Positions 1 through 64,000 of a stretch of 64,000 nt of DNA are shown in pieces (position 1 is the stretch's first letter; each line of letters opens with the position of its first letter). The notes under the pieces were generated by a model. That model saw only the letters and a list, made by a program, of their open reading frames with translations. It was not told the origin of the DNA and did no database searches. This DNA comes from a virus. Lineage: Duplodnaviria > Heunggongvirae > Uroviricota > Caudoviricetes. The stretch is from positions 42,433 through 106,432 of the IMG/VR virus record IMGVR_UViG_3300025319_000008, one strand, 5' to 3'. Both the position numbers and the translations under genes were made by a program.

Positions 1-28
1 TGAAATTCCAAACAAAAAAGAAGATATA

Positions 29-580
29 ATGAAATTCATTGAAGAAATTAATAAAAAACCAGAAAATCCAGAACAAAACATTGAAAATGAACCTTCCGGA
101 AAGCCAAGTGTTTATTTGGACTCTAAAGATAATATTAATTCAATAACGGAAGCGAGAAAAGTTGTAAGGAATATATTACTTGAATTTGAAAAGAATAAAA
201 CTCTTAAAAGTATTCTTGATTCTGATGAGGCTTATCTTATATTAGATTCTTCTAAAGCTACAGGAACAATGTGGACTCAGGGAGGATGTGCTATATTGGC
301 TTTTGCTTTGAGTAAGGTTTACGGTTATCCGGTATATGTCATTTATGATAACGGGTTTAATCAAGCTGACCACTTTGTTGTTAAAACTCCAAGAAATACT
401 TTTGTTGATTATAGGGGAGAAACAAAAGATATAATAAATAAATTCAAGGAAGACGAAATGCTATGGAAAAAAGATTTCAGTCTTGTTCCTTATAAAACAG
501 GAATGAATATGTCTGATATTGTAATTGATGAAAAAGCTTCTGATAAGCTCGCTGAATTAATAAAAAATAAAATGAAATGA
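29..580 (+). CDS. hypothetical protein
   Basis: 183-aa intact ORF; its stop overlaps the next start as ATGA (577-580); no recognisable motif. Confidence 0.45.
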   Translation: MKFIEEINKKPENPEQNIENEPSGKPSVYLDSKDNINSITEARKVVRNILLEFEKNKTLKSILDSDEAYLILDSSKATGTMWTQGGCAILAFALSKVYGYPVYVIYDNGFNQADHFVVKTPRNTFVDYRGETKDIINKFKEDEMLWKKDFSLVPYKTGMNMSDIVIDEKASDKLAELIKNKMK

Positions 581-1578
581 GCATTAGAAAATTAATAAGG
601 AAAATCCTAAACGAAGAAATTAATCTCGTTGATTATAAAAAATGGAAACGAAAGAATGTTACCATTCGTGGGATATCAACTTCGCCTGGTGAATTTAATG
701 GAGCCGGAGCTTCTCTTGGAGATGGATTGTACACTGCTTCTCTTTCTAATAAAGAAATGGCAAAAAAATATGGTGGCGTTTATTTTGTTGTTAACGCGAG
801 GCCTAAAAACCCTAAAGTATTCAATGATTTAAACAGAGCTGAAATCTGGCTCCAACAAAATATTTATTTTAAAAATCATAAAAATGTTAGAGAATTTTTT
901 AAAGATACCACAATAGAAAATGAAGTTCAAAAATTAGGTTATGACGGAATAGAAGTAGTTGGACGTGAAATCGTAAACTATAAACCTGAAAACGTTAAAT
1001 ACTTCAAGACTGAAAATGAATTGATTAATTATTATGAAAATTTTGTGAAACTGACAGAATCAACATTACCAACAGAAGATACTTGGGCTTCCTTTCAAGG
1101 AAAACAACCTTATCAACAAAGGAAAGAAGAATTTTTTAATTCTATTACTTCCTTTAATGATATTACTGACGAAAAAATACCTCAAATTATTGATTATTTA
1201 GGTTCACAAGGGTTTAATAGTGATGAAGATGCGATTGAGGATTTGACTGAAAAAATAAATGAATATAAAAAATTCCCTAATCCAGTTATTCTTTATAGGG
1301 TCATAGCAGTTAAAAATAAAAAATTAATTAATACGAAAGATTTGGGAGAGCATTTTACACCATATGAATGGGGAATTGATGATGATATGTTACTTTCTGT
1401 TGGAAGTGAAAATTGGGAATCATCGTGGAAACCATATATTATGAAAGTTTCTGTTCCGTTATCAGAAATCGATGTTCTTCGTACAATTATTCAAAATTTA
1501 AGTTTTCCAAGGGAAATGGAGATTAATCTGAAAAACAAAGGAAAAGGAGCTAAATTTATTAAAGCTACTAAATACTAA
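577..1578 (+). CDS. hypothetical protein, paralog of 1581..2744; possible ADP-ribosyltransferase-fold protein
   Basis: Shares the N-terminal RKxIRKIL motif, a G-x-G-x-x-G-x-G-[LY]-Y segment (GDGLYTAS, cf. PARP GKGIYFA) and LGYDG[IV] with the next ORF. Confidence 0.45.
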   Translation: MSIRKLIRKILNEEINLVDYKKWKRKNVTIRGISTSPGEFNGAGASLGDGLYTASLSNKEMAKKYGGVYFVVNARPKNPKVFNDLNRAEIWLQQNIYFKNHKNVREFFKDTTIENEVQKLGYDGIEVVGREIVNYKPENVKYFKTENELINYYENFVKLTESTLPTEDTWASFQGKQPYQQRKEEFFNSITSFNDITDEKIPQIIDYLGSQGFNSDEDAIEDLTEKINEYKKFPNPVILYRVIAVKNKKLINTKDLGEHFTPYEWGIDDDMLLSVGSENWESSWKPYIMKVSVPLSEIDVLRTIIQNLSFPREMEINLKNKGKGAKFIKATKY

Positions 1579-1580
1579 TA

Positions 1581-2744
1581 ATGGAACAATTAAGAAAATA
1601 TATAAGAAAAATCCTATTTGAATCTCACTTAGAAAGTAATTTAAATGATAATTTCCAGAAATGGTTTTTCGGTAGCAAGGTTGTTGACGCAAATGGAGAA
1701 CCCCTTGTTGTTTATCATGGAACTGGTAAAAAATTCAGCAAATTTAATTTAAAGAATGCACCACAACCTATAATTTGGTTTACTTCTGATAAATCTACTT
1801 TTAATAATGATGAATCGGGAGCTTCCGGAGCTGTAGGAAAAGGATATATTATGGAATTGTATGCCAATATAAAAAATCCTGCATCTTGGAAAGAGTATGA
1901 AAAATATGGGTTAGGGCAATTAAAAGGTTTGGGATATGATGGAGTTATTTTGCCAGAAGGTAATACATTTGATGGTTTTGTTTTTGAACCAAATCAATTA
2001 AAGTCTGTAAAGAATAAAGGAGAGTGGGATTCTAACAATAAAAACATTTTTAAAGAAGAGGAAAGTGGAAGACAATTAGGAAAAAGTCTTGCTTCGCAGA
2101 TAAAAACTCCATTTGTTACAGTTTATAGAGCTGCGCCAATGTCATCAAACGAATTTTTTGATAGAGATTTTGTTACGCTTAGTAAGAGGTTTGCTATTGA
2201 ACATGCCGAATCTAACCATGTGTATCACGAAGAACCACAACATGTAATTCAAGCATTAATTTCAACAAATAATATATATGATGCTCCAAATCCAGGAGAA
2301 TATTTTTATTCTGGTCCAAATAAAAAAGCAAAAGAGATTTATATATCAAAAGGACAGGACGAATATGAAGGGTTGGACGAGAGTTTGCAAAATGACAAGA
2401 AAGAATTAAATCATTACGTTTATCACACATCGAATATAATCAACAGAAACAGAATAGAAAAAAATGGAATAATTCCTTATAGAGGAGCTCAGTGGATGGA
2501 AGATACTGAAATTAAAGGAAATGCGGTTTTTGCAACTAATTCAGACAATAAAGAAGATTGGTTTGATTCTACGTTTGATGATGACATTTGGCAAATAGAT
2601 ATTACAAAAATTCCAAACATAAAATGGAGTGATGATCCAAATTTTAGTTGGGATAAAAATAATAAACACATCTACACAAAGCAACCAATTCCAAAAAATG
2701 CAATTAAATTAGTAAAAATAGGAACTGGCAAAGATTTGCTTTAA
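1581..2744 (+). CDS. hypothetical protein, paralog of 577..1578; H-G-T motif (VVYHGTG) resembling H-Y-E class ADP-ribosyltransferases
   Basis: 387-aa ORF; VYHGTGKKF, then GASGAVGKGYIMELYA, then LGYDGV; homologous to the preceding ORF. Confidence 0.45.
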   Translation: MEQLRKYIRKILFESHLESNLNDNFQKWFFGSKVVDANGEPLVVYHGTGKKFSKFNLKNAPQPIIWFTSDKSTFNNDESGASGAVGKGYIMELYANIKNPASWKEYEKYGLGQLKGLGYDGVILPEGNTFDGFVFEPNQLKSVKNKGEWDSNNKNIFKEEESGRQLGKSLASQIKTPFVTVYRAAPMSSNEFFDRDFVTLSKRFAIEHAESNHVYHEEPQHVIQALISTNNIYDAPNPGEYFYSGPNKKAKEIYISKGQDEYEGLDESLQNDKKELNHYVYHTSNIINRNRIEKNGIIPYRGAQWMEDTEIKGNAVFATNSDNKEDWFDSTFDDDIWQIDITKIPNIKWSDDPNFSWDKNNKHIYTKQPIPKNAIKLVKIGTGKDLL

Positions 2745-2756
2745 AAAACAAACTAA

Positions 2757-3302
2757 ATGCGAGAAATACAAATTCGAAATATATTTGTTGATATTTTCTT
2801 AACTTATTATCTAAAATTCGGATATAATATAAGTTTCGCAGCGATGCATATGTCCGGTAATAATACATTTACTGATGAGCAATCATTGAGCAAAATTTTT
2901 AATTCTATTAACAGTAAAATCCGAGCCGTTAATAAACATAACAGCAAAAATTGTTCTTTCCTTAATTTATCCGGAGTATTAAATTTACCGATTAAAGAAA
3001 TATATCCGGTTTCATTTCAATTAAAACCAGAGGAGCAATTTTGGTTTGAGTTCATCATTAATATGGAAGCCGGAAAATTCCTTGAACTTTGTGATGAAAC
3101 AAAGAATATAAGAGAACTCAGGAGATTGTATTCAATTCCAGAATCTTTCAAAGAAGAATTTTTAAGTATATTCAATAATAAAAATGCAATAGATTTAGTG
3201 AGAGCAAGATTTATCATGGGAGAAAGAATTGGAAATGAACCATCGAGAACTGGATTTTTTATTAATTATACTACCGGAGTGGCACATAGAATACATTCTT
3301 AA
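2757..3302 (+). CDS. hypothetical protein (true start may be the internal Met near 2850)
   Basis: 181-aa ORF with no motif. Confidence 0.3.
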   Translation: MREIQIRNIFVDIFLTYYLKFGYNISFAAMHMSGNNTFTDEQSLSKIFNSINSKIRAVNKHNSKNCSFLNLSGVLNLPIKEIYPVSFQLKPEEQFWFEFIINMEAGKFLELCDETKNIRELRRLYSIPESFKEEFLSIFNNKNAIDLVRARFIMGERIGNEPSRTGFFINYTTGVAHRIHS

Positions 3303-3341
3303 TTATTTTTTGTTTATCTTTGTTTTTTAATAACAATAAAG

Positions 3342-4076
3342 ATGAAAAACAAATCAGAAGCAAGACTTCGTCAATTTGATGTAGCATACATGGATATTGC
3401 AAAAAGGTGGGCTCTATTGTCTTATGCTGTAAAAAAACAAGTAGGAGCTATCATAGTTAAAGACCGGATGATAATCTCTGATGGCTTCAATGGAACGCCC
3501 AAAAATTTTGACAATAAGGCAGAAGATATGGACGGTAAGACGCACTGGTACACATTGCATGCGGAATCTAACGCCATCCTCAAATTATCAACTTCAACCC
3601 AAAGCTCAATAGGAGCTACTTTATATGTTACTTGTTGTCCATGCAGGAATTGTGCAAAATTAATTTTGCAATCCAAAATAGCAAGGGTCGTGTACGACGA
3701 AGATTATAAAACAACTGATGGCGTTGATTTCTTAAAAAAAGCCGGCATACAAGTTCAAAAAATGAGTGAGATTAAAAATAACTATACTAATATTATAGAT
3801 GCCTTTGAACTGGATATGAAAGATAATAAATGCACTCATACACATAGTGCTATTTGGAAATCTCTTACAGAAAAAGATTTAGAGTCTGTTGATAGTGCTG
3901 CTAATTTCATATTAGAAAACCACACAGAGAATCTTTCTTTGATCAGAGCATACTTAATGGAAACGAATGCATATAAGATAAATCTAAAGAATCGAAACAA
4001 AGTATATGTTAAAGCAATTCAAATTTGTGATAATTCTGGTTTAAATACTGCAGATTTCTTGTCAAATCTTAAATAA
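3342..4076 (+). CDS. dCMP / deoxycytidylate deaminase (CMP/dCMP zinc-binding fold) with a ~90-aa C-terminal extension
   Basis: HAESNAI (H-A-E) and CCPCRNCA (PCxxC) zinc ligand motifs; N-terminal FMDIAKRWALLS is typical of dCMP deaminases. Confidence 0.85.
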   Translation: MKNKSEARLRQFDVAYMDIAKRWALLSYAVKKQVGAIIVKDRMIISDGFNGTPKNFDNKAEDMDGKTHWYTLHAESNAILKLSTSTQSSIGATLYVTCCPCRNCAKLILQSKIARVVYDEDYKTTDGVDFLKKAGIQVQKMSEIKNNYTNIIDAFELDMKDNKCTHTHSAIWKSLTEKDLESVDSAANFILENHTENLSLIRAYLMETNAYKINLKNRNKVYVKAIQICDNSGLNTADFLSNLK

Positions 4077-4077
4077 T

Positions 4078-4413
4078 ATGGAATGTATTCCAGAAAATAA
4101 AATCATAGAGTATCCTATTAAAAAATTTGATAATCTTAATAGGGTAATTTATATAGATTGGAATGGAGTTGAGCGTTGCATTAATGTTTTTTGGGGTGAC
4201 ACAAATAAAATTAAAATAAAATATAGACTTTGGCATAGCGAAACAGAAGTTGAAGCTTATGACGAAAAAGGAAACGTTATTTTTCAAAGCTCTGCCGGAG
4301 TTATAGTTATAAAATTTCCAAGATTAAAAATTAAAGATGGAAAATTACTTTATACTGTTGAAAGAAAAAAAATAAAAGAATGGTTGAAAAAACTTGATTG
4401 TAATAAAAATTAA
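4078..4413 (+). CDS. hypothetical protein
   Basis: 111-aa ORF starting 2 nt after the previous stop. Confidence 0.4.
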   Translation: MECIPENKIIEYPIKKFDNLNRVIYIDWNGVERCINVFWGDTNKIKIKYRLWHSETEVEAYDEKGNVIFQSSAGVIVIKFPRLKIKDGKLLYTVERKKIKEWLKKLDCNKN

Positions 4414-4498
4414 TAATAAATTTGTAGAATAATTAAATTCATACGGAACTATAGATTTTATAATTTTTCATACTATTTATCTTCAAAAGATAAAAATT

Positions 4499-5857
4499 AT
4501 GAAAAAAAGCAAAAAAACAGAAGTCTGTTGTGCAGTGTGTAAAAAAGTAGAATTTGTATACTTAAGTAGGGCAAAAAAATATAACACTTGTTCTGTTGAA
4601 TGTATGGGTGAATATAATAAATCACCTAATAATGTAAAATGTTTTTCTTGTGGAAAAGAATTTCACTTACAACCAAAAAGAACAAAAAGACTTACTGATG
4701 AAAAACATATAACTTGCTCAATGAAATGTGCTGGTGAATTAAAAAAAATTATTTACCTCGGTAGGAATAATCCAAATACAAAATATATGATTGATGATAA
4801 TTTTTTTAAAAAAGTAGATACGGAACAAAAAGCGTATTTGCTTGGATGGATAGCTAGTGATGGAAATTTAGCTCCAAATGGTACAATAAATATTTCTATT
4901 CATAAAAAAGACAGGAAGTGCTTAGAGGAATTAAGAGATATAATTTGTAAAGATATTCCAATTTCTAATGGAAAAAAAAGTATGATAACGCTTAGAATTT
5001 GTTCAACTACAATGAATAATGATATTTGCTCACTTTTAAAAATAAAACCTGAAAAAAAATCAGACATAGTTGATTTTCCAAATTTAGAAAATGACGATTT
5101 AAAATGGGCATTTATAAGAGGTTTTTTTGACGGAGATGGGTGTGTATCTTTATTTACTGAAACACACGCTGCTCCTAGTTGTAATATAGCTACTAATTCA
5201 AAATTAATGCGTAAAGGAATTATTGAATTTGTTAATATACCAAATTGGACTAACGATGTAGACAAAATAGAATGGTATGGAAATAATGCTCTTGATTTTT
5301 TATCTAAAATATATGACAATAGCTCTATTAAATTACAAAGAAAGTATGAAAGATATTTAGACATTTCTGCTTGGGTTCCATCTATATCTTATAGCAGACA
5401 TTTTAAAACTGAACATTTTAAATTCTCAAAATCTATAAAAGAAGCTGTATCACCATCTAAAACAAGAGCTTCAGATTCTGGATATGATTTGGTTATACTT
5501 AAAAAGATTAAAACCATTGGAGAAGTTGAATTTTATGACACCGGAATAAAAGTTAAACCTACATTTGGATATTATTTTAATTTAGTACCAAGAAGTTCAA
5601 TAACAAAGACTGGATATATGTTAGCAAATTCAATTGGCGTTATTGATAGAACATATCACGGTAGTATAATAGTCCCTTTAATAAAAATTGATAAAAATGC
5701 ACCTGACATTCAATTGCCAGCAAAAATAGTTCAAATCATACCAACTTCCATAATTCATGTAGAGTTTAAGGAAGTTGAAGAACTTGAAGAAACACAGCGT
5801 GCAGAAGGGGGATTTGGAAGTACAGATTTGAAAAAAAATAAAAATAGTTCAATATAA
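4499..5857 (+). CDS. dut: fusion protein: N-terminal C4 zinc ribbons, a double-motif LAGLIDADG homing endonuclease module, then a complete C-terminal dUTPase
   Basis: CxxC pairs at the N-terminus; LLGWIASDGNL and FIRGFFDGDGCV (LAGLIDADG motifs ~100 aa apart); dUTPase motifs I-V in the last ~150 aa (SDSGYDL, VPRSS, GVIDRTYHGSI, AKIVQI, RAEGGFGSTD). Confidence 0.75.
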   Translation: MKKSKKTEVCCAVCKKVEFVYLSRAKKYNTCSVECMGEYNKSPNNVKCFSCGKEFHLQPKRTKRLTDEKHITCSMKCAGELKKIIYLGRNNPNTKYMIDDNFFKKVDTEQKAYLLGWIASDGNLAPNGTINISIHKKDRKCLEELRDIICKDIPISNGKKSMITLRICSTTMNNDICSLLKIKPEKKSDIVDFPNLENDDLKWAFIRGFFDGDGCVSLFTETHAAPSCNIATNSKLMRKGIIEFVNIPNWTNDVDKIEWYGNNALDFLSKIYDNSSIKLQRKYERYLDISAWVPSISYSRHFKTEHFKFSKSIKEAVSPSKTRASDSGYDLVILKKIKTIGEVEFYDTGIKVKPTFGYYFNLVPRSSITKTGYMLANSIGVIDRTYHGSIIVPLIKIDKNAPDIQLPAKIVQIIPTSIIHVEFKEVEELEETQRAEGGFGSTDLKKNKNSSI

Positions 5858-5964
5858 CTTTGAAAATAGTTTTGAAATTATTATTTCTGAATAAAAACAA
5901 AATATCCGCAACAATTACACAACAAATACGTTTATAATAAAAAATAACATTTAAATTTTATAAT

Positions 5965-7995
5965 ATGCAAGACGAATTAAATAATGATGAAAATCAAGGT
6001 CCGGTAAATCCGAATGAAACATCAACTCGAAAAAAAGACAAGTCAAAAACTCCTATGTTGGATAATTTTGGCAAGGATTTGACCAAAATGGCATTAGAAG
6101 GAAAACTTGAGCCTGTAATCGGAAGAGAAAAAGAAATCGACCGGGTGATTCAGATTTTGAGTAGGAAAAAGAAGAATAACCCCGTCCTTATTGGGTTTCC
6201 CGGTGTTGGAAAAACTTGTATTGCTGAAGGTTTGGCAATGAAAATAGCTCACAAAAATGTTAGTAGGATTTTGCATGGAAAGAGAATTATTTCTCTTGAT
6301 CTTTCTTTGATTGTTGCAGGTACTAAATATCGCGGACAATTTGAAGAAAGAATGAAAACTCTCATTGAAGAAATTGAACAAAATGAAGATGTAATTGTCT
6401 TTATGGATGAATTACATACAATCATTGGAGCGGGTAATGCTGCCGGAAGTTTAGATGCTTCTAATATGATTAAGCCAGCTCTTGCTAGAGGACAAATGCA
6501 ACTCATAGGTGCCACAACAATAGACGAGTATAAAAAATCTATAGAAAAAGATGGTGCTATGGAACGTCGTTTTCAAAAAGTTATGGTTGATGAACCATCA
6601 GTAGACCAAACAAAAGAAATTATCAATCAATCTAAAGGGATGTATGAAGAATTCCATGGAGTTGTATTTGAAAATGCTGCTATTAATGCGGTTGTTGATT
6701 TGGCTGATAGATATATTACTGGACGATATTTTCCAGATAAGGCATTTGATGTGCTGGATGAAGCTGGTTCAAGAATACATATTGACAATTTAAATACTCC
6801 TCCAGAAATTATTCAAATTGAACTTGAAATCGAGGAAACAAAAACACAAAAAGATATTTTTGTTAAAACTCAACAATACGAACAAGCTGCAAAAATTAGA
6901 GATAAAGAAAAAGAATTAAGCAGAAATCTTGAGTTAAGGAAAGCGGAATGGGAAAAAACTGAAAAAAACAATCGTATTCCAGTTACAGAAGCTGATGTAG
7001 CTAAAGTTATTTCAAAAATGATTGGAGTACCAGTAACAAAATTAACTGAAGATGAAGGAGTAAAGCTTATTAATATGCCGGAAGAACTTAAAAAACGTGT
7101 TGTTGGTCAAGATAATGCGGTTGTTAAAGTAGCAGAGGCTATTCAGCGAAACAGAGCTGGACTTAATAATCCAAATAAACCAATTGCATCATTTATATTT
7201 TTAGGCTCCACCGGTGTAGGTAAAACGGAATTAGCAAAAGCTTTAGCTCAATATCTTTTTAATGATGAAGATGCTATGATTAAAATTGATATGAGTGAAT
7301 ATACAGAGCCTCATAATATAAGTAGATTGACTGGAAGTCCTCCAGGATATGTGGATAGCTCCGAAGGTGGTCAGCTCACAGAGAAGGTTCGCAACAAACC
7401 ATATTCAGTTATTTTGTTTGATGAAATCGAAAAAGCTCATCCACTTGTACATAATATTTTCCTTCAAATACTTGATGAGGGTAAACTTACAAGTGGACTC
7501 GGAATAACTGTGAACTTTAAAAATACTATAATTATTATGACTTCCAATGTTGGAACTAAAGAAATGTCTGAATATAAATCTGTTGGATTTGGTCTTGGAG
7601 AACGTAAGAGTGTTGATATTGAAGAAATTGTTAAAAAAGCTCTTAAGGGAAAATTTAAACCAGAATTTTTAAATCGCCTCGATGAGCAAGTTATTTTTAA
7701 TCTTTTAACAAAAGAAAACATAAATGAAATAACCGGTATTCATATTAATAATTTTTCAAAATTAGTAGAGAAACAAGGTTATAAACTTGAAGTTAGTAAA
7801 TCTATGAGAGAAATCATTGCAAAAGACGGTTTTAGTGAAGAATTTGGCGCAAGGCCAATTTTGAGGATGATAACAAAATATATACAGACACCGATTTCTA
7901 AGGATTTACTTTTAAAAAAATTCACAGCAGGCGACACAATATATGTTGACTGGGACAAAAAAAAAGAAGAAGTAAAAGTTACTTCTAAAAAGTAA
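5965..7995 (+). CDS. Clp/Hsp100 family ATPase with two AAA+ modules (ClpC/ClpA-like, short N-domain)
   Basis: Walker A GFPGVGKT and GSTGVGKTE; sensor and arginine-finger regions; overall ClpA/ClpC architecture; 676 aa. Confidence 0.9.
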   Translation: MQDELNNDENQGPVNPNETSTRKKDKSKTPMLDNFGKDLTKMALEGKLEPVIGREKEIDRVIQILSRKKKNNPVLIGFPGVGKTCIAEGLAMKIAHKNVSRILHGKRIISLDLSLIVAGTKYRGQFEERMKTLIEEIEQNEDVIVFMDELHTIIGAGNAAGSLDASNMIKPALARGQMQLIGATTIDEYKKSIEKDGAMERRFQKVMVDEPSVDQTKEIINQSKGMYEEFHGVVFENAAINAVVDLADRYITGRYFPDKAFDVLDEAGSRIHIDNLNTPPEIIQIELEIEETKTQKDIFVKTQQYEQAAKIRDKEKELSRNLELRKAEWEKTEKNNRIPVTEADVAKVISKMIGVPVTKLTEDEGVKLINMPEELKKRVVGQDNAVVKVAEAIQRNRAGLNNPNKPIASFIFLGSTGVGKTELAKALAQYLFNDEDAMIKIDMSEYTEPHNISRLTGSPPGYVDSSEGGQLTEKVRNKPYSVILFDEIEKAHPLVHNIFLQILDEGKLTSGLGITVNFKNTIIIMTSNVGTKEMSEYKSVGFGLGERKSVDIEEIVKKALKGKFKPEFLNRLDEQVIFNLLTKENINEITGIHINNFSKLVEKQGYKLEVSKSMREIIAKDGFSEEFGARPILRMITKYIQTPISKDLLLKKFTAGDTIYVDWDKKKEEVKVTSKK

Positions 7996-8001
7996 AAAAG
8001 A

Positions 8002-8027
8002 AAGCCTGAAATTATTCAGGCTTTTTT
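8002..8027. terminator. bidirectional intrinsic terminator between convergent genes
   Basis: aagcctgaa / ttcaggctt 9-bp stem with a 4-nt loop, followed by a T-run; lies between the Clp ATPase stop (7995) and the minus-strand gene end (8026). Confidence 0.5.
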
Positions 8028-8967
8028 ATGCAAAAAAACTTTTACTTCCATTCCAATATTCTGAATAAGTTCTTTCTATGTGATATGGTAAAAAATTTGG
8101 TAAATTATTTTTTTCCTTTTCTTCTATATATTTAGAACGATTAGATATGTCTGGCCTATTGTCTTTTAACCATTTTTTTGCTTCATAAAAATTTAAAAAT
8201 TCTTTTTTTGAATATTTGTTATTATAATTATAAAGAAAATCTTCAATACTTATCCATGTATTTTTTGTTTTATATGTTCTTTCAGGATTGTATGGTAAAA
8301 AATATATTTTTTCACTTTGAATATATAATCTATAGTCTTGTAGTGTTTCTAAATTAGGATTATTATTCTTAAGAAAAATTTTTGCATCATTATAATTTAA
8401 CATTGTTTTCTTGACAGAGTTAGAGTTATAGCCTTTTGATAATTTATTTAAAAAATCTTCCCACCCAATCCATCCTTTATTTTTAAAAACATCTTTTGGG
8501 CATTTCGGTATATGAGTTGGTAATTTATATTTTATTTTTTTGAAATCACTTTCAAATATTAAATCTGGATATTTTTCGTTAATCCATTTTTTACATTCTT
8601 CATAAGTTATGAAATATTTAATTTTACCTCCGCCACGAGGTCCAAATTGTCCACCAATTTGTAGATTGGTTAGTTTGCAACCTTTTTCTTTGTAAAAATT
8701 TATCCAAAATCTTTCTCTTTCTTCCCAGTTATGTTCGTTAACTATTTCAATTATTTTAATATCTATTTTTCCGCCTTTAACTATTATAGACTGCATCCAC
8801 TTATCTTTATAGGTTTTTTTAAACTTTGAAATATATTTATGTTCACTTAATCGTCCTTTTATTGTTCTTTCTGTTTTTCCTATATATTTTATTTCCTCTG
8901 GTGTATTAGCTTCGAATAATCCATATATTATAATTTTTTTCATTTTACTGATTTTAGCCTCGTTCAT
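8026..8967 (-). CDS. freestanding GIY-YIG homing endonuclease with C-terminal repeat region
   Basis: N-terminal IIIYGLFEANTPEEIKYIGKTERTIKGRLSEH (GIY...YIG...R...E); sits on the opposite strand between the Clp ATPase and clpP. Confidence 0.7.
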   Translation of the reverse strand: MNEAKISKMKKIIIYGLFEANTPEEIKYIGKTERTIKGRLSEHKYISKFKKTYKDKWMQSIIVKGGKIDIKIIEIVNEHNWEERERFWINFYKEKGCKLTNLQIGGQFGPRGGGKIKYFITYEECKKWINEKYPDLIFESDFKKIKYKLPTHIPKCPKDVFKNKGWIGWEDFLNKLSKGYNSNSVKKTMLNYNDAKIFLKNNNPNLETLQDYRLYIQSEKIYFLPYNPERTYKTKNTWISIEDFLYNYNNKYSKKEFLNFYEAKKWLKDNRPDISNRSKYIEEKEKNNLPNFLPYHIERTYSEYWNGSKSFFA

Positions 8968-9102
8968 ACTTTTGAGGTAATATTATGTAAATATGATAAT
9001 TATTTAAGAAAATGAAATAGTTATTATTTTATTAAGATTTATTTTATTTTACAATAAAAAATATTACATTTGTCAACACATAAACAAACTAAAAAATATA
9101 AT

Positions 9103-9792
9103 ATGCAAAACATTATTGAAAAATTTGAAATAGCAGGAAAAAGCGCCAACATAAATAAAAAGCTAATCTCCAGTTCGACCAACAAATTAATTGACCATTC
9201 TATTAAAAATCTATCTCCAAGTGTAATAGAAGAATCAAGTTCTGGACAATTAATATCATATGATGTGTATTCTCGTCTTTTAAAAGATAGAATAATCTAT
9301 TTTTGCCATCCGGTAACTACTGAAACTTCTAATATTGCAATAGCACAAATATTGTTTTTAGAAATGACTGAAGGTAAAAAAGATATTACATTTTATATCA
9401 TGAGTCCGGGCGGGGAAATTGACTCAGGAAGCGCAATTTTAGACACATTCGAGCTTGTTTCGTGTGATATTAAAACGGTTGGAATGGGAGTTGTTGCAAG
9501 TATGGGTACAATGCTTTTATCAAGTGGGACGAAAGGTAAAAGATATGCATTACCAAGTTCAAGAATAATGATGCACGAATTAGCATCTGGATTTGAAGGA
9601 AAAATGAAAGATTTAAAAGTAAGTTATGAACAATGTCAAATAATGGAAAAAAGATTGTATGAAAAACTTTCTAAAAATACAGGACAGGATTATGAAACAA
9701 TATTCAATAAATGTCAAAAAGATTATTGGGTTTCAGCAGAGCAAGCAGTTGGAGAAGGATTAATTGACGAAGTTCTAATAAAAAGAAAATAA
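9103..9792 (+). CDS. clpP: ATP-dependent Clp protease proteolytic subunit
   Basis: YSRLLKDRIIYF; catalytic Ser in GVVASMGT and His in IMMHELASG; ATG at 9103 preferred over the TTG ORF start at 9070. Confidence 0.9.
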   Translation: MQNIIEKFEIAGKSANINKKLISSSTNKLIDHSIKNLSPSVIEESSSGQLISYDVYSRLLKDRIIYFCHPVTTETSNIAIAQILFLEMTEGKKDITFYIMSPGGEIDSGSAILDTFELVSCDIKTVGMGVVASMGTMLLSSGTKGKRYALPSSRIMMHELASGFEGKMKDLKVSYEQCQIMEKRLYEKLSKNTGQDYETIFNKCQKDYWVSAEQAVGEGLIDEVLIKRK

Positions 9793-9828
9793 GAGGTAGG
9801 GAGCAAAAATAACCAAATCTCAAGTAAG

Positions 9829-9860
9829 CGGAGTGTTGTATAATACAACATTCCGTTTTA
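9829..9860 (+). terminator. intrinsic terminator after clpP
   Basis: 12-bp stem (cggagtgttgta / tacaacattccg, one G-T wobble) followed by tttt. Confidence 0.5.
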
Positions 9861-9958
9861 CCTTTTTAAAAAATTAATATTTTTAAGTACAAATTTAAAT
9901 AATTAGATAAAGCGTAATAGATTTATTTTTTTTTCATATTTATTATTAAATATAAAAA

Positions 9959-10885
9959 ATGAGAAAGAAATGGACAGAAAAAGAAATTGATTTTTTAATA
10001 GAAAATGTAAAAAAAATCACATTAAATGAAATAGCAGAAAAATTAGAAAAAAAAATAAGTGTAGTTAAATCTAAATTATATAAATTAGGTATATGCACTA
10101 TTAAATGGTCAAAAGATGAGGATGATTTATTACGTGAAAATTTTCCACTTAAACCAACAAGATTATTAATTGAATTATTTAAAAACAGAACTAGGAGTTC
10201 TCTTCTAAATAGAGCAACATTTTTAGGATTGAAGAGAAATAATGAAGCTAGATTTGTTTATAAAAAATATAAATACAATGTTAATCATAATTTTTTTGAT
10301 GATTTTTCACTTGAAAATTGTTATTGGGCTGGTTTTATATCAGCTGATGGATGTGTAAAACCTATTAATTCTTTATTAAGTATAAAATTAAGTAGTAAAG
10401 ATGTTGAGCATTTAGAAGTTTTTAAAAAAACAATAAATTCTAATGCTCCAATATTCATTAGAGATAACAACTCTTTTGGTACTGAACATAAATCAGCAAC
10501 TATAGACATATATTCAAAAAATATAATAAATAAATTAAAAATAAATTTTTTAATTACTAATAAAAAAACATTTACAGCAGTGCCTCCAACAATAAAAAAT
10601 TCAAATCAAAAAATAGCATTTATAATTGGGTTATTAGATGGGGATGGTTCAATATATAAAATTAATAATAATTTAAGAATAACATTTTTAGGCACATTAA
10701 AAATGCTTGAATGGATTAAAGAAACATTAAAAACAACATTATTTGTTGATGTGAATCAAAAAATACATCAAAAAGGTAAAATATATTCTTTTGCTATATC
10801 TAACAAACCAGTATTAAGTTTAATAGAGTGGGTTAAAAAAAATGAAATATATTATTTAAATAGAAAAATTGGAAAATATGTCTGA
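9959..10885 (+). CDS. freestanding LAGLIDADG homing endonuclease with an N-terminal HTH-like DNA-binding region
   Basis: YWAGFISADGCV and IGLLDGDGSI motifs ~100 aa apart; inserted between clpP and dnaJ, overlapping the dnaJ start. Confidence 0.75.
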   Translation: MRKKWTEKEIDFLIENVKKITLNEIAEKLEKKISVVKSKLYKLGICTIKWSKDEDDLLRENFPLKPTRLLIELFKNRTRSSLLNRATFLGLKRNNEARFVYKKYKYNVNHNFFDDFSLENCYWAGFISADGCVKPINSLLSIKLSSKDVEHLEVFKKTINSNAPIFIRDNNSFGTEHKSATIDIYSKNIINKLKINFLITNKKTFTAVPPTIKNSNQKIAFIIGLLDGDGSIYKINNNLRITFLGTLKMLEWIKETLKTTLFVDVNQKIHQKGKIYSFAISNKPVLSLIEWVKKNEIYYLNRKIGKYV

Positions 10886-12011
10886 AAAAGAAAGTCTCTA
10901 TAATATTCTTGAAGTAGACAAAACAGCATCTCAAGAAGAAATAAAACAATCTTATAGAAAATTAGTAAAAAAACATCACCCAGATAAGGGTGGGGATGAA
11001 AATACTTTTAAAAAAATTTCTAACGCATATGATATTTTATCCAACCCAGAAAAGAAAGCTAAATATGAAAACGATGGCATGTTTAATGATGGTGGTTTTG
11101 GATTTAATCCTCACAGTATGGCGGATGAATTATTTAGAAGGCATGCTGAATCATTTGGGTTTAGAGGTGGTAGTAGTAGACATGCTCAACAAACAAAAAC
11201 TAGAAGAGGTGGAGATTTAAAAATAAGAATTTCATTAACTATTCATGAATTAATTACAGGTGCACATAAAAAAGTAAAATTACAAAGAGAAATAAATTGT
11301 CCAGACTGTTCTGGAACTGGTGCTAAAAATAAAGAATCGATAGTAAAATGCAGTGTATGTGATGGTACTGGTATTGTTACAATAAGACAGAATACGCAAA
11401 TGGGAATGATGATTCAACAATACACTTGTCAGCATTGTGGTGGAGAAGGAAAAGAAATTAAAGAAAAATGCAATTCCTGTAAAGGACAAGGGATGATTTC
11501 GAATAGTGATGAAGTAGAATTTGATATTCCAGCCGGTGCAGTAGAAGGAATAAATTTAAACATTAATAACGTTGGAAACGAAGCAAGAGGCGGAGGGAAT
11601 AACGGAAGTCTTATTATTGAAATAACAGAGATTGAACATCCTATTTTTAAAAGAGAAGGCAATAATATTTTAACTGATGTTTTTATTAGTTATTATGATG
11701 CTGTGATTGGGAATGATTCTTTAGAAATAAATACTGTTGATGGAAACGTTAAAGTCAAAATAGAGCCAGGAACAGAGTCTGGCAAAATCCTACGTTTAAA
11801 AGGTAAAGGAATTCCTAATATAAATAATCCTTCTCAAAGAGGCGATCAAATGGTTTATGTAAATATTTTTGTTCCAAAGACATTAACAGAAGAAGAAAGG
11901 AAATCTATTACAGAACTTAAGAATGTTAAATCAGCTGAGCCGGATAGTGAAAAAACACAACATTTAAAAGGTGTTTATTCTCGCATTAGAGAATATGATG
12001 AATTGCATTAA
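10878..12011 (+). CDS. dnaJ: chaperone DnaJ (J domain plus four CxxCxGxG zinc-finger repeats plus C-terminal domain)
   Basis: YNILEV...HHPDKGG (HPD motif); CPDCSGTG, CSVCDGTG, CQHCGGEG, CNSCKGQG; ATG at 10878 (the ORF track start at 10869 is TTG). Confidence 0.9.
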   Translation: MSEKESLYNILEVDKTASQEEIKQSYRKLVKKHHPDKGGDENTFKKISNAYDILSNPEKKAKYENDGMFNDGGFGFNPHSMADELFRRHAESFGFRGGSSRHAQQTKTRRGGDLKIRISLTIHELITGAHKKVKLQREINCPDCSGTGAKNKESIVKCSVCDGTGIVTIRQNTQMGMMIQQYTCQHCGGEGKEIKEKCNSCKGQGMISNSDEVEFDIPAGAVEGINLNINNVGNEARGGGNNGSLIIEITEIEHPIFKREGNNILTDVFISYYDAVIGNDSLEINTVDGNVKVKIEPGTESGKILRLKGKGIPNINNPSQRGDQMVYVNIFVPKTLTEEERKSITELKNVKSAEPDSEKTQHLKGVYSRIREYDELH

Positions 12012-12014
12012 AAA

Positions 12015-12689
12015 ATGAAAATCTTAACAGAAATACAGGAAAAATTATTATTAGAACAAGCCTTAATAAAAGAAGCTTTGGACAGATTTAGAGATCTAAA
12101 AATTCCTATTGAGCGCTCTGTCATTGTAGAAAAGTGGCGAAAGCCAAATGTATCTGTCCCAGAAGGTACATTATATTATACTATTAATTACATCGAAATG
12201 TGTTGGTATAATTCAAACGGAAACCTTCATAGTTTTAATGATATGCCATCTAAAATTTCTTTTAATTCAAGCGTTTGGATAAATGTGGAATGGCATAATA
12301 ATGGAGAGCCATATCGTAAAAATTTTAAGTTTAATAAAGTTATAGTTCAATCTCATTTTTTAACTAATATTATGGGAATAGAATTTCATTGGTTAAACAA
12401 AAGAGGAGAATTACACAGTTTTAATGATATGCCGGGTCTTATTAGTTCAGATGGTATTGTTTGGTATAATAAAGGACGAGCATATAGAAGAACTTATTGT
12501 TTAAATACAGAATTACCATGTAGTATAAGTAAAAATGGAGATATGGTTTTTCAAAAAAACAAAGATGATTCACCTGAATACATAAAATACCCATTTTCAA
12601 AGAAAAATTATGCCCACGCTATATTAATTGGATTAAGAAATTATGAGAAATATGTTGACTGGCCAATTAGGGCAATGTTGACATTATAA
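12015..12689 (+). CDS. hypothetical repeat protein (MORN-variant-like repeats)
   Basis: Repeated NGNLHSFNDMPSKISF...W / RGELHSFNDMPGLISSDGIVWYNKG units; the same ELHSFN[DG].P unit occurs in 48972..49298. Confidence 0.45.
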   Translation: MKILTEIQEKLLLEQALIKEALDRFRDLKIPIERSVIVEKWRKPNVSVPEGTLYYTINYIEMCWYNSNGNLHSFNDMPSKISFNSSVWINVEWHNNGEPYRKNFKFNKVIVQSHFLTNIMGIEFHWLNKRGELHSFNDMPGLISSDGIVWYNKGRAYRRTYCLNTELPCSISKNGDMVFQKNKDDSPEYIKYPFSKKNYAHAILIGLRNYEKYVDWPIRAMLTL

Positions 12690-12713
12690 ACTTTTATTGA
12701 TATATTTACAATT

Positions 12714-13061
12714 ATGAAAAAACTATTAGATTTTTTAAACAAATATGGTATTTTAATGCTTCTATCCTTTGGATTTATGACATTCTTAAATACTTGCGGG
12801 ACGAAATCAGTCAACGAAAGAAATGGACGAAGAATTGATAAACTGGAGAAAGCAATAATAATGACTGATTCAATTCTGTCATTAAAAATTTCTTCTGAGA
12901 AGATGGATATTCTTTTAAAGATTAATGCAATAGAAATAGCCAGAGAGGTAGTTTACACTAATAACGCCATAGTTAGGACATCTGAACGTCCGGATGATGT
13001 GATAAACAAATACAACATTCAAATAAAAGAACTTCAAGAAAAACTAAAAAATGTCAGATAA
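12714..13061 (+). CDS. putative lipoprotein
   Basis: Signal peptide with a lipobox-like LNTC (MLLSFGFMTFLNTCGTKS). Confidence 0.4.
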   Translation: MKKLLDFLNKYGILMLLSFGFMTFLNTCGTKSVNERNGRRIDKLEKAIIMTDSILSLKISSEKMDILLKINAIEIAREVVYTNNAIVRTSERPDDVINKYNIQIKELQEKLKNVR

Positions 13062-14007
13062 TAAACAAAAAGCTTCATGGTGGATAGTAATCGCTTTCAT
13101 GATTGTACCATTTAGTGTTAGTTTGGTAAGTGCACTCCATGTTGTTAGTTTTTTTGAGCTTAGTAATTACAAAGCAATTTCCATAGTTCTTGCTGTTGTT
13201 TTTGAGCTTGGGGCACTTTCCTCATTGGCTGGGATAGTTGCCATGGATAAAATAAATAAAGGTACAGTTTGGGCTATTTTTATCCTTTTAACAACGTTTC
13301 AAATGATGGGGAATACTTATTATTCCTACGATACCACTACAACAAAAATGATTACTGATTCTAATTTAATTAAGAATTTTACTGAATTGTTTGGGTTTAG
13401 CGTATATGATGCAAGTGATATAATATTTGTGAAAAGGATAATTGCAATATTGTCCGGAGCTATATTGCCGATTATATCTTTGTGTTTTCTTGATTTGCTT
13501 ATGAAATATATTACAAGTTCAAATAAGGAAGAAAAATTAGAAAACAAAATCGAAGAACCAGCAAAATCTATTAAAACAGAAGAGGAACCTGTAAAACCAA
13601 TCGAAGAACCGGTAAAATTCATTAAAACAGAAGAGATACCTGTAAAATCAATAAAAGAGCCTTCAGAACCAATAAAACCAATAGAAAACACACAAGAAGA
13701 TGGTTTTAATGAATATGTTAAAACCAAAAAAGAAAAACTTGAAAAAGATTGGATAAATTACTCTGAATTATTAAAAGTTCTCTATAAGGAAGGAACGGCT
13801 CAAAATGGTGAAGAACTTCCTTCTTATAAGGATTTTGTTACTATGGTTGATGAAAAAAGATTTGATGATAGTGTTGTGAAAATATTTTTGACGATTTGTA
13901 ATTACTTATCAATTACCAAAGTAAGCGGTGAACAAAAAATAGCATTAATGTCTTATGAAGATGCCAAAACTAAGTTGGAAGGTTATTTGGCGTTTGGAAA
14001 TATTTAA
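13051..14007 (+). CDS. membrane protein with a Pro/Glu/Lys-rich repeat segment
   Basis: At least four hydrophobic helices at the N-terminus; EEPAKSIKTEEEPVKPIEEPVKFIKTEEIPVKSIKEP repeats. Confidence 0.5.
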   Translation: MSDNKQKASWWIVIAFMIVPFSVSLVSALHVVSFFELSNYKAISIVLAVVFELGALSSLAGIVAMDKINKGTVWAIFILLTTFQMMGNTYYSYDTTTTKMITDSNLIKNFTELFGFSVYDASDIIFVKRIIAILSGAILPIISLCFLDLLMKYITSSNKEEKLENKIEEPAKSIKTEEEPVKPIEEPVKFIKTEEIPVKSIKEPSEPIKPIENTQEDGFNEYVKTKKEKLEKDWINYSELLKVLYKEGTAQNGEELPSYKDFVTMVDEKRFDDSVVKIFLTICNYLSITKVSGEQKIALMSYEDAKTKLEGYLAFGNI

Positions 14008-14008
14008 T

Positions 14009-14293
14009 CATATGAAAGATTACAAAGGATTAAGGTTAGAAGATTATATTGAAATTACTGGAGATTCTATTATCAATACAATCAATTCCTTTAATCTTGA
14101 TTTTGACATAAATTCTTTGCAAATAAAAGAATTAATAAAAGAAAAAGCAGAAGAAGTTTTTAGAGAAAAAAAATTAATATCTGATTTATACGATTCTATT
14201 AAAAAAAGACCAGCCTTTAAAGAAGATATTATTGATTTTTTGTATAGAGATGCAGTTAGAAAAGTTTTGGTAGAAAAATATAATCATGGATAG
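14009..14293 (+). CDS. hypothetical protein
   Basis: ORF track 13955..14293; an internal Met at 14009 removes the overlap with the previous gene. Confidence 0.35.
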   Translation, partial: HMKDYKGLRLEDYIEITGDSIINTINSFNLDFDINSLQIKELIKEKAEEVFREKKLISDLYDSIKKRPAFKEDIIDFLYRDAVRKVLVEKYNHG

Positions 14294-14693
14294 TTTACAT
14301 ATTTATCTCGATGATTTCCGGCATCCATATGACGCTTTTAATATTTTAAAAGATACTGACTATCTTAAATTGAAATGGGTTGTAGTTCGCTCTCATGATG
14401 AATTTGTTAAAACTATAACAAATTTTTTTTCAGAAGGAAAATGGCCAGCAATTATATCTTTTGATCATGATCTCGATGATGAACACTATACTATCGGAGA
14501 AAAGACTGGGTATAAAGAATTTGACTACTCCTTAACAACTATTCCTACAGGATTTCATTCAGCTCAGTGGATAATAGAATTTTGTAAAACAAACAATCTT
14601 AATCTCCCGGCATTTAAAGTGCATTCTCAAAGTACTGCAGGAAGAAAAAATATCACTGCTATTTTAGAAGAATTTTCCAATTCTAAAAAATAA
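14286..14693 (+). CDS. hypothetical protein
   Basis: 135-aa ORF with an 8-nt overlap with the previous gene. Confidence 0.4.
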   Translation: MDSLHIYLDDFRHPYDAFNILKDTDYLKLKWVVVRSHDEFVKTITNFFSEGKWPAIISFDHDLDDEHYTIGEKTGYKEFDYSLTTIPTGFHSAQWIIEFCKTNNLNLPAFKVHSQSTAGRKNITAILEEFSNSKK

Positions 14694-14781
14694 TCTTAAT
14701 TGTTAATAAATATATTTTTTAATATTGAAAAATTTATTATTTTTGTCGGGAATTAATTTATTAACCTAAAACCTAAAAAAT

Positions 14782-15831
14782 ATGTCACACTACACCGTAT
14801 TAGTCTTGAATGATAACCCAGAAGAGCAATTAAAACCATTCGATGAAAGTTTAAAAATAGATTTTCAAGATTGTACCGAAGAAGTAAATAAAAGCTGGGA
14901 AAAAGATACTATTAGTGAATGGTATGCCGATGTAGATGCAACAATTACAAAAGAAGATTTTGAAATTCTTGAAAAAGAAGGAAAGTTAGAATTGAAGGAT
15001 TTTCCTCCTGACCCATGTCATAGTTACAAATTTATAACCGGAAATAGAGTAAGAGTGAATTATGAATTTCCAGAAGAAATCTGGAGAAATACAGAACATG
15101 CAAGATTTTCAGAAGATATATATGTGAAATTAATCAATGTAATAAAAGATGAAGAATCCAGACCTATTAAAATAATTTTTGCTTCACTTGAAAAAATTGA
15201 TTCTCCTAAACAAATTTCTATGAAAGAAAAATATGGTTCATTTGAAAAATTTTTGGATGAATATCATGGATACAAAAAAGAAGAAGATGGACGTATGGGT
15301 TATTGGAATAATGAAAAAGCAACTTGGGATTGGTATACACTTGGTGGACGTTGGACCGGAATGTTAAAATTAAAAGAAGGAGCTACCGGTAAAACTGGTA
15401 AACCAGGATTGCAAACAGAAAAAGCTGATGCTGGATGTGTAGATTCTGCAAGAAAGTGTGATATTGATTTTGTAGAAATGTCAAAGAAAGGCTTAGAAGA
15501 AAGTGCTATAACTTATGATAAATTTCTTGAGAAATATGAAAACGATAAGGAATGTAAATCATATCATCCATATTTTGAATATGGAGTAAAAGGAGAAATG
15601 GAAGATAAAGTTTTTATTCCGGAAACAAAAGAATCTTATATAAAAAGACATGCAAGTTTTGTGACATTTGCTGTTTTAAAAAATGGAGAATGGTTTGAAC
15701 GTGGAAGAATGGGCTGGTGGGGAATCGCATCTGATGAAAAATCTAATGAAGTTTGGGATAATGAATTCAACAAATTAATCAGTGAGTTACCGGAAGAAAC
15801 TTTATTATCAGTGTATGATTGCCATATCTAA
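14782..15831 (+). CDS. hypothetical acidic protein
   Basis: 349-aa ORF; contains LGGRWTG, a heptapeptide also present in 58919..59875. Confidence 0.5.
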   Translation: MSHYTVLVLNDNPEEQLKPFDESLKIDFQDCTEEVNKSWEKDTISEWYADVDATITKEDFEILEKEGKLELKDFPPDPCHSYKFITGNRVRVNYEFPEEIWRNTEHARFSEDIYVKLINVIKDEESRPIKIIFASLEKIDSPKQISMKEKYGSFEKFLDEYHGYKKEEDGRMGYWNNEKATWDWYTLGGRWTGMLKLKEGATGKTGKPGLQTEKADAGCVDSARKCDIDFVEMSKKGLEESAITYDKFLEKYENDKECKSYHPYFEYGVKGEMEDKVFIPETKESYIKRHASFVTFAVLKNGEWFERGRMGWWGIASDEKSNEVWDNEFNKLISELPEETLLSVYDCHI

Positions 15832-15834
15832 ACA

Positions 15835-16404
15835 ATGATAACTCTACATTTTCCATATAAACTTGAGAGAAAAGTACTGTTTGAAAAAACAGGAATTAAT
15901 ACTGAAGATGATATTAAACATAATTTCGAAAAAATGAACTCAAAAAATAAAATTGCTATTTTTATATCTTCTATTATAAGTATGTTTTTTGCATACATAA
16001 CTACAGCATTTTTTGCTTTAAATTATAATTTAATATTTTGGAGCACGCCTTCCAGATTTATGTTTCTTATAATTTCTCTTATAGGAACCGCTCTTACTTA
16101 TTTTTACTGCAGTTATCAAGTTTCTATGCGGTATGATACTGAAAATAAACGTTATAATGAAATTGAAATAAAATCTTTAACTATAAACTGGTTTAAAAAG
16201 TTATTATCCATTTTTGTATTTTATTTTTTTACAGTATTCGGTTTTAGTTTAATTATTATATTTTGTACAATGAGTATAGATATAACAAAGATGAGTGATG
16301 GAGAAAGAGCAATAATGGGATTGTTTTTTTATATAGGAACAATAATATTTTGTTTGTTAGCTTATAATAATAATTTGAAATTCATTTTAAAAATAGAACA
16401 ATGA
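15835..16404 (+). CDS. membrane protein carrying an N-terminal KLERKVLFEK motif
   Basis: Four predicted TM helices; the motif is at residues 9-18. Confidence 0.45.
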   Translation: MITLHFPYKLERKVLFEKTGINTEDDIKHNFEKMNSKNKIAIFISSIISMFFAYITTAFFALNYNLIFWSTPSRFMFLIISLIGTALTYFYCSYQVSMRYDTENKRYNEIEIKSLTINWFKKLLSIFVFYFFTVFGFSLIIIFCTMSIDITKMSDGERAIMGLFFYIGTIIFCLLAYNNNLKFILKIEQ

Positions 16405-16619
16405 AAAAAGGTAAATCCTATCTATTCGAAGTTCCAGATGGTAAAAAGCTGGTAGCTCAGTTTGTTAAAACTGAAAATGGTTGTCATGTTTTAAAATTTA
16501 GTAAGTGCGATTGGAAGTTTTATTCCAACCGAACAAAGAAAATATCCACATCAAGATTTGAATCTGGTGTTGCTTGTTTTGAAGGGACTGACCATTTGAT
16601 ATTGAAAGAAATAAAATGA
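16401..16619 (+). CDS. hypothetical protein
   Basis: 72-aa ORF with ATGA overlaps on both sides. Confidence 0.35.
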   Translation: MKKGKSYLFEVPDGKKLVAQFVKTENGCHVLKFSKCDWKFYSNRTKKISTSRFESGVACFEGTDHLILKEIK

Positions 16620-17398
16620 TAGAAGATGTAAAATATAATTCCGAAGGGAAGTTATCTGTTAATCAAACTCTATTTGGAGACTGCCTTGAGGTTATGAAAT
16701 TAATTCAGGACAAATCCATAGATTTTATTTTTGCAGACCTTCCCTTCGGTTGAGAAACTACTCAATGTCCATGGGATTCCATAATTGACATTCCTAAATT
16801 ATGGGAACAATATGAACGTATTATTAAAGATAATGGTTGTATTGCTTTATTTGCTCAGACACCATTTGATAAAGTTCTTGGTGCCAGCAACCTGCCTTTA
16901 TTGAGATATGAATGGATTTGGGAAAAAACACATGCAACTGGGCATTATAATGCAAAGAAGATGTGTATGAAATCGCATGAAAACATTTTGATATACTATA
17001 AGAATCTTCCTACATATAATCCACAAAAAACAACCGGGCATAAACCTGTAAATTCATTTACCAAGAAAATTGATATTGGAAACAAGACAAGAGTTTATGG
17101 TAAAGGAAATAAAGAAATTGTTGGTGGAGGAAACACCGACAGATATCCAAGAAGTGTATTGAAATTTTCTTCTGATAAACAAAAAAATAAAAACACAGAA
17201 TTTATTCATGATACCCAAAAACCATTGGAGTTGTGTAAGTATTTCATTAAGACATATACCAATGAAGGTGATTTAGTTTTGGACAATTGTTCCGGCAGTG
17301 GCACAACCGGTTTAGCAAGCAAAGAGCTAAAAAGGAATTGGATAATGATTGAAAATGATGAGAAATTTTATGAAATGAGCAAAAGGAGGACTATCTAA
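16616..17398 (+). pseudogene. N-4/N-6 DNA methyltransferase (ParB-associated type) interrupted by one in-frame TGA at 16751-16753
   Basis: N-terminal part MIEDVKY...SIDFIFADLPFG (motif IV, DPPY-like) runs into TGA; the same frame continues as ETTQCPWDSII...EWIWEKT...TQKPLEL...VLDNCSGSGTT (C-terminal N4/N6 MTase motifs). Confidence 0.7.
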
Positions 17399-17625
17399 TG
17401 TCTGAATTATTAGAACAATTAAAAAAGGAACATAATTCAATGTTTGCATCGTTTTTTAAAGAATTTCATTCCGAGCCTTATTGTAGGAAACATCCAAATG
17501 TTTTAAAAGTTTCCACAATTGAAAGTGTTGATTATGGTGTTTCTGGAAATGTAACATTTTGTAAACGATGTCCTATTTGTTTAAACACATTTGAAAGAGT
17601 AGTTTTAATTGAGAAATATAAGTAA
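17398..17625 (+). CDS. hypothetical protein ending in ERVVLIEKYK
   Basis: 75-aa ORF with a TAATG overlap; CKRCPICLN zinc-ribbon-like. Confidence 0.4.
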   Translation: MSELLEQLKKEHNSMFASFFKEFHSEPYCRKHPNVLKVSTIESVDYGVSGNVTFCKRCPICLNTFERVVLIEKYK

Positions 17626-17639
17626 AATTATTGAAAATG

Positions 17640-18002
17640 TCATTCTGATGCTTTACGTTTTTTTAAGCACTCGTTTATCTTATCAAATTTTGAATTTATT
17701 AAATTCATTGTATCTGTAAGTTTGTTCATTTTTAATGTTCTAATTTTATTTTTTGAAGCACGTTTGTAATTTTCTTTAAGCTTCGAATAATCTGTAGTAT
17801 CTGAAAAGCTAATTTTAAATATTTTAACAGAATCTATTTTTATTGAATCTAAAATTGATAACAAAGCTGAGTCTACCATTTCAAAAGAATGAATTGAGTC
17901 TGATTGAAATTTTTGACCACATTTTCTATCGCTTTGTTGAGCGCATGAAAAAATAATAAATAAAATAGATAAGTAAAAAAGGTATTTAATTTTATGCAAC
18001 AT
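17640..18002 (-). CDS. putative lipoprotein
   Basis: Signal peptide with LFIIFSC lipobox. Confidence 0.4.
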   Translation of the reverse strand: MLHKIKYLFYLSILFIIFSCAQQSDRKCGQKFQSDSIHSFEMVDSALLSILDSIKIDSVKIFKISFSDTTDYSKLKENYKRASKNKIRTLKMNKLTDTMNLINSKFDKINECLKKRKASE

Positions 18003-18262
18003 TATTTAGCAGTTATTATGTCGTATATTTTATCGGCTTTTTCATTTAACTTAGAAACCTCCTTCGTTAATTCATTTAAACGATAATCCATAACTTCCGG
18101 ATTGTATTTACTTAACTTATTTTCAAGTTCTATAACCTTAGCTTGATTATCATCTACTTTGAATTTCATTGTATAGTATATTCCCACCAATGAAGATATA
18201 TAAATAACTACCATAACAACTGTTTTTAAAGGTACGTTAAGTTTTTCTAAATCGATTGCCAT
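18002..18262 (-). CDS. small membrane protein
   Basis: ORF track 18002..18355; the internal Met at 18262 is the likely start; one TM helix. Confidence 0.3.
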   Translation of the reverse strand: MAIDLEKLNVPLKTVVMVVIYISSLVGIYYTMKFKVDDNQAKVIELENKLSKYNPEVMDYRLNELTKEVSKLNEKADKIYDIITAK

Positions 18263-18331
18263 GGTGGTTAATTTATAATAAATATTGCGTTTTTTATTTT
18301 TTCTTATATATTTACTTAAAAACTTACAGAT

Positions 18332-18490
18332 ATGAAAGAGAAAAAAGAAGAACAAAATGAAGTAAGATTAAACTTCATGGTTTCAAAAGAATTAAGAAAA
18401 AACTATAAAAAACATTGTATTAATAATGACATTGACATGTCAAAGAGAATACGAGAGCTTATGGAAATGGATTTAGAAGGGAAGATTTAA
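18332..18490 (+). CDS. small ribbon-helix-helix (CopG/Arc-like) DNA-binding protein
   Basis: 52-aa ORF not in the ORF track; beta strand VRLNFMVSKEL then two helices; ends 2 nt before the nuclease gene. Confidence 0.45.
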   Translation: MKEKKEEQNEVRLNFMVSKELRKNYKKHCINNDIDMSKRIRELMEMDLEGKI

Positions 18491-18491
18491 G

Positions 18492-19646
18492 ATGTCAAAA
18501 AAATTAACAACAGAAGAGTTTATTGAAAGAGCTAAAATTATACATGTAAACAGAATAACTAATGAATCAAAATATGATTACAGTTTAGTTGAATATAAAA
18601 ATAGCAAAACTAAGATTAAAATAATTTGTAAAGAACATGGTGTTTTTGAGCAAACGCCAAATGATCATTTATCTGGTTGTGGATGTGTTGAATGTTCTGG
18701 ACTCAAAAAATTAACAACCGAAGAATTTATTGAAAAGTCTAACAAAGTTCATAGTAATATATATGATTATTCATTAGTAGAATATTTTAACAATAATACA
18801 AAAGTTAAAATAATATGTAATAATCATGGAGTTTTTGAACAAATTCCAGCAAGTCATTTGGGTGGGCATGGATGTGGTAAGTGTGGCGGAACCGCATTAA
18901 GAAACACGATAGAGTTTATTGAAAAATCTATAATTATTTATGGATATACATATAATTATGAGTTAGTTGAATATGTTAATTCTATAATTAAAGTTAAGAT
19001 AATTTGTAAGAAACATGGTGTTTTTGAGCAATCACCAGATAAACATTTAGCTGGACACCAATGTCCTTTTTGCGGATTTGAAGAAAGTTCCTTAAAAAGA
19101 GCTAATACTTCTGAATATTTTATTGAAAAATCGAAAATTATACACATAAATGAAAAAACATGTGAACCAAAATACGATTATTCAAAAGTTAACTACGTTC
19201 AAAACAAAACTAAGGTAATAGTAATTTGTCCATTACATGGAGATTTTCAAATAACTCCAAGCTCACATTTGAATGGATATGGATGTAAAAAATGTAATTT
19301 TTCAAAAATATCAAAGGGAGAAAAAGGTATAATTGAATTTTTAAAAAAGAATAACATCGAATTTATACATCAACATAAATTTAATGATTGCATAGGAATA
19401 TCAAATAAATTACCATTTGATTTTTATTTACCAAAATACAATACTTGTATAGAATTTGATGGGAGACAGCATTTTGAATCAGTCAAAAAATTTGGAGGAG
19501 AAAAAAATTTTTTGGATATACAAAGAACTGATAACATAAAAAATAAATATTGTTTAAATAACAATATAAAACTTATTAGAATTTCATATTTAAATTTGAA
19601 AAATATAAATGAAATTTTAGAGAAAGAATTCAACTGTATTGAGTAA
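18492..19646 (+). CDS. zinc-ribbon repeat protein with a C-terminal PD-(D/E)XK (Vsr/DUF559-like) endonuclease domain
   Basis: Five ~60-aa repeats of KYDYSLVEY...K.KIICK.HGVFEQ.P..HL.G.GC..C; C-terminal LPFDFYLPKYNTCIEFDGRQHF; paralog at 34194..35321. Confidence 0.65.
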   Translation: MSKKLTTEEFIERAKIIHVNRITNESKYDYSLVEYKNSKTKIKIICKEHGVFEQTPNDHLSGCGCVECSGLKKLTTEEFIEKSNKVHSNIYDYSLVEYFNNNTKVKIICNNHGVFEQIPASHLGGHGCGKCGGTALRNTIEFIEKSIIIYGYTYNYELVEYVNSIIKVKIICKKHGVFEQSPDKHLAGHQCPFCGFEESSLKRANTSEYFIEKSKIIHINEKTCEPKYDYSKVNYVQNKTKVIVICPLHGDFQITPSSHLNGYGCKKCNFSKISKGEKGIIEFLKKNNIEFIHQHKFNDCIGISNKLPFDFYLPKYNTCIEFDGRQHFESVKKFGGEKNFLDIQRTDNIKNKYCLNNNIKLIRISYLNLKNINEILEKEFNCIE

Positions 19647-19649
19647 TGT

Positions 19650-20093
19650 TTAGTTTTTAGTTCCTGGTTCTACGCTTAAATGCGAAAGAGTTATTATATT
19701 ATTTCTCTTTTTAATAAATTCTAATTTATTTAACATCCATTCTAAGGATTTTAAATGAGTGTTTTCTGTTGGTTTTAATAATGCTCTGTGTTGTTCTGTT
19801 GATTCCATAATTTCGCCGTCAAAGGTATATTCCTCATTATTTTCATACCAAATTTTTTCTTTTGAGTCATATAAAAATAAAGGGAACTGTTGGCCATAAC
19901 TTACTGTGATGTAGCTTTTGTCTGGAAAAGATTCACCCCAGCAATGGCTACCTATAAAATTCTCTTTATTGCGAACTTTTTCTAACCCATCCTCATTAGT
20001 AAGTCTTTCTTCGTCAATCATCATTTCATCCATTATACCACATTCAAACAAATGTTTTCTTATGGCCTTTCTTATTTTATTTTCGTTAATCAT
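19650..20093 (-). CDS. hypothetical protein
   Basis: 147-aa ORF. Confidence 0.4.
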   Translation of the reverse strand: MINENKIRKAIRKHLFECGIMDEMMIDEERLTNEDGLEKVRNKENFIGSHCWGESFPDKSYITVSYGQQFPLFLYDSKEKIWYENNEEYTFDGEIMESTEQHRALLKPTENTHLKSLEWMLNKLEFIKKRNNIITLSHLSVEPGTKN

Positions 20094-21787
20094 TTTTTTA
20101 ATTCTTTTAATATTCGTATGTTAACACGTTTCATTATTTCATTTACAATAAAAGATTCAGTAAGTGATTGGTCATCCGGACCTAAATCTTCTATATTTTC
20201 AGGTTCTTCTTCTTTTTCTTCTGGTTCTACTTTGAAAAGATATTTATCAGAAGGTATTGATACTTCTTTGCCGGCATTATCAATTATAATAAAATTATCT
20301 AATCCTTGAGGTTCAAAAAATTCTTTCGGCTCTATTCTTTGTATTGTATATTCTTTTTTGCTTGAAAGATTTTTATATTCTTCTGGATTTATTTTCATGA
20401 GTACAGGAAGATTGGATATTTTAACTTTTTCTCCAACTTGTATTCTTTTTGGAAATGCAATATCTCCTAATGTATCCGAATCAACTCCTTCTTCTTTCTC
20501 TGTTTCTAATGGAACCCATTCCCCTTTTGGATCTCCTGTTGCTATGTCAATTCCTGTTTGCTTAAAATATTCTAAAGGATTTTCTTTTTCTCCTTCTTCT
20601 CCAACTCCTTGTACTGAAAAAGCGTATTTATTATTGGTGAAATTTACTTTTATTCCTGTTTTGTCTTTAATGTATTTTTGAAAAGAGCCATTTTGAACGT
20701 AAAATGTTATAACTTCTTCCATTCTTTTTTTTATTTGTCTCACTGTTCCGGCTGGTTTTCCTAAAATATCAGATATTTCAGATAAAATATGTCCTTGAAA
20801 TAATAATTTTGCTACTTCTAAAAATGAAGGATTTATACCACCGTGTTTTATATTTGATTGTAAACGACTTATAATAAAATTTTGCATTACATCTGATAAT
20901 TCTTTTGCAGCTTCTTTTTGAGAAGTGCTTTTTTGTCCTTCTTCTCCAGTGATTCTATCACTTTTTGTTTGGTCAACATCTTCATCTGAATCTCCAAGTG
21001 GCTCATCTAATGAGCTTCCTTTTAATCCTCCACTTGATTGACCTAATGCTGTTTTTGCATACTTAGATTGAACTTGTGATTTCGCTCTTGAAGTAGCATT
21101 AAATATTATATTAGAAGGAAGTTGTCCTCCTCTACTTGGATTAAAGTTTTCTAAAGAATAATCAAAAGCATCTTCAATAGCACTTGAAACTATTGCTCGT
21201 AAATTCTCACCATCAATTGTCTTTCTGCCGGTTTTTTCAACAAAATTATAAATACCAGCATTTTTAGCAACAATTCTTGAAATTAATGAAGGTCTATTTC
21301 CTCCACTACCTTTTTCAAAAGAAGTAAATTCATCTGGTTGAACCATTGCTATAAATAATACATCTCTAATATTTTTCTTTTCATTTTCAAGAGTGCTATC
21401 ATCTTTATATAATGAAGCTAATACTGTTGTAATGAAATTAAACTGTTTAATCTTATGTCCTTCAGACATTTTGTTATAATTGAAATTATTTCCAAGTCTT
21501 CCAGTTGTTTTTGCTTTTTCTATTAATTCATATAAATCAACTAATTCATCTTCACTAAAATTTTTTGATAATTCATTAATTTTTGCACTTATATTAGAGA
21601 AATCCAAATCCAAATTAGACTCTTCTGGGTTCATCGTATCTACTTGGCCAACGTCTTCTTTGCTGTCTAATTCAGAACTGTCATCAAATTCTTCATCATT
21701 AGCAATTTCTTCTTCTTTCAAGATTTTAAAAGTTCTACTTATGATGAACTTTTTTAAACTTTCAAATGTTAATTTTTTGTTTTCCAT
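20090..21787 (-). CDS. large sigma-70-like protein with a region 4 HTH and a C-terminal extension
   Basis: INPSFLEVAKLLFQGHILSEISDILGKPAGTVRQIKKRMEEV matches sigma-70 region 4.2 (TLEEIG..LGVTRERVRQIE-like); its C-terminal module is paralogous to the upstream gene. Confidence 0.55.
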   Translation of the reverse strand: MENKKLTFESLKKFIISRTFKILKEEEIANDEEFDDSSELDSKEDVGQVDTMNPEESNLDLDFSNISAKINELSKNFSEDELVDLYELIEKAKTTGRLGNNFNYNKMSEGHKIKQFNFITTVLASLYKDDSTLENEKKNIRDVLFIAMVQPDEFTSFEKGSGGNRPSLISRIVAKNAGIYNFVEKTGRKTIDGENLRAIVSSAIEDAFDYSLENFNPSRGGQLPSNIIFNATSRAKSQVQSKYAKTALGQSSGGLKGSSLDEPLGDSDEDVDQTKSDRITGEEGQKSTSQKEAAKELSDVMQNFIISRLQSNIKHGGINPSFLEVAKLLFQGHILSEISDILGKPAGTVRQIKKRMEEVITFYVQNGSFQKYIKDKTGIKVNFTNNKYAFSVQGVGEEGEKENPLEYFKQTGIDIATGDPKGEWVPLETEKEEGVDSDTLGDIAFPKRIQVGEKVKISNLPVLMKINPEEYKNLSSKKEYTIQRIEPKEFFEPQGLDNFIIIDNAGKEVSIPSDKYLFKVEPEEKEEEPENIEDLGPDDQSLTESFIVNEIMKRVNIRILKELKK

Positions 21788-21788
21788 T

Positions 21789-24197
21789 TTATTTATTTGT
21801 TTTTTTAAATCTTTCTACCATAAGCTCTCTTACAACTTTTCTTATATGATTTTCTGATAATTGTGATGACATTTCATAATTTTTAAGTAAATCATTTAAT
21901 AAATCTCTATCTTTCTTTATTGCTGGATTCTCTAACCCTTCAAATCCGAAAAACTTTCTTAATCCCAATCTTAAAGAATTTATAAATTCTAATGTTTTGT
22001 CTGTTAATGATTTTTTTTCTTCTGCAGACTCTGCTGTTTTATATAGAGCTTGTTTTGTTTCTGGATTAAATAAATTTTGAGGCAATTCTATATTTTTTGC
22101 AAAAGCAACTTTAGAAAGTTGATCAATAATTTTTTCTGTATTTCCAACTAATTTCCCACCTGTATCCCATACATAACTAAACGGTACCTCTCTTATTTTT
22201 TGATACTTATTTATAAGTCCACTATCCTTGTATGGGAGAGCAATTTTCCCATTTTCTTTTTCTACTTTTCCACCTTTGTGAGTATAAGGATTATAAGCGT
22301 TTACTATTTTTGGTGTACCATCTACATTTCTAAAATAAACTGTTCTTGTGTATTTTGGAACCATTCTACCATATTGCAACATAAGTCTTAGTGCTTCGAT
22401 TAAAGCATCTTTGTATTTCGTACCTAATTCTTGTGGTAGTGCCGATGTTTTTGAAGTTGATTTAACATATCTATTAGAAAGATTTATTTCTTTTCCAGCA
22501 TCATCAAGTATAGTGTATATATAAACCGTATTCCCGTTTTTATCGTTTTTGCCTGTTGCTTCTTTTTTTGTTACTGTGTATTCTTTTTTCGAATTAAGAT
22601 TTTGAAATATTTCTGGACTTTTTGTTTTCTCCGGGTCTAATAATTCATTAACCCTTTCTAATCTAACTTTCTCTCCAATTTTTAAATCAGTACTTAACAT
22701 TTCAATAGAAATTTCATCAAGAATGTTATCAATTTCAGTTTTTGCTAAACGCATTGCTTCGCTAACAGGAACTCCTTCATACATGGCTTTTTCAGCTATG
22801 GAGCCTTCTCCTGGTTCGTATATTGCTTTAGTTAAATCCTCCGGCTTGTCCTTTGAAACGCTTTTATAAAATTCATTTGGATTTTTCAGAAATCTAGCAC
22901 TTAGAGGAGAAATTTTTCCATCTTCTTCTTTTGCTCCAAAAAGCCCTATAGCATCCATTGCATCCTTAAATGTATATCTGAAAAAGGGTTTTTTTACTAT
23001 TTCACCATCTTTAGTTTTAACTTTAAATGTGAATGGACTAATTGTAACTTCATAATTTCCTTCAATAGCTTTTTCAGGATTTAATTTAGAATCAACAACA
23101 AGAGGAGCAGTTTCTGCAACAAGTCTTCGTTCAACCTCTGTTCTATCCAATACGTAGTCACTTATGCTTCTTAATTGGTCAATTACTTTATGTTTAACAA
23201 CTTGAATAAACCAAGCTCCATAATTATTATATTTTTCCTGAGAATATTGTTTTTCTTTTGTTTGGTCTATAGCATGGTTTATACCATTTTCTGCAAATAC
23301 AATGAATTGACTATCCTTTGGATTTTTTTTCCTTTTAAGTGTTTGTGCAAGTATTGGTATTACAGCTTTTCCATAAAAATCTCTAATAATATGTTCAGCA
23401 TTAGCTATTACTAAATTTTTATATGGCCAGTTACCTAATAAAATCTCTTCTATATCAATATTTTCATCACCATTTGCTGGTAATGGCCTACCTGATAACA
23501 TTCTTTGTAAAAATTCAAGTTGTTGTTTTCCTAAATCTGAAATCCCAACTAATTTTTTGCCATTTTCTTCAAATGTATGATAGCTAATTATGTTTTTATC
23601 TTTTATTTTTGGTTGCCATTTTGCTGATTGTACATTACCACCTTCTTGTCCAAATGTAACGGCGCTTCTTTTTGTTTTTTTATCTTTTTCTATAATTGCA
23701 TCAATTTCTTCTTGGCTCATTCCAGCTTTTTTAAGACGACTAATTTCAGCTGGACTAATAATTGGAGTTACTAATCTTCCATATTCTCTTGAAGCTCCTG
23801 GTAGTTTTTGTATAGGCTTCTTTTCGATAACAGTTCCTTCTACACCACCTTCTTCTTCTGGCCTTGCACCAAGTGTTTTTGGTTTGTATTCTCCTGAAAG
23901 TTTTAAATTCGCAGCTTCATATTGATTTATATTATTCAATACCATGGATGCTTTCATGTCTTTCGTCAGTACTCCTTCGGATTTCCCTTTTATTTCTAAA
24001 GCTCTTCCTTCATCACCCATTAAATCTCCAATATCTCCAAAAATATCATCATCATCTTCTTTTAAAAGTTTTTTTGGCTCTGTTTTTTTTGAGTTTATAA
24101 TGGTAGAATCGCTTTCATTAATGGTGTTTTGTGAAACTCCAGCTAATTTTGACATTCTTTGCAACTCATGAAGAAGATTTTCGTTTAATAAGGTCAT
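21789..24197 (-). CDS. large sigma-70-like protein with region 2 signature, acidic N-terminus and long C-terminus
   Basis: ENGINHAIDQTKEKQYSQEKYNNYGAWFIQVVKHKVIDQLRS aligns with sigma-70 region 2.2-2.4 (EGNIGLMKAVDKF...YATWWIRQAITRSIADQAR); shares the KEYT..DDAGKE[IV] module with 20090..21787. Confidence 0.5.
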   Translation of the reverse strand: MTLLNENLLHELQRMSKLAGVSQNTINESDSTIINSKKTEPKKLLKEDDDDIFGDIGDLMGDEGRALEIKGKSEGVLTKDMKASMVLNNINQYEAANLKLSGEYKPKTLGARPEEEGGVEGTVIEKKPIQKLPGASREYGRLVTPIISPAEISRLKKAGMSQEEIDAIIEKDKKTKRSAVTFGQEGGNVQSAKWQPKIKDKNIISYHTFEENGKKLVGISDLGKQQLEFLQRMLSGRPLPANGDENIDIEEILLGNWPYKNLVIANAEHIIRDFYGKAVIPILAQTLKRKKNPKDSQFIVFAENGINHAIDQTKEKQYSQEKYNNYGAWFIQVVKHKVIDQLRSISDYVLDRTEVERRLVAETAPLVVDSKLNPEKAIEGNYEVTISPFTFKVKTKDGEIVKKPFFRYTFKDAMDAIGLFGAKEEDGKISPLSARFLKNPNEFYKSVSKDKPEDLTKAIYEPGEGSIAEKAMYEGVPVSEAMRLAKTEIDNILDEISIEMLSTDLKIGEKVRLERVNELLDPEKTKSPEIFQNLNSKKEYTVTKKEATGKNDKNGNTVYIYTILDDAGKEINLSNRYVKSTSKTSALPQELGTKYKDALIEALRLMLQYGRMVPKYTRTVYFRNVDGTPKIVNAYNPYTHKGGKVEKENGKIALPYKDSGLINKYQKIREVPFSYVWDTGGKLVGNTEKIIDQLSKVAFAKNIELPQNLFNPETKQALYKTAESAEEKKSLTDKTLEFINSLRLGLRKFFGFEGLENPAIKKDRDLLNDLLKNYEMSSQLSENHIRKVVRELMVERFKKTNK

Positions 24198-24320
24198 AGC
24201 ATTAGTTTTACAACTAAATAGATAGAAAAAGATAAAAAACTTGATAAAATTTTTTGGAATTAATAAAAAAATTTATAGATTTGCAGTGATTAAAAACAAA
24301 CAAAAAAATAAAATTAAAAC

Positions 24321-26378
24321 ATGGTAATGAAACAACATTCATTTTTGGTAGATATCGGCAAAACTATGGTCGATACAAATAAAATAAGCTCAGAAGGAAA
24401 AGACAGTCAAAGAATGTACTGCCATTGCGGTAATAAAAAAGAGCTAAAAAGTAAAGCGAGAAGATTGCTTGTAAAAAAACACGACACTACTGTTGAAGAC
24501 AAGCATAGTATTGAAACAATTAAATGTGATAAGTGCGGAAGCGTTTATGACAGTAAAAATCGTTTATTTCTTATTATTCCAGATGAAGATGAAATTTATA
24601 AAGTTTCATTTTTAGTAGAAGAAAAAGGAAAAACAATAACTCTTTTAAGACAAAAAACATTTGTTAGATACGATTCTTCTACTGATAAATTAAATGATAA
24701 TATTGTCAGAACCGATTCAATTAAATTTGATAGAAGCAAAAACAAAACTGAAATTTTCTTAGAAAAGCCATTACTTGATAAAATATCAGTAAATAATAAG
24801 CAGAATGATGTGAATAACATTACGGAAGAAGTAGGTCTTTCAAAAATAGGAAGATTAGAACATTTTTTCCAATTTTATGATTTTGCTTCTTATGGTGGTC
24901 TTATAAATATATTCAATTTTTTTAACAAAATTGATGTTGTAGTAACTGACCTTGACGATATTAAGAAATTGATTCCTCAAATAAGTTATGCTTATAATAA
25001 TCATGATGTTTTTGAAAAAACAGATGAAATAACCGGAGAGTCAATAACTTATAATAAAGTTGATAGCGGTTTTGGAGACGGAAAAAAAGAAGAGAAAAAA
25101 TTAAATATAGGTGGGTATTTATCCAGATATGTTGAATTGTCTAAAATTTTTCTTTGTGTATCTGACTTCCAGAGTATTTCAACAATATTACTTACTAAAG
25201 GACAAGTGTTTTTTAAAGAATTTATCCACAGTAAAAACATTTTATCTTCTCAAGTTTATGAATTGTTTGAAGCAACATCTCCTACTAAAATATTGGAAAT
25301 TTCTATGAATTGCGATATTAACGGTATGTTAAAAGGAAGTGGAGATAATGATACTAAGGAAGTTGCTAAAAAAGTCGTTAAAATATCAAAAACCATAGAA
25401 GATAGTCCTAACTATTTAAAGGTTAGTCCTTTGATTTATAAACACATAAGCACTCCACAGGATATGGAAATTTTGCTTAGTATATATCGTAAAAAATATA
25501 TTTCCAAAACTGATATTGAAACTTTGTTTCAAAGTTATGATACTGAGCGTATTTATAAATTCTACAGAAATTTAGAAAAACAAAGAATTCAAGATAATGC
25601 CAGTTTTACAATCAAAAACATTAAACACATCTTAGATAGAAATATAGATGATGTTGTAAAAGGTGGCAATTCTGATTATTTGCATTTGTATACAGATACT
25701 ATTAACTCAATGAGGCTGTTGGAGCTTTCTGATAATTATATTTATCGTATTAAAAGTAATGTCGAGTTAAAAACTATACATGATGACCTTGCAGCGAGAT
25801 ATGGAGCTATTAAAGATGCTAAAAAAGCAGAATTTTATAAAAAAGCAGCTAAGGAATTGTCAAACATAAATACAATTGTTGGCGATGTTGAATTGACAGT
25901 TATTCCAACTCTTGAGGACTTAAATAAAGAAGGTATGCTTATGAATCATTGTATTTATACATACCTTGATCGAATTGTTAATAGAGATTATATGGCTGTC
26001 CATGTACAACATATAATTTCAAATGAAAGAGCAACTTTGGGTTTATATCGTAAAAATGGAGGCCTTGAATTTGATCAGTTAAAAGGTTATCGTAACTCAA
26101 GAGCCTCAAGAGAGTTAATTGAAGGAGTACTGGAGTTTATACAAATTAACAAAATACAATCTTCTTCCAGAAACAGTGATTTAACACCTTCTGCCGGAAG
26201 CATAACCAGAATGCATGATTATTTAAGTGACGAAGAAGTCATGAAAATAAGAAAAGAAAGAGAAAAAAAGGAAAATATTGAGATGGAAAAAGCAAAATCA
26301 GAAGGAAAAGAGTATGTTCCTAAGTATTCAAAGTCACATCAAAAAAATAAAAAAGGATTTTTTGGATTATTTGCTTAA
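24321..26378 (+). CDS. large protein with N-terminal zinc ribbons and a C-terminal domain resembling PcfJ-like proteins
   Basis: CHCG...CDKCGS; C-terminal EGMLMNHCIYTYLDRIVNRDYMAVHV...LGLYRKNGGLEF; the PcfJ assignment is from memory of the family and is low confidence. Confidence 0.4.
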   Translation: MVMKQHSFLVDIGKTMVDTNKISSEGKDSQRMYCHCGNKKELKSKARRLLVKKHDTTVEDKHSIETIKCDKCGSVYDSKNRLFLIIPDEDEIYKVSFLVEEKGKTITLLRQKTFVRYDSSTDKLNDNIVRTDSIKFDRSKNKTEIFLEKPLLDKISVNNKQNDVNNITEEVGLSKIGRLEHFFQFYDFASYGGLINIFNFFNKIDVVVTDLDDIKKLIPQISYAYNNHDVFEKTDEITGESITYNKVDSGFGDGKKEEKKLNIGGYLSRYVELSKIFLCVSDFQSISTILLTKGQVFFKEFIHSKNILSSQVYELFEATSPTKILEISMNCDINGMLKGSGDNDTKEVAKKVVKISKTIEDSPNYLKVSPLIYKHISTPQDMEILLSIYRKKYISKTDIETLFQSYDTERIYKFYRNLEKQRIQDNASFTIKNIKHILDRNIDDVVKGGNSDYLHLYTDTINSMRLLELSDNYIYRIKSNVELKTIHDDLAARYGAIKDAKKAEFYKKAAKELSNINTIVGDVELTVIPTLEDLNKEGMLMNHCIYTYLDRIVNRDYMAVHVQHIISNERATLGLYRKNGGLEFDQLKGYRNSRASRELIEGVLEFIQINKIQSSSRNSDLTPSAGSITRMHDYLSDEEVMKIRKEREKKENIEMEKAKSEGKEYVPKYSKSHQKNKKGFFGLFA

Positions 26379-26390
26379 AATTATATAAAA

Positions 26391-26594
26391 ATGGAAAAAC
26401 AAGAAGTAATAGAGTTGATGAAATCAAGTAAAAATTCCAAAGAATGGAATGAAAACTGCGATAAAGTTAAAAAAGATAATAATAATGATTATCCATCTTG
26501 GTGGTATTTTGAAATTATCTTATCTGGATTATGTGATAACACATTGGGATCGGGCTCGTCTAAAATGAAAATATCATCTATAGGCGAATCTTAA
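26391..26594 (+). CDS. hypothetical protein
   Basis: 67-aa ORF. Confidence 0.3.
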   Translation: MEKQEVIELMKSSKNSKEWNENCDKVKKDNNNDYPSWWYFEIILSGLCDNTLGSGSSKMKISSIGES

Positions 26595-26679
26595 AAAGAA
26601 TTTTGAAAAATAATTTTGGAAGTTAATTTTATTTATTATATTTGTACAACTATTCATAAACAATTTAAAAACCAAAAAA

Positions 26680-27156
26680 ATGGCATCAGTAAACAAAGTA
26701 ATTTTAGTAGGAAGAGTTGGAGCTAATCCGGAACTCAAAAACTTCGAAGGAGGAAGTAAAGTGGTAAATTTTGCTATAGCAACGTCTGAAAATTTCAAAG
26801 ACAAAGCTGGAGTAAAACAACAAAAAACAGAATGGCACAATATTGTTGCCTGGGCTGAAAAAGCTGAATTAATTTCTAAATATGTATCAAAAGGAAGTTT
26901 GGTTTATATTGAAGGAAAACTGCAGACCCGTAGTTGGGATGATAAAGATGGTGTTAAAAGATATACCACAGAAGTTAATGCATTCACTATTGAATTTCTT
27001 GACTCTAAAAAATCTGAAGATGGAGAAACTTCTACAAAAACAGAGGCTCCGACAAAAACAGTAACACCTGTAAATGTAAAAACAGCTGGAAAAACAACAG
27101 CAACAGCAGCCACCGTAACAACTGGAAGTGATTCAGACGACGATCTTCCTTTCTAA
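26680..27156 (+). CDS. ssb: single-stranded DNA-binding protein (bacterial/phage OB-fold type)
   Basis: VNKVILVGRVGANPE...TEWHNIVAW...YIEGKLQTRSW; acidic tail DDDLPF. Confidence 0.9.
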   Translation: MASVNKVILVGRVGANPELKNFEGGSKVVNFAIATSENFKDKAGVKQQKTEWHNIVAWAEKAELISKYVSKGSLVYIEGKLQTRSWDDKDGVKRYTTEVNAFTIEFLDSKKSEDGETSTKTEAPTKTVTPVNVKTAGKTTATAATVTTGSDSDDDLPF

Positions 27157-27180
27157 CTTTTTGATTTTCAATTAATTAAG

Positions 27181-27208
27181 AGGGAGCAATTATTTAGCTC
27201 CCTTTTTT
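27181..27208 (+). terminator. intrinsic terminator after ssb
   Basis: agggagc / gctccct stem followed by tttttt. Confidence 0.5.
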
Positions 27209-27228
27209 AATTTTACATAATTATTGAT

Positions 27229-27987
27229 ATGAACAAAGAACATTTTCAAATACTTTTGGAAGATTTATATGAAAAATATAATCACACCAAAAAATCAGAT
27301 GTACCAAATTTGGTCGAAAAATATAACGGTCAAGAATTTGATGCTATAAAAACATTTTATTTTAAGTATAACTTTAAGTCGAACGCTAACTATGATCAAA
27401 AGGCCGGAACTGACGAATATATAAAAAATTTAATAGTAAATTATTCAAATGGTAAAAGACCAATAAAAGATAATTTAAATCCTCCAAATCCAGAAGAAGA
27501 AAGTTTATCTGCTATTAAAAAAGGAACAGAACAAGCCAATGTTGAAATAAATAATGTTTCTGAAACAAAAAAAGAGGAACTATTAAAGCTGGCCGACGAA
27601 AAGATAAAATCATTAGTAATCATAATTCAAGACAAGGAAAAGAAATTGGAAGACATGATTCAACGAATGGATGCTATGATTCAGGAAAAGGCACAAAAGA
27701 TAGAAGATAAGATAAAAAGAATAAGTGAAGAGTCTTTAGAATTGTTGACTTTAAATAAAAATTCAAAAGTTGAAGATGAAGAGCATGTTGAAATAAGAAT
27801 AAACTTAGATTACGCCGAAACAGATATTGAACTACCGAAAGAAGTTAGAACAATGGCTACCGGAACCAGGTTTCTAATGCTTGACCAAAATAAAAAAATG
27901 CTGGCTTTTGAAATAAAAGATATTTTTTGCGACTATGTTTCAATTACTGGTAAATTCATAAAAGAAATAAACATTCAAAGAATCTAA
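27229..27987 (+). CDS. hypothetical coiled-coil protein
   Basis: 252-aa ORF; the central region is Lys/Glu-rich heptad-like. Confidence 0.45.
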   Translation: MNKEHFQILLEDLYEKYNHTKKSDVPNLVEKYNGQEFDAIKTFYFKYNFKSNANYDQKAGTDEYIKNLIVNYSNGKRPIKDNLNPPNPEEESLSAIKKGTEQANVEINNVSETKKEELLKLADEKIKSLVIIIQDKEKKLEDMIQRMDAMIQEKAQKIEDKIKRISEESLELLTLNKNSKVEDEEHVEIRINLDYAETDIELPKEVRTMATGTRFLMLDQNKKMLAFEIKDIFCDYVSITGKFIKEINIQRI

Positions 27988-27988
27988 A

Positions 27989-28387
27989 ATGAAACCCTAT
28001 AAGTCGATTTCAAAATGTGATAGATATGAGGGAGCGTCATCAGAATTCAATAATATTCATATAAATGAAGAATCTATTTTTGGAATTGTTAAAATCAATG
28101 AAAGCTTTATTTCAACAATTATACAAGATAATGACTGTAATGTAATTGTTTCCGAAACACAAATTGATAGTTTTCTATGTGTTTTTTTTAAAAATAGGAT
28201 TGTTTTAACTGAAAAGATAAGAAGTAATAATAGATTTGTCACATTAATTGAGAAAAAGTATTGGGTAAGAACAGAGCTTGATGAAATGGAAGGAATTTAT
28301 TTTTTTATTTTTCGACATGTTGAATTTGACTTCGTGACAATGAGCAACTCAACAGAAATATTAATTCCATTTTTTGAAAGGGGTTAA
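27989..28387 (+). CDS. hypothetical protein (contains the NRIVLTEK motif variant)
   Basis: 132-aa ORF starting 1 nt after the previous stop. Confidence 0.4.
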   Translation: MKPYKSISKCDRYEGASSEFNNIHINEESIFGIVKINESFISTIIQDNDCNVIVSETQIDSFLCVFFKNRIVLTEKIRSNNRFVTLIEKKYWVRTELDEMEGIYFFIFRHVEFDFVTMSNSTEILIPFFERG

Positions 28388-28572
28388 TACTTTTTCAATT
28401 TTAGTTTAAATAGTATTGTCTTCTCAGAAACATCAACTTTATCTACTTCATAAAGGTTTTCTGTAAACTCTTTCCTTATATCATCCCAAATAGCATCAAA
28501 TCCTCTTTGTTTAAGCTCTATGTTAGTAATTTCAACAATTGCTGCTTTATTACTTCTATCAATAATCTTCAT
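28384..28572 (-). CDS. hypothetical protein
   Basis: 62-aa ORF convergent with the previous gene. Confidence 0.3.
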   Translation of the reverse strand: MKIIDRSNKAAIVEITNIELKQRGFDAIWDDIRKEFTENLYEVDKVDVSEKTILFKLKLKKY

Positions 28573-28691
28573 AACATTAATTTATTATAAATAGCTACAA
28601 ACATATTGAAATGAAATATTTTAATTGCATAATTCACACATTGCAACATTTAAGCTCTTAATCCGTTTAATATTAAAAAGAGCAAACAAAT

Positions 28692-29603
28692 ATGGAAACT
28701 GTAATTAAAAGTCAAAAAGTTAAAGAGGTAAAATTGAGTAATGAACCTACTTTAAAAACTGGTAATGAAAAATTTGATAACTGGTTATCAAATAAAGGTG
28801 GATTAGTAAAAGGTAGTTCTATTCTTTTGAGTGGAACATCAGGAGCTGGCAAGACTAGTTTAATGCTCAACCTAATGAGTGTAATGTCAAATACTGTTAT
28901 TTCTATGTATGAAAGGGAGGTGAGCTTAAATTCAGTTTGTGAGCAAACATCAAATGTGAAACCGAAACATAGTAATGCTTATATTGCTGACAAAAAAACT
29001 CATCCTCATTTTAATGATTATATCAAAGAATTAAATACTTTAAAACCAGAAATAGTTATTCTTGATTCAATTCAGGCAGTAGCTATGGAGGATTTTACTG
29101 AATTATCTGAAGAAGATGCGTTAAATCATATTAGTAAAATTTTAAGAACATGGGCAGAGGAAAATAATGCTGTTGTTTTTATTATTTCGCATAATACTAA
29201 AGCTGGTGACTACAAAGGAGCGGCTTGTCTTAAACAGCTTATTGATATTCATATGATTATGAATTTTGATAAAAAAACAAATGAAAGAACAATTACCTTC
29301 TCAAAAAACAGAAAAGGAGCCGTTGACTCTATGTTTTATATTTTCACAAATTCTGGTATAGAATTCTTTACCACAGAAGAATGGGAATTAAGAACAGAAA
29401 AAAGAGATTTTAGAGAAAGTTTTATTAACTTTGCTAATAAATATGTTTCTAACATTAATTCTAATACTAAAGCCGGAGATAAATTCTTAGAAGAATATAA
29501 TAAAGAAGTTAAGAAAATTAACAAATCCAATGACGGTAATGAAATCTGTCTTAATTTATTGAATTTATTAATGGAGCTTTCGGATAAACATGAGAATATT
29601 TAA
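28692..29603 (+). CDS. RecA-superfamily ATPase (RadA / DnaB C-terminal / Sak4-like)
   Basis: Walker A LLSGTSGAGKTSL; Walker B IVILDSIQAV; RITFSKNRKGAVDSMFYIFTNSGIE resembles the RadA/KaiC C-terminal strand. Confidence 0.55.
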   Translation: METVIKSQKVKEVKLSNEPTLKTGNEKFDNWLSNKGGLVKGSSILLSGTSGAGKTSLMLNLMSVMSNTVISMYEREVSLNSVCEQTSNVKPKHSNAYIADKKTHPHFNDYIKELNTLKPEIVILDSIQAVAMEDFTELSEEDALNHISKILRTWAEENNAVVFIISHNTKAGDYKGAACLKQLIDIHMIMNFDKKTNERTITFSKNRKGAVDSMFYIFTNSGIEFFTTEEWELRTEKRDFRESFINFANKYVSNINSNTKAGDKFLEEYNKEVKKINKSNDGNEICLNLLNLLMELSDKHENI

Positions 29604-29633
29604 GGGTGTAGTTTTTAATTTTAATAACTATAT

Positions 29634-30263
29634 TTGCTACAATATAACAAAATTATGAACATTCACGCACTAATTGAAACTTCACACATTCTTGGTCGAG
29701 ACCACGGGTTCTGGGAAAAAGAAAAAGACTTAAGAGAAGAAATGTTATACATATTTTCTAATTTAGGAGATATTGCTAAAGCATTTAAAAAAGGACGAAG
29801 AGCTGATTGGAATTCTTATGAAAAGGATTTACTTAGTTTAGAAAGTTATCCAGACGTTCAAAATATAAATCTTGAAAAAAGAGCAATATATAAAGAATGT
29901 ATTAAAGATACTTTTGAAGACGAAATAGCTAATGTCATCCTTAGAATAACCGATTTGATTGGTGGCAAAAAAATTGATATAATTTCTGCACATCCTTGGA
30001 TTGAGCCATTTGAAAACTCTGAATTAAATCATTTTTTTGTTAATGTAAGACCCAGAGAGGAATTCAATAAAAATGTTGCTCACTGGTTAAATGAAGCTTT
30101 GTCGATGTGTTTATTTTCTTCTGACAAAGATGAAGATTATGGGCTTTCTCATATTTTATTTCATTTAGGCTCACTTATTGAGTTTTACAATATTGACATA
30201 GAAAGACATTTAGCTAAAAAAATAGAATACAACCGGTTGAGACCCTCCCTTTATAAATCTTAA
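29634..30263 (+). CDS. possible MazG-like all-alpha NTP pyrophosphohydrolase
   Basis: EEMLYIFSNLGDIAKA and EDEIANVILRITDLIG resemble the paired E-x-x-E/D helices of MazG/HisE; weak. Confidence 0.35.
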   Translation: MLQYNKIMNIHALIETSHILGRDHGFWEKEKDLREEMLYIFSNLGDIAKAFKKGRRADWNSYEKDLLSLESYPDVQNINLEKRAIYKECIKDTFEDEIANVILRITDLIGGKKIDIISAHPWIEPFENSELNHFFVNVRPREEFNKNVAHWLNEALSMCLFSSDKDEDYGLSHILFHLGSLIEFYNIDIERHLAKKIEYNRLRPSLYKS

Positions 30264-30265
30264 AT

Positions 30266-30712
30266 ATGTCAAATGCTATTTTGAAAGAAAAGCAAGAAAA
30301 AGTTAAGGATACACCATGGACAAACCTTGGGATAAAGGTGGACTTGTGTTCATTTTTGACGAGAAAAGTGTTGTTTGAGAAATACATTTCTCAAAAAGCC
30401 AAGGAAACAGAAATGAAAGAATTTTTTATTTCGAAAATTGATGGGTGTGAATTATATACAAACTCAGAGTACAAAGATTACATATTTTACATTAAAAATA
30501 TCAATGGAAATAATGAGATTTTAATGGAAAAATATGAAAAAAACAAGACGTTTTATATAAAATATACCAACTTTTGGTCAGTTTTTGAGAGCTTGTACCT
30601 ACTTGAATACTCTGAGATTCAATCATTTACACAGATTACCCTTGAAGATGGTCTAAAATCTAACGGTTATAAAACTTCCATTGTTGCCGAAGAGTTTGGT
30701 TACCAGCCTTGA
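30266..30712 (+). CDS. hypothetical protein; its 3' end runs into the first CRISPR-like repeat
   Basis: 148-aa ORF; the last ~24 codons are repeat plus spacer sequence. Confidence 0.4.
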   Translation: MSNAILKEKQEKVKDTPWTNLGIKVDLCSFLTRKVLFEKYISQKAKETEMKEFFISKIDGCELYTNSEYKDYIFYIKNINGNNEILMEKYEKNKTFYIKYTNFWSVFESLYLLEYSEIQSFTQITLEDGLKSNGYKTSIVAEEFGYQP

Positions 30713-30875
30713 AGATGGTCTAAAATCTAACGGTTATAAAACAATACCAGGGAAATATACCACTGCCAACTTCCTTGAAGATGGTCTAAAATCTAACGGT
30801 TATAAAACATGGAGCAATGGCGAAACAAACCAAATTATACCTTGAAGATGGTCTAAAATCTAACGGTTATAAAAC
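30640..30875 (-). CRISPR. orphan CRISPR-like mini-array: four identical 36-nt repeats and three unique 30-31 nt spacers
   Basis: CCTTGAAGATGGTCTAAAATCTAACGGTTATAAAAC at 30640, 30707, 30773 and 30840; spacers at 30676-30706, 30743-30772 and 30809-30839 share no similarity; the AT-rich leader-like 200 nt at 30876-31070 suggests minus-strand transcription, giving the repeat as GTTTTATAACCGTTAGATTTTAGACCATCTTCAAGG. Confidence 0.6.
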
Positions 30876-31072
30876 TATTATAACATTTCCTGTAAAAGAC
30901 GTTTGTATGTTATTTTTTGTTAAAAAATATTGCAATTAATATTATAACAGGAATCCATTTCCAAAAAATATATGATTCTGTTTTAATTTCTATTATTCTG
31001 CAACAAAAAACACTTCCTAAATAAGAAGCAATAAGATAAGTTAAAATAATATTCTCATTCATCGTTTTAGAT

Positions 31073-31534
31073 TTAGAAATTGAATTCCACCGGTACACCT
31101 GGAAATTTGCTTAATTGTAAAAGAAGCGTTGCAGCTTTGTTTCTTAATCCTAAATCGGTTTTACGACATTCTATTTTGACACACCACTCTGTTAGTGTTA
31201 CTGAAATTTCTCCACCACCATATATTTCAGTATAACCTTTTTCTGTTTTAGATTTTCTTTTTTTCAGTTTATCTAAATAGAAAAAAGCTTCTTTTAGTTG
31301 AATTTTTTGGTCTTTATATTTTTGACTTCCATCATCAATTATTTGTAAAAGTTTTTTATTAGTAGGATTTTCCATTCTTCCAGATTTATCATATGTACTA
31401 TAGTCGATACCGGCTATTTTTGTTTTAGTATCTTCGTGTTTAAAAATACTAATATCAACAGAATGTGGCTCCGGAAGAAGTTTTAATATCTTCTCAATAA
31501 TTTCTTTTCTGATTTTTGGGACAGTTTTCACCAT
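31073..31534 (-). CDS. hypothetical protein
   Basis: ORF track 31073..31627 overlaps the topA end; the internal Met at 31534 (MVKTVP) is the likely start. Confidence 0.4.
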   Translation of the reverse strand: MVKTVPKIRKEIIEKILKLLPEPHSVDISIFKHEDTKTKIAGIDYSTYDKSGRMENPTNKKLLQIIDDGSQKYKDQKIQLKEAFFYLDKLKKRKSKTEKGYTEIYGGGEISVTLTEWCVKIECRKTDLGLRNKAATLLLQLSKFPGVPVEFNF

Positions 31535-31553
31535 AATGTTATAATTTAAATAT

Positions 31554-33959
31554 TTATTCTTTCTTTTTGAATTTAGTGAATTTTTTCTTCTTCGGTGAAT
31601 TTTTAGATTCTTTAATAATTTCTTCACAATCTTTTAAAGTTAAAGTATCAGCTTCTTTTCCTAGAGGAATTTTATGGTTGCCTGTCTTAGATTTTATGTA
31701 CGCTCCGAATTTACCATTAAGTACGCTTATGCCTTCTTTTTTAAATTCTTTAATGGTATTACTACTCTTTGCTGCACTTTTCTCTTCAAAGATTTCTATT
31801 GCACGTTTTAAAGATATTGTGGAAGGGTCTTCTTCTTTAGAAATTGAACTGTAGATTTGACCGACTTTGACGTATGGGCCGAAGCGTCCTATTGCAATTG
31901 AAACGTCTTCACCTTTATGTTTACCCATATTTCTTGGCCATATAAGAAGTTCTAATGCCTCTTCTATAGTGATGTTTTCTATTGTTTGTCCTTCTTTTAA
32001 TTTGGCGAATTTTGGCTTTTCTTCATCACTTTTTTTGTCAACACTCTCTCCCATTTGTATCATTGGTCCGAATTTACCTAAACGAGCGTAGATTATTTTG
32101 CCTGTTTTTGGGTCTTTGCCAATTTCTCTTATTCCGGCTTTTCCTTCTTCGCCTGCAGCTTCTTTTAATGTCTTGCTGAATGGTTCATAAAACTCTCCAA
32201 TCATCTGTTGCCACTCTTTATTTCCTTCTGCTATCTCATCAAGTTTTTCTTCAGTCTCTGCAGTAAATTTATAATCCATGATGTCCGGGAAATGTTTTTT
32301 TAGATAGTCAACTACCACTCCGGCAACTTCTGTTGGAACTAATTTTCCTTTTTCTCCTCCAAATTTATCTATTACTTCACTTTCTTCTATTTTATTGTTT
32401 GTTGATGATAGAGTTAATGTTTGGATTTTACGTTCCTTTGGTTCAATATCTTTTTTTTCAACGTATCCACGGTCTTGGATTGTTTGGATTATCGTAGCGT
32501 AGGTTGATGGCCTGCCAATTTGAAGCTCCTCCATGGATTTAACAAGTCCAGGTTCATTAAATCTTGGTACTGGTTTTGAAAATGATTGTGATGAAACTAA
32601 TTCTTTATAATAAAGTTTATCACCTTTTTCTAAAGGTGGAAGGATTTTAGAATCACTATCTTCATTTTCATTATCTTCTTTATTATCATCTGTGTCGTTG
32701 TATACTTTTAAAAACCCATCAAATTTTATAATTGTCCCTTTAGTTACAAATTGTTCTTTTATGTTTTGTGTGCCAATAGTAATTTTTGTAAGTTCTGTAA
32801 CTGCATCACTCATTTGTGAAGCCAAAGCTCTTTTATATATTAAATCATAAAGTCTAACTTCATCAGAAGAGCCAGATATTGTTTCTTGTTCGAAATGAGA
32901 ACAACGGATTCCTTCATGAGCTTCCTGACTTCCTTTGTTTTTGTTCTTATATTGCTTGTTGCATAAATATTTATCTCCGTATTTTGATTTTATTTGTGTG
33001 GAAATCTCTTTAATAGAATCTTCTGAAAGCATTACAGAATCAGTTCTGTGATAAGAAATAAACCCCTTGGAAAAAAGCGATTGAGCAGTATCCATACATC
33101 TTTTAACGCTAAATCCTAATTTATTTCCAGCAGTTTGTTGTAATGTACTTGTTGTAAATGGTGCTGAAGCTGTACGTTTTCCAATTTTTGTTTCTTTATT
33201 GTTAACTATAAATTCTTTTCCAATACATTCATTTAAAAATTTATGTGCAGTTTGCTTATCTTTAAATCTTTTATCTAAAATAGATTTTATTGAAACTCTT
33301 TTTTTTGTTTCAAAAGCTCCAGTAGTTTTAAAATCTACATCCGATTCAAAAGATTTTATTTCCCTTTCTTTTTCAACTATCAGTCTAACGGAGCTACTTT
33401 GCACCCTTCCAGCACTTAAATTAGGGGCTACTTTTTTCCAGAGCAACCCACTTAAATCAAACCCTACAATTCTATCCAAAACACGTCTTGCTTGTTGAGA
33501 ATTAGTTAAATTTTTATCAATTATTCCAGGATTATCTATTGCGTTTTTTACTGCTGTTTTTGTTATCTCATTAAATACAGCACGTTTAGTTGTTTCTAAT
33601 GGAAGGTCTAAAGTTATAGCCACTGAATGAGCTATAAATGAGCCTTCTCGGTCTAAGTCAGAAGCAAGAATAAATTCGTATCCATTTTTCTTAAATTCTT
33701 TTAATGTTTTAACAACATCTTTCTTGCTTTCAGATACAATGTAATGTGGTTCAAAATTATTTTTTTTATCCACTCCTTTTGCACCTTTATCTAATTCCAA
33801 GATATGTCCCACCGAAGCTATACAATCATAATTATGATATCCTATTTCTTTTAATATCTCTTTTATCTTTTTTATTTTTGATGGAGACTCTACCACCATA
33901 ACGTATTTCTGATTATCGGAACCTATTTTTTTCTTTGCCATTTTACAAATGTAATACAT
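31554..33959 (-). CDS. topA: DNA topoisomerase I (type IA)
   Basis: N-terminal TOPRIM VMVVESPSKIKKI; the catalytic region has the family-typical Tyr segment; 801 aa; alternative start at 33941 (MAKKK). Confidence 0.9.
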   Translation of the reverse strand: MYYICKMAKKKIGSDNQKYVMVVESPSKIKKIKEILKEIGYHNYDCIASVGHILELDKGAKGVDKKNNFEPHYIVSESKKDVVKTLKEFKKNGYEFILASDLDREGSFIAHSVAITLDLPLETTKRAVFNEITKTAVKNAIDNPGIIDKNLTNSQQARRVLDRIVGFDLSGLLWKKVAPNLSAGRVQSSSVRLIVEKEREIKSFESDVDFKTTGAFETKKRVSIKSILDKRFKDKQTAHKFLNECIGKEFIVNNKETKIGKRTASAPFTTSTLQQTAGNKLGFSVKRCMDTAQSLFSKGFISYHRTDSVMLSEDSIKEISTQIKSKYGDKYLCNKQYKNKNKGSQEAHEGIRCSHFEQETISGSSDEVRLYDLIYKRALASQMSDAVTELTKITIGTQNIKEQFVTKGTIIKFDGFLKVYNDTDDNKEDNENEDSDSKILPPLEKGDKLYYKELVSSQSFSKPVPRFNEPGLVKSMEELQIGRPSTYATIIQTIQDRGYVEKKDIEPKERKIQTLTLSSTNNKIEESEVIDKFGGEKGKLVPTEVAGVVVDYLKKHFPDIMDYKFTAETEEKLDEIAEGNKEWQQMIGEFYEPFSKTLKEAAGEEGKAGIREIGKDPKTGKIIYARLGKFGPMIQMGESVDKKSDEEKPKFAKLKEGQTIENITIEEALELLIWPRNMGKHKGEDVSIAIGRFGPYVKVGQIYSSISKEEDPSTISLKRAIEIFEEKSAAKSSNTIKEFKKEGISVLNGKFGAYIKSKTGNHKIPLGKEADTLTLKDCEEIIKESKNSPKKKKFTKFKKKE

Positions 33960-34053
33960 TTTATTAGAATGTAAAATTTTTTATACTATTTATAATTATA
34001 AGTAATACTTTACAATATAATAATAATGTTTTATAATTACCAAAACACTAAAA

Positions 34054-34197
34054 ATGGCTACGAAAACTAAAACATTCACATTACCAGAAGAAATTTTGGA
34101 AAAACTTGCTTCATATAGCGAGGAAAGCTTAATTCCTCAATCGGCATTAATTGCAAAGTTATTAAAAGAATTTTTTGAAAAAGAAAATAAAAAATGA
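34054..34197 (+). CDS. small ribbon-helix-helix DNA-binding protein
   Basis: 47-aa ORF not in the ORF track; KTFTLPEEILEKLASY...SALIAKLLKEFF; its stop overlaps the nuclease start (ATGA). Confidence 0.45.
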   Translation: MATKTKTFTLPEEILEKLASYSEESLIPQSALIAKLLKEFFEKENKK

Positions 34198-35321
34198 GTG
34201 GGAAAGCTATAAGTATTGAAAAATTTATTTTTAATGCAAAACAAATTCATGGAGAAAGGTACGATTATTCAAAATTTGAATATGTTAATTCCTCAGTAAA
34301 ATCCACAATTATATGTGAGAAACATGGCGAATTTTTACAATCTCCAAGAAATCACATGAAAGGATATAATTGTAAGAAATGTATGTACGAAGGAGAAAGA
34401 ACATTACCAAGTAAACATACTTTAGAATCATTTATTATTAAATCAAATGAAGTTCATGATAATAAATACGATTATTCAAAAGTGGTATATAAAAATAATA
34501 AACAACCAATTATTATAATTTGTCCAGAGCATGGAGAATTTAATCAAAGACCTGATAGTCATTTAAGTGGAAGGGGTTGTATTTATTGTTCAGGAACGTA
34601 TCAATATGCAAAAGAAGATTTTATAAAAAAATCTAATGAAAAACATAATAATAAATACGATTATTCTGAAGTTTTATACACAAAAAATGATAATAAAGTA
34701 ACAATAATTTGTAATAAACATGGAAAGTTCAGTCAATTAGCCAAAGACCATTTAAGAGGACGCGGATGTGACATATGTAGTGGTGGATATGTTGGAACTA
34801 AAGAAATATTTTTGGCAAAATCTTTTGAAGTTCATGGAAATACTTATAATTATGATAATGTAAAATATGTAAATAACCAAACAAAAGTAGATATAATTTG
34901 TAATAAACATGGTATTTTCAAACAAAGGCCAGCAATGCATTTATTTGGAAATGGTTGTCCAAAGTGTTCAAATTTTTCAAAAGGAGAAATTAAAATTACT
35001 AAAATTTTAGAAGAAAAAAATATAATATTTACATATCAAAAAACTTTTGATGATTGTAAAAATGTTTTTAAATTACCTTTCGATTTTTATTTACCAGATT
35101 ATAATACTTGTGTAGAATTTGATGGAGCTCAACATTTTAAAGCTTTTAAATACTTTGGTGGTGAAAAAACATTTAAAGCAAGGCAACTAAACGACCAAAT
35201 AAAAAACGAATACTGCAAAAACAATAACATTCCATTATTAAGAATTCCTTACTGGGACTTTAAGAACATTGAGACTATATTGACTGATTATTTAAAGTCA
35301 ATCCTTATCAACTCTAATTAA
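34194..35321 (+). CDS. zinc-ribbon repeat protein with a C-terminal PD-(D/E)XK (Vsr/DUF559-like) endonuclease domain; paralog of 18492..19646
   Basis: Five repeats (C..HG.F.Q.P..H..G.GC..C) plus LPFDFYLPDYNTCVEFDGAQHF. Confidence 0.65.
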   Translation: MSGKAISIEKFIFNAKQIHGERYDYSKFEYVNSSVKSTIICEKHGEFLQSPRNHMKGYNCKKCMYEGERTLPSKHTLESFIIKSNEVHDNKYDYSKVVYKNNKQPIIIICPEHGEFNQRPDSHLSGRGCIYCSGTYQYAKEDFIKKSNEKHNNKYDYSEVLYTKNDNKVTIICNKHGKFSQLAKDHLRGRGCDICSGGYVGTKEIFLAKSFEVHGNTYNYDNVKYVNNQTKVDIICNKHGIFKQRPAMHLFGNGCPKCSNFSKGEIKITKILEEKNIIFTYQKTFDDCKNVFKLPFDFYLPDYNTCVEFDGAQHFKAFKYFGGEKTFKARQLNDQIKNEYCKNNNIPLLRIPYWDFKNIETILTDYLKSILINSN

Positions 35322-35573
35322 ATTAAAAGAATCCCATAATGACGGTAATCCTACTCTATCATTTGTAGTAAACCATAATATTGTTACTTCGTTCCATTCT
35401 TTATCACAGGAAAATACAGTCCCTAAACTTTCTTTAAATTCACGCCAATAATAATAAGGCTCTATAATTTTAGTATTTATTCTAACGGTATCACCTTTTT
35501 TAAAATAATAACTTTTTTCTATAAGTACTATACGTTTTAGTACTGAAATTTCATCGTGATTAATTTTTTTCAT
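35298..35573 (-). CDS. hypothetical protein with an LKRIVLIEK motif
   Basis: 91-aa ORF convergent with the previous gene. Confidence 0.4.
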   Translation of the reverse strand: MKKINHDEISVLKRIVLIEKSYYFKKGDTVRINTKIIEPYYYWREFKESLGTVFSCDKEWNEVTILWFTTNDRVGLPSLWDSFNLIRVDKD

Positions 35574-36241
35574 TATTTTTTAACAACCGAATCACCAACA
35601 ACCGGTTTTGAATATATTTCATAACTATTCCCGGTTAGCCCTTTTATTTTTTTAAAATATTCTTTTTCAATGCTTTTAACTCTATCTGAATATCCTACTG
35701 TTTCTGAATAATTTTTTTCGATATAATCATAATATTGTTCTTTTGTTTTTAAATCTCTCAGGTAACAACAAGAAAATAAAACATAATCAACAACAGATTG
35801 TCTCCAGGAATTATAAACACCGTAACCGTTTTGCGTTTTTATCTGTAGTGTAGCTCGTGAACTTACTGTCCTCATTCCAAAAATGTTGTTATTTTCAAAA
35901 AACAATTTACTGCTGAAGTTTCCACTTTCTAATCTTGCTTGAGAATAAATTATCTCTGGAAATGGCACATTAAGCTCATTAAGAAAAAGTATTAATTTTT
36001 CTTCACTAAATTTATCTCCATTTTTTATTATCAACATTTTTTCTTTATCACTATATTTATTCATCATTTCAAGCTCCGTTTCTTTTGTAATAATACCCCC
36101 AGATACGAATGCTATAATTAAGCAAAATAAAACAATCATAGTAAAAAATCCATGTGTTCTTTTAAATTGAAGTTCATTTTCATCAAAATAAAATAGTTTT
36201 GATTTGCTAATAAATGATAATAAAAAGTTCTTGTTTTTCAT
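35573..36241 (-). CDS. membrane-anchored cell-wall hydrolase (mannosyl-glycoprotein endo-beta-N-acetylglucosaminidase / FlgJ-like, GH73)
   Basis: N-terminal TM helix; PEIIYSQARLESGNFSSKLFFENNNIFGMRT...YNSWRQSVVDY matches the glucosaminidase signature. Confidence 0.65.
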   Translation of the reverse strand: MKNKNFLLSFISKSKLFYFDENELQFKRTHGFFTMIVLFCLIIAFVSGGIITKETELEMMNKYSDKEKMLIIKNGDKFSEEKLILFLNELNVPFPEIIYSQARLESGNFSSKLFFENNNIFGMRTVSSRATLQIKTQNGYGVYNSWRQSVVDYVLFSCCYLRDLKTKEQYYDYIEKNYSETVGYSDRVKSIEKEYFKKIKGLTGNSYEIYSKPVVGDSVVKK

Positions 36242-36244
36242 ATG

Positions 36245-36475
36245 TTATTTTTTAAAAAAAGTTAAAATACTAATTGTTATAACTATTAACGCTATTATCA
36301 CATTAAACAATCGTTGTTTTCTAAAGGTTTTATAACCTTGCGGACCACCACCTATTATTATCGTTCTTGGATAATGCCACTCGTACCAGAAATCGTTCCA
36401 AATGCGTTTAAAACGAGAATTTTTCATATTTTTTGGTTTAATTAATAATCGCCTATCCATCCACAACAAGAGCAA
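36245..36475 (-). CDS. small membrane protein (holin/spanin-like position next to the hydrolase)
   Basis: C-terminal TM helix NVIIALIVITISILTFF. Confidence 0.3.
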   Translation of the reverse strand: MLLLWMDRRLLIKPKNMKNSRFKRIWNDFWYEWHYPRTIIIGGGPQGYKTFRKQRLFNVIIALIVITISILTFFKK

Positions 36476-36645
36476 GATTCAACGATAAAACTCATTTTTA
36501 CATTACATTGGCCTCTACACTCTTCTGGATGTTCACCGTTTTTCCAAGTATTTTTTACTTCTTCTAATTTTGAATAATGAAAAGGATTATCACGCTTTTC
36601 AATTAACACCACTCTTGTTCTAATATCAAAACCACCGTCTTCCAT
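36442..36645 (-). CDS. hypothetical protein with a TRVVLIEK motif
   Basis: 67-aa ORF; CxxC pair. Confidence 0.35.
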   Translation of the reverse strand: MEDGGFDIRTRVVLIEKRDNPFHYSKLEEVKNTWKNGEHPEECRGQCNVKMSFIVESCSCCGWIGDY

Positions 36646-36652
36646 ATTTAAT

Positions 36653-36898
36653 CTAAATGTCTAACATCTTTTTATCTCTAATTATCTTATTCCTAATAGA
36701 ATTTATTCTTTCTTTAACTTCAATTACTTTCTCCATCATAACAGTTCTTGTATTTTCAGCCATATAAGCACATTTATAACAAGCATCTTTGGTTTCTATC
36801 GGTGTTCTGAAAATAAAAACACTACGATTATTTAATGTTTCAGAAAACCACATAACACTTTTCTCACAATAAACACATTTAAAATTTGCTATTCCCAT
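36653..36898 (-). CDS. hypothetical zinc-ribbon protein
   Basis: CVYC...CYKC. Confidence 0.35.
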   Translation of the reverse strand: MGIANFKCVYCEKSVMWFSETLNNRSVFIFRTPIETKDACYKCAYMAENTRTVMMEKVIEVKERINSIRNKIIRDKKMLDI

Positions 36899-36900
36899 TT

Positions 36901-37341
36901 TTAATCTAAATGTCTTTTGTCTTTATGCGAAGCTTTTTTATGATTATTATGAGTCCATAGTCGCGCAAAAGGGCTTGAAAAGTAGTTATTATATCTCATT
37001 GTGTCATCAATACATAAATCTATTTTATGCTCAGCACAATAATCACCTTTAGTTCTATCCCATAGAATTTCATCTTGTTGCTTATCGCCAGTATCAATCC
37101 ATGGGTCATCAGGTGTGCTATAACGCATTGGAGTACCAATAGAAAGATGATAATCAGTAATACTAAAATGATGAGTATATTTTATACCATATTTTTCAAG
37201 CTGGTCTTCTACTTTTTTGCTCCATTTTGATCCGGTAAGAATGTGAATTTCATGTTTGTTTTCTACTAACAATTTAGAAATAACAGAAAATAATTCCGGT
37301 AAACTATCAACCACGCCATGTATATCAAAAGCTAATTTCAT
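36901..37341 (-). CDS. hypothetical protein (possibly a degenerate HAD-like N-terminus)
   Basis: MKLAFDIHGVVD resembles the nucleotidase MKIAVDMDGVL start, but the catalytic Asp pair is not conserved. Confidence 0.35.
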   Translation of the reverse strand: MKLAFDIHGVVDSLPELFSVISKLLVENKHEIHILTGSKWSKKVEDQLEKYGIKYTHHFSITDYHLSIGTPMRYSTPDDPWIDTGDKQQDEILWDRTKGDYCAEHKIDLCIDDTMRYNNYFSSPFARLWTHNNHKKASHKDKRHLD

Positions 37342-37353
37342 GTTTTTGCTATT

Positions 37354-37581
37354 TTAAAATTTTCTTCTCCATTTATCAATTGATTCTCCAACATAACTTC
37401 CATTACCTGTTTTTTCTCCATCTTCGTCATGATAAATATTACCTCCACCAAACGTATAATGATTACCGCTATCTTTAAATTTTTTTGTTTTAGTTTTTAT
37501 TCCAAAAAACTTTTCTAAGAAATTTGGCTCAAAAGTTACTAAGTATACCCATTTTTCTCTCTCGATTTTTGTTATTTTCAT
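37354..37581 (-). CDS. hypothetical protein
   Basis: 75-aa ORF. Confidence 0.3.
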   Translation of the reverse strand: MKITKIEREKWVYLVTFEPNFLEKFFGIKTKTKKFKDSGNHYTFGGGNIYHDEDGEKTGNGSYVGESIDKWRRKF

Positions 37582-37586
37582 TGTGT

Positions 37587-38072
37587 TTAAATTTTTGGTA
37601 ACAGTTTAAAAATTGTTTCACCTTTGTATTCGCGTTTCATTTCTAAGATACAGGTTTGAACTCTACTTCCTTTGAATGTACTTCTTGGCAAGTGAGTAAT
37701 TGATTTCAATCCAAAATTCATGATGTCTTGTGTTCTCTTTTCTCCATTTATAATAGCTAAATAAGGCATCAAAGCTATGATATTATTAGTCATTTCCATG
37801 CATTTATAAAGTATTTTATAACCTTCAGACATTGGAGTAAATGGAGGGTTCATTACGATGTAGTCGAATTTATTTAATATCAAAGTGTTGAAGTTATCCG
37901 GAGCTATTACATTGCCAAAAGGTTGTAATGCTCTTACTAAATTTCCTTTTCCTGGAGTTGGTTCCAAAATAGAACCGGCATTCTCTGGAAGAAATGATGT
38001 CATGTATTTACAAATGTTTTCAGGTGTTTGAAAATGGTTTTCCCAGTCTTTAAACGGCTTTTCTTGTTCCAT
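37587..38072 (-). CDS. small N6-adenine DNA methyltransferase (gamma-class motif order)
   Basis: FQTPENI (motif X), ILEPTPGKGN (motif I), DYIVMNPPF (motif IV); at only 161 aa there is little room for a target-recognition domain. Confidence 0.6.
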   Translation of the reverse strand: MEQEKPFKDWENHFQTPENICKYMTSFLPENAGSILEPTPGKGNLVRALQPFGNVIAPDNFNTLILNKFDYIVMNPPFTPMSEGYKILYKCMEMTNNIIALMPYLAIINGEKRTQDIMNFGLKSITHLPRSTFKGSRVQTCILEMKREYKGETIFKLLPKI

Positions 38073-38074
38073 AG

Positions 38075-38311
38075 TTATTTTTTATTTTCCATGAATTTAA
38101 CAAAACCTTCCATATCATCACAACTTTGTTCAATTGCTATTTCTTGTTCTTGTTTATATTGGATTTTGCGTTTTAAACATTTTTTACAATCAACTAAATC
38201 CCAATCATCTTCTAAATTTTCAGATTCTATTCCACATATAGCATCGCTCCAGTATGTAGTGTTGTCACTTTCATTGGCATGACTTTCTATTTCTGCAAAA
38301 TGAATTTTCAT
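38075..38311 (-). CDS. hypothetical zinc-ribbon protein
   Basis: C...C...CKKC. Confidence 0.3.
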   Translation of the reverse strand: MKIHFAEIESHANESDNTTYWSDAICGIESENLEDDWDLVDCKKCLKRKIQYKQEQEIAIEQSCDDMEGFVKFMENKK

Positions 38312-38313
38312 AT

Positions 38314-39108
38314 TTAAAATTTCTTTTTAAGAATTAACTTAATGTGCGTATTTTCTTTTAATGTAATCCCAAACTCCTTTTTAATAGACTTAGCTATAAA
38401 CGGCAAAATATAATGCTCATAAAAATCAAAAGAATAATCGTTTGTTGGTATCCGGCTTAGCATATCCTCTAATGTGATTGGCATGTAGTTTTCTCGTAAT
38501 TCCCGGAACCAGTTTTTATTATAACGATATTTTAAAAGATAATGCAATAAGTTTTTGTGATTAGAAATGGAGCCCCAAACAGATTCAAATTCAGCTATGT
38601 GCTGGTCGTTAGTATTGTATACTTTTTCAACATCCTTTAATGAGGATTCATGATTTACGTTTTTACTAACAAGCATATCTCTGATTATAATATAATCAAA
38701 GCCAGTATTAAAAATATTATCCCAAAATTCCTTAACGCTTTCTTCATTTCCATAGGAATATACTTCATGAATAACAGATGAAAGAGTTATGGCGGTTTCT
38801 ATTCCTTTTTTTTGACAATCTTCTACTATGGATTTTATTCTATTCCAATGACAAGTAAATATTGGTCTACTTTTGCCTTCCCAAATATCGCTATTATCAG
38901 CTATGTCTATCATTTCTTGTGATACGTCATAACCTACAAGTTTTATATCCGGACGTAAGTTTTTAATGAATTTTAGCATGGTACCATCAGCGCACCCGAA
39001 ATCAACTATTAATTTAGCGTCAATTCGTTCTATAAAGAAAAGCTTATCCACCATGGATTTTGCCATTTCTTTCCTGTAAATTGAAATATCTGTTATTGTG
39101 TGTTCCAT
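38314..39108 (-). CDS. class I SAM-dependent methyltransferase
   Basis: IVDFGCADGTMLKFI (motif I) and acidic motif II; substrate unknown. Confidence 0.55.
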   Translation of the reverse strand: MEHTITDISIYRKEMAKSMVDKLFFIERIDAKLIVDFGCADGTMLKFIKNLRPDIKLVGYDVSQEMIDIADNSDIWEGKSRPIFTCHWNRIKSIVEDCQKKGIETAITLSSVIHEVYSYGNEESVKEFWDNIFNTGFDYIIIRDMLVSKNVNHESSLKDVEKVYNTNDQHIAEFESVWGSISNHKNLLHYLLKYRYNKNWFRELRENYMPITLEDMLSRIPTNDYSFDFYEHYILPFIAKSIKKEFGITLKENTHIKLILKKKF

Positions 39109-39110
39109 AA

Positions 39111-39632
39111 TTAACCGAAAGTAATAATTCCTTGTGGATGATTGGTGAAAAATGTTTTAATTCCATTCATAACCATTTCTTTTCTATCTTCATCTAAGTG
39201 AAAATCAAAATGTTTTCCCTCTTTGTCGGTATAACCAGTTTTCATAAATTCAACCATTTCATCATAAGAATGGATTATATCATCTGGATAACCGCCTATT
39301 CTTGGCTCATCTGAATAAGATTCTAACACGTTATTTTTATCAAAAAACGTATCATATTTGTAATAGCTCGTTCCGTTTTCTTTATTATATTTTTCAACAG
39401 AAAAATTTCTAATATCCTTGTATAGAATCCAGTTTTCGTTTCTATTACATTCTGTTTCAAATGTTGCTAATTCACAAACCGGCTCTTCTAATTCGTTATC
39501 AATTGCCCATTGATACATTTTTCTGTGTCCAGCTGAAATATACTCTGTTTTATTTAGCCATTCCTGAGCTAAGTTAATTATTTTTTTCTTATCAGTTTCA
39601 TAAGGAGCTGAAAACCAAGTATGACATCCCAT
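39111..39632 (-). CDS. hypothetical protein
   Basis: 173-aa ORF. Confidence 0.4.
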   Translation of the reverse strand: MGCHTWFSAPYETDKKKIINLAQEWLNKTEYISAGHRKMYQWAIDNELEEPVCELATFETECNRNENWILYKDIRNFSVEKYNKENGTSYYKYDTFFDKNNVLESYSDEPRIGGYPDDIIHSYDEMVEFMKTGYTDKEGKHFDFHLDEDRKEMVMNGIKTFFTNHPQGIITFG

Positions 39633-39740
39633 AATATTAATGTTTTATAAATTAAACGAAAAAGTTTATTGTTTGTTATATTTATAATTTTAACAAATGT
39701 AGGGAGGAAAATTTGAATTAAAAACACCTCCCTACAATGA

Positions 39741-41165
39741 TTATCCTACTTTAGGTTTAAATTTGTCTAAAATAGACAGAATGCTTTTTCCTTCATCTGT
39801 TTGCTTTAATCCCTCAATCATTCCATTTAGTTGAGAAGCTCCTTTAGCGGTAAATAAGTCTGACAATTTACCTATACCAGAATGTACATCACCGCTATTG
39901 ATTAAAAGTTTTAAATCAGCTTTCGATAAAGCAGTTGCTATTGATTCGTATTGAGTAACACCAATTACTTGGCTAACTTCAACCTCTTTAATCTTTATCA
40001 AATATTCTTGATAAGGTTTGTTTTCACCAATCTCTTTCGCCAGTGTTGTTTGAGCTGTTACACCTGCTAATTCCATTGCTTTCTTAGATTCTGCCATAGA
40101 AATACCTTTAGCTTGAATAACAAAAGCTTCAGCCTCACCGAAAGTTTTTTCACCCTCTGCCAATTTCTTTTTGGCTTCCAGTTGAGCAGAAGCATCAGTT
40201 TCTACTCTAAATTTATTGGCTTCTGCTGAAATTTCCATTTTTCTCTTATCTTGTTCAGCTAAGATAATGGCATTCTCCTTATTGATTTCAGCTTGTTTGA
40301 TTTGATTTACTTTAATAACTTCCATCTGTTGCTCGGCTGTCAATCTTTCTGATTTTGCAATCTCTGAAACTGCTTGTTGATTAGCAATACCTGATTGTTT
40401 GTCTGATTCTGCTTGTGCTATACCAATTGCTTGTTTGGATTTAGCTTGTGCCTCTCCGGACATCTTTTCTGTATCAGCTTTTGTTATATCAATTTCTTTT
40501 TGTGCTTCAAGTTCCGCTTGTTGAGCAAACTTTCTATTTTTAGCAACTTCTGTTCTTGATTCCATATCAATTGCAGAAATTCTTTTTGCCATTATCTGAT
40601 GAATAACATTTGAGCCATCAGCATCTCTCACATCCATCAACTCGATATTTTTTATTGGCTCAACGCCCCAATTTTGCAAATCGGTTTTTACATTTTCAGT
40701 AAACTTATCTCCAAAAATAGAACGCTCTTCCATTATTTCTTCCAATTTTGATTTTGCCAATATAGAACGGACAGCACCTTGAACAACATTTTCTAATTGC
40801 TTTCTCATTTCATCAAATGATTCTACTTTCTCTGCGGCTTTATTAGTATCTGCTATATGAAAGAACGCTTTAACATCAACCACAAAAGGTACTCGGTCTT
40901 TATCATAAGCAGAATACTTTAATAAATCAATATCAAAATTTGATACAGGCAATTCTCGCTTAATAACACCTATTTTTGGTAGCCATCCAGGAAATTCATA
41001 ATAGACATTAGATTCTTTTCCCACTCCGTATGAAACTGTTTTATTTCCCCTTTGAACAATATGAACTACATTTGTAGGAACAATTCTTCGTAGAGAGAAA
41101 ACATAAATAGAAATAGCAATCAATATTATTGAAGGAATACCATAGATTAAAATTATTTGTTGCAT
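39741..41165 (-). CDS. SPFH/Band-7 (flotillin/YqiK-like) membrane protein with a long coiled-coil
   Basis: N-terminal TM helix; SPFH core; a ~200-aa Ala/Glu/Lys/Gln-rich coiled-coil typical of flotillins. Confidence 0.7.
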   Translation of the reverse strand: MQQIILIYGIPSIILIAISIYVFSLRRIVPTNVVHIVQRGNKTVSYGVGKESNVYYEFPGWLPKIGVIKRELPVSNFDIDLLKYSAYDKDRVPFVVDVKAFFHIADTNKAAEKVESFDEMRKQLENVVQGAVRSILAKSKLEEIMEERSIFGDKFTENVKTDLQNWGVEPIKNIELMDVRDADGSNVIHQIMAKRISAIDMESRTEVAKNRKFAQQAELEAQKEIDITKADTEKMSGEAQAKSKQAIGIAQAESDKQSGIANQQAVSEIAKSERLTAEQQMEVIKVNQIKQAEINKENAIILAEQDKRKMEISAEANKFRVETDASAQLEAKKKLAEGEKTFGEAEAFVIQAKGISMAESKKAMELAGVTAQTTLAKEIGENKPYQEYLIKIKEVEVSQVIGVTQYESIATALSKADLKLLINSGDVHSGIGKLSDLFTAKGASQLNGMIEGLKQTDEGKSILSILDKFKPKVG

Positions 41166-41370
41166 TTTGTTTGTTTTTAATTGTTTAATTAATAAATTAT
41201 TTATTTTTCCACGCTATTTTTTCAATTTAAATCTTCTTTCGTGTTTTGTGGTAAACTTGATGCATGAAAATAAACTGCCACTAACATTAGATAAATAAAA
41301 ACTGGTGGTGGTCTAATTTGTGTAAATATTTGTTGTGTTTTGAAAGTCATATCTTCATCAAGTTTTGTGG

Positions 41371-42312
41371 TTAATCACTCTTTTTACTAACAAGTTCTAA
41401 ATCGTTTTCATGGTGCCATACTTGGCAATTTCTTTTATCTGACTTCTCTCCATAAACCAAGTACCCTTCGCCTTGCTTCCAATATTCCACTTTGTTTACT
41501 ATATAAGTTTCCTTACCAACATTCTTCGCTCCGTCTTTATTGTGTTCTGTTTCAGAAAATGCATCATTTATTGAAATCACTGTATCTCCAACACTAAAAC
41601 GGCATGAAACATTACTTTTTAACTCATCAATTTGTCTTTTTAATTCTCTAATAACCTGTGCAACAGCATAATCGTTAACCCATTTTGGGTCTTCTATGAA
41701 TGTTAATATAACAGACTCGCATCTATTTAAATCATACAACATGCCTCCGGCTGGTTGTTTAACAAATTCTTTTAATGGCATTGCTTGAATACCATCAAAT
41801 GTTGCTGTTACTATGTTTCCATTTTTGTATTCTGATAATACTAAATCTTTAATGTTCTCAGCCGGAACACGTCCGTCAAAAACAACTATCATACTATCTT
41901 TTGTCCCACTTTGTGTTTTTCCTTTTGAATTTAATGGTAAATAGAATTTTCCAGTTTCATCTATTTTGCCGAACTTAATTCTTCCTTTTATAAATTCAAT
42001 TTTGGTTGCATTTGGTTTAATGTATTCTTGGAATAATTTCGTTGAAGTTGAAACAGGGAGCAGGAAAACACAAACTTTGCCTTTTTTCATTTCTTCGATT
42101 CCTTTTTTAATAAATTTCTCTTTTAATTTTTGACTATAAGGAGGATTAATGAAGTTTGAATTACCCCATTCAATTTTTAATCCATCAACTGTAATTTCGT
42201 TTTCACTGTAAGGACATGGATCAAAATCAAAATTAAATCTACTGTTTAACTCTTCGTAAAACTCTGGTGGAGTAGCATAATTATCATCATTGTTTATGTG
42301 TATCTTTTTCAT
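41371..42312 (-). CDS. phage-type DNA N6-adenine methyltransferase (Dam-like) with a C-terminal extension
   Basis: YATPPEFYEELNSRFNFDFDPCP and NFINPPYSQ are signatures of the phage Dam family. Confidence 0.75.
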   Translation of the reverse strand: MKKIHINNDDNYATPPEFYEELNSRFNFDFDPCPYSENEITVDGLKIEWGNSNFINPPYSQKLKEKFIKKGIEEMKKGKVCVFLLPVSTSTKLFQEYIKPNATKIEFIKGRIKFGKIDETGKFYLPLNSKGKTQSGTKDSMIVVFDGRVPAENIKDLVLSEYKNGNIVTATFDGIQAMPLKEFVKQPAGGMLYDLNRCESVILTFIEDPKWVNDYAVAQVIRELKRQIDELKSNVSCRFSVGDTVISINDAFSETEHNKDGAKNVGKETYIVNKVEYWKQGEGYLVYGEKSDKRNCQVWHHENDLELVSKKSD

Positions 42313-42337
42313 TTTTTGATATCAATTATTAGAAACG

Positions 42338-42691
42338 TTAATTTACCCCAAACAAACTAGCCAAATCAAACATGCTGTATTTTTTACTTCTTTGTTGGAA
42401 CACGAATTTCACAATTCTTTTTTGTGAATTAGTTAAGTCTGAAAATTTGCTTCCACCTTTATCATTTTCTAAATCCTGGCATCTCCATTTATAGTTTGCT
42501 GACATTTTCTTAAAATGAATAGCAACATTTCCAACTTCTACTTTTTGATGGAAATCTAAACTATTCCACCAAATATCCACTTTACGTTTTTTAGTCTTAA
42601 GTGCTGGATATTGGTCATAATTTTTACCTTTACCCTTATTTAGTTTGTGCAAAGCTAATATTGCTGCTGGAAGCACTGATATATTTGTCAT
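42338..42691 (-). CDS. hypothetical protein
   Basis: 117-aa ORF. Confidence 0.4.
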   Translation of the reverse strand: MTNISVLPAAILALHKLNKGKGKNYDQYPALKTKKRKVDIWWNSLDFHQKVEVGNVAIHFKKMSANYKWRCQDLENDKGGSKFSDLTNSQKRIVKFVFQQRSKKYSMFDLASLFGVN

Positions 42692-42700
42692 TATTATAAA

Positions 42701-43261
42701 TTAATAACCGTAATAAAACATTATATTATTTTTCCAATCAAAACTTTTATAAATTCTAACAAGCTCAAAAATTGAATATTCGTATTTCCAGCTTGTTGTA
42801 ATCTCATCTCCTTCATCCAAATTATAAGGAGTTAAATGTGTCCACTCTATTGCATTTCCTCTTACCCAGTTAAATAATTCTTCAGCTTTTTTCTGAGGTA
42901 TGTTGCTGATGTTTTCATCTGTGATTCCGGAAATTAATTCCGTATATAAGAATTTCATTTTTTCATTATTGTGCTCAATTATATGTTTTAGGAAATCTTT
43001 ACCAACAATATAAAAATCTTGTTCGGCTGTGAAATTCTCTTGTAAATCTTTATTCATAAAGAATGGTTTATAAAACTTTTCATCACCAAATTCACAATAT
43101 TTTCCAAATCCATATAACTCCTTTTCAGCCATATCACAAACTCCAACACAACCATCTTCTATGTCTTCGTTTTTATATTCATAAAGCTCTTTCTTTGTGA
43201 AGTCTTTAATTTTGTCATACTCTTCCTTTGTGATAGAAGCAATGTAGTTTCGATAGCCCAT
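42701..43261 (-). CDS. hypothetical protein
   Basis: 186-aa ORF. Confidence 0.4.
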   Translation of the reverse strand: MGYRNYIASITKEEYDKIKDFTKKELYEYKNEDIEDGCVGVCDMAEKELYGFGKYCEFGDEKFYKPFFMNKDLQENFTAEQDFYIVGKDFLKHIIEHNNEKMKFLYTELISGITDENISNIPQKKAEELFNWVRGNAIEWTHLTPYNLDEGDEITTSWKYEYSIFELVRIYKSFDWKNNIMFYYGY

Positions 43262-43262
43262 T

Positions 43263-43691
43263 TTATTTATTTTCTATTTCTGAAATTTGTAGATTTATGT
43301 ATTTTAATTTGTCTTCCAAAATGCTTTTGTTCTTACGTAAATAATCGATATAATCAGTATCATCTTTTTTGTATATTAAAAAAAATTCATCATTTATTTT
43401 ATGAAACAAGGAAGCATAAATTTTATCTGAATAAATTAAATCTTCATGTTTTTTTAATTGAACACAAACGTTTGCATGATTCCTGTTGACTGCCTTTCCT
43501 AATGTTTCTACCTTTGAATTTGGAAAATTCATTTTTAAAATTTTCACAACGACCCTTCTTGTGTTGGCGAGTTCCCTGGTTTTAATGTTTGATAGAAAGT
43601 ATTCCAAAGGAATATCTAATTTTTCGTCCACAATTCTATAAAGTAACTCTTTACATTGTTCGAAATCTAATTGATCTTTTTTTGTCATCAT
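43263..43691 (-). CDS. hypothetical protein with a DnaA C-terminal-like helix-turn-helix
   Basis: LANTRRVVVKILKMNFPNSKVETLGKAVNRNHANV resembles the DnaA domain IV segment (..IG..FGGRDHSTV). Confidence 0.35.
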   Translation of the reverse strand: MMTKKDQLDFEQCKELLYRIVDEKLDIPLEYFLSNIKTRELANTRRVVVKILKMNFPNSKVETLGKAVNRNHANVCVQLKKHEDLIYSDKIYASLFHKINDEFFLIYKKDDTDYIDYLRKNKSILEDKLKYINLQISEIENK

Positions 43692-43706
43692 ATTATTGTT
43701 GTTATA

Positions 43707-44225
43707 TTATATCATGTCCCATCCACAAATTTTCCCATCTGGACCACAATAAACTAATTCCAACTGCGGAGGGATATGTTTACCAGTATAAGCATTTGTT
43801 GTTGAATATTTATAAATATCTTCGCTTGTTATTTCTGTAAGAATTGTATTTTCCCCTTTACTTTCAACTTTAAATCCCCACATTTCTCTTATCATTTTTT
43901 TATCATCTATTTTCTGATTCATATTACATACAAGTATGACAATGACAGAATTTGAAGTAGTTAAATAATTTAATATTGTTGTTTTAAAGTTTAAAGATAA
44001 TCTTAAAAATTCAGATACTTCATCATATGGAATAAATTTATATCTTCCATTTTTTTGTTTTTTTACAAGCCACCTTCCATTAATTTGTTCTCCATTACTA
44101 TTGTAAGCTGAATAAACAATACTTGATAAATATTTTGTTCTTTTACGAATATTTTTCATTAATAAATTAACTCCTGTACGGTCGATATTTTTGTTTATTT
44201 TATAATTGCTAAAAATTTTATCCAT
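43707..44225 (-). CDS. hypothetical protein
   Basis: ORF track start 44375; the internal Met at 44225 avoids an out-of-frame overlap. Confidence 0.35.
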   Translation of the reverse strand: MDKIFSNYKINKNIDRTGVNLLMKNIRKRTKYLSSIVYSAYNSNGEQINGRWLVKKQKNGRYKFIPYDEVSEFLRLSLNFKTTILNYLTTSNSVIVILVCNMNQKIDDKKMIREMWGFKVESKGENTILTEITSEDIYKYSTTNAYTGKHIPPQLELVYCGPDGKICGWDMI

Positions 44226-44490
44226 GATTGAGAATGTTAATATTTTCGTTTTCAATAAATGATATTGCCGGAGCTGTTTCTTCTTCCTCTTTGAATTTCC
44301 AAACGTACCAATAAGACTTTTTCTGAGCCCCTTTACAACATCTAAGAATTGCGCTCTTATCAAATCCAAGCTCATTATTTATTTGAGAAGCAGAATCCCA
44401 TTCTTTAATTAATTCACCAGAATCATCATATTGACAGATTTTTTTTCTATCGTATTTTCCTATAGTAATTCTATTATAGACTTTTGGCAT
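44218..44490 (-). CDS. small DNA-binding protein resembling the NUMOD1-type module of phage homing endonucleases
   Basis: CQYDDSGELIKEWDSASQINNELGFDKSAILRCCKGAQKKSYWYVWKF (V.qYd..G.li..w.S...a...lg.....I..cc.G..k...G..W.y pattern). Confidence 0.35.
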   Translation of the reverse strand: MPKVYNRITIGKYDRKKICQYDDSGELIKEWDSASQINNELGFDKSAILRCCKGAQKKSYWYVWKFKEEEETAPAISFIENENINILNHG

Positions 44491-44496
44491 TATTTT

Positions 44497-44685
44497 CTAC
44501 TTTTTTAAAATCTCATAACCAAATCTCCAGAATACAACAATTAATGCAAATATAGGAAATAAAAGTATAAAACAATATTGTGATATTGTTAATATGCTGG
44601 TTACAACAAAAAATAATAACAAAAAGCGTATTGGCTCTAATAAATTATTATACCACTCATTTGATTTTATTATCCAGTTTTTCAT
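44497..44685 (-). CDS. small membrane protein
   Basis: Two hydrophobic helices. Confidence 0.3.
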   Translation of the reverse strand: MKNWIIKSNEWYNNLLEPIRFLLLFFVVTSILTISQYCFILLFPIFALIVVFWRFGYEILKK

Positions 44686-44690
44686 GAGAT

Positions 44691-45380
44691 TTATTTTTTA
44701 GGACTACTAACAAATACTAAACCATTCCGGGACATCATTCTTCTTAAAATTATAGCCTGTGCTTTCCAATCTTCTAATTGTGGCACATCTTTCATGGTTA
44801 TCCAATCTACAGAGGCTCCTAATTCAACTGGGTTTTTTGTTGTTTTTTCTCCTTGTAAAAGTTTATCAACCTCTACTGAAAATAAATGGCAAAATTGATT
44901 ACTTTGTGTTGATACCATTACTTTCCCATGATAATCTATGGATTCAATTTTCACATCAAATCCGGACTCTTCTATGGTTTCGTCTTTCACTAATGTTCTT
45001 AAGTCGGCATGATATTTTTCATCATCTATTGAGCCTCCAAAAGCACTGGTTAAATGTCTTCCTAAAGGGTCTTTGTACTCGTGAATTAATCCTATTCGTC
45101 GTTCATCAGAAGCGTTTATAGCAATTAATATAAAAGCAACAGAATCTACTCCTTTTCGTTCTGAATAAATGAATCCACCGGCTCTTTTCACCTTCAAAAA
45201 AGGATTATCAAATAATAACTCATGTTGATGTTCTATTTCCGGAGCGTGTTTTATTGAGTTGATGTCTATTACTATATCTTCTGATTCTATTTTCTCTTGT
45301 GGTTTTTCTCCGCCAAATGTTAAATTATCAGAGCCCCAAGTTGAGGATGATTTATCTTTTACTTCGTCTAAATTTTCCAT
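44691..45380 (-). CDS. NUDIX hydrolase (ADP-ribose pyrophosphatase-like), with a divergent Nudix box
   Basis: GGSIDDEKYHADLRTLVKDETIEESGF approximates Gx5Ex7REUxEExGU, with an insertion. Confidence 0.5.
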   Translation of the reverse strand: MENLDEVKDKSSSTWGSDNLTFGGEKPQEKIESEDIVIDINSIKHAPEIEHQHELLFDNPFLKVKRAGGFIYSERKGVDSVAFILIAINASDERRIGLIHEYKDPLGRHLTSAFGGSIDDEKYHADLRTLVKDETIEESGFDVKIESIDYHGKVMVSTQSNQFCHLFSVEVDKLLQGEKTTKNPVELGASVDWITMKDVPQLEDWKAQAIILRRMMSRNGLVFVSSPKK

Positions 45381-45397
45381 GTTGCAAATATAATAAA

Positions 45398-45937
45398 TTA
45401 TTTTTTAGTTTTTGATTTTTTTACGATTTTGATTTTTTTCTCAAATAAAACTTCTCTTGTTATGATTGGAGTTATTTTGTACATTTCACCTAAAAGAGTT
45501 TTTATTACTTTCACTTCCTCTTGAGATTGATATGCTTTATTAGTAAGCTCTCTTGAAAGATAAAATAAAAAAGCATTTTCATATACAACACCGTCAAACA
45601 TTTTATTAAAATCTTCAAAAAGAACAACTTCATTAATTAGCTCTACTGTGCCAGCTAATCCAAAGTTTAAATTTTCACAAATAGATATTTGTCCATCTGA
45701 CCTTATATTGAATATTAAAATTTGAATATTGTTCCCTTTATCATCTTTTATTGTTTGTAAATTTTGAAATGGAAATTCCAAGCTTAAATGATTAAAAAAA
45801 CAAAGTGATTGCTGTGGATTTATATGAATATGTGAATATAGCATTCCCATCTCTTGTAAGCTTGACATTATGCTTGGTATGACGTTCTCTCTTAATACCA
45901 TGAACATTTCTTGGAATAACGTTATTTTCTTGCTCAT
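45398..45937 (-). CDS. hypothetical protein ending in ITREVLFEK
   Basis: 179-aa ORF. Confidence 0.45.
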   Translation of the reverse strand: MSKKITLFQEMFMVLRENVIPSIMSSLQEMGMLYSHIHINPQQSLCFFNHLSLEFPFQNLQTIKDDKGNNIQILIFNIRSDGQISICENLNFGLAGTVELINEVVLFEDFNKMFDGVVYENAFLFYLSRELTNKAYQSQEEVKVIKTLLGEMYKITPIITREVLFEKKIKIVKKSKTKK

Positions 45938-46455
45938 TATTTTATTTTTTCTAATAATACTTTTCTTGTTTCTATATTATTTAAATCCATATTTGGACTA
46001 AGACCTAAAATTTTCTTTATAGCTCCAACGCTACAATTTTCTGGTACTTCATGATTTTCAATCTCCTGTAAAGCACACATTCCAAGTTTTAAAACATAAG
46101 AATTATTAAGTATTCTACAAAGCTCATTTATTGCTGTATTTTTGTTGTCAAAATTAAAATCTAATGTTTCTGGTTCTACTCTTTGTAAATGTTCTAACAT
46201 TATGTGACCAAGGGACGCCCTTACTCTTATTTTGGAAACAGTACAACGTTCAAAAAATCCATCCTTATTTATTGCAACATAAAAATAAATTTCATATCCA
46301 TCGGTATTCAAACGTATATTTTCTTTAAGAAGAAAAAAATTTGGATTCCATTGATCTTTTTCAGGTGATAAAAGTCTATAATAACCAATTAATTTAGGAA
46401 TAAATTCATTAAACAATTTTTCTAAAATTAATCTTTTTACAGTTTCTGAATCCAT
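45937..46455 (-). CDS. hypothetical protein
   Basis: 172-aa ORF. Confidence 0.45.
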   Translation of the reverse strand: MDSETVKRLILEKLFNEFIPKLIGYYRLLSPEKDQWNPNFFLLKENIRLNTDGYEIYFYVAINKDGFFERCTVSKIRVRASLGHIMLEHLQRVEPETLDFNFDNKNTAINELCRILNNSYVLKLGMCALQEIENHEVPENCSVGAIKKILGLSPNMDLNNIETRKVLLEKIK

Positions 46456-46457
46456 TT

Positions 46458-46736
46458 TTAATAAAATTTGAATTTTTCAACTAAAACTTCTCTTGTTATT
46501 ATTGGATTCCTTGAAGTTTCCTTAAAGGTTTCTAATGACCATTCACCAGAAATTCCAATAATTTTTAGTCCTGTTATTTCTTCGGGATAATATACGCCGG
46601 ACATTTTCCCCCAAAATGCTTCTTTTTTAATAACTTCGCTTATTTGTACTTTTGTTCCTTTATGAAAAATTATTCTTCCAGATTCACTGAATATTTCATC
46701 TTTAATAGTAACTACATCACCGCATGCTATGTCCAT
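46458..46736 (-). CDS. hypothetical protein ending in ITREVLVEKFKFY
   Basis: 92-aa ORF. Confidence 0.4.
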   Translation of the reverse strand: MDIACGDVVTIKDEIFSESGRIIFHKGTKVQISEVIKKEAFWGKMSGVYYPEEITGLKIIGISGEWSLETFKETSRNPIITREVLVEKFKFY

Positions 46737-46943
46737 TTAAATGTTTTTTATGACGTAAAATAAGCTTATAATAATTCCTAACGCTTCAAATAAAACAAAT
46801 AAAAAATTAAATAAAAAACTGCTTATATTAATAGTTTCTAGCGTTATGCTGTTTGCCATGCCAACGTAGCCTGAAACAAGTCCAAGTGAACAACAAATTA
46901 TTCCTATTATCCCAAGTGTAAATTGTCTAGTTTCTTTATTCAT
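46737..46943 (-). CDS. small membrane protein
   Basis: Two TM helices. Confidence 0.3.
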   Translation of the reverse strand: MNKETRQFTLGIIGIICCSLGLVSGYVGMANSITLETINISSFLFNFLFVLFEALGIIISLFYVIKNI

Positions 46944-46951
46944 ATTTTTAT

Positions 46952-47227
46952 TTATTTTGATATTGTCATTAAAAGTTCTAAAATATTATGGACAGCTTCT
47001 GAATTGCTTTTGCAGTTCTCATCTGTAAACCAGGCATTTTTACCATCATCTTCACCGCGACCTCCAATAGCAGAACTCATAGTTTTTATATGAGAAGAAA
47101 CTAAAAGTCCACCATCTCCTTTGCAATTAACTTCGAAATGACCTAATTTGGATTTTATAATGTAAATTATATCATCATTATCTGATGTTGATTTTAATTC
47201 AATACTAATATTTGATTTAGTTTTCAT
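46952..47227 (-). CDS. hypothetical protein
   Basis: 91-aa ORF. Confidence 0.35.
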   Translation of the reverse strand: MKTKSNISIELKSTSDNDDIIYIIKSKLGHFEVNCKGDGGLLVSSHIKTMSSAIGGRGEDDGKNAWFTDENCKSNSEAVHNILELLMTISK

Positions 47228-47228
47228 A

Positions 47229-47600
47229 TTAATTTTTTTTTATTGGCACATTATATCTTTCCTTAAACCAGCCAATTGGAATATCAACTCCATCTTTTGT
47301 GGCTTTATCTTGTATGTCGTCCCAAATATCTTCTGGCTCTACAATTACAGCATACTTTTTAAAACCTCCTCTATTACAGTGAATTCCTTCCGGCTCTATG
47401 TATACTTCCTCAATCTCAAATTCCACTTCTTTGCCTTCTGGGTTTAGTGTTAAACTATCCATGTCTGTTTCATCTGGATGCAGTGGTAATAGTTCTACTA
47501 TTTCTGAACATGTTCTTCCTGGCATTCCATGGAAACATGGATCTTTTATCCAATGTTTTATTACCCAGACATTTCCTATTTTAGTTAGTGTTCCTTTCAT
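47229..47600 (-). CDS. hypothetical protein
   Basis: 123-aa ORF. Confidence 0.4.
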   Translation of the reverse strand: MKGTLTKIGNVWVIKHWIKDPCFHGMPGRTCSEIVELLPLHPDETDMDSLTLNPEGKEVEFEIEEVYIEPEGIHCNRGGFKKYAVIVEPEDIWDDIQDKATKDGVDIPIGWFKERYNVPIKKN

Positions 47601-48072
47601 GATTGTTATTTTTTAATTGTTCTAAATACCCAGTATCTTCTGTTTGTGGATTTCTTGATGACATAGCAACTGCTAAAACATCACATTTTTCATTTTCCTC
47701 ATGTCCATTATGTCCTTTTACCCATGAAAATTCAATATTTGGAAAACTCCTATACAAATTTAGGAGCCGAATGAAAAGGTCAGCATTAGTCCTTTTATAA
47801 AATCCTTCTCTTTCCCAGTTATATATCCATCCTTTATCAAAAGAATCTATAACATACTTTGAATCCGAATAAATTATAACTTTTTTATCTTTTGTTTTAA
47901 TTGCTTCTAAACCAATTATAACTGCCATAAGCTCCATTCTGTTGTTTGTTGTAAGCTTATATCCGGAACTTAATTCTTTTTTATTTCCTTTATATTCAAG
48001 TATGCAAGCACAGCCTCCATAACCAGGATTTTTTAGGCAACTTCCGTCTGTGTATAAGTTTATTATTTCCAT
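47581..48072 (-). CDS. rnhA: ribonuclease HI
   Basis: YTDGSCLKNPGYGG, DSKYVI, VKGHNGHEENEKCDVLA: the RNase H DEDD signature. Confidence 0.85.
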   Translation of the reverse strand: MEIINLYTDGSCLKNPGYGGCACILEYKGNKKELSSGYKLTTNNRMELMAVIIGLEAIKTKDKKVIIYSDSKYVIDSFDKGWIYNWEREGFYKRTNADLFIRLLNLYRSFPNIEFSWVKGHNGHEENEKCDVLAVAMSSRNPQTEDTGYLEQLKNNNHERNTN

Positions 48073-48171
48073 TGTATTTAATTAAACGAAGATAATAAAA
48101 TTTTGTTATTAATTGTTTGAAATGTAAGAAAAATATGTTTTATTTACAGAATCAATAAATTAATAGTGTAA

Positions 48172-48915
48172 ATGAAAAAAACCAAAATTGTATTAATGAG
48201 TGATAGTCACTCAAAGCACAATGGAATATATATACTTAAACAAGGAGAGAAATTTGATGATGAATATGTAAAAGAATACATTATCTCTGGAGTTTATTTA
48301 CCTGCAGAAGCCGACGTAATTATATGTTCAGGAGATATTTCTATGAGTGGAAGCGAAAATGAGATTGATAATTTTTTAGCATGGTATTCAAAACTTCCAT
48401 ATACTCATAAGATTTTAGTTCCAGGAAATCATGACCGACTTTTTGAACAAAAAAGAAGCATAGCTCAAGAATTATTAAAAAAATATCCAAATATTATTTA
48501 TCTTGAAAGTCAAGGCGTTACTATTGATGGAATTAAATTTTACGGAGAACCAGTTCAACCTACTTTTGGATATAATTGGGCGTTTAATGTTGATAGAGGA
48601 GAAAAGATAAAAAGATATTGGGATGCTATACCTGATGACGTTGAATTCTTAATACTTCATGGACCACCTTATTCTATTTTAGATTCTACTATTAGAGGAG
48701 AACAGGTTGGATGTAAAGATTTACTAAAAAGGATATATGAATTGAAAAATTTGAAGCTTGTAAGTTTTGGACACATTCACGAGCATGCCGGATATAAATT
48801 CATAGATGGAGTTCATTTTGTGAATGCATCTGTTTTAAATCTTAGATATGAAATTCAAAATAAACCTATGATTTTTGAAATTGATGAAAATAAAAATATA
48901 ACAAGAATTGAATAA
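48172..48915 (+). CDS. calcineurin-like metallophosphoesterase
   Basis: GDISMSG and GNHD motifs plus a downstream GH..HE region. Confidence 0.7.
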   Translation: MKKTKIVLMSDSHSKHNGIYILKQGEKFDDEYVKEYIISGVYLPAEADVIICSGDISMSGSENEIDNFLAWYSKLPYTHKILVPGNHDRLFEQKRSIAQELLKKYPNIIYLESQGVTIDGIKFYGEPVQPTFGYNWAFNVDRGEKIKRYWDAIPDDVEFLILHGPPYSILDSTIRGEQVGCKDLLKRIYELKNLKLVSFGHIHEHAGYKFIDGVHFVNASVLNLRYEIQNKPMIFEIDENKNITRIE

Positions 48916-48971
48916 TGCAAAAATTTTCTATTATAAACACCAAAACAGCATTAAAGTACAAAAATTTTCTA

Positions 48972-49298
48972 TTATAACTCTCTTTTTTTGGCTCTTTCTT
49001 GAAAATCTCGAGCTTTAATTTTTTCTGCTATTATTTCTGATCTTGGTATAATTTGTACGGTTAATGATTTTATTTCCTTACCATGTTTGTGCCATCTTAA
49101 ATAACATACTCTATTAAATATTGATCTTTCTATACAAGAAGGGAAGCCGTTAAAACTATGTAATTCATCATTCCTATCATTCCAACGAATTGCCCAATAA
49201 CTAACAACTGGCTCTTTGAATTTTTCAATTAAGACTCCATGTAAAGTTGGTATATCAATATTTAAATTGGTGTATAAATTTTCGCTATTCTTATTCAT
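48972..49298 (-). CDS. hypothetical protein with an ELHSFNGFPS repeat unit and an HGVLIEK motif
   Basis: 108-aa ORF. Confidence 0.4.
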   Translation of the reverse strand: MNKNSENLYTNLNIDIPTLHGVLIEKFKEPVVSYWAIRWNDRNDELHSFNGFPSCIERSIFNRVCYLRWHKHGKEIKSLTVQIIPRSEIIAEKIKARDFQERAKKREL

Positions 49299-49797
49299 TT
49301 GCTAATAGTTCTAACTTTTTGAATTCTGAACTTAAAAAACGTTTGATAATATCAAAATCTTTTTCGAAATTTTTAGAATTTCCACTATTATATTTTTTCA
49401 TTAAAATTTTCACTTCACCTACTGATTTTAAACAAATAGATAAAACTGAAAGGTACCAATGTATAAACTCAGGAATTTTTAAATTTTTTGATTTTTCTGA
49501 ATAATTACAGTCAAATATTGATGCTACATTAAGTGCGTCACTGTTGTTTTTTTCTCCAAAGTTATGAAATACAAACGAGGAATTAGATTCATCTTTTGGG
49601 GAAATTATAAAAAAAATTATTTTTTTACTTGTTTCGTTTATTGCAATCATCATATAATAGTCCATATAAATAACATCTGTCCATCCTGCGTCATTTACTA
49701 TATCTAAAAACAATTCAGCGCTTTTGTTTCTCTTTTCGAAAAGGACAAATCTATGATAAGGTTGATTAATTACATATTGATTTAAATGCTCGGTCAT
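49291..49797 (-). CDS. hypothetical protein with an HRFVLFEK motif
   Basis: 168-aa ORF. Confidence 0.4.
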   Translation of the reverse strand: MTEHLNQYVINQPYHRFVLFEKRNKSAELFLDIVNDAGWTDVIYMDYYMMIAINETSKKIIFFIISPKDESNSSFVFHNFGEKNNSDALNVASIFDCNYSEKSKNLKIPEFIHWYLSVLSICLKSVGEVKILMKKYNSGNSKNFEKDFDIIKRFLSSEFKKLELLANE

Positions 49798-49798
49798 T

Positions 49799-50077
49799 TT
49801 AAAAACCTAATAGTTCACCCATTTGAAATTCTATAATATCAAAGAACCCTTTTGGCTGTTTACTGATTCTTCCATATTCAAGTATATCAATTCTTTCGCC
49901 ATTAAATATACTATGATAGCCCTCAATATAATTATTTTTGAGTTGAATTAAAAAATCATTAAACTCATATTCGTTTACGGTTCCAATTTTTTCTCCATCA
50001 GGATTGTATAAATCAACTGTTGGAGGAGTTATTCTATTTATTTTCATAATCTTTTTCTTTGAAATTAAATGGTTCAT
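49799..50077 (-). CDS. hypothetical protein
   Basis: 92-aa ORF. Confidence 0.35.
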   Translation of the reverse strand: MNHLISKKKIMKINRITPPTVDLYNPDGEKIGTVNEYEFNDFLIQLKNNYIEGYHSIFNGERIDILEYGRISKQPKGFFDIIEFQMGELLGF

Positions 50078-50342
50078 TTATTTTTTCAATAATAACAAAA
50101 CGTTTATTTGCCGGATTTGGACTAAAATAATCTTGTATGCGATACATTCCGGCTTGTTTATAGTATTGTTTGGTAAATCGGAGTTGTGGTTTTTCAAAAC
50201 CAAAAAACCGTCCTTGATTATCTAAGATGTGTATAAAATCATGATTTTTGTCTGACCTGATTTCATATAATTTATTTCTCGTAAAAGCATTTCCTTTATA
50301 CGTTGATTTGTAAAGAGTTTTTATACATCTTAATTTAATCAT
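50034..50342 (-). CDS. small protein, tandem paralog 1 of 3 (ends NPANKRFVIIEK...)
   Basis: MIKLRCIK start; homologous to the next two genes. Confidence 0.45.
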   Translation of the reverse strand: MIKLRCIKTLYKSTYKGNAFTRNKLYEIRSDKNHDFIHILDNQGRFFGFEKPQLRFTKQYYKQAGMYRIQDYFSPNPANKRFVIIEKINEPFNFKEKDYENK

Positions 50343-50604
50343 TTAGTTGCTTTAATTTAAAATTAAATGGTTCACTTGTTTTTTCGAAAATAACAAATCT
50401 TTTATTAGCTGGATTCGGATTAAAATATTTAAATACATAATGAAAATAAGAGCCGGAAATTTTGCTAAAACTTATTTCTCTTCCTCTATTATCTAAAAGT
50501 TCAATAAAATGTCCATCTTGATATGTGATTTTATAATTTTTACCCAATGTAAAAGATTTATAATCTACTTCATAAAGCCGTTTTATACACTCTAATTTAA
50601 TCAT
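50335..50604 (-). CDS. small protein, tandem paralog 2 of 3
   Basis: MIKLECIK start; ...NPANKRFVIFEK. Confidence 0.45.
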   Translation of the reverse strand: MIKLECIKRLYEVDYKSFTLGKNYKITYQDGHFIELLDNRGREISFSKISGSYFHYVFKYFNPNPANKRFVIFEKTSEPFNFKLKQLND

Positions 50605-50887
50605 TTAAATCGAATAATTTTATAAACTTTTTTAAATTAGATGTTCTACATTTCTTCTCAAAAATAACGAAGCGTTTATTTGATTCAAAGAAGTCATCTA
50701 CCCAACAACAAAAACCTTCTGGATCATATTCTAATGCGAAAATATAAGGTTGACCGTTATTATTTAATATAGAAATAGTATATTCTTCAATTGAATGTAT
50801 TGTATAGCTTGTACCTATTTCAAAAGCTGTTTTTGAAAAACCTGTTCCGCATGTGATATAGTTTTTTATACATCTTAATTTAAGCAT
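50597..50887 (-). CDS. small protein, tandem paralog 3 of 3
   Basis: MLKLRCIK start; ...NKRFVIFEK. Confidence 0.45.
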   Translation of the reverse strand: MLKLRCIKNYITCGTGFSKTAFEIGTSYTIHSIEEYTISILNNNGQPYIFALEYDPEGFCCWVDDFFESNKRFVIFEKKCRTSNLKKFIKLFDLND

Positions 50888-50900
50888 TCTTATCGTATGA

Positions 50901-51218
50901 TTAAGAATTTAGATTAATAAAATCCCAAATTCCACTTTCGTTATTTCTGCCGTAAACACATTGTATCGCTTCTTCAAAAATATAATGTTCGCCATCTTTC
51001 AGTCGCTTATTTTCGGGGTCTTGTTTGCTGTCCAAATATTGCTCACATAATTTTATCAACGAGCTAAAATCAGGATTAGCACTTAGCTTCGGTCTTGTGC
51101 CTCTAATTTCTTTGTAAGTTTCGGGTGCATCAGAATAAATTGTTTTTAGCAATCCCGATTTTTCCAATGTGTCGAACTCTTTTTCTGTTAGTTCTCTAAG
51201 TGATTTTACTTTTTCCAT
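50901..51218 (-). CDS. hypothetical protein
   Basis: 105-aa ORF. Confidence 0.4.
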   Translation of the reverse strand: MEKVKSLRELTEKEFDTLEKSGLLKTIYSDAPETYKEIRGTRPKLSANPDFSSLIKLCEQYLDSKQDPENKRLKDGEHYIFEEAIQCVYGRNNESGIWDFINLNS

Positions 51219-51293
51219 TTGTTTGATTCTTAATTTATGAATTTTTTAATTATCCCTTAAATTGTCGGACGCGACAAGTAATAGAAACAAACG

Positions 51294-51569
51294 CTATACA
51301 CCTGTTTCAATTCCACATTCTCTTACATTTCTAATGTCAACGTTTTTTTCTCCATCATTTAAAATTAACTGTGAATATTTCACACCAAATATAATCCCAT
51401 ATCTCACAAAATATGTTCCTCTGTGTGGTTCTACATAATCAACATAACATATTTTTTTGCCAATATTCGCTTTTATATTTTCTTTTGTTAGCTGAAATGG
51501 TTCATAGCCCTTTTCACATTTTTCGTTTTCAAAATCAAGTAATTTTCCCATAACTATGTTTGTTTTCAT
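51294..51569 (-). CDS. hypothetical protein
   Basis: 91-aa ORF. Confidence 0.35.
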   Translation of the reverse strand: MKTNIVMGKLLDFENEKCEKGYEPFQLTKENIKANIGKKICYVDYVEPHRGTYFVRYGIIFGVKYSQLILNDGEKNVDIRNVRECGIETGV

Positions 51570-51692
51570 TATTTAAACGAAAAACATGTTAAAATGTTTA
51601 AATCTTCTCGATTAATACAATTCTCTCAATCTTAGTAAATTCAAAAAACTGATTTCTGAATTTTTCTTGAGCTTTTTCAAATTCTTCTCTTG

Positions 51693-52025
51693 TTATTTCT
51701 TTTTTAAAAAAACATAGAGTGCATTATCTAAGAATTCTTTATGATCTTTATAAAATTTTGATGCACATTTTGTATTATCTATTTTAAAATAATCAATAAT
51801 GCCATAATTGCAATAATCATCAAACGCATCTTCTTCAATTCCGGATTTTTTGCAGTACGAATAGGTTATTGCGTTAACGTTGTCATTTTTCCAAAATTTA
51901 CCAACAAACATTTTATCAAAATTATCTCTTACGAATTTGTTTTTTTTATTTTGTAATTCTGAACGCTTAGTTTCAAGTTCAAAAATTTCATTTTTTAAAC
52001 TGTCATATGTTTTTTTTATATCCAT
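51693..52025 (-). CDS. hypothetical protein
   Basis: ORF track start 52073; the internal Met at 52025 removes the overlap. Confidence 0.35.
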   Translation of the reverse strand: MDIKKTYDSLKNEIFELETKRSELQNKKNKFVRDNFDKMFVGKFWKNDNVNAITYSYCKKSGIEEDAFDDYCNYGIIDYFKIDNTKCASKFYKDHKEFLDNALYVFLKKK

Positions 52026-52030
52026 AATTG

Positions 52031-52264
52031 CTATTCCTCGTTTATTGTGCAGACAATGAAAGCATGCTTCCATTTATTTTTACAAAAATCGCTGTCTCTG
52101 TAATTTTTTGCTTTTTCGTATGTGTTTAATCCTTGTGTTATTTGCTCCCAGTTATCTTCGTTATTTCTTGCAACTACGAAAAATAAACAAGGCATAACAA
52201 CACGCCAAGAAGTAGAGCCTTCTGCTTCATTAGAAATATTTGTGGCTGTATTATCTTTTATCAT
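52031..52264 (-). CDS. hypothetical protein
   Basis: 77-aa ORF. Confidence 0.3.
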   Translation of the reverse strand: MIKDNTATNISNEAEGSTSWRVVMPCLFFVVARNNEDNWEQITQGLNTYEKAKNYRDSDFCKNKWKHAFIVCTINEE

Positions 52265-52446
52265 AATATAATTGGTCGCTTTTTTGGATAAAACTTCTTA
52301 GCCTCTTTCATGTATGCATCTATGATTTCTTGTTCAATAACACTGTCTTTAACGTTAAACAAATACAATAACTGTTCAGTAGCTTGTGATACTGTTATTT
52401 TCATGTCATTTAGTTCTGTGCAAATATTTCTTATTTTTTCTTCCAT
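52261..52446 (-). CDS. hypothetical protein
   Basis: 61-aa ORF. Confidence 0.3.
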   Translation of the reverse strand: MEEKIRNICTELNDMKITVSQATEQLLYLFNVKDSVIEQEIIDAYMKEAKKFYPKKRPIIL

Positions 52447-52460
52447 ATCGATACTTGTTT

Positions 52461-52937
52461 TTAATTACCATTTTTTTCTATTAAAACTTCTCTTGTTGGT
52501 GAAAACTCAGGTCTATCTCTACATTCTGCACACAATACATAAACCCAACCATTATCTATATACTCAACATTATTATTGCTTCCACAATCCATACAAGTGT
52601 TAGCACATTCTTTTACTGCTTCTGTAATTATATCATCAATTTCTTTACCAAAGTATCCATAAATTCTTAATGAGCCATATTTTTCTTTAATATCTTGTAT
52701 TATTTGACTGCCTGTGAGTTTGTTTCTTAGGTTGTATGCCCACCAAAATTTAATACGGACAACGGAGCCTCCGGTGGCCAAAAAATGGATGGCTCTCATA
52801 ATAAATCGCGGCATCCACCACTGTTTCCACATTACTTTTTCTATTCTTACCAAGTGTTTCTCTACTACTGGTTTCCAATGTCTGGGCACACCTGCGTAAC
52901 TATTTCCTATGTGACGATATTTTTTGCTAAATTCCAT
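52461..52937 (-). CDS. hypothetical zinc-ribbon protein ending in PTREVLIEKNGN
   Basis: CMDC...CAEC; 158 aa. Confidence 0.45.
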   Translation of the reverse strand: MEFSKKYRHIGNSYAGVPRHWKPVVEKHLVRIEKVMWKQWWMPRFIMRAIHFLATGGSVVRIKFWWAYNLRNKLTGSQIIQDIKEKYGSLRIYGYFGKEIDDIITEAVKECANTCMDCGSNNNVEYIDNGWVYVLCAECRDRPEFSPTREVLIEKNGN

Positions 52938-53008
52938 GACGCAAATAAAACAAAAAACCCCCTAAAAAGCAAATTTTAGGAGGAGAAATATAATTATATT
53001 AAAATAAG

Positions 53009-53215
53009 TTATCTACAAATTTTGTGGCCAGTTCCATTATTAAGTGAATATGGAATGTTTTTACAACTATGACTATCATTGCAAACTAATTTACCTAAAA
53101 ATTCGGTACCAGATTTAGTAACAATAACTTTATAGCCCCATTCGCTTTTTAACTTTTGACCAACAAAAATTGGTTTTCCATTATCATCCTTGTAACCGGT
53201 AAATTCTTTTTTCAT
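53009..53215 (-). CDS. hypothetical protein
   Basis: 68-aa ORF. Confidence 0.3.
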   Translation of the reverse strand: MKKEFTGYKDDNGKPIFVGQKLKSEWGYKVIVTKSGTEFLGKLVCNDSHSCKNIPYSLNNGTGHKICR

Positions 53216-53391
53216 TTTTTCATAGTTTTAATAAATTCAGCAATATCCATAACAATCATGCAACATAATGTTATTACTAAAAAGTGAATTACATTTTTAT
53301 CTGTTAGCCAGTCTTTTCTTGTAGCATCAGCTATTGCTGTTAATCCTAAAAATATTGCTGTTCTCATTTTGTATTTTAATAAAATAAACTT

Positions 53392-53889
53392 TTATATTAC
53401 GTCAATATAAACTACAGTTTTTGCGATGTGATATTCTTGATCAAGTAAAGAAGTGTTGACATCATCGCTTATCATTTTGTTTGTGAAATACAATTTTCTT
53501 CCTGACAGTTTTTTCTCATCAAAAAGTTCAGCCGGTAATTGAGCCAAAACTTCTTCGATGCTTGGTTTATAAAATCCATAATATCCAAAATTATGAAGAG
53601 TTATGAACATACCAACTTTATCAGCTACTTTTTTACAATACCAACCTCCATTTTCTGCAGGTCTATCTCTTTTAGAAAGTCCATCATGACTTATTAAACC
53701 AACGTTTTTACCTTTTTTAGCATCCCATGAAAAAGAATAATTTATTGGGTTGCCTATATTTTTTATTAAAAAAATTTCATTTTCTTCCACCACACAAGGA
53801 AAAATAAGTGTCATTCTCTTGGATAGTTCTAATTTATCGATTTTAGGAATTCTTTCTTTGCTATAGTCGAATTTATGTAATTTTGTCAT
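53392..53889 (-). CDS. hypothetical protein
   Basis: 165-aa ORF. Confidence 0.4.
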   Translation of the reverse strand: MTKLHKFDYSKERIPKIDKLELSKRMTLIFPCVVEENEIFLIKNIGNPINYSFSWDAKKGKNVGLISHDGLSKRDRPAENGGWYCKKVADKVGMFITLHNFGYYGFYKPSIEEVLAQLPAELFDEKKLSGRKLYFTNKMISDDVNTSLLDQEYHIAKTVVYIDVI

Positions 53890-53906
53890 GATAATGTATT
53901 TTTGGT

Positions 53907-54287
53907 TTAACTAAATTCAATATTTTCATCTAATGAATATGCGAGCAAGCATCCTTCTCTGAATTGTTTTGCTTTATTGTAATTGCTAAAAGAATATTCA
54001 TTTTCTGGATGTTCAATTTCTTCTTTGCTCATATTTTTCAATACTTCTTCAATGCCTTCTGCTATTTGTTTACATTCATCCGGAGTTAAAATTCCTTCAC
54101 AATCTGAGTGATTAAACAATGGCATTAGTTTATGGTCAATAGAAGTTAGCTTTTTGGTGGCACTTTCATTTCTATATCCGATATAATCATTAAGATTTAT
54201 TTCGATTTTCTCAGCGAGCCATCGTCTAAAATTATTAAAGCTGCTGTATGGTCCGTGCCATGCGTTGTGTGATGTATCCAATCCCAT
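53907..54287 (-). CDS. hypothetical protein
   Basis: ORF track start 54371; the internal Met at 54287 avoids an overlap with the NADAR gene. Confidence 0.4.
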   Translation of the reverse strand: MGLDTSHNAWHGPYSSFNNFRRWLAEKIEINLNDYIGYRNESATKKLTSIDHKLMPLFNHSDCEGILTPDECKQIAEGIEEVLKNMSKEEIEHPENEYSFSNYNKAKQFREGCLLAYSLDENIEFS

Positions 54288-54292
54288 TTGTT

Positions 54293-54787
54293 TTACTTTT
54301 TTAAACTTTGTTCTTTTAGATTTTCTCTGAGCGTAGTTAAAATTTCTCCTAACCAATTTGTCCCGTTCCATTTTTCTTCAGGAATATTTTTTGCATCAGT
54401 TTCAGAAAGCCCAATTCCCCAAATTTTATCAAACGGACTTGCTTCAGTTAATTTTGTGTTGCCGGTAGCCATTAAAGCTTTCAATAAAGTCGGATTTTGA
54501 GTGAATTTTGCGTAATTCCCATCATAAACAAATTGTTTACAATTTTCTTCCCAAATGTTCTTATCAAATCCTTTTACTTTTCTACCAAAATCTTTGCAAT
54601 CTCTTGGGTGTTTTGCTTTTAAAATATCTTCTGCTGTGTCTGCATCTCCAAATAACATAGCTTTCTTCCACATCATATGCATTTCTGTGTTCTTAAATTT
54701 AACTCCGTCAATTGTGAATTCGGCGTGGTGCCAGTTAGAAAACGGTGATTCGGTTTTCCAGAAAAAAGTGTATTTTTTGTCTTCCAT
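54293..54787 (-). CDS. NADAR / YbiA-like (DUF1768) ADP-ribose-processing hydrolase
   Basis: FFWKTESPFSNWHHAEFTIDGVKFKNTEMHMMWKKA...KFTQNPTLLKALMATGNTKLTEASPFDKIWGIGL...NWLGEIL matches the YbiA/NADAR pattern. Confidence 0.8.
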   Translation of the reverse strand: MEDKKYTFFWKTESPFSNWHHAEFTIDGVKFKNTEMHMMWKKAMLFGDADTAEDILKAKHPRDCKDFGRKVKGFDKNIWEENCKQFVYDGNYAKFTQNPTLLKALMATGNTKLTEASPFDKIWGIGLSETDAKNIPEEKWNGTNWLGEILTTLRENLKEQSLKK

Positions 54788-54830
54788 ATTATATTAAACG
54801 ATAAGATTGTTTGAATGTTGCTAAAATTAA

Positions 54831-55916
54831 TTATTTTTTACGAGATTTCCAACCAAATTCTGTATAAATTTTTTCTTTCCATTCTAAATTAGAACGTAAA
54901 ATTTCATAGTCTCTTTTGTTCTTTGTCCTGAATTCAAAAAGAGTTTTATGATTTTTTGCAATATTGTAAATTTTTTCAAAAGTCCAAATTTCTTTCAGTA
55001 ATTTCATATGAGAACAAATTTCTTCAAGCCATTTATTTTTACAAGCATAATCATGTGCTCGTGGATATTTTTGAATAAATTCTGTTCTGCTTTCACATTG
55101 AAGAGCTACATTTATACAATTTTCTTTAATATTCCAATAGCCATTTGGTTTTTTACGTCTAACCATGTGTTTACAACAATCATCTCCCCAGTTATTTCTT
55201 ATGACGGCACTATATGCAGAATTATTTTTTATTTTAAATTCAGAACGAGATTCGTATTTTTTAGCTTCTTCTGTACATTTTTCTTTTGTCCATTTTCTTG
55301 GAGCACTTCCAAGGGAACCAGTTTTTGCTATATTTAAAATAACATATCCTTCTTTTTCATATTTTTCTTTAAAAACACCTTCCTGTATTGAGGCATTTTC
55401 GTTATCCAAATAATCTGTTAATTTTATAAATTTTGGTTTTAACTCTGTTCTATTAATGTGTTTATAAACAATGCATCTATTATCAGTTAAATGTTCATCA
55501 AATCTTTTATTTGGATTTCCAGTTAAACCAACATAAATATGATTATCTGCAAAAACAGCTACATAAATAAGTCTTTTATATAAATCTCCAAGAATTTCCA
55601 TATGTGAACAACATTCTTCAACCCATTTATTTCTATAAACAGAATCATATGCTCCACTGGATTTTTTCGCAAAATCTGTTTTTGTTCTATATTTTAATGC
55701 CTCTTCTAAACATTTTTCTTTTGTCCAATATCCGTTTGGTTTCTTTTTAGTAATCATATGTTTACAAATATCATTTAACCAATTGTTTTTTAAAGATTTA
55801 TCATAAGCTCCATTTGAACCTCTTTCAAAATTGCTTCTTGAGCTGTATTTTAATGCTTCTTTCTCACAATTTTCTTTTGTCCAATAACCCATTGGTTTTC
55901 TTTCTTTATTTTTCAT
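54831..55916 (-). CDS. GIY-YIG nuclease flanked by four ~48-aa Trp/Cys repeats
   Basis: Central LIYVAVFADNHIYVGLTGNPNKRFDEH; repeats of KPNGYWTKEKC.EEALKY..R..F....GAY....N.W....C.HM; ATG at 55916 (the ORF track start at 55925 is TTG). Confidence 0.6.
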   Translation of the reverse strand: MKNKERKPMGYWTKENCEKEALKYSSRSNFERGSNGAYDKSLKNNWLNDICKHMITKKKPNGYWTKEKCLEEALKYRTKTDFAKKSSGAYDSVYRNKWVEECCSHMEILGDLYKRLIYVAVFADNHIYVGLTGNPNKRFDEHLTDNRCIVYKHINRTELKPKFIKLTDYLDNENASIQEGVFKEKYEKEGYVILNIAKTGSLGSAPRKWTKEKCTEEAKKYESRSEFKIKNNSAYSAVIRNNWGDDCCKHMVRRKKPNGYWNIKENCINVALQCESRTEFIQKYPRAHDYACKNKWLEEICSHMKLLKEIWTFEKIYNIAKNHKTLFEFRTKNKRDYEILRSNLEWKEKIYTEFGWKSRKK

Positions 55917-56055
55917 TTTTTCCAATGTATTGCAATATTAACCATTCTATTAATTGTGATTTATTAATAGCTCTTTCTTCACAAAAATTATCAAACTCCT
56001 TTCTAAGTTCACTAGATAATGTTAGTGGAAATTGTACTCTTTTATCTGTTTTCAT
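55906..56055 (-). CDS. small ribbon-helix-helix DNA-binding protein
   Basis: 49-aa ORF not in the ORF track: MKTDKRVQFPLTLSSELRKEFDNFCEERAINKSQLIEWLILQYIGKNEK; overlaps the GIY-YIG start. Confidence 0.45.
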   Translation of the reverse strand: MKTDKRVQFPLTLSSELRKEFDNFCEERAINKSQLIEWLILQYIGKNEK

Positions 56056-56099
56056 ATTATTTGTTATTTAATACTAAATAGGTACTAAAAAAGTAAAAC

Positions 56100-56252
56100 T
56101 CACATATTGTTAGAAATATGTTCTTTAATAAGTTTTTCTATTAATTTAGATTTGTTAATATTATTATCCTCACAAAATTGATTAAATTTATCAATTGTAC
56201 TTTCTTTAATTGTTGTATTAACTCTTTCGCGTCTTTGTTTTTTTGTTTTCAT
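56100..56252 (-). CDS. small ribbon-helix-helix DNA-binding protein, paralog of 55906..56055
   Basis: 50-aa ORF: MKTKKQRRERVNTTIKESTIDKFNQFCEDNNINKSKLIEKLIKEHISNNM. Confidence 0.45.
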   Translation of the reverse strand: MKTKKQRRERVNTTIKESTIDKFNQFCEDNNINKSKLIEKLIKEHISNNM

Positions 56253-56302
56253 AATTTAAAATTAACCTATTTGTTTATAAAAAGCAACCCTATTTATTTA
56301 AG

Positions 56303-57289
56303 ATGAAAAAAGATAAAAATATATCTCTCTTAATAAAAGAAATTAGAAGCATTTTATTAACTGAGGCTAAAAATACCGATATTATAGTAAATAAAATAGG
56401 TCTTCCTTCTGAAATTTCTGAATGGCTCACAAATGATTACAACGAGAAGTTTCAGCTGTGGATAGCAAACAACTTCAAAAAAGAGGCTGTCAAAAGAATT
56501 TCTGGAGGCAAAGAAATAGTTGCAAATATTATGATTAAAATGCTAAAAGGAGATAAAACACAATCTTCTTTAAAAATACAACTCAATAGACAAAAATTAT
56601 ATTTTCAAGGAGTTTTTCAATTAGTTGTTACGTGGCTTCAAAATAGAAGAGAAATTTCACCAGAAACTGATGAGATTAATTTAAATACTCTCACATTTGA
56701 ACTGGCAGTACAAAGAGCAGATATCTGGCACGAAAAAGTACAGAGATTAAAAGCAGAACAAATTACAGATGAAAGTGGGAAAATAATTAAAACATATCCA
56801 GACGGATTTTATTGGCTTGATTTACAAACAGGAAATTGTAGAGCTGAAGCTAATGCGATGGGACATTGCGGACAAGCTGGAGCAAGTGGAACATTGTATT
56901 CATTTAGAAAAAATCGTCAACCATATCTAACAGGAGAAGTAAATAAAATTAATGGAGTTTTAGTTCAACTAAGAGGAAGGGCAAATACAAAACCAAAAGT
57001 AGAATATCACGATAGGATAATGGACTTTTTACTCGAGCCTAAAGTTGGTGTTATTTCTTTTTCGCCAAGTACTTATAGACCTGACGCTAACTTTGAACTT
57101 AAGGACTTAAATTTAAATCAAATAATTCAATTATATTCCCAAAAACCAACCCTTTTTTCAGAAAATGAATTATATAAAGTTTTATTGAAATATCCAGATT
57201 TCGCTACTCAGGTTAATTTTAGGGTTACTCCATTGCACGAAGACCAAAAAGAAAATTTTAAAAGAAGATATCCAAATATTCAGATTTAA
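56303..57289 (+). CDS. hypothetical protein
   Basis: 328-aa ORF. Confidence 0.5.
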   Translation: MKKDKNISLLIKEIRSILLTEAKNTDIIVNKIGLPSEISEWLTNDYNEKFQLWIANNFKKEAVKRISGGKEIVANIMIKMLKGDKTQSSLKIQLNRQKLYFQGVFQLVVTWLQNRREISPETDEINLNTLTFELAVQRADIWHEKVQRLKAEQITDESGKIIKTYPDGFYWLDLQTGNCRAEANAMGHCGQAGASGTLYSFRKNRQPYLTGEVNKINGVLVQLRGRANTKPKVEYHDRIMDFLLEPKVGVISFSPSTYRPDANFELKDLNLNQIIQLYSQKPTLFSENELYKVLLKYPDFATQVNFRVTPLHEDQKENFKRRYPNIQI

Positions 57290-57601
57290 TCAATGTTCTA
57301 AATTGTTATCATTTACATCTTCTTGGGTTATATTAAGTGCTCTTAATATATAATGTGAGCTAAAAAGTGAATCATTGTTGATTGTGTTTCTTAAATGTTC
57401 ATTCAAAAATTGCCACACCCCTATATTGAGTTTGCTTGTTTTTTCAATTAATACTTTTCTTGTAAGCGCCTCCGGTTTTTCTTCTTCTACTTTTTCATAT
57501 TTAGATAAATCATCGAGTAAATTTTTTGAATATAAATCAAATGTTGAAGTGTTAATCCAATCATTTAAAAACTTATCTATTATTTTTTTATTGTGTGGCA
57601 T
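57290..57601 (-). CDS. hypothetical protein with a TRKVLIEK motif
   Basis: 103-aa ORF. Confidence 0.4.
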   Translation of the reverse strand: MPHNKKIIDKFLNDWINTSTFDLYSKNLLDDLSKYEKVEEEKPEALTRKVLIEKTSKLNIGVWQFLNEHLRNTINNDSLFSSHYILRALNITQEDVNDNNLEH

Positions 57602-57604
57602 TAG

Positions 57605-57805
57605 CTATTTTTTAAGTAGAATTTTTTGTATTTCAACAAACCAATAATTGATAACTGGGCGTATTATTATAAAATACGCTATTGTGTAAGAAATAAACAT
57701 CTTAATATCGTACCAGCAAAAATCTATGATTAAAAAATATTGCCAAGAAATCAATCCAACAATTAATAAAATTAAAGAAATTATATATATAATTATGTAC
57801 TTCAT
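57605..57805 (-). CDS. small membrane protein
   Basis: Two TM helices. Confidence 0.3.
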   Translation of the reverse strand: MKYIIIYIISLILLIVGLISWQYFLIIDFCWYDIKMFISYTIAYFIIIRPVINYWFVEIQKILLKK

Positions 57806-58041
57806 TTTTTTTCGTTTAAAAAATTCAAATTAGGTGTTAGTACATAACCTTTTTTATCGTTTATTTCTGGCGGTATAATCATTTTAGGAGCCGGAAGTGG
57901 TTCTTTTTTCTTTTTTTCCTTAAGAAGATAAGGTGCTTTTTCTTTCGCCCACTCAATATATGAAGGATTAGTTTGTTTTACTATCTTATATGTAATCCCT
58001 GCGTATTTCCCGATTTTAAACACAAAGTCGTCGCTTATCAT
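57802..58041 (-). CDS. hypothetical protein
   Basis: 79-aa ORF. Confidence 0.35.
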   Translation of the reverse strand: MISDDFVFKIGKYAGITYKIVKQTNPSYIEWAKEKAPYLLKEKKKKEPLPAPKMIIPPEINDKKGYVLTPNLNFLNEKK

Positions 58042-58916
58042 ATTTTATTGTATTTTAAATAATAATCAGATAAGAATTCTCCACATGAAGATGAAACATC
58101 TTTTCCTGGAGGCTTGTAGTATTCTGTTTTAATTTCATTATTTTCAAGAAGGGTTCTAAAATGACCTATTCGTGATAATTCAGCCTTTCTGCTTTCACTT
58201 GTTTCTTTCTCGTTAAATCTAAGAAATTTAACAGGTATATCTCTATTTGTTAACATAACAAGAAGAGTACTCAAATCATTATTCGTATCATTTTCATCTT
58301 TAATTAGTGTATAATGAATTTCTACTGAATTGCCGGTAACTTGTTTATAAAATTCAAGAGCTGCAATGCTGGCTTTAATATTTAAAGCATTCGGCATTGA
58401 TTTATTCCTTTGATCATCTTTTGTATAGTGAAGAGAAAGATGCACTTTGAGTGGAATTTTATGAAAATTAACATAACTTGCAAGGGTGAAAATGTTTTTC
58501 CATTGACCTTTAGGTAGACTGGTTGCTAAGCCAAATCTAACATTTTCATAATGTCCTTTAAGTAACCTCATACTTTCGGTTACATTATCAATATTAAGAA
58601 GAGGCTCGCCAATTCCCATATAAGAAATCAAAAGAGCTCTGTTGTTATCTTTTAATTTTAAATCATCATAAATATAATCAACCGGTTCTGTCATTTCCCA
58701 ATTACTAAGGTTTCTCAATTTTAGTTTACCTATATAATCTGTTAAGTGACAAAAAGTGCAACCCATAGCGCAAAGCGTTTGACAACTTATACAAATAATA
58801 TCTTTGCCGGTATTATTATCGATATAAGTTGCTTCTGAAATTAAACCGTCTTTTAATTTAAAAACATACTTAATTGTTTTATCCTGTGTTGATTTAACTT
58901 TTTCTAATAATTTCAT
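58038..58916 (-). CDS. radical SAM enzyme, RlmN/Cfr-like
   Basis: CISCQTLCAMGCTFCHLTD: the Cx3Cx2C cluster sits in an RlmN-like context (cf. CVSSQVGCALECKFCST). Confidence 0.55.
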   Translation of the reverse strand: MKLLEKVKSTQDKTIKYVFKLKDGLISEATYIDNNTGKDIICISCQTLCAMGCTFCHLTDYIGKLKLRNLSNWEMTEPVDYIYDDLKLKDNNRALLISYMGIGEPLLNIDNVTESMRLLKGHYENVRFGLATSLPKGQWKNIFTLASYVNFHKIPLKVHLSLHYTKDDQRNKSMPNALNIKASIAALEFYKQVTGNSVEIHYTLIKDENDTNNDLSTLLVMLTNRDIPVKFLRFNEKETSESRKAELSRIGHFRTLLENNEIKTEYYKPPGKDVSSSCGEFLSDYYLKYNKI

Positions 58917-58918
58917 AT

Positions 58919-59875
58919 TTAATTCGTTTTGTTTTTATAAATTTCTCTCACTAAATCAACATCAAGCACATTTGCACTTAACAATTGTTCATGATTTCCA
59001 TATCTTGCACCATCAATTATATGTAAATCTCTATCATTTATTTGAGGATTTAAAATTCCGTCCCATCTACCTCCAAGCATTGGTTTATAAGAATAAACTT
59101 GCTCCTTAGTGACTTTGGAATCATCCAATAATAATTTTACAACATAGTTGTGTTTATTAGCAATTTTTAGGAGTAACCATTTTAAAATAGTTTTTGATAT
59201 TGAATTTTTTGAATAATGTATTTTCCAAGCTATCTGAGTCATTGTATAAGATGGGAACAATGCATTACCAACAATTTTTTGCCATTTAGTTTTAACTGGT
59301 TTAGGTGTGGAACAAAATTCTTCTTGGCTCAATTCCGGAGAAAACGGCGCTATTAAATAACAAAATTTTTGCCATAATACATTTATGCTCATTAAAGATA
59401 TTTCAACAATTGGTGACAAAATTTTCGCCCACCATATGCCGGAAACAGCTCTTGACCACAACCATAAATCTAATGTTTGATTATACTTCTCACTGAGTTT
59501 CCAATTAACATGAGTAACAAATTCTTTAACTTCACCTTCGGTATGATTAGATGCAATGAGCGTTAAAATTGTATTCAAATAATGGTCTCTTGATAGAGTT
59601 TTATCATCATGTGAAGGAAATCTATAGCCTTGGTAATAATAACCATGTTCACTTTCTAGATCTATTTCAACCCAACAACTTTTAATAGCATCCACAAAAC
59701 GTTTATCTCGATATGTGTAATATGCCTCAAATGTTCTTCCTATTGAATCTCCTTTACCTAAATCACCGGTTGAATCCCACAATTGGTTAATTTGTAGCAT
59801 CATGTGGTATTCTGGGTCAACAAAATAACAAGTTCCTACGGCATCGAAATTGAAATTATTTGTATTATTACTCAT
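58919..59875 (-). CDS. hypothetical protein
   Basis: 318-aa ORF; contains LGGRWDG, as does 14782..15831. Confidence 0.5.
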   Translation of the reverse strand: MSNNTNNFNFDAVGTCYFVDPEYHMMLQINQLWDSTGDLGKGDSIGRTFEAYYTYRDKRFVDAIKSCWVEIDLESEHGYYYQGYRFPSHDDKTLSRDHYLNTILTLIASNHTEGEVKEFVTHVNWKLSEKYNQTLDLWLWSRAVSGIWWAKILSPIVEISLMSINVLWQKFCYLIAPFSPELSQEEFCSTPKPVKTKWQKIVGNALFPSYTMTQIAWKIHYSKNSISKTILKWLLLKIANKHNYVVKLLLDDSKVTKEQVYSYKPMLGGRWDGILNPQINDRDLHIIDGARYGNHEQLLSANVLDVDLVREIYKNKTN

Positions 59876-60144
59876 ATGATGAATTTTTCTAATAATATGT
59901 TAATGTTATCTGTTATGAATTCTTTATCATGAATACTAATTTCAGTATCATCCACAACTTCTTTAATGCAATTTTTAAGAACAATCTTTGGATTAAATAA
60001 TGAATAAGTGTGTTCTGTTTTTGAAAATACTGAGAAATCCTCAGTTATCAAATCTCTCACACAAATTTCGCTTTCATTCACACCAAGAATTTCAAATGCG
60101 TTTCTTTCATTTGTTGTTATTATATTTCCTTTTTTAAATATCAT
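59872..60144 (-). CDS. hypothetical protein
   Basis: 90-aa ORF. Confidence 0.35.
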   Translation of the reverse strand: MIFKKGNIITTNERNAFEILGVNESEICVRDLITEDFSVFSKTEHTYSLFNPKIVLKNCIKEVVDDTEISIHDKEFITDNINILLEKFII

Positions 60145-60145
60145 T

Positions 60146-60628
60146 TTAATTATTTTTTTCTATTAATACTTCTCGAGTTGGTGAAAATATTGGAAGTTCT
60201 TCTATTTTGCTTCTTAATTCTTCGTATTTTTTTTCTTCATCCAACAATTCTTGCATTGTGCATTTAATTTGTTCAAACCATTCAGAGTAAATTTCTGGTC
60301 TTGAATTTATGAATTTAATTTCTCCGCATATAAAATATATAAATGGGTCTTCTAATTGTTCTAGAGATATGTTATTTAAAGGTACATAACCAATATTTTT
60401 AATGAGAATATTTTTTTCTGTGATTGTATAAAATTGAATTTTTTCACTTTCACTTTCATTTATAAGTAATTTAAAATTACCAAATTTTTCGTGCTTTATT
60501 ATTATTTCTAATTTATTTACCGATAACATCAATTCTGATAGTTTTCTATAAATCATATCGCACATATCGTATTGTGTATCAAATAAAACTCTTTTTGTTT
60601 TTAAGGATGATTTCTTTTGCTTGCTCAT
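60146..60628 (-). CDS. hypothetical protein ending in SPTREVLIEKNN
   Basis: 160-aa ORF. Confidence 0.45.
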   Translation of the reverse strand: MSKQKKSSLKTKRVLFDTQYDMCDMIYRKLSELMLSVNKLEIIIKHEKFGNFKLLINESESEKIQFYTITEKNILIKNIGYVPLNNISLEQLEDPFIYFICGEIKFINSRPEIYSEWFEQIKCTMQELLDEEKKYEELRSKIEELPIFSPTREVLIEKNN

Positions 60629-60655
60629 GTGAAAACAAAGATAAATAATTTTTTG

Positions 60656-61420
60656 TTAAGAGCGAATAAAATCTCTAAGTTTTTCAGAGCCTTCAAAATT
60701 TGTTGCGAATACATATTCTAATGCAGAATATATATTATTTTCTGCACTCCTTGGTCCGGAAGAAAATTCCAATTCCTCAACGGAAGATTCTAATGCTGGT
60801 TTTTTACTTGTAACATATCCAGCAACGCATCTAAAAGGAAGAGGAAAAACTCTCTTTGCATATCCTATTCCGATTATGCGGTCATAAAACTTTGCATCAT
60901 CGAATGGGTCTGATGTTCTTGTGTCAATATTGCCGTAATATCGTAACCAAGATGCTTCTTGGTCGGCGTACTTATTTAATTCTTCTTTTGTCATTTTTCT
61001 GTTTTCTGTAATGAAATTTAAATATGGCCGAACACCTTCAAGTATAAATTTTGTTCTTGTTTTTTCTATAAGTACTTTTCTTTCAGCAAGTCCTTCTGGT
61101 TGACCAGGTATTGAATACCATATAACTTCGTTGTCTCTAACTATTGCCATTCCGTTTTGTTCTTTAATATTAACATGATTAACAAGTCCATATTCATGAC
61201 AAAAATTTACCCAATATAATTTATAATAAAATATATCTCCGGTTATAACGAAATTACAGCCAGTCTTTTTTCTTATGCTTCTTGCTTGAGCTTTATTAAT
61301 GATTGGTTTTCTAAAATCGGGATGAAATTTAGCGTGTGAATGGGATTCATCATGATGAATAGAAAGAGTATTATTAAATTCATTTAGTGCTGGATATCGG
61401 TATAATCTACTGTTGTTCAT
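60656..61420 (-). CDS. hypothetical protein with an internal ERKVLIEK motif
   Basis: 254-aa ORF; its first 12 codons are tandemly duplicated upstream. Confidence 0.5.
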   Translation of the reverse strand: MNNSRLYRYPALNEFNNTLSIHHDESHSHAKFHPDFRKPIINKAQARSIRKKTGCNFVITGDIFYYKLYWVNFCHEYGLVNHVNIKEQNGMAIVRDNEVIWYSIPGQPEGLAERKVLIEKTRTKFILEGVRPYLNFITENRKMTKEELNKYADQEASWLRYYGNIDTRTSDPFDDAKFYDRIIGIGYAKRVFPLPFRCVAGYVTSKKPALESSVEELEFSSGPRSAENNIYSALEYVFATNFEGSEKLRDFIRS

Positions 61421-61456
61421 TGAATAGTGCTGGATATTGGTATAATCTACTGTTGT

Positions 61457-61876
61457 TCATCGAAGTAATAATCTAAGATTATTAAAGCTAAATGTTTCCA
61501 TCCAATCAATTTCTTCAATTAATTTAAATTTTTCTATTAAAACTTTTCTTTCTAAAGATAAAATAGAGTTCCTTTTTAATTCTACTTTTAATATTGATTT
61601 TGGAAGTCCATGTATTATTCCCGAACATTCTACAAAACCAATAGCAGTTCCGGAACGTCTTTGTTCTGAAAAATCATAAATTCCTAAACCGTATTTATCT
61701 GTAAATTTCCTATTTGTGCATGACATAACACCAATAAATTCATCTTTAAAAAACACATCAACAGATATAGAACCTTCTTTATTTTGTGTGGCATTTTTAA
61801 ATGAAAAATCTCCACATTGCTTTGACCATTTTTTCTTTGGTTTGCTATTTTTGGTTCTTTTCATTTTACTGCTCAA
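61457..61876 (-). CDS. hypothetical protein (ERKVLIEK), paralog of 61873..62310
   Basis: Shares the WxxxxGDFxFKxAT...FIG core with the next gene. Confidence 0.4.
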   Translation of the reverse strand: MSSKMKRTKNSKPKKKWSKQCGDFSFKNATQNKEGSISVDVFFKDEFIGVMSCTNRKFTDKYGLGIYDFSEQRRSGTAIGFVECSGIIHGLPKSILKVELKRNSILSLERKVLIEKFKLIEEIDWMETFSFNNLRLLLR

Positions 61877-62310
61877 AATAATTCGCCATGGTTTAACTCT
61901 CTCAAAATAACATCAAGAGTAACAAATTTAAGCTTTTCTGGATATTTTTCAAATAATATTTTTCTAATTGAAACCATGTCTGATTTATCAGCAAATAATT
62001 CTGCTTTAATTATTGTGGTTGGGAAATTGCTTCTTAATCCAATGCAAAACACATTACCAATTGGTTGTTTTCCTCCATTAGCAAAATCATATGCACTATA
62101 TTTAGTTCCTGAATCTTCTTTTGAGAAAATTTCCAACTTTTGAATGTTATTTTTTGATCTATAAAATGGCACTATACAATCCCCTATAAAATCGTTTTTA
62201 TACCACACTTCAAATGATTTTTTGCCGGCAGGATGATAAGTAGCTTTTTTAAATTCAAAATCTCCTAAAGTGAAATGCCATTTATTTTTTACTCTTTTTC
62301 TTCTTGTCAT
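61873..62310 (-). CDS. hypothetical protein (IRKILFEK), paralog of 61457..61876
   Basis: 145-aa ORF. Confidence 0.4.
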   Translation of the reverse strand: MTRRKRVKNKWHFTLGDFEFKKATYHPAGKKSFEVWYKNDFIGDCIVPFYRSKNNIQKLEIFSKEDSGTKYSAYDFANGGKQPIGNVFCIGLRSNFPTTIIKAELFADKSDMVSIRKILFEKYPEKLKFVTLDVILRELNHGELF

Positions 62311-62650
62311 CCGACTTTATTTCTTTTTTAATATCATCAAACATCTCTTTGAGATATTTTTTATTTTCAGCGCTTATTCTTTTATTGTCAGCAATAAGCT
62401 CTTCGATTTCTTTATTGCTCATTCCAAGGAGTCCAATCACTGACTCAGCAAGTTTTATATGACCAGTGCAATATCCAGAAGTATAACTAAGTCCAGTTTG
62501 AATTTCAATGTGATACGCTTTATGAATTTCTTTATTGATTCCATTTTTGCGAATGTCGCTCAGCTGTTCTTCTTGATTTTTAAGAGTTTTTTTAATTCCT
62601 TTTAAATCTTCTGTAAGAATTCCAATTATTAATTTTTCTTTTTTTTCCAT
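62282..62650 (-). CDS. hypothetical protein
   Basis: 122-aa ORF. Confidence 0.4.
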   Translation of the reverse strand: MEKKEKLIIGILTEDLKGIKKTLKNQEEQLSDIRKNGINKEIHKAYHIEIQTGLSYTSGYCTGHIKLAESVIGLLGMSNKEIEELIADNKRISAENKKYLKEMFDDIKKEIKSDDKKKKSKK

Positions 62651-62654
62651 GGTA

Positions 62655-62981
62655 TTATTTATTGAGAACTTTGTTTATGATTAATCTTAAATTATCTTTT
62701 TCAAATAAGACTTTTCTTTCCTGGCAAAGATACTCTTTTTTAAATTGATTATAACTCATTTCGTTCCTAAATTCACCTTCTGAAATTCCATCTTCTGCGA
62801 ATTCAGAACATGAATGAAAATAAGCGTCACATAAATCACACCAATAAGTAGTTCCGAATACTCCATCTTCAACTCCTACCACATATGTCATAATTCTTCC
62901 AATTGGCACAATATCCAAACAACCAAAACATTTTCTCGGCTTTCTTATTTTTACTTCTTTGTTTTTTAGTATGTTATACAT
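62655..62981 (-). CDS. hypothetical Cys-rich protein with a QERKVLFEK motif
   Basis: CFGC...CDLCDAYFHSC. Confidence 0.4.
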   Translation of the reverse strand: MYNILKNKEVKIRKPRKCFGCLDIVPIGRIMTYVVGVEDGVFGTTYWCDLCDAYFHSCSEFAEDGISEGEFRNEMSYNQFKKEYLCQERKVLFEKDNLRLIINKVLNK

Positions 62982-63494
62982 TTACCAATTATTACATTTT
63001 TCGAACAATACCTTTCTTGTGCTTTCTGCAATTAATATTTTTTGTTTAAAGTCTTTTGTTCTTTGTGCGGACAAACTTCTGTGAAAAGAACAATCTTCAT
63101 TGTGATTGATAAATCCAACACTTGTTTTTTTGATTATTTTATGAGGGAATTTTATTTTCGGTTTAATCCATTCAATAATTTCAGTATGACGTATTGGAAT
63201 AAAAAAAGTATAATACCCATCCGAAAGCAAAAACCTATAAATTCCATGAGTTTCTTGTATTTCTTCTATCATACAATCGTATGGCTCAAATAAGTATTCT
63301 GAAAACCAATATTCCTGTTTTTTGCCAGTAATTTTTTTCACTAAAGCCAATAAAAAATTACAGCTCGCAACAGCTCTATCACAATGTTGTTTTGGGACTC
63401 CTCCACCATCTCTATGCCATTTATCCAATATCCTTTTATCAGCATAAAATCTGAACTTGAAAATAAAATAATCTTTACACTTAAGGTAGTTCAT
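62982..63494 (-). CDS. hypothetical protein ending in STRKVLFEKCNNW
   Basis: 170-aa ORF. Confidence 0.45.
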   Translation of the reverse strand: MNYLKCKDYFIFKFRFYADKRILDKWHRDGGGVPKQHCDRAVASCNFLLALVKKITGKKQEYWFSEYLFEPYDCMIEEIQETHGIYRFLLSDGYYTFFIPIRHTEIIEWIKPKIKFPHKIIKKTSVGFINHNEDCSFHRSLSAQRTKDFKQKILIAESTRKVLFEKCNNW

Positions 63495-64000
63495 GATTTA
63501 GCTAAAAATTTTTGAAATTTTTGGAGTTCTTTTATTCTTGTTTTTTTTCCTGCTTGTTTTTCAATACTCATATTTCCTCTAAATAAATTTTCTTGTATTT
63601 TCTTTATTAGTAATGGAATATATTTTTTTAATGAAATTAAAACATCTTCTTCTGAAGAACATATAAGTTTATCACCAGACGAATGACCTCCATATAAATG
63701 AAAAGTATTTAATGTATTATTTGTATCTAAAAAAACATGCATCATTGTATGAATTTCACGAAATTTCCCTTTTTTATCGAAAAAAAATATTTTACTCCCA
63801 TTTTCTAATATTTCTGGGACTAAAGAAATTATATATCTTTCTATAACAAGACTATTAGCGTCTATCACCCATACGTATTCACCGGGAGCTACTATCGAAT
63901 TGCGGTAATTTTCTAAAACTTTTTTTAAAGGATATTCTTTATAAATAAATTTTTCAACAAGCACTCTTCTTTTCTGTGGAAAGTTAATTAAATTAGGAGG
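63491..64000 (-). CDS. hypothetical protein, 5' end beyond the window (KRRVLVEKF motif near the N-terminus)
   Basis: The reading frame stays open upstream of the GTG at 63964 to the window edge. Confidence 0.4.
   Translation of the reverse strand, partial: PPNLINFPQKRRVLVEKFIYKEYPLKKVLENYRNSIVAPGEYVWVIDANSLVIERYIISLVPEILENGSKIFFFDKKGKFREIHTMMHVFLDTNNTLNTFHLYGGHSSGDKLICSSEEDVLISLKKYIPLLIKKIQENLFRGNMSIEKQAGKKTRIKELQKFQKFLAKS

What the first reader, a model, noticed from the sequence alone, without database searches (positions are those of the whole stretch)
18332..19646. RHH plus Zn-ribbon-repeat PD-(D/E)XK nuclease two-gene module, copy 1
An unannotated 52-aa ribbon-helix-helix ORF (18332..18490) ends 2 nt before a 384-aa protein (18492..19646). 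That protein is built from five ~60-aa zinc-ribbon repeats (KYDYS.V.Y...K.KIICK.HGVFEQ.P..HL.G.GC..C) followed by a Vsr/DUF559-like PD-(D/E)XK endonuclease domain (LPFDFYLP.YNTCIEFDGRQHF). The same RHH-nuclease pairing recurs 16 kb away at 34054..35321. The module could be a mobile homing-type nuclease with its own repressor, or a toxin-antitoxin-like pair (RHH antitoxin, nuclease toxin) carried by the phage.
Basis: partly seen in the sequence, partly recalled or inferred. Interest (0 to 1): 0.6.

Follow-up and report, generated by a model that had tools for sequence, protein, structure and literature searches.

The report
Homing nuclease with its own repressor
A huge phage carries two copies of a selfish two-gene cassette, a site-specific DNA-cutting enzyme preceded by a tiny DNA-binding protein that most likely controls the cassette's expression; the same small protein family also sits next to several unrelated selfish nucleases.

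Summary
Both ORF pairs exist as described, but each nuclease has four zinc-ribbon repeats, not five.

- **Small ORFs.** Both are real ribbon-helix-helix (RHH) proteins. ORF1 has 35 homologs, its profile hits the RHH protein SvtR (7.7e-5), and its AF2 model has pLDDT 90. ORF2 matches Pfam RHH_3.
- **Accessory cassette.** Three related huge phages keep both flanks but lack the cassette.
- **Pairing recurs.** In Streptococcus thermophilus phages, an ORF2 homolog and a nuclease homolog form one 1.24-kb insertion/deletion between terS and terL.
- **Not nuclease-specific.** ORF1 homologs sit directly upstream of GIY-YIG/NUMOD, HNH, Vsr-like and TnpB nucleases. This argues against a cognate toxin–antitoxin pair.

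I read the module as a free-standing homing endonuclease gene with a portable Arc-type repressor and promoter. That role was recently shown for the Arc protein of IS605 transposons. The nuclease is a new member of a known kind, and the RHH-headed cassette is a new variant. DNA binding, repression and cleavage are all inferred, not shown.

The parts
18263..18331 (+). Intergenic region upstream of RHH1, divergent from the - strand gene that starts at 18262. It carries the conserved 7-mer ATATTTA (18308-18314) and its reverse complement TAAATAT (18279-18285). Candidate cassette promoter/operator.
   Evidence: ATATTTA is invariant upstream of 10 RHH1-family genes. It sits at -12 in seven loci, -14 in one, -24 here and -30 in L164. 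The function is inferred.
18332..18490 (+). RHH1: a 52-aa ribbon-helix-helix protein (extended strand about residues 10-17, helices 19-31 and 36-48). R12, C29, S37 and R41 are conserved.
18492..19301 (+). Nuclease 1, N-terminal DNA-binding array of four tandem treble-clef zinc-ribbon repeats (aa 1-70, 71-133, 134-196, 197-270). Each carries C-x2-H ... C-x2-C.
   Evidence: Regex and self-comparison. Pfam DUF4379 6.8e-9, plus DUF723.
19302..19646 (+). Nuclease 1, C-terminal Vsr-like (EDxHD-type) endonuclease domain. Invariant residues: E277 (19320-19322), D310 (19419-19421), E321 (19452-19454), H327 (19470-19472), D347 (19530-19532). K350 is nearly invariant.
33960..34053 (+). Intergenic region upstream of RHH2, divergent from the topoisomerase-like gene. 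It contains a sigma-70-like TTTACA-17-TATAAT (34009-34037) whose -10 hexamer ends 16 nt before the start codon.
   Evidence: Promoter scan, 11 of 12 matches. Consensus match only.
34054..34197 (+). RHH2: a 47-aa Arc/CopG-type ribbon-helix-helix protein. Its stop overlaps the start of nuclease 2.
   Evidence: Pfam RHH_3 8.8e-6, above threshold. phrog_3180 Arc-like repressor 1.9e-9. Best PDB hit CopG. 54% identical to Arc-like proteins of S. thermophilus phages.
34194..35321 (+). Nuclease 2: a 375-aa paralog of nuclease 1 (48% identity), with four zinc-ribbon repeats and the Vsr-like domain carrying the same invariant residues.

Best explanation
Each module is a free-standing homing endonuclease cassette that has inserted antisense into a block of phage genes.

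- **The enzyme.** The large gene encodes a site-specific endonuclease. Four tandem treble-clef zinc-ribbon modules (DUF723/DUF4379, CapR-like) would read a long DNA target. A C-terminal Vsr-like domain of the EDxHD homing-endonuclease type (I-Bth0305I/Hef) would cut it. In a mixed infection, a break in a cassette-less relative would be repaired from the cassette-bearing genome, which copies the cassette and its flanking DNA across.
- **The small gene.** It encodes a minimal Arc/CopG-type ribbon-helix-helix dimer at the head of the cassette, just downstream of a promoter-like element that travels with it. I infer that it binds this promoter region and represses transcription of itself and the nuclease. 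That would keep a potentially genome-damaging enzyme low or timed, and make the cassette independent of the host phage's own transcription.

Shown here: the ORFs, the folds, the intact catalytic residues, conservation of the small proteins, recurrence of the pairing, presence/absence polymorphism, and RHH-family neighbours of four nuclease types. Inferred: DNA binding by the RHH, repression, target cleavage and homing.
For: **Nuclease**
- PHROG families annotated as homing or intron-encoded endonucleases match at 4e-88 to 1e-17.
- E277, D310, E321, G324, H327 and D347 are invariant across 35 diverse relatives. The D-to-H spacing of 17 residues equals that of I-Bth0305I D196-H213 (PMC3239194).

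**RHH fold**.

**Mobility**
- Three related huge phages keep g802-g565-g147 on one side and g189, MTase or g349 on the other. None has a homolog of RHH1 or nuclease 1.
- In S. thermophilus phages, an RHH2 homolog (2e-12) and a nuclease homolog (2e-40) form one 1.24-kb indel between terS and terL.
- Pseudogenised relatives exist.

**RHH as a portable regulator rather than a nuclease-specific partner**
- RHH1-family genes lie immediately upstream of several nuclease types: GIY-YIG/NUMOD3 homing endonucleases (L173, L174, L178-L181), an HNH nuclease (L177), a Vsr-like nuclease (L164) and TnpB (L191, L192).
- A conserved ATATTTA element sits at a fixed distance upstream of these RHH genes.
- RHH-bearing relatives are enriched for antisense-island placement, 5/9 versus 16/100, Fisher p = 0.013.
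- The RHH protein Arc, encoded next to TnpB in IS605 elements, was shown experimentally to repress the element's promoter. That study also noted Arc genes next to homing endonucleases (bioRxiv 10.64898/2026.09.24.754181).
Against: - No DNA-binding, repression, cleavage or homing data exist for these proteins.
- No convincing operator repeat could be separated from AT-rich background. No sigma-70-like promoter was found upstream of copy 1.
- Only about 6% of nuclease relatives in IMG/VR have a coupled RHH-like ORF (10 of 160 loci). The RHH is therefore dispensable for this nuclease family.
- One RHH1-family member precedes a 362-aa protein with no nuclease signature (L190).
- The site in related phages is a generally variable region, not a clean empty site.
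- The orientation statistic rests on crude ORF calls and nine cases.
Confidence: 0.6

Rival explanations
1. Type II toxin-antitoxin pair. The nuclease is a toxin, and the RHH protein is an antitoxin that binds and inhibits it and autoregulates the operon.
For: - The small RHH gene lies upstream and is translationally coupled, which is the canonical antitoxin-toxin layout.
- The A2 RHH profile weakly hits the antitoxin Rv0298.
Against: - RHH1 and RHH2 are 52 and 47 aa and end about four residues after helix 2. They have no toxin-binding extension.
- The same RHH family pairs with GIY-YIG, HNH, Vsr-like and TnpB nucleases, which is hard to reconcile with cognate protein-protein inhibition.
- In S. 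thermophilus phages the pair is divergent, not an operon.
- About 94% of relatives have no partner.
- The nuclease carries a long multi-module DNA-reading array, typical of site-specific homing enzymes.
Confidence: 0.1
2. Domesticated nuclease used in phage-phage or phage-satellite conflict. It would cut competing genomes, as the ICP1 Odn nuclease does or as in T4 marker exclusion, rather than spread itself. The RHH would be its regulator.
For: - Two diverged paralogs are kept intact in one 503-kb phage.
- All 23 near-identical contigs read carry the identical protein.
- Zinc-finger homing-endonuclease domains are known to be co-opted in phage-satellite conflicts (PMC10448857).
Against: - Nothing distinguishes this from ordinary homing, because marker exclusion is a by-product of homing nucleases.
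- Presence/absence polymorphism and pseudogenised relatives fit a selfish-element life cycle.
Confidence: 0.15
3. The RHH acts at the DNA level as a partner of the nuclease rather than as a transcription factor. It could occupy and protect the carrier genome's own target site (immunity), or act as a targeting or loading cofactor.
For: - RHH genes are tightly co-inherited with the nuclease as one indel.
- The DNA-contacting strand residues R12 and N14 are conserved across the RHH1 family.
Against: - The partner nucleases already carry their own DNA-binding arrays.
- The conserved upstream element lies at a promoter-like position next to the RHH start.
- The only experimentally studied relatives (IS605 Arc) are promoter repressors.
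Confidence: 0.1
4. Coincidental neighbours. The RHH genes are resident phage regulators, or chance ORFs, next to which a nuclease gene happened to land.
For: - RHH1- and RHH2-like genes also occur without an adjacent, recognisable nuclease (L190).
- The two RHHs in the window are unrelated in sequence.
Against: - RHH1 is absent together with the nuclease in three relatives.
- RHH and nuclease are a single indel in S. thermophilus phages.
- Coupled upstream ORFs with a gap of 2 nt or less are RHH-like in all 10 cases found. The only other candidate ORFs have gaps of 3-18 nt or a 10-nt overlap, and they look like low-complexity junk.
- 35 homologs and a confident fold exclude chance ORFs.
Confidence: 0.05

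Closest known systems
EDxHD / Vsr-like homing endonucleases (I-Bth0305I of Bacillus phage 0305phi8-36; Hef of T4-like phages) (PMC3239194)
   Same: - The conserved E, D, H, D residues are present, with the same D-to-H spacing.
- The domain order is the same: N-terminal DNA-binding region, C-terminal nuclease.
- The setting is the same: a phage-borne selfish gene.
   Different: - DNA binding is by four treble-clef zinc-ribbon repeats instead of NUMOD/HTH motifs.
- The gene is free-standing, not intron-encoded.
- It is preceded by its own RHH gene.
- Sequence similarity to I-Bth0305I is not significant on its own (E 0.92).
T5orf172/GIY-YIG homing endonucleases with repeated CapR/DUF723/DUF4379 zinc-finger arrays (Vibrio phage ICP1 and others; PMC10448857)
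   Same: - The same kind of repeated zinc-finger DNA-binding modules, with variable copy number.
- Placement at boundaries of genetic exchange. L185 versus L184 shows synteny breaking at a homing endonuclease gene.
   Different: - The catalytic domain here is Vsr-like, not T5orf172.
- That study does not mention an RHH partner. The paper is absent from the full-text search hits for 'ribbon-helix-helix' or 'RHH'.
Arc of IS605-family transposons (bioRxiv 10.64898/2026.09.24.754181)
   Same: - A minimal RHH protein encoded next to a selfish nuclease.
- An RHH1-family member (P0146) lies directly upstream of TnpB.
- Arc was shown to repress the element's own promoter.
- The preprint notes Arc genes next to homing endonucleases.
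   Different: - There is no TnpA, TnpB or transposon ends here.
- The partner is a protein-guided homing endonuclease in a phage.
- Repression has not been tested for these proteins.
Controller (C) proteins of restriction-modification systems, and I-TevI autorepression
   Same: A small DNA-binding regulator, or the nuclease itself, limits and times expression of a dangerous nuclease from the element's own promoter. This comparison rests on established knowledge, not on a test made here.
   Different: - C proteins are helix-turn-helix proteins, not RHH.
- I-TevI represses through its own DNA-binding domain, without a separate protein.
Type II toxin-antitoxin modules with RHH antitoxins (CcdA, ParD, RelB, HicB)
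   Same: A small RHH gene precedes and overlaps the gene for a potentially toxic enzyme.
   Different: - There is no toxin-binding tail.
- The pairing is promiscuous across nuclease folds.
- Divergent arrangements exist.
- The nuclease carries a site-specific DNA-reading array.

Membership tests
EDxHD (Vsr-like) homing endonucleases | Vsr-like alpha/beta nuclease fold | tested here: met
   [not shown]
EDxHD (Vsr-like) homing endonucleases | Conserved catalytic E, D, (x), H, D residues | tested here: met
   E277, D310, H327 and D347 are invariant and D323 is mostly conserved in 35 relatives. Equivalence to E/D196/N208/H213/D222 is taken from the HMM alignment to 3r3p and from spacing, not from a residue-level superposition.
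EDxHD (Vsr-like) homing endonucleases | NUMOD/HTH-type N-terminal DNA-binding region, as in I-Bth0305I | tested here: not met
   The N-terminus is four DUF4379/DUF723 zinc-ribbon repeats. This feature describes the prototype, not the catalytic family.
EDxHD (Vsr-like) homing endonucleases | Site-specific double-strand cleavage and homing into cassette-less alleles | not testable with these tools
   Needs cleavage assays and mixed infections.
Free-standing homing endonuclease genes | Presence/absence polymorphism at a syntenic site in related genomes | tested here: met
   L186-L188 keep both flanks and lack the cassette. A clean 1.24-kb indel lies between terS and terL in S. thermophilus phages for the copy-2-type pair.
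Canonical PD-(D/E)XK nucleases | D ... (D/E)-x-K motif with the lysine two residues after the acidic residue | tested here: not met
   The motif reads D310 ... E321-F-D323-G-x-x-H327. The lysine position is not conserved there, as in the Vsr branch. K350 lies on a later helix.
DUF559 (PF04480) | Significant match to the Pfam model | tested here: not met
   [not shown]
Ribbon-helix-helix (Arc/CopG/MetJ) superfamily | Strand-helix-helix topology, with sequence or profile similarity to known RHH proteins | tested here: met
   [not shown]
Ribbon-helix-helix (Arc/CopG/MetJ) superfamily | Dimerisation and operator binding through the paired strands | not testable with these tools
   Only a monomer was modelled. 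R12 and N14 on the strand are conserved.
Type II toxin-antitoxin system | Antitoxin with a toxin-binding region in addition to the DNA-binding fold | tested here: not met
   The proteins are 52 and 47 aa, and helix 2 ends at residue 48 of 52.
Type II toxin-antitoxin system | Cognate antitoxin-toxin pairing conserved across homologs | tested here: not met
   RHH1 homologs pair with GIY-YIG/NUMOD, HNH, Vsr-like and TnpB proteins.
Type II toxin-antitoxin system | Toxicity of the large protein, neutralised by the small one | not testable with these tools
   Needs expression experiments.
IS605-family element with Arc | TnpA and/or TnpB genes and transposon ends next to arc | tested here: not met
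   The downstream gene is the Vsr-like nuclease, and the neighbours are phage genes. Only the RHH family is shared.

The most novel reading that the evidence does not exclude
A minimal Arc-type RHH gene with its own promoter is a portable 'control head'. It has been combined repeatedly with unrelated selfish nucleases: Vsr-like, GIY-YIG, HNH and RNA-guided TnpB. It would form a general regulatory, or possibly self-immunity, device that lets homing nucleases insert in any orientation, independent of host transcription. If so, there is a common and so far unstudied layer of control over homing endonuclease activity in phages. It is experimentally accessible in cultured S. thermophilus phages that naturally differ by the cassette.
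Probability: 0.3. Interest if true: 0.7.

Novelty: new variant of a known kind. Interest (0 to 1): 0.5.

Why it matters
How free-standing homing endonucleases are kept from harming their carrier, and how they are expressed when they land antisense to host genes, is poorly understood outside a few T4 examples. A dedicated RHH partner shared with TnpB transposons would link the regulation of protein-guided and RNA-guided selfish nucleases.

It would also correct database labels. These proteins are variously called "HNH endonuclease", "very-short-patch-repair endonuclease" or "hypothetical".

Finally, it points to a tractable test system: dairy phages with and without the cassette between terS and terL. 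The modular zinc-ribbon array fused to a compact nuclease may also interest enzyme engineers.

Tried and rejected
- **Direct PDB search.** Sequence search of the full nuclease against PDB gave only noise.
- **NCBIfam.** Nothing found.
- **Flank relatives in IMG/VR.** Searching with the 565-aa and topoisomerase-like neighbours found nothing. Relatives had to be reached through the protein collection instead.
- **RHH1 homolog search.** The word-indexed search found only RHH1 itself. The exhaustive HMMER scan was needed.
- **Operator repeats.** Repeat searches upstream of both RHH genes gave only AT-rich, low-confidence repeats. The 10-mer around the conserved element is not enriched in the window.
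- **L185.** I examined it as an empty site for a GIY-YIG cassette. It turned out to be a synteny break, not a clean deletion.
- **Cellular genomes.** The scan gave six loci, all metagenome-assembled contigs; two of them have the same lengths as IMG/VR viral contigs found earlier.
- **RHH-nuclease fusions.** None among 120 relatives.
- **Frameshift fusion.** Considered and dropped. The frames differ, and there is no slippery context in either copy.
Full report
**1. Observation**

- Copy 1: a 52-aa ORF at 18332-18490, one base before a 384-aa ORF at 18492-19646.
- Copy 2: a 47-aa ORF at 34054-34197, overlapping (ATGA) a 375-aa ORF at 34194-35321.

The large proteins are 48% identical paralogs. 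Each has four, not five, repeats of YDYS..Y...K..IIC..HG.F.Q.P..H..G..C..C, with a C-x2-H ... C-x2-C ligand pattern. Pfam places the repeats in DUF4379/DUF723 treble-clef zinc fingers. No further copy lies in the window.

The window comes from a 503-kb contig, CACVIJ010000001.1 (GCA_902731165.1), a huge phage. Both small ORFs are called as genes there.

**2. The nuclease**

PHROG families annotated as endonuclease, homing endonuclease or intron-encoded nuclease match strongly (3.9e-88 to 1e-17). Pfam DUF559 does not match the window proteins.

An alignment of 35 diverse C-terminal domains shows E277, D310, E321, G324, H327 and D347 invariant and K350 nearly so. A profile of this alignment picks the Vsr-like domain of AbaSI (0.07) and the I-Bth0305I catalytic domain (0.92) as top PDB hits, both below significance.

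I-Bth0305I is the prototype of the EDxHD homing endonuclease family, which also includes the Hef enzymes of T4-like phages (PMC3239194). The 17-residue spacing between D310 and H327 equals that between its D196 and H213.

The classical ExK lysine is absent, as in Vsr.

The family is very large. 7,974 of the 8,000 candidates scored were significant, and 954 phage records hold a relative. It is essentially viral. Repeat number varies from two to five or more among relatives. This matches what has been described for CapR/DUF723/DUF4379 arrays on T5orf172 homing endonucleases (PMC10448857).

**3. The small proteins**

*RHH2.* It passes the Pfam RHH_3 threshold (8.8e-6) and matches PHROG 'Arc-like repressor' (1.9e-9). 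Its best PDB match is CopG.

*RHH1.* It had no Pfam hit and no relatives in the word-indexed search. An exhaustive HMMER scan of 1.84 billion representatives found 35 homologs of 47-124 aa at E <= 1e-3.
- Their alignment has invariant C29, S37 and R41.
- Its profile hits the RHH regulator SvtR (2kel) at 7.7e-5 and ParG at 0.21.
- The AF2 model (pLDDT 90) has an extended N-terminal segment followed by helices 19-31 and 36-48.

Both are therefore genuine minimal RHH proteins. They are not detectably related to each other.

**4. Is the pairing real?**

Among 160 IMG/VR loci that encode relatives of the nuclease, ten have an upstream same-strand ORF of about 50 aa with a gap of 2 nt or less. All ten show the RHH sequence pattern, although their individual profile matches are weak. 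The only other candidate upstream ORFs have gaps of 3-18 nt or a 10-nt overlap, and they look like low-complexity junk.

At least four RHH sequence families are involved:
- A3, which includes RHH1 and the L164 protein (41 bits);
- A2, with eight members;
- the RHH2 type;
- the L056 type.

None of the 120 closest relatives is fused to an RHH.

RHH2 has 45-55% identical relatives annotated 'Arc-like repressor' in Streptococcus thermophilus phages. There the neighbouring 'hypothetical protein' is a homolog of nuclease 2 (33% identity, 2e-40). It is transcribed divergently, and the pair lies between terS and terL.

**5. Mobility**

All 23 near-identical contigs read carry the cassette.

Three more distant huge phages were examined, with g565 at 38-55% identity. 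They retain g802-g565-g147 on one side and g189, the methyltransferase or g349 on the other. They have no homolog of RHH1 or nuclease 1 at E <= 1e-3. The interval is a variable strand-switch region, so this is presence/absence polymorphism rather than a clean empty site.

A clean case exists for the copy-2-type pair.
- Of 215 S. thermophilus phage records with this terS-terL region, only 11 cover at least 80% of the query.
- In CHPC572, terS is followed by terL after 6 nt.
- Relative to it, P7154 has a 1.24-kb insertion that contains both the nuclease and the RHH gene.
- Between P7154 and SW2, the RHH and intergenic DNA are 94% identical, while the nuclease has a different repeat array.

Frameshifted relatives occur (L002, L003, L014, L073). 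These features fit a selfish homing cassette of which the RHH gene is a part.

**6. What the RHH is for**

The neighbours of RHH1-family genes are the most informative evidence.

| Loci | Gene directly downstream of the RHH1-family gene |
|---|---|
| L173, L174, L178-L181 | GIY-YIG/NUMOD3 proteins matching PHROG 314 'homing endonuclease' |
| L177 | HNH endonuclease |
| W1, L164 | Vsr-like nuclease |
| L191, L192 | TnpB (OrfB_IS605 plus Cas12f-like TNB) |
| L190 | 362-aa protein with no Pfam hit |

In most of these loci the downstream gene starts within a few bases of, or overlaps, the RHH stop. In L191 and L192 the gap is 86 and 17 nt.

One small RHH family thus heads cassettes with four unrelated nuclease folds. 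That is hard to explain by cognate protein-protein neutralisation. It is natural for a DNA-binding regulator that travels with a promoter.

Three further observations are consistent with this.
- The 7-mer ATATTTA is invariant upstream of ten RHH1-family genes. It sits at -12 in seven, -14 in one, -24 in the window and -30 in L164. The background frequency is 0.45 per kb.
- Twelve of 18 RHH-headed cassettes have both immediate neighbours on the opposite strand.
- Among non-redundant Vsr-like relatives, 5 of 9 RHH-bearing genes are antisense islands, against 16 of 100 RHH-less ones (Fisher p = 0.013; crude ORF calls, small n).

A 2026 preprint shows that Arc, the RHH protein next to TnpA/TnpB in IS605 elements, binds and represses the element's promoter. 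It also remarks that Arc genes occur next to homing endonucleases. The RHH1 family includes TnpB-adjacent members, which links the two observations.

**7. Mechanism proposed**

The cassette is a self-contained transcription unit of promoter, RHH gene and nuclease gene. The RHH dimer binds the promoter region and limits or times expression. The nuclease recognises a long site through its zinc-ribbon array and cuts with the Vsr-like domain. Repair from the cassette-bearing genome spreads the cassette.

The steps from 'RHH binds' onward are inferred. I put the probabilities as follows:
- the nuclease is an EDxHD-type homing enzyme: about 0.85;
- the small ORFs are RHH DNA-binding proteins: about 0.85-0.9;
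- they act as cassette repressors: about 0.55-0.6.

**8. Rivals**

- *Toxin-antitoxin pair.* The layout fits, but the minimal RHH, the promiscuous pairing, the divergent arrangements and the roughly 94% of relatives without a partner argue against it (0.1).
- *Domesticated competition nuclease.* It cannot be separated from homing with these data (0.15).
- *DNA-level immunity or cofactor role for the RHH.* Not excluded (0.1).
- *Coincidental adjacency or chance ORFs.* Largely refuted (0.05).

**9. Novelty and score**

The nuclease is a new member of a known kind, an EDxHD catalytic domain on a known type of zinc-finger array. It is widely present but mislabelled in databases.

The RHH-headed cassette is a new variant. 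Full-text searches found no study of RHH partners of phage homing endonucleases beyond the passing remark in the Arc preprint.

Interest is 0.5. The result is not categorically new. It is a recurrent and testable regulatory association that spans four nuclease superfamilies, and cultured phages are available to test it.

Noticed in passing
window 18308-18314, and loci L164, L173, L174, L176-L181: The 7-mer ATATTTA is invariant upstream of ten RHH1-family genes. It sits at -12 from the start codon in seven of them, which suggests very short or leaderless transcripts. W1 and L164, the two with Vsr-like nucleases, share an extra AACTTACA spacer before the ATG.
   Followed up: partly
L189 (Streptococcus phage P7154), L200 (CHPC572), L201 (SW2): In cultured S. 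thermophilus Moineauvirus phages, an Arc-like RHH gene and a homolog of the window nuclease, annotated 'hypothetical protein', form a 1.24-kb indel between terS and terL. SW2 also has terL annotated as two CDS, possibly interrupted by another element.
   Followed up: partly
L191 1266-2698, L192 279-1546: A member of the RHH1 family (P0146) lies directly upstream of a TnpB (OrfB_IS605 plus Cas12f-like TNB) gene. This links the family to the Arc proteins of IS605 elements.
   Followed up: partly
L180 2992-3360 and protein P0133: Some RHH1-family proteins carry a C-terminal extension of about 70 aa (122-124 aa in total) of unknown function, upstream of a GIY-YIG homing endonuclease.
   Followed up: no
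L170 2800-2928: One relative of the nuclease is preceded, 14 nt upstream, by a 42-aa ORF that looks like a helix-turn-helix (excisionase/MerR-like) protein instead of an RHH.
   Followed up: no
L002, L003, L014, L073: In these loci the match to the nuclease spans several reading frames, so these relatives appear frameshifted or decaying. L014 still keeps an intact RHH-like ORF upstream.
   Followed up: no
window 9959-10885: The 308-aa product of this gene had a faint precomputed LAGLIDADG_3 hit in an identical contig (L085). It may be another homing endonuclease, next to a DnaJ-like gene (10869-12011).
   Followed up: no
window 16901-17398: The N6/N4 DNA methyltransferase ORF (136-165 aa depending on the start) is 87% identical to the C-terminal part of a 251-aa homolog in the related phage L186. 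It may be truncated or split here. The 16404-16900 interval holds only small ORFs.
   Followed up: no
window 17640-18262 (- strand): The two small genes (120 and 86 aa) between the cassette and the methyltransferase block are also absent from the three related phages. The whole 17.6-19.6 kb interval is therefore a variable region at a strand switch.
   Followed up: partly
L184 versus L185: Two phages that are 76-82% identical at the DNA level lose synteny exactly at the 3' end of a conserved 422-aa gene, where an RHH plus GIY-YIG cassette sits in one of them. This is an example of a nuclease gene at a boundary of genetic exchange.
   Followed up: partly
databases (PHROG 559; JGI names; nr): Relatives are labelled 'HNH endonuclease' (PHROG 559) or 'very-short-patch-repair endonuclease' (JGI), and RHH1 is listed as a hypothetical protein of an 'uncultured archaeon'. 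The fold evidence says Vsr-like homing endonuclease in a phage.
   Followed up: no

Follow-up and report, generated by a model that had tools for sequence, protein, structure and literature searches.

Sigma factors of the ECF type (group 4) consist of two domains, sigma2 and sigma4, without sigma3, and are usually co-transcribed with a cognate anti-sigma factor. In the ECF41 and ECF42 groups a regulatory extension is fused in cis to the C-terminus. For Bacillus phage SPO1 the adjacent gene products gp33 and gp34 are both needed for late-promoter specificity on the host RNA polymerase; with ~100 and ~200 aa these late sigma proteins are small, and gp33 is, to our knowledge, no paralog of sigma2. 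Jumbo phages without an RNA polymerase of their own typically encode sigma factors that capture the host enzyme (PMC7824862; PMC13282480). The sigma2-like gp55 of T4 together with gp33 provides a precedent for a sigma factor made of two polypeptides (PMC7824862), and in the case of SigO-RsoA sigma activity is spread over two co-transcribed polypeptides (PMC7826278). How huge phages that lack an RNA polymerase capture the host enzyme is largely unstudied.

We analysed a stretch of 64,000 nucleotides (the window; positions 42,433 to 106,432 of the IMG/VR virus record IMGVR_UViG_3300025319_000008) that contains three adjacent genes, referred to as A, B and gene 3. Judged from its alignments, B is a complete but very divergent sigma-70-family (ECF-like) factor with canonical domain order, and A, a larger protein of paralogous origin, retains only the sigma2-fold domain of a sigma factor. 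As in ECF factors such as E. coli RpoE, the predicted order in B is sigma2 (regions 2.2-2.4), linker and sigma4 helix-turn-helix (HTH). In contrast to them B is 2.5-3 times longer, adds an N-terminal helical domain of ~190 aa and a C-terminal extension (here with an inserted SH3-like module), and is always accompanied by the sigma2-only A and a small third protein. The T4 late system (gp55, gp33 and the gp45 clamp) also contains a phage sigma2-only protein that works with a second protein. However, gp33 is a flap binder, whereas the partner B appears to be a full sigma factor itself that has a sigma2 as well as a canonical sigma4 HTH. A and B also exceed gp55 and gp33 several-fold in size, and their system is not known to depend on a clamp. 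For SigO-RsoA sigma2 and sigma4 lie on separate polypeptides of which neither is complete, whereas here A adds a second sigma2 to an apparently complete B. In contrast to the extensions of the ECF41/42 type, gene 3 of the window encodes a separate protein.

A three-gene operon and its relatives

A, B and gene 3 constitute a conserved, translationally coupled three-gene operon (Table 1). The linkage follows from the two junctions (TAAAATG, read as ...AAA TAA A ATG, between A and B, and ATGA between B and gene 3), from the kept gene order and from gene fusions. An earlier sequence-only reading had singled out the first two genes of this operon, and its description of two ORFs of 802 aa and 565 aa spaced by TAAAATG agrees with the ORF coordinates and the junction.

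Table 1. Features of the operon in window coordinates, listed in the direction of transcription; residue numbers refer to the respective protein.
Feature	Position	Strand	Description or evidence
Invariant 10-mer CTATTTAGTT	24212..24221	-	~24 nt ahead of the start codon of A; candidate operon promoter element
Gene A	21789..24197	-	802 aa; multidomain, with predicted sigma2-fold domain and beta-rich domains including an SH3-like barrel; without sigma4
A, sigma2-like domain, residues ~255-345	23163..23435	-	regions 2.1-2.4
A, region-2-like segment, residues 303-344	23166..23291	-	segment of the sequence-only reading
A, SH3/Tudor/KOW-like beta-barrel module, residues 505-578	22464..22685	-	'KEYT...DDAGKE'
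A, C-terminal amphipathic helix SENHIRKVVRELMVERF	21807..21857	-	regex scan
Gene B	20090..21787	-	565 aa; predicted divergent complete sigma-70-family (ECF-like) factor with N- and C-terminal extensions
B, N-terminal helical domain, residues ~60-190	21218..21610	-	family-specific, conserved across the extended sigma clade
B, sigma region 2.2-2.4, residues 194-246	21050..21208	-	TIGR02937, RpoE hhalign and family alignment
B, disordered acidic linker, residues 250-287, SLDEPLGDSDEDVD...	20927..21040	-	corresponds in position to the linker between sigma2 and sigma4 (region 3.2)
B, sigma4 domain, residues 288-365	20693..20926	-	Pfam Sigma70_r4 match; RpoE alignment
B, region 4.2 HTH, residues 331-355	20723..20797	-	Pfam Sigma70_r4, E 1.1e-3
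B, SH3-like module, second copy, residues 449-517	20237..20443	-	insertion within the C-terminal extension of B
Gene 3	19650..20093	-	147 aa, conserved; third member of the operon; start overlaps the B stop (ATGA)

For the related genomes ~20 kb of each was covered. Across these and the window the order A-B-gene 3 is kept in eight lineages (the window, L001, L002, L006, L007, L009, L010 and L011). Six of these lineages have the upstream flank present, and each of the six carries a divergent PcfJ-like gene there. Several relatives carry parts of the module as one polypeptide. A and B are fused in L006, as a single ORF free of stops under code 11, and in P0033, and a B-B' fusion occurs in P0028. 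We checked if the L006 fusion could be a gene-calling artefact caused by stop reassignment. This was ruled out, as there is no in-frame stop and the glutamine at the junction is encoded by CAA; there was also no sign of stop-codon recoding in the window. Gene 3 follows B in every locus examined and is 59-62% identical to its L001 and L002 orthologs. In L009, at 3955-5697, and in L010, at 8511-9827, it forms the C-terminal part of a fusion with a sigma copy, an arrangement that resembles the ECF41/42 factors. Searches with gene 3 returned no Pfam or PDB match and no similarity to known anti-sigma factors or ECF extensions.

Syntenic homologs are located on a contig of 335,953 bp, ERZ1756482 NODE_1, and on one of ~519 kb, the latter being the IMG/VR UViG viral genome IMGVR_UViG_3300014205_000170. 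The window contains phage-type genes (homing endonucleases, a ClpP-like protease and a dCMP deaminase); genes for capsid or terminase were not detected in it. The source genome is AT-rich and looks huge-phage-like, and the clade is probably an uncultivated megaphage clade that infects Bacteroidota. The neighbours of the module are SSB, PcfJ-like and AAA_25 ATPase genes, and at 1581-2744 the window encodes an ART-PolyVal ADP-ribosyltransferase, a candidate host-takeover function. Neither Pfam nor PHROGs contains an entry for the module, and our literature search found neither a publication describing the A/B/gene 3 family nor an annotated family. In a collection of 50,697 phage records (INPHARED) neither blastn nor tblastn detected a match to A, B or the complete region.

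Sigma-type domains in B and A

For B the sigma model TIGR02937 aligns with residues 194-356 (profile positions 26-157 of 165) at 14.3 bits, which is under the curated cutoff of 42.9 bits. The same model is matched by six of eight close members of the B family and by 30 of 43 members of the extended family, with a best E-value of 4.4e-19. Comparing the B-family profile with E. coli RpoE by hhalign gave an alignment to RpoE residues 44-186 (probability 91.5%, E 8.5e-7). This alignment runs from sigma2 of B through the linker into sigma4 up to RpoE residue 186, with 'GTVR' common to both proteins. The HTH matches Pfam Sigma70_r4 below the gathering score (18.8 compared to 24.1 bits, E 1.1e-3), and six of the eight close relatives also match this family. 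A sigma3 domain could not be recognised, and the best cellular matches of B are RpoE and ECF-type models. In the family alignment the signature of regions 2.3/2.4 is degenerate in B (LPSNIIFNATSRAKSQVQSK).

Another indication comes from the predicted structure. In a Foldseek search of the B model against the PDB ~45 of the best 50 matches were sigma chains, the best being full-length sigmaA chains with alignments of ~350-390 columns; the E-values were 3e-3 or worse, and the AF2 models of A and B are both mediocre (pLDDT ~65, pTM ~0.37). A profile-versus-sequence search of the A and B families against PDB sequences returned no sigma factor, and in PHROGs there was no family for A (E <= 0.1) or for B. 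Since A and B of the window lie below every curated threshold, the assignment of B as a sigma factor rests on transitive and profile evidence. The case illustrates that sub-threshold sigma signals in phage 'dark matter' may be resolved by combining transitive profile searches with evidence from gene fusions.

These results alter how the two proteins have to be read. The region-4 HTH segment quoted in the sequence-only reading is real and corresponds to B residues 322-359. The same reading saw no clear region 2 in B and proposed that regions 2 and 4 are distributed over two proteins in the manner of T4 gp55/gp33. Both statements are contradicted by the TIGR02937 and RpoE alignments, which place regions 2.2-2.4 in B ahead of an acidic linker and sigma4. 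Both regions are thus found in B and only region 2 in A, which is part of the outcome, both regions in each protein, that the sequence-only reading had named as refuting it. In a split sigma factor sigma2 and sigma4 lie on different chains and neither chain has both, whereas B carries the two together.

Outside the sigma core the N-terminal helical domain of B is predicted with pLDDT 85-92, and most of the 49 representatives match the profile over positions ~55-190. In contrast to this, residues 244-287 show a pLDDT below 50. In the RpoE alignment the linker separates the match to sigma2 from that to sigma4, and its residues S259, D261, P263, L264 and G265 are invariant. By eye it resembles RpoD 'SMETPIGDDEDS'. 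Among the B homologs the SH3-like insertion occurs only in the window protein and in P0023.

For A the region-2-like segment that had been pointed out earlier was recovered within a larger sigma2-like domain. Profile comparison with sigma2 of the sigma family by hhalign, with the fusion proteins left out, gave E-values from 2e-6 to 3.3e-8, and a sigma HMM run over the 337 ORFs of the window ranked B first and A second. The domain keeps the ECF-like signature YGAWFIQVVKHKVIDQLR, in which W329, F330, I339, D340 and L342 are invariant. By these profile comparisons A carries a sigma2 fold. A Foldseek search of A against the PDB gave no significant match and no sigma match; rows for beta'/Rpb1 were dismissed because of their low values (probability <= 0.35, TM <= 0.07). 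The absence of a recognisable region 4 in A is borne out, as the C-terminal region compared to sigma4 of the family reached only E 0.12-0.22, and no HTH family was found in A by Pfam or NCBIfam. The C-terminal stretch 'LSENHIRKVVRELM', which looks like a recognition helix, was rejected as a hidden sigma4 on the same E-values.

The sequence-only reading had also described a common module and a paralogy of the two proteins. The module of ~70 aa is real (A 505-578, B 449-517; BLASTP 35% identity, E 5e-7; HMM E 1e-12). The paralogy holds for the sigma2 core and for this module and does not extend to the remainder of the proteins. We rejected by eye the idea that the 'DDAGKE' turn is a polymerase metal-binding motif, as it does not have the three aspartates and sits in the SH3-like barrel. 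The motif of the C-terminal helix of A was found again by regex scan in two N-termini, those of gene 3 and of ORF 577-1578, and the fused protein of L006 keeps this helix beside the N-terminal helix of B. We infer that it may be a docking helix.

Probable joint action of the three products

RNA polymerase has one known docking site for sigma2, and a module with two sigma2 domains has to be read against this background. We consider it fairly probable that A, B and gene 3 form one multi-subunit sigma factor in which B acts on the host RNA polymerase and the other two are accessory or regulatory subunits. The three products are most likely one complex because A-B, B-B' and B-gene 3 occur as single polypeptides in relatives and because the gene order is invariant. 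The single-ORF A-B fusions also favour the earlier guess that A and B act together. In this complex B would dock on the core of the host RNA polymerase, with its sigma2 bound to the beta' clamp helices and its sigma4 to the beta flap, and would steer the enzyme to phage promoters. The second sigma2 domain counts against this model, and a phage RNA polymerase may be encoded beyond the ~20 kb covered of each related genome. At least eight lineages share the combination of an apparently complete divergent sigma factor, a giant sigma2-only paralog and a third putative subunit. Should the three products function as a single factor, they would widen the known architectures of bacterial-type initiation factors beyond single chains, SigO-RsoA and T4 gp55/gp33.

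It is rather doubtful that the three proteins form an obligate heterotrimer with two sigma2-fold domains in one initiation complex. In such a heterotrimer sigma2 of A, with its invariant W-F pair and 'ID..LR', would read or melt a single -10-like element, e.g. CTATTTAG or CGTTTAAT, while the degenerate sigma2 of B would merely anchor to the beta' clamp and its sigma4 would hold the flap. If true, this would be, as far as our knowledge and searches reach, the first sigma factor with two sigma2 modules and a new viral route to reprogram the host RNA polymerase.

A functional split, with A as the working sigma2 (clamp-helix binding, -10 reading and melting) and B as the sigma4 whose own sigma2 is a degenerate scaffold, seems unlikely. 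It would explain why A retains YGAWFIQVVKHKVIDQLR with its invariant residues while B of the window and its closest relatives are without the aromatics and 'ID..R'; distant members keep F..W/L...ID.WRK. Two-polypeptide precedents also exist in SigO-RsoA (PMC7826278) and T4 gp55/gp33 (PMC7824862). However, sigma2 of B is conserved (A207, A231 and S241 are invariant) and still aligns to RpoE and TIGR02937. Furthermore, the expectation that A is present only where sigma2 of B is degenerate fails, as A-type partners are also found beside B proteins with canonical-looking regions 2.3/2.4 (L011/P0038 and P0028). Thus the degeneration of sigma2 in B does not explain the presence of A.

The fusions bear on two further explanations. 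A with its sigma2 fold and without sigma4 could be a host-shutoff decoy that sequesters the core or competes with the host sigmaA in binding to the beta' clamp helices, with B driving phage transcription independently, and the window does encode other candidate host-takeover functions such as the ADP-ribosyltransferase. We regard this as quite unlikely, as the covalent A-B fusions in two lineages and the strict co-occurrence and order in eight suggest joint action on the same target, and a fusion would tether a decoy to an active sigma factor, two rivals for one site. It is very unlikely that A and B represent an ordinary tandem pair of sigma paralogs with different timing, A being a gp55-like, sigma2-only late factor and B a middle or early factor, adjacent merely by duplication. 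Their sigma2 cores are paralogous, sigma genes duplicate readily in tandem, as seen from B-B' in L007 and from the two sigma copies present in L009 and in L010, and T4 gp55 is a sigma2-only protein serving as a sigma factor. However, translational coupling in one operon and in-frame fusions suggest the same timing and stoichiometry, and A could not be linked to gp55-type PHROGs. A kinship of A with T4 gp55 was not recovered, neither among the PHROG families (E <= 0.1) nor by tblastn against the 50,697 phage records.

That the module is no transcription initiation factor and that sigma-like folds were co-opted for another DNA transaction is highly improbable: the module always adjoins PcfJ-like and SSB genes and all scores lie under the curated sigma thresholds, but B retains the full sigma2-linker-sigma4 order, its relatives give strong matches to sigma models (best E 4.4e-19), and no complete sigma architecture is known to us that functions outside RNA polymerase binding.

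Candidate promoter motifs

The module supplies concrete candidate promoters for this uncultivated megaphage clade. The 10-mer CTATTTAGTT is unchanged in the window, L001, L002 and L006 although the flanks diverge. CGTTTAAT occurs in upstream regions of the window, e.g. at 39652, 48082, 51573 and 54794. Host-type promoters carry TAnnTTTG. Neither TCGTTTAA nor CTATTTAG is over-represented in the window as a whole, and the two are notable only for their concentration and conservation in upstream regions. CTATTTA shows a 13-fold enrichment in upstream regions and occurs again, at -22 to -26, in front of PrsW orthologs and further genes.

Sigma domains of proteins B and A

The two neighbouring ORFs that encode proteins A and B lie in the window as the sequence-only reading described them, including the TAAAATG-type junction (AAA TAA A ATG). 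We could largely confirm what that reading observed, whereas its interpretation, with region 2 in A and region 4 in B on separate proteins, was only partly supported: A does carry sigma2 only, but B has both sigma2 and sigma4. The sequence-only reading was wrong in denying B a clear region 2. TIGR02937 aligned with B 194-356 (profile positions 26-157 of 165), running from region 2.2 to region 4.2, and the B-family profile matched E. coli RpoE 44-186 over B residues 194-365 (probability 91.5%, E 8.5e-7). For B itself the TIGR02937 match was sub-threshold, as was the match to Pfam Sigma70_r4 at residues 331-355 (E 1.1e-3, 18.8 vs 24.1 bits). The close B family is small, with seven clusters at 90% identity, and an exhaustive profile search yielded 49 representatives, 43 of which were aligned (A4). 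TIGR02937 was found in 30 of these 43 members (cut-off E <= 0.01; best E 4.4e-19), other aligned members matched RpoD, RpoS, FliA and ECF models, and Sigma70_r4, Sigma70_r4_2 and Sigma70_r2 appeared in the Pfam search. In the AF2 model of B (mean pLDDT 65), the helical segments 68-250 and 288-377 were confident and the acidic linker (residues 244-287) was disordered. When this model was compared with the PDB using Foldseek, nearly all of the top rows were chains of sigmaA or of other sigma factors (E from 3e-3; alignments of ~350-390 columns). Based on the TIGR02937, RpoE, family-profile, AF2 and Foldseek results, B carries an N-terminal helical domain specific to its clade (~60-190), followed by sigma2, the acidic linker (SLDEPLGDSDED...), sigma4 and an extension at the C-terminus. 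As a sigma factor B is complete and very divergent; it misses the curated score thresholds and behaves as a sigma-70 family member by architecture and transitive homology.

For A the single-sequence HMM evidence was weak: Sigma70_r2 was detected in 2/16 members and several ECF models matched A 301-345 weakly. The A homologs form seventeen clusters, none with a Pfam domain. Profiles gave stronger evidence. We compared the A-family profile, built without fusion proteins, with the extended sigma family, the wider relatives of B. A 302-349 paired with B 200-246 (E 5e-5 and 2e-6), and after adding five more distant A homologs the comparison reached E 3.3e-8 at a probability of 95%. When the entire A profile (802 columns) was aligned locally with E. 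coli RpoD, its best match covered exactly RpoD 398-450, i.e. regions 2.2-2.4, which reproduces the alignment proposed from the sequence. A sigma-family HMM run over all 337 window ORFs ranked B first and A second. The values listed for the sigma2 fold of A were 6.7 for SigK, 6.6 for AlgU, 6.4 for SigW, 6.3 for SigA-sigma2, 6.1 for RpoS-sigma2 (90/96 residues) and SigB, and 6.0 for sigmaE region 2. The sigma2 fold is present in A and sigma4 is absent; because of the latter, A is a sigma2-domain protein outside the family definition of sigma.

Split sigma factors are known from SigO-RsoA (PMC7826278) and from T4 gp55/gp33. The A/B pair is not of either type because B carries both domains, and no gp55 homology was detectable in A in a PHROG search.

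Conserved order, fusions and proposed roles

The order A-B-gene 3 was found in all eight loci read, including the window. A divergently transcribed PcfJ-like gene lies directly upstream of A in 6/8 loci; the L007 and L009 contigs do not show this flank. Homologs occur on contigs of 336 kb and ~519 kb, the latter an IMG/VR viral genome.

Products of the A-B-gene 3 module in the window and related loci on other contigs
Locus	A	B	Gene 3
Window	802 aa	565 aa	147 aa
L001	801 aa	481 aa	155 aa
L002	835 aa	590 aa	155 aa
L006	fused to B, 1204 aa	fused to A	150 aa
L007	cut by contig end	903 aa, two tandem sigma cores	253 aa
L009	626 aa	470 aa	fused to second sigma copy, 580 aa
L010	652 aa	502 aa	fused to second sigma copy, 438 aa
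L011	656 aa	532 aa	124 aa

The A-B fusion of L006 is a genuine single ORF with zero in-frame stops in the standard code, and a more distant homologous protein, P0033, is a second such fusion. The sigma gene is duplicated in three relatives; P0028 (903 aa) holds two complete sigma cores in one chain, and in L009 and L010 the second copy carries the gene 3 domain. Given the A-B, sigma-sigma and sigma-gene 3 fusions, every adjacent pair is covalently joined somewhere. By the classical Rosetta-stone argument, such fusions indicate that the three products act together as a single physical unit, from which we infer that they would form a complex. In the window the stop codon of B overlaps the start of gene 3 (ATGA), which makes A-B-gene 3 an operon of three translationally coupled genes. 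Literature searches found no paper describing this family; the conserved three-component sigma module, from a huge-phage-like clade, had not been described before.

Jumbo phages without their own RNA polymerase capture the host enzyme via phage sigma factors (PMC7824862; PMC13282480). On balance, B is probably the subunit that would bind core RNA polymerase and recognise promoters, with A and gene 3 belonging to the same factor in an accessory or regulatory role. We keep a modified form of the sequence-only idea as a live alternative, namely that A supplies the working sigma2: the ECF-like 2.3/2.4 signature YGAWFIQVVKHKVIDQLR is kept in A, with W329, F330, I339, D340 and L342 invariant, and is lost from window B. 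However, A also accompanies B proteins with a canonical-looking 2.3/2.4, and the sigma2 of B is still conserved.

A and B share a ~70-aa SH3-like module (A 505-578 vs B 449-517: 35% identical, E 5e-7; HMM E 1e-12). It occurs in close A relatives, whereas A homologs from L007, L009, L010 and L011 lack it, and within the B family it is an insertion confined to window B and P0023. This cassette is a recent copy. From its distribution and the sigma2 match, the proposed paralogy of A and B holds for the sigma2 cores, not over the full length. A third copy of the module may lie in an 89-aa ORF, which matched it weakly (E 1e-3). We also observed a basic amphipathic motif, (N/S)E..IRK.(I/V)R..L, at the A C-terminus, the gene 3 N-terminus and the N-terminus of ORF 577-1578. 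B is flanked by similar helices, and the fused A-B protein retains both at its junction. The likeness among the motifs was not statistically significant (E 0.16); the helices of A, B, gene 3 and ORF 577-1578 may be docking helices.

Candidate promoter elements

Three motifs may represent promoter classes for the host sigma and the phage sigma. In four lineages with diverged flanks (window, L001, L002, L006), the sequence CTATTTAGTT is invariant ~24 nt before the start codon of A. CTATTTA(T/G) precedes several other genes by 13-31 nt. CTATTTA itself stands 22-26 nt ahead of other genes, among them the orthologs of the PrsW protease in L002 and L006; in L001 it is at -41. We regard CTATTTAGTT/CTATTTA as a candidate promoter element that differs from the host-type motif. 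The top-enriched upstream k-mer was (T/C)CGTTTAA(T/A), present in 5/40 upstream regions (21-34-fold) and placed 10-31 nt before start codons; over the whole window its count did not exceed chance (7 sites, 4 expected). CGTTTAA(T) is also conserved upstream of the orthologs of the AAA_25/KaiC-like ATPase in L001 and L002.

The Bacteroidota-type -7 promoter element has the consensus TAnnTTTG. We found it 19-91 nt upstream of 11 co-oriented genes (13 co-oriented sites in all, two ~200 nt away), and 17/124 sites were intergenic vs 6.6% of the window. It precedes the PcfJ-like gene next to the operon and is absent before the A-B-gene 3 operon itself. This distribution suggests that the host is one of the Bacteroidota and that some genes, perhaps early ones, depend on a host sigma.

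Positions of genes, motifs and duplications (window coordinates unless a locus is named)
Feature	Position	Strand	Remark
A	21789..24197	-	802 aa
B	20090..21787	-	565 aa
Gene 3	19650..20093	-	147 aa
PcfJ-like gene	24321..26378		divergent from operon
Amphipathic motif	21807-21857; 20040-20093	-	A; gene 3
Amphipathic motif	577-640	+	ORF 577-1578
89-aa ORF	50338-50604	-	SH3-like
ART-PolyVal protein	1581-2744	+	E 5e-18
Chaperone/protease cluster	5965-7995; 9103-9792; 10869-12011	+
Homing-endonuclease-type genes	4499-5857; 9959-10885; 18492-19646; 34194-35321	+
Homing-endonuclease-type gene	54831-55925	-
Sigma duplications	L007 1011-3722; L009 3955-5697; L010 8511-9827
CTATTTAGTT	24212-24221	-
CTATTTA(T/G)	~4473; ~28594; ~56290
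(T/C)CGTTTAA(T/A)	39652-39659; 48082-48089; 51573-51580; 54794-54801	-
(T/C)CGTTTAA(T/A)	~28664	+
(T/C)CGTTTAA(T/A)	L001 ~4852; L002 ~4716
TAnnTTTG	3315; 4417; 9065; 14738; 24276; 26637; 29629	+	examples
TAnnTTTG	28598; 39694	-	examples

Genome setting

No similar sequence was found among 50,697 deposited phage records. The window has a G+C content of 26-33%, is ~92% coding and contains no tRNA genes. It fits the standard genetic code. TAG was rare among the stop codons of 95 long ORFs (TAG 6, TAA 68, TGA 21), and despite this there was no sign of recoding in the window. Lak megaphages also avoid TAG over large parts of the genome (PMC6784885).

Genes typical of very large phages include those for ClpB-like, ClpP-like, DnaJ, TopA, dUTPase, dCMP deaminase, Dam methylase, radical-SAM, GIY-YIG nuclease and ART-PolyVal ADP-ribosyltransferase proteins as well as HNH-type homing endonucleases. 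The T4 Alt/Mod proteins modify RNA polymerase, and the ART-PolyVal protein is a candidate host-takeover enzyme that could do likewise. The ClpB-like double AAA+ ATPase, ClpP-like protease and full-length DnaJ form a cluster that is syntenic in L001, L006 and L007. Homing-endonuclease-type genes are numerous: the dUTPase ORF has a LAGLIDADG domain in its N-terminal half (possibly an intein or fusion), the set also includes a second LAGLIDADG ORF and a GIY-YIG ORF, and one of two paralogous treble-clef/HNH endonucleases is convergent to gene 3, 3 nt away.

Follow-up and report, generated by a model that had tools for sequence, protein, structure and literature searches.

CRISPR repeats are usually treated as non-coding DNA beside a non-coding leader, and array finders often drop arrays that overlap genes as false positives. 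In the neo-CRISPR loci that Nivala, Shipman and Church are said to have described in 2018, the repeat reportedly duplicates a non-CRISPR sequence beside the integration site; such loci are said to be rare and mainly experimental. The omega-RNAs of TnpB and IscB (IS200/IS605) occur as single copies, are long and structured, and are partnered by a nuclease of roughly 400 aa. The phage locus that we report here resembles neo-CRISPR loci in that an array-less allele and gene-specific repeats suggest duplication of a pre-existing sequence. It differs from those rare loci in that the site lies at a conserved codon position in a gene family, and the arrays recur in many paralogues and in distant relatives. 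As with omega-RNAs, an RNA element would lie over the 3′ end of a gene with guide-length sequence directly after it, whereas the protein encoded here has only 105-148 aa and no nuclease signature, and the repeat is unstructured and arrayed.

Among virus-borne arrays, the compact arrays of huge phages (Al-Shayeb 2020, PMC7162821) are likewise short, with a median of six repeats, and have no adjacent effector or adaptation genes; the searched text of that paper describes neither repeats at gene ends nor paralogous gene-plus-array cassettes, both of which we find here. Virus-borne mini-arrays (Medvedeva 2019, PMC6858448; PMC11656645) also have few spacers and no nearby cas genes. Their repeats are identical to those of host arrays and their spacers hit related viruses (PMC11656645), whereas our search of 185,579 species genomes gave no host-identical repeat, our spacer searches of INPHARED and, for five spacers, of IMG/VR gave no viral target, and the repeat is templated on a viral gene. 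RNA anti-CRISPRs, or Racrs (Camara-Wilpert 2023, PMC10651486), are phage repeat units without cas genes, and the array-less allele of our locus amounts to one such unit; Racrs are non-coding mimics of host repeats, whereas the repeats here are coding, cassette-specific, accompanied by spacers and without a host counterpart in the genomes searched. The gene-anchored, self-templated architecture and its breadth appear to be new, while phage compact arrays, and CRISPR in this particular genome, were already known; we found no mention of the architecture in the searched text of PMC7162821 or of a 2024 review (PMC11656645). Our preferred reading, to which we give a probability of roughly 60%, is that this is a CRISPR-type array grown from the 3′ end of a phage gene, built by an integrase and read on the + strand.

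The window, by which we mean the whole 64,000-nt stretch of DNA analysed, comes from the genome RIF_PHAGE_CU_29_17 (CACVIJ010000001.1; GCA_902731165.1; 503,412 bp), where a window position p lies at 437463 - p of the record. The assignment is confirmed by the Cas14K1 sequence of Al-Shayeb 2020, which is 100% identical to a protein on the 503,412-bp contig. Table S1 of that paper (PMC7162821) places the genome in Rifle sediment, with Bacteroidetes as the predicted host phylum. The array lies in a cluster of replication genes for a single-stranded DNA-binding protein (SSB), a DnaB/RecA-like ATPase and topoisomerase I. Its parts, in window coordinates, are:

30266..30712, + strand: cassette gene, a 148-aa ORF as it stands, aligned with homologues P0001-P0017
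30640..30675, + strand: repeat 1, the third base of a Thr codon plus the final 35 nt of the conserved CDS (L-E-D-G-L-K-S-N-G-Y-K-T)
30676..30706, + strand: spacer 1, 31 nt, GC 0.45, without match in IMG/VR, INPHARED, plasmids or ~145 kb of its own genome
30707..30742, + strand: repeat 2, an exact copy
30743..30772, + strand: spacer 2, 30 nt, GC 0.40
30773..30808, + strand: repeat 3, an exact copy, with one A-to-C change in assembly L005
30809..30839, + strand: spacer 3, 31 nt, GC 0.35
30840..30875, + strand: repeat 4, gene-distal; the sole copy, fused directly to the gene, in the array-less allele
30876..30939, + strand: displaced 3′ tail of the original ORF, matching the C-terminus of P0001 and the L052 allele
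30940..31072: AT-rich gap between the array (+) and the convergent gene 31073-31627 (-), the remainder of a previously proposed leader

The anatomy is as the original prediction had it: four exact copies of a 36-nt repeat, CCTTGAAGATGGTCTAAAATCTAACGGTTATAAAAC, starting at 30640, 30707, 30773 and 30840 on the + strand (periods of 67, 66 and 67 nt), with three unrelated spacers of 30-31 nt between them. This is the generic form of a CRISPR array, in which near-identical direct repeats of 23-55 nt alternate with unique spacers of similar length. The 64-kb window holds no further copy of CCTTGAAGATGGTCTAAAATCTAACGGTTATAAAAC at ≤3 mismatches (the chance expectation is 0.00), so the repeat is not a dispersed non-CRISPR element there. 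Nor are the spacers degenerate copies of one another, their mutual resemblance being at the level of shuffled sequences. Independent assemblies (L001-L006) have the identical array with the identical three spacers, and it is therefore not an assembly artefact. None of the ~40 window ORFs scanned is a cas gene by Pfam, PHROGs, NCBIfam or PADLOC, which bears out another part of the prediction.

Assignment of the repeat to class 2 (type II or V) fared worse, its sole basis being length. Rfam has no CRISPR repeat family that matches the window repeats, whether at the gathering threshold or at E up to 10, or those of three paralogous loci, whether at the gathering threshold or at E up to 1. No anti-repeat of the kind expected for a type II or V-F tracrRNA was found in the window, where the search gave no partial reverse-complement match, or around the cas14K gene of the phage. 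The repeat RNA folds no better than shuffled sequences on either strand. A weak Rfam hit to CRISPR-DR62 at 31001-31037 (E 0.7) was taken as chance.

The relation between repeat and gene is close. The conserved core of the cassette ORF ends in ...LEDGLKSNGYKT at about 30676. As it stands, the ORF crosses both repeat 1 and spacer 1 and terminates within repeat 2, at a TGA (30710-30712), so that spacer 1 and the first bases of repeat 2 supply its last 11 codons. Overlap of repeat 1 with ORF 30266..30712 had been noticed earlier and holds, but it is not incidental: the repeat consists of the 12 conserved codons with which the gene ends. Homologues of the product have 60-98% identity and all share the repeat-encoded end (LEDGLKSNGYKT, LEELLKLQGYKT, LLDSLNSKGYKT etc.). 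Beyond this peptide they diverge, several of them running through two to four more copies at a spacing of 22 residues. The cassette gene is real and under purifying selection, with dN/dS of 0.2-0.4 for the gene body among paralogues. Where repeat variants are compared, conserved positions are codon positions 1 and 2, while third positions vary (as in Gly GGT, GGG or GGC); the repeat thus evolves as coding sequence. Neither the cassette protein nor the large proteins of the window (802 aa and 565 aa) matched a family in Pfam, PHROGs, NCBIfam or PADLOC.

The 503-kb contig has at least five such gene-plus-array cassettes (A-E), named by their repeat variants, which we lettered A to G:

Cassette A: the window, on the 503-kb contig
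Cassette C: locus L007, record about 136 kb, on the 503-kb contig
Cassette E: locus L038, record about 117 kb, on the 503-kb contig
Cassettes D and B: locus L041, record about 94 and 90 kb respectively, on the 503-kb contig

A collinear contig of 212,632 bp has cassette C in common with it and carries in addition F, G and more paralogues, some in tandem. In every paralogous cassette the repeats are exact copies of the last 36 nt of that cassette's own gene, in the same codon register, and the inserts between them are unrelated sequences of 29-34 nt. Arrays A and B illustrate the pattern: their repeats differ at one of 36 bases, their spacers are unrelated, and their gene bodies have diverged to pS 0.46. 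The 22 distinct spacers in arrays A-G include none common to paralogous cassettes. Across cassettes, one repeat family is thus combined with different spacer sets at different loci, as CRISPR turnover produces. Repeat F may resemble the direct repeats of Cas13b, a likeness on which nothing here is built.

The array could be a false-positive CRISPR, that is, a coding tandem repeat that is translated as 22-residue units or that stores alternative C-terminal tails for recombination. A 66-nt period keeps arrays C, F, L029 and L048 fully in frame, and many proteins of the family translate through several units. The diverged units of L029 retain L-E-x-x-h-K-x-x-x-Y-T-P with some synonymous changes, and both deletion and duplication of units occur. 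In the window, neither the periods (67, 66 and 67 nt) nor the stop within repeat 2 is what a protein repeat would show. Unit lengths in 11 arrays range from 65 to 69 nt; 66 nt is the length of 22/36 units, and 14/36 are out of frame, with the in-frame share about that expected by chance for a modal spacer of 30 nt. The length distribution is ruler-like and blind to reading frame. Tandem duplication would moreover have copied the linkers along with the repeats, whereas the linkers are unrelated and the repeats exact. We give this explanation almost no weight.

The spacers look foreign, as had been predicted from their composition. Those of the window have GC contents of 0.45, 0.40 and 0.35 against 0.288 for the window, and the mean over all 22 spacers is 0.381, a value not reached by any of 20,000 sets of segments drawn at random from the window. 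No match to them was found in ~145 kb (29%) of the phage's own genome; for the 13 spacers of arrays A-E, the probability of finding no match in 29% of the genome if they were self-derived is about 0.01. Searches of INPHARED phages and of plasmids gave no protospacer. Five spacers searched against IMG/VR matched only their own arrays, as did spacers searched against the supplements of Al-Shayeb 2020 and the other loci read. For one RIF_PHAGE_CU_29_17 spacer, in an array not specified, a match to a host class II tRNA synthetase has been reported (Al-Shayeb 2020, PMC7162821).

The gene neighbourhood could point to a different function for the repeats, as protein-binding sites. On this explanation the cassette protein would bind the 36-bp repeats, which would act as iterons, operators or centromere-like sites, and the AT-rich flank would be the unwinding element of a replication module. 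Iterons are about 17-22 bp long, imperfect, helically phased and bound by the product of the adjacent gene, and the lambda ori lies inside the O gene. The replication cluster around the array is a fitting place, and each paralogue has its own cognate repeat, much as in Rep-iteron pairs. The other cassettes, though, lie in unrelated contexts, among baseplate genes, beside a DNA polymerase gene and in clusters of small early-type genes. The repeats are longer than iterons and exact, and their spacing of 65-69 bp shows no helical phasing. The unrelated inserts, whose GC content exceeds that of the genome, are unlike the product of duplication and drift in a genome of 29% GC. To our knowledge, the only mechanism that duplicates a fixed-length target exactly around a unique insert of ~30 nt is spacer integration by Cas1-Cas2. 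Exact repeats and unrelated, relatively GC-rich inserts of fixed size therefore lead us to prefer integration over duplication or protein repeats, and binding sites as the origin of the array seem to us highly improbable.

The direction of growth can be read from the paralogous arrays. In arrays B and G the fifth, gene-distal repeat is degenerate, and in array C the fourth repeat is A-type while the three gene-proximal ones are C-type; in all three arrays (B, C, G) the repeat inside the gene matches its neighbours exactly. As CRISPR arrays are usually read, odd and decayed repeats at the gene-distal end place the growing end at the gene, and on this sequence comparison the arrays appear to grow there. 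The gene body would then be the functional leader, and the + strand (CCTTG...AAAAC) is favoured. Instead of non-coding AT-rich DNA, the growing end thus adjoins coding sequence under purifying selection.

This polarity bears on a model built on the original prediction, in which the locus is an orphan mini-array on the - strand, with an AT-rich leader at 30876-31070 and a repeat, GTTTTATAACC..., that mimics a host class 2 repeat and uses host Cas proteins, its overlap with the ORF being accidental. In its favour are the 36-nt repeats, the 30-31-nt spacers, a window without cas genes, and the precedent of virus-borne mini-arrays that rely on host systems (PMC11656645; PMC7162821). The proposed leader, however, is on the wrong side by repeat decay: the degenerate repeats lie towards it, opposite to what is expected of leader-proximal repeats. 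This stretch separates two convergent transcription units and begins with 64 nt of displaced ORF tail; in the rest (30940..31072) a scan for promoter and terminator consensus sequences gave no signal above shuffles and was uninformative. The repeat orientation derived from that leader, starting GTTTTA, likewise gives way to the + strand favoured by arrays B, C and G. That the repeat is the conserved gene end in all paralogues and in distant homologues does not suit an accidental overlap.

Nor was a host repeat found for the phage to imitate. The exact 36-mer is absent from IMG/VR, from the 185,579 species genomes and from JGI metagenomes. A degenerate three-unit pattern that retrieves all arrays of the family had one match in the species genomes, an unrelated array in a Lachnospiraceae gut metagenome-assembled genome (GTTTGAGAGCAATGTAAATTCATAGGGTTATAAAGC, type-II-looking). 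We rejected it as a link to the host, its similarity outside the positions fixed by the pattern being at chance level. At least five repeat variants occur in one genome, and only 14/36 positions are common with the wider family, so the variants cannot all mimic one host repeat. An orphan mini-array of the kind first proposed is accordingly very unlikely. Growth from the gene end, which we prefer, carries its own constraint: since the repeats diverge between cassettes as coding sequence does, they are hard to square with a single sequence-specific effector or tracrRNA for all of them.

An array-less allele was found on a contig from another sample (L052). Both flanks are 100% identical to the window, exactly 200 nt (three units) are absent, and a single repeat is left, through which the ORF continues as ...IITFPVKDVCMLFFVKKYCN to a TAA at 30937-30939. 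Together with the gene-specific repeats, this is the arrangement of a neo-CRISPR locus, in which local sequence has been duplicated to form the repeat and an allele without expansion carries it once. Recombination between repeats accounts for the L052 allele more simply than three separate gains would. Array D shows the same instability, with one unit duplicated in L041 and L043 relative to L042. The cassette ORF product is also encoded on several ENA contigs, all with the identical array and three spacers; with the same spacers in every assembly that has the window cassette, no ongoing acquisition is observed.

The single in-gene repeat of the L052 allele also fits a decoy or sink, in which the gene end imitates either a crRNA repeat or a junction of leader and repeat, and soaks up host Cas proteins or diverts the host integrase onto phage DNA, the spacers being mere scars. 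Solitary repeat units and mini-arrays of phages can act as RNA anti-CRISPRs (PMC10651486), the arrays here are short and readily collapse, and no spacer target was detected in INPHARED, in plasmids, in IMG/VR (for five spacers) or in the phage's own loci. A mimic should follow the host repeat, whereas these repeats drift like coding sequence, and the species genomes offered no host repeat to be mimicked. Scars of infection should often derive from the abundant phage DNA, and none does in the ~29% of the genome covered. Retention of arrays in divergent paralogues and in distant members also suggests that they are more than scars. We regard a decoy as quite unlikely.

Growth of the array by integration could proceed as follows. 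A spacer integrase of the Cas1-Cas2 type would cut where the gene body meets the final 36 nt of the gene and insert a foreign fragment of roughly 30 nt, and gap repair would duplicate the 36 nt. Each new repeat would be templated on the gene end, with the gene body serving as leader. Gene and array would be co-transcribed from the + strand, and the repeat-spacer RNAs may then guide an RNA-guided effector supplied in trans, either the phage's own TnpB/Cas12f-like Cas14K, ~46 kb away, or an effector of the host, against the host or rival elements. Guiding by the arrays is putative, as are the effector and the part played by the cassette protein. According to a proposal of Nivala 2018, cited in PMC6698737, non-canonical integration can found new CRISPR loci.

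The phage has some of the required genes according to Table S1 of Al-Shayeb 2020 (PMC7162821), where the genome is CRISPR-Cas positive, with Cas1 and Cas2 each marked Y, the interference gene given as 'cas14K' and the type as V. We found no Cas1 or Cas2 within the ~145 kb (29%) of the genome that was read, and their presence rests on that table; precomputed Pfam annotation of L001, L007, L038 and L041 likewise contained no cas gene. Cas14K1 (P0166, 403 aa, locus L049) belongs to the TnpB family by NCBIfam and to Cas12f by PADLOC. The Cas14 of this phage is reported to be without one catalytic residue (Al-Shayeb 2020, PMC7162821). Its gene lies at record 359344-360555, about 46 kb past the array in window orientation, and is solitary, inverted among genes of the opposite strand. 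No array occurs within 2-3 kb of it, and the 21-kb locus has no repeat of the family type. The duplex energies of the surrounding sequence with the repeats are no better than for shuffled sequence. Given that no array, repeat or duplex lies close by, Cas14K is only a candidate partner of the arrays.

The small protein and its gene-terminal array may together form a self-contained phage module of a kind not recognized before, the protein being a new CRISPR-associated factor, a reading that we consider unlikely. The protein could be a leader protein that brings a spacer integrase to the end of its own gene or, alternatively, an RNA-binding partner whose guides come from the repeat-spacer 3′ UTR. 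In either case the same 36 nt would encode both the repeat and the C-terminal helix of the protein, and the two would co-evolve. Were it true, CRISPR-like systems would gain a new class, and the module would be a present-day illustration of the way in which an array and leader can originate from a gene.

Whatever its mechanism, the observation is that the end of a conserved coding gene provides the template repeat, in no fewer than five cassettes of a single huge phage and across a protein family of ~500 clusters. If the arrays are built by an integrase, spacer integrases can target coding sequence and the repeat sequence may drift as codons do. Array birth and loss at gene ends would then bear on the origin of new CRISPR loci, and on how guides are organized in phages that have Cas1-Cas2 or effectors resembling TnpB. 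What emerges as well is an abundant family of phage proteins with a built-in link to nucleic acid.

The breadth of that family was estimated with a profile search of 1.84 billion cluster representatives, which gave 503 clusters at E≤1e-3, of which 74 had E≤1e-10. In IMG/VR, a broad search for the family gave matches only from this phage lineage. We examined 145 representatives of 100-260 aa for a second copy of their own C-terminal 12-mer. It recurs in frame, 21-23 residues on, in 39/145, and in 20 of the 39 the copy is identical at 12/12 residues. As the protein level reveals in-frame arrays only, the true share of array-bearing members should be higher. The distant members L047 and L048 have arrays at the DNA level, with their own repeats GGTAGAAGAACACTTCAAACTGAGACCTGTTACAAC and ATTAGAAGAGCATTTAAAAAATAATGAATATACAAC.

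In array D a spacer-repeat unit is duplicated in two assemblies and unduplicated in a third (L041 10435-10632 versus L042 4299-4400), which we take as evidence that repeats have recombined unequally. In locus L045 five cassette paralogues are clustered in tandem, and inside this cluster lie four small ORFs that end with or contain TRKVL[IF]EK, the N-terminal helix motif of the cassette family:

L045 3743-4156, small ORF with TRKVL[IF]EK
L045 4138-4359, small ORF with TRKVL[IF]EK
L045 5016-5399, small ORF with TRKVL[IF]EK
L045 7116-7445, small ORF with TRKVL[IF]EK

Outside the motif these ORFs have no obvious similarity to the family, and they may be gene fragments or mark a recombination hot spot. 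PcfJ-like proteins are found repeatedly close to cassettes, and in the metagenomic protein P0095 the two are fused:

window 24321-26378 (+), PcfJ-like protein
L007 803-1537, PcfJ-like protein
P0095, PcfJ-like domain fused with a cassette-family domain

The motif TTCGTTTAA, situated from a few to about 20 nt 5′ of start codons, occurs five times in the window against 1.6 copies expected, and is also found immediately 5′ of the genes in cassettes B, C, D, E and F (L041, L007, L038, L016). The motif probably represents a promoter or 5′-UTR element of the phage. Window copies include:

39652-39660 (-), TTCGTTTAA
48082-48090 (-), TTCGTTTAA
51573-51581 (-), TTCGTTTAA

The cassette A gene lacks the motif and adjoins the preceding gene (stop 30263, start 30266). 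In the AT-rich space beside the window array, a weak match to Rfam CRISPR-DR62 at 31001-31037 (+) scores 26 bits (E 0.7), where the gathering score is 45; it occurs in one copy and is regarded as chance.

About 13 kb past the 3′ end of the window lies the gene described as ‘Cas14K1’ by Al-Shayeb 2020 (PMC7162821):

L049 10001-11212 (CACVIJ010000001.1 359344-360555), Cas14K1 gene

Its 403-aa product is TnpB/Cas12f-like, a 52-aa ORF precedes it, and no CRISPR array lies beside the gene. It is solitary and inverted, the surrounding genes being on the opposite strand, a placement that resembles an IS-type insertion.

The window also encodes two paralogous homing endonucleases, a GIY-YIG gene and LAGLIDADG domains; the LAGLIDADG domain in the dUTPase ORF may reflect either an intein or a gene fusion:

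18492-19646 (+), HNH/DUF723-type homing endonuclease
34194-35321 (+), paralogue of the preceding
54831-55925 (-), GIY-YIG gene
9959-10885, LAGLIDADG domain
4499-5857, dUTPase ORF containing a LAGLIDADG domain

Other window genes are:

1581-2744, ADP-ribosyltransferase, ART-PolyVal type
3342-4076, dCMP/cytidine deaminase-family protein
5965-7995, ClpB-like AAA+ chaperone
9070-9792, ClpP protease
10869-12011, full-length DnaJ
20090-21787 (-), 565-aa protein
21789-24197 (-), 802-aa protein

Pfam, PHROGs, NCBIfam and PADLOC assign neither of the large neighbouring 565-aa and 802-aa proteins to a family; the sole signal from the pair is a match to sigma-70 region 4, below threshold, in the 565-aa protein. 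The ClpB-like chaperone, ClpP and DnaJ are all phage-encoded.
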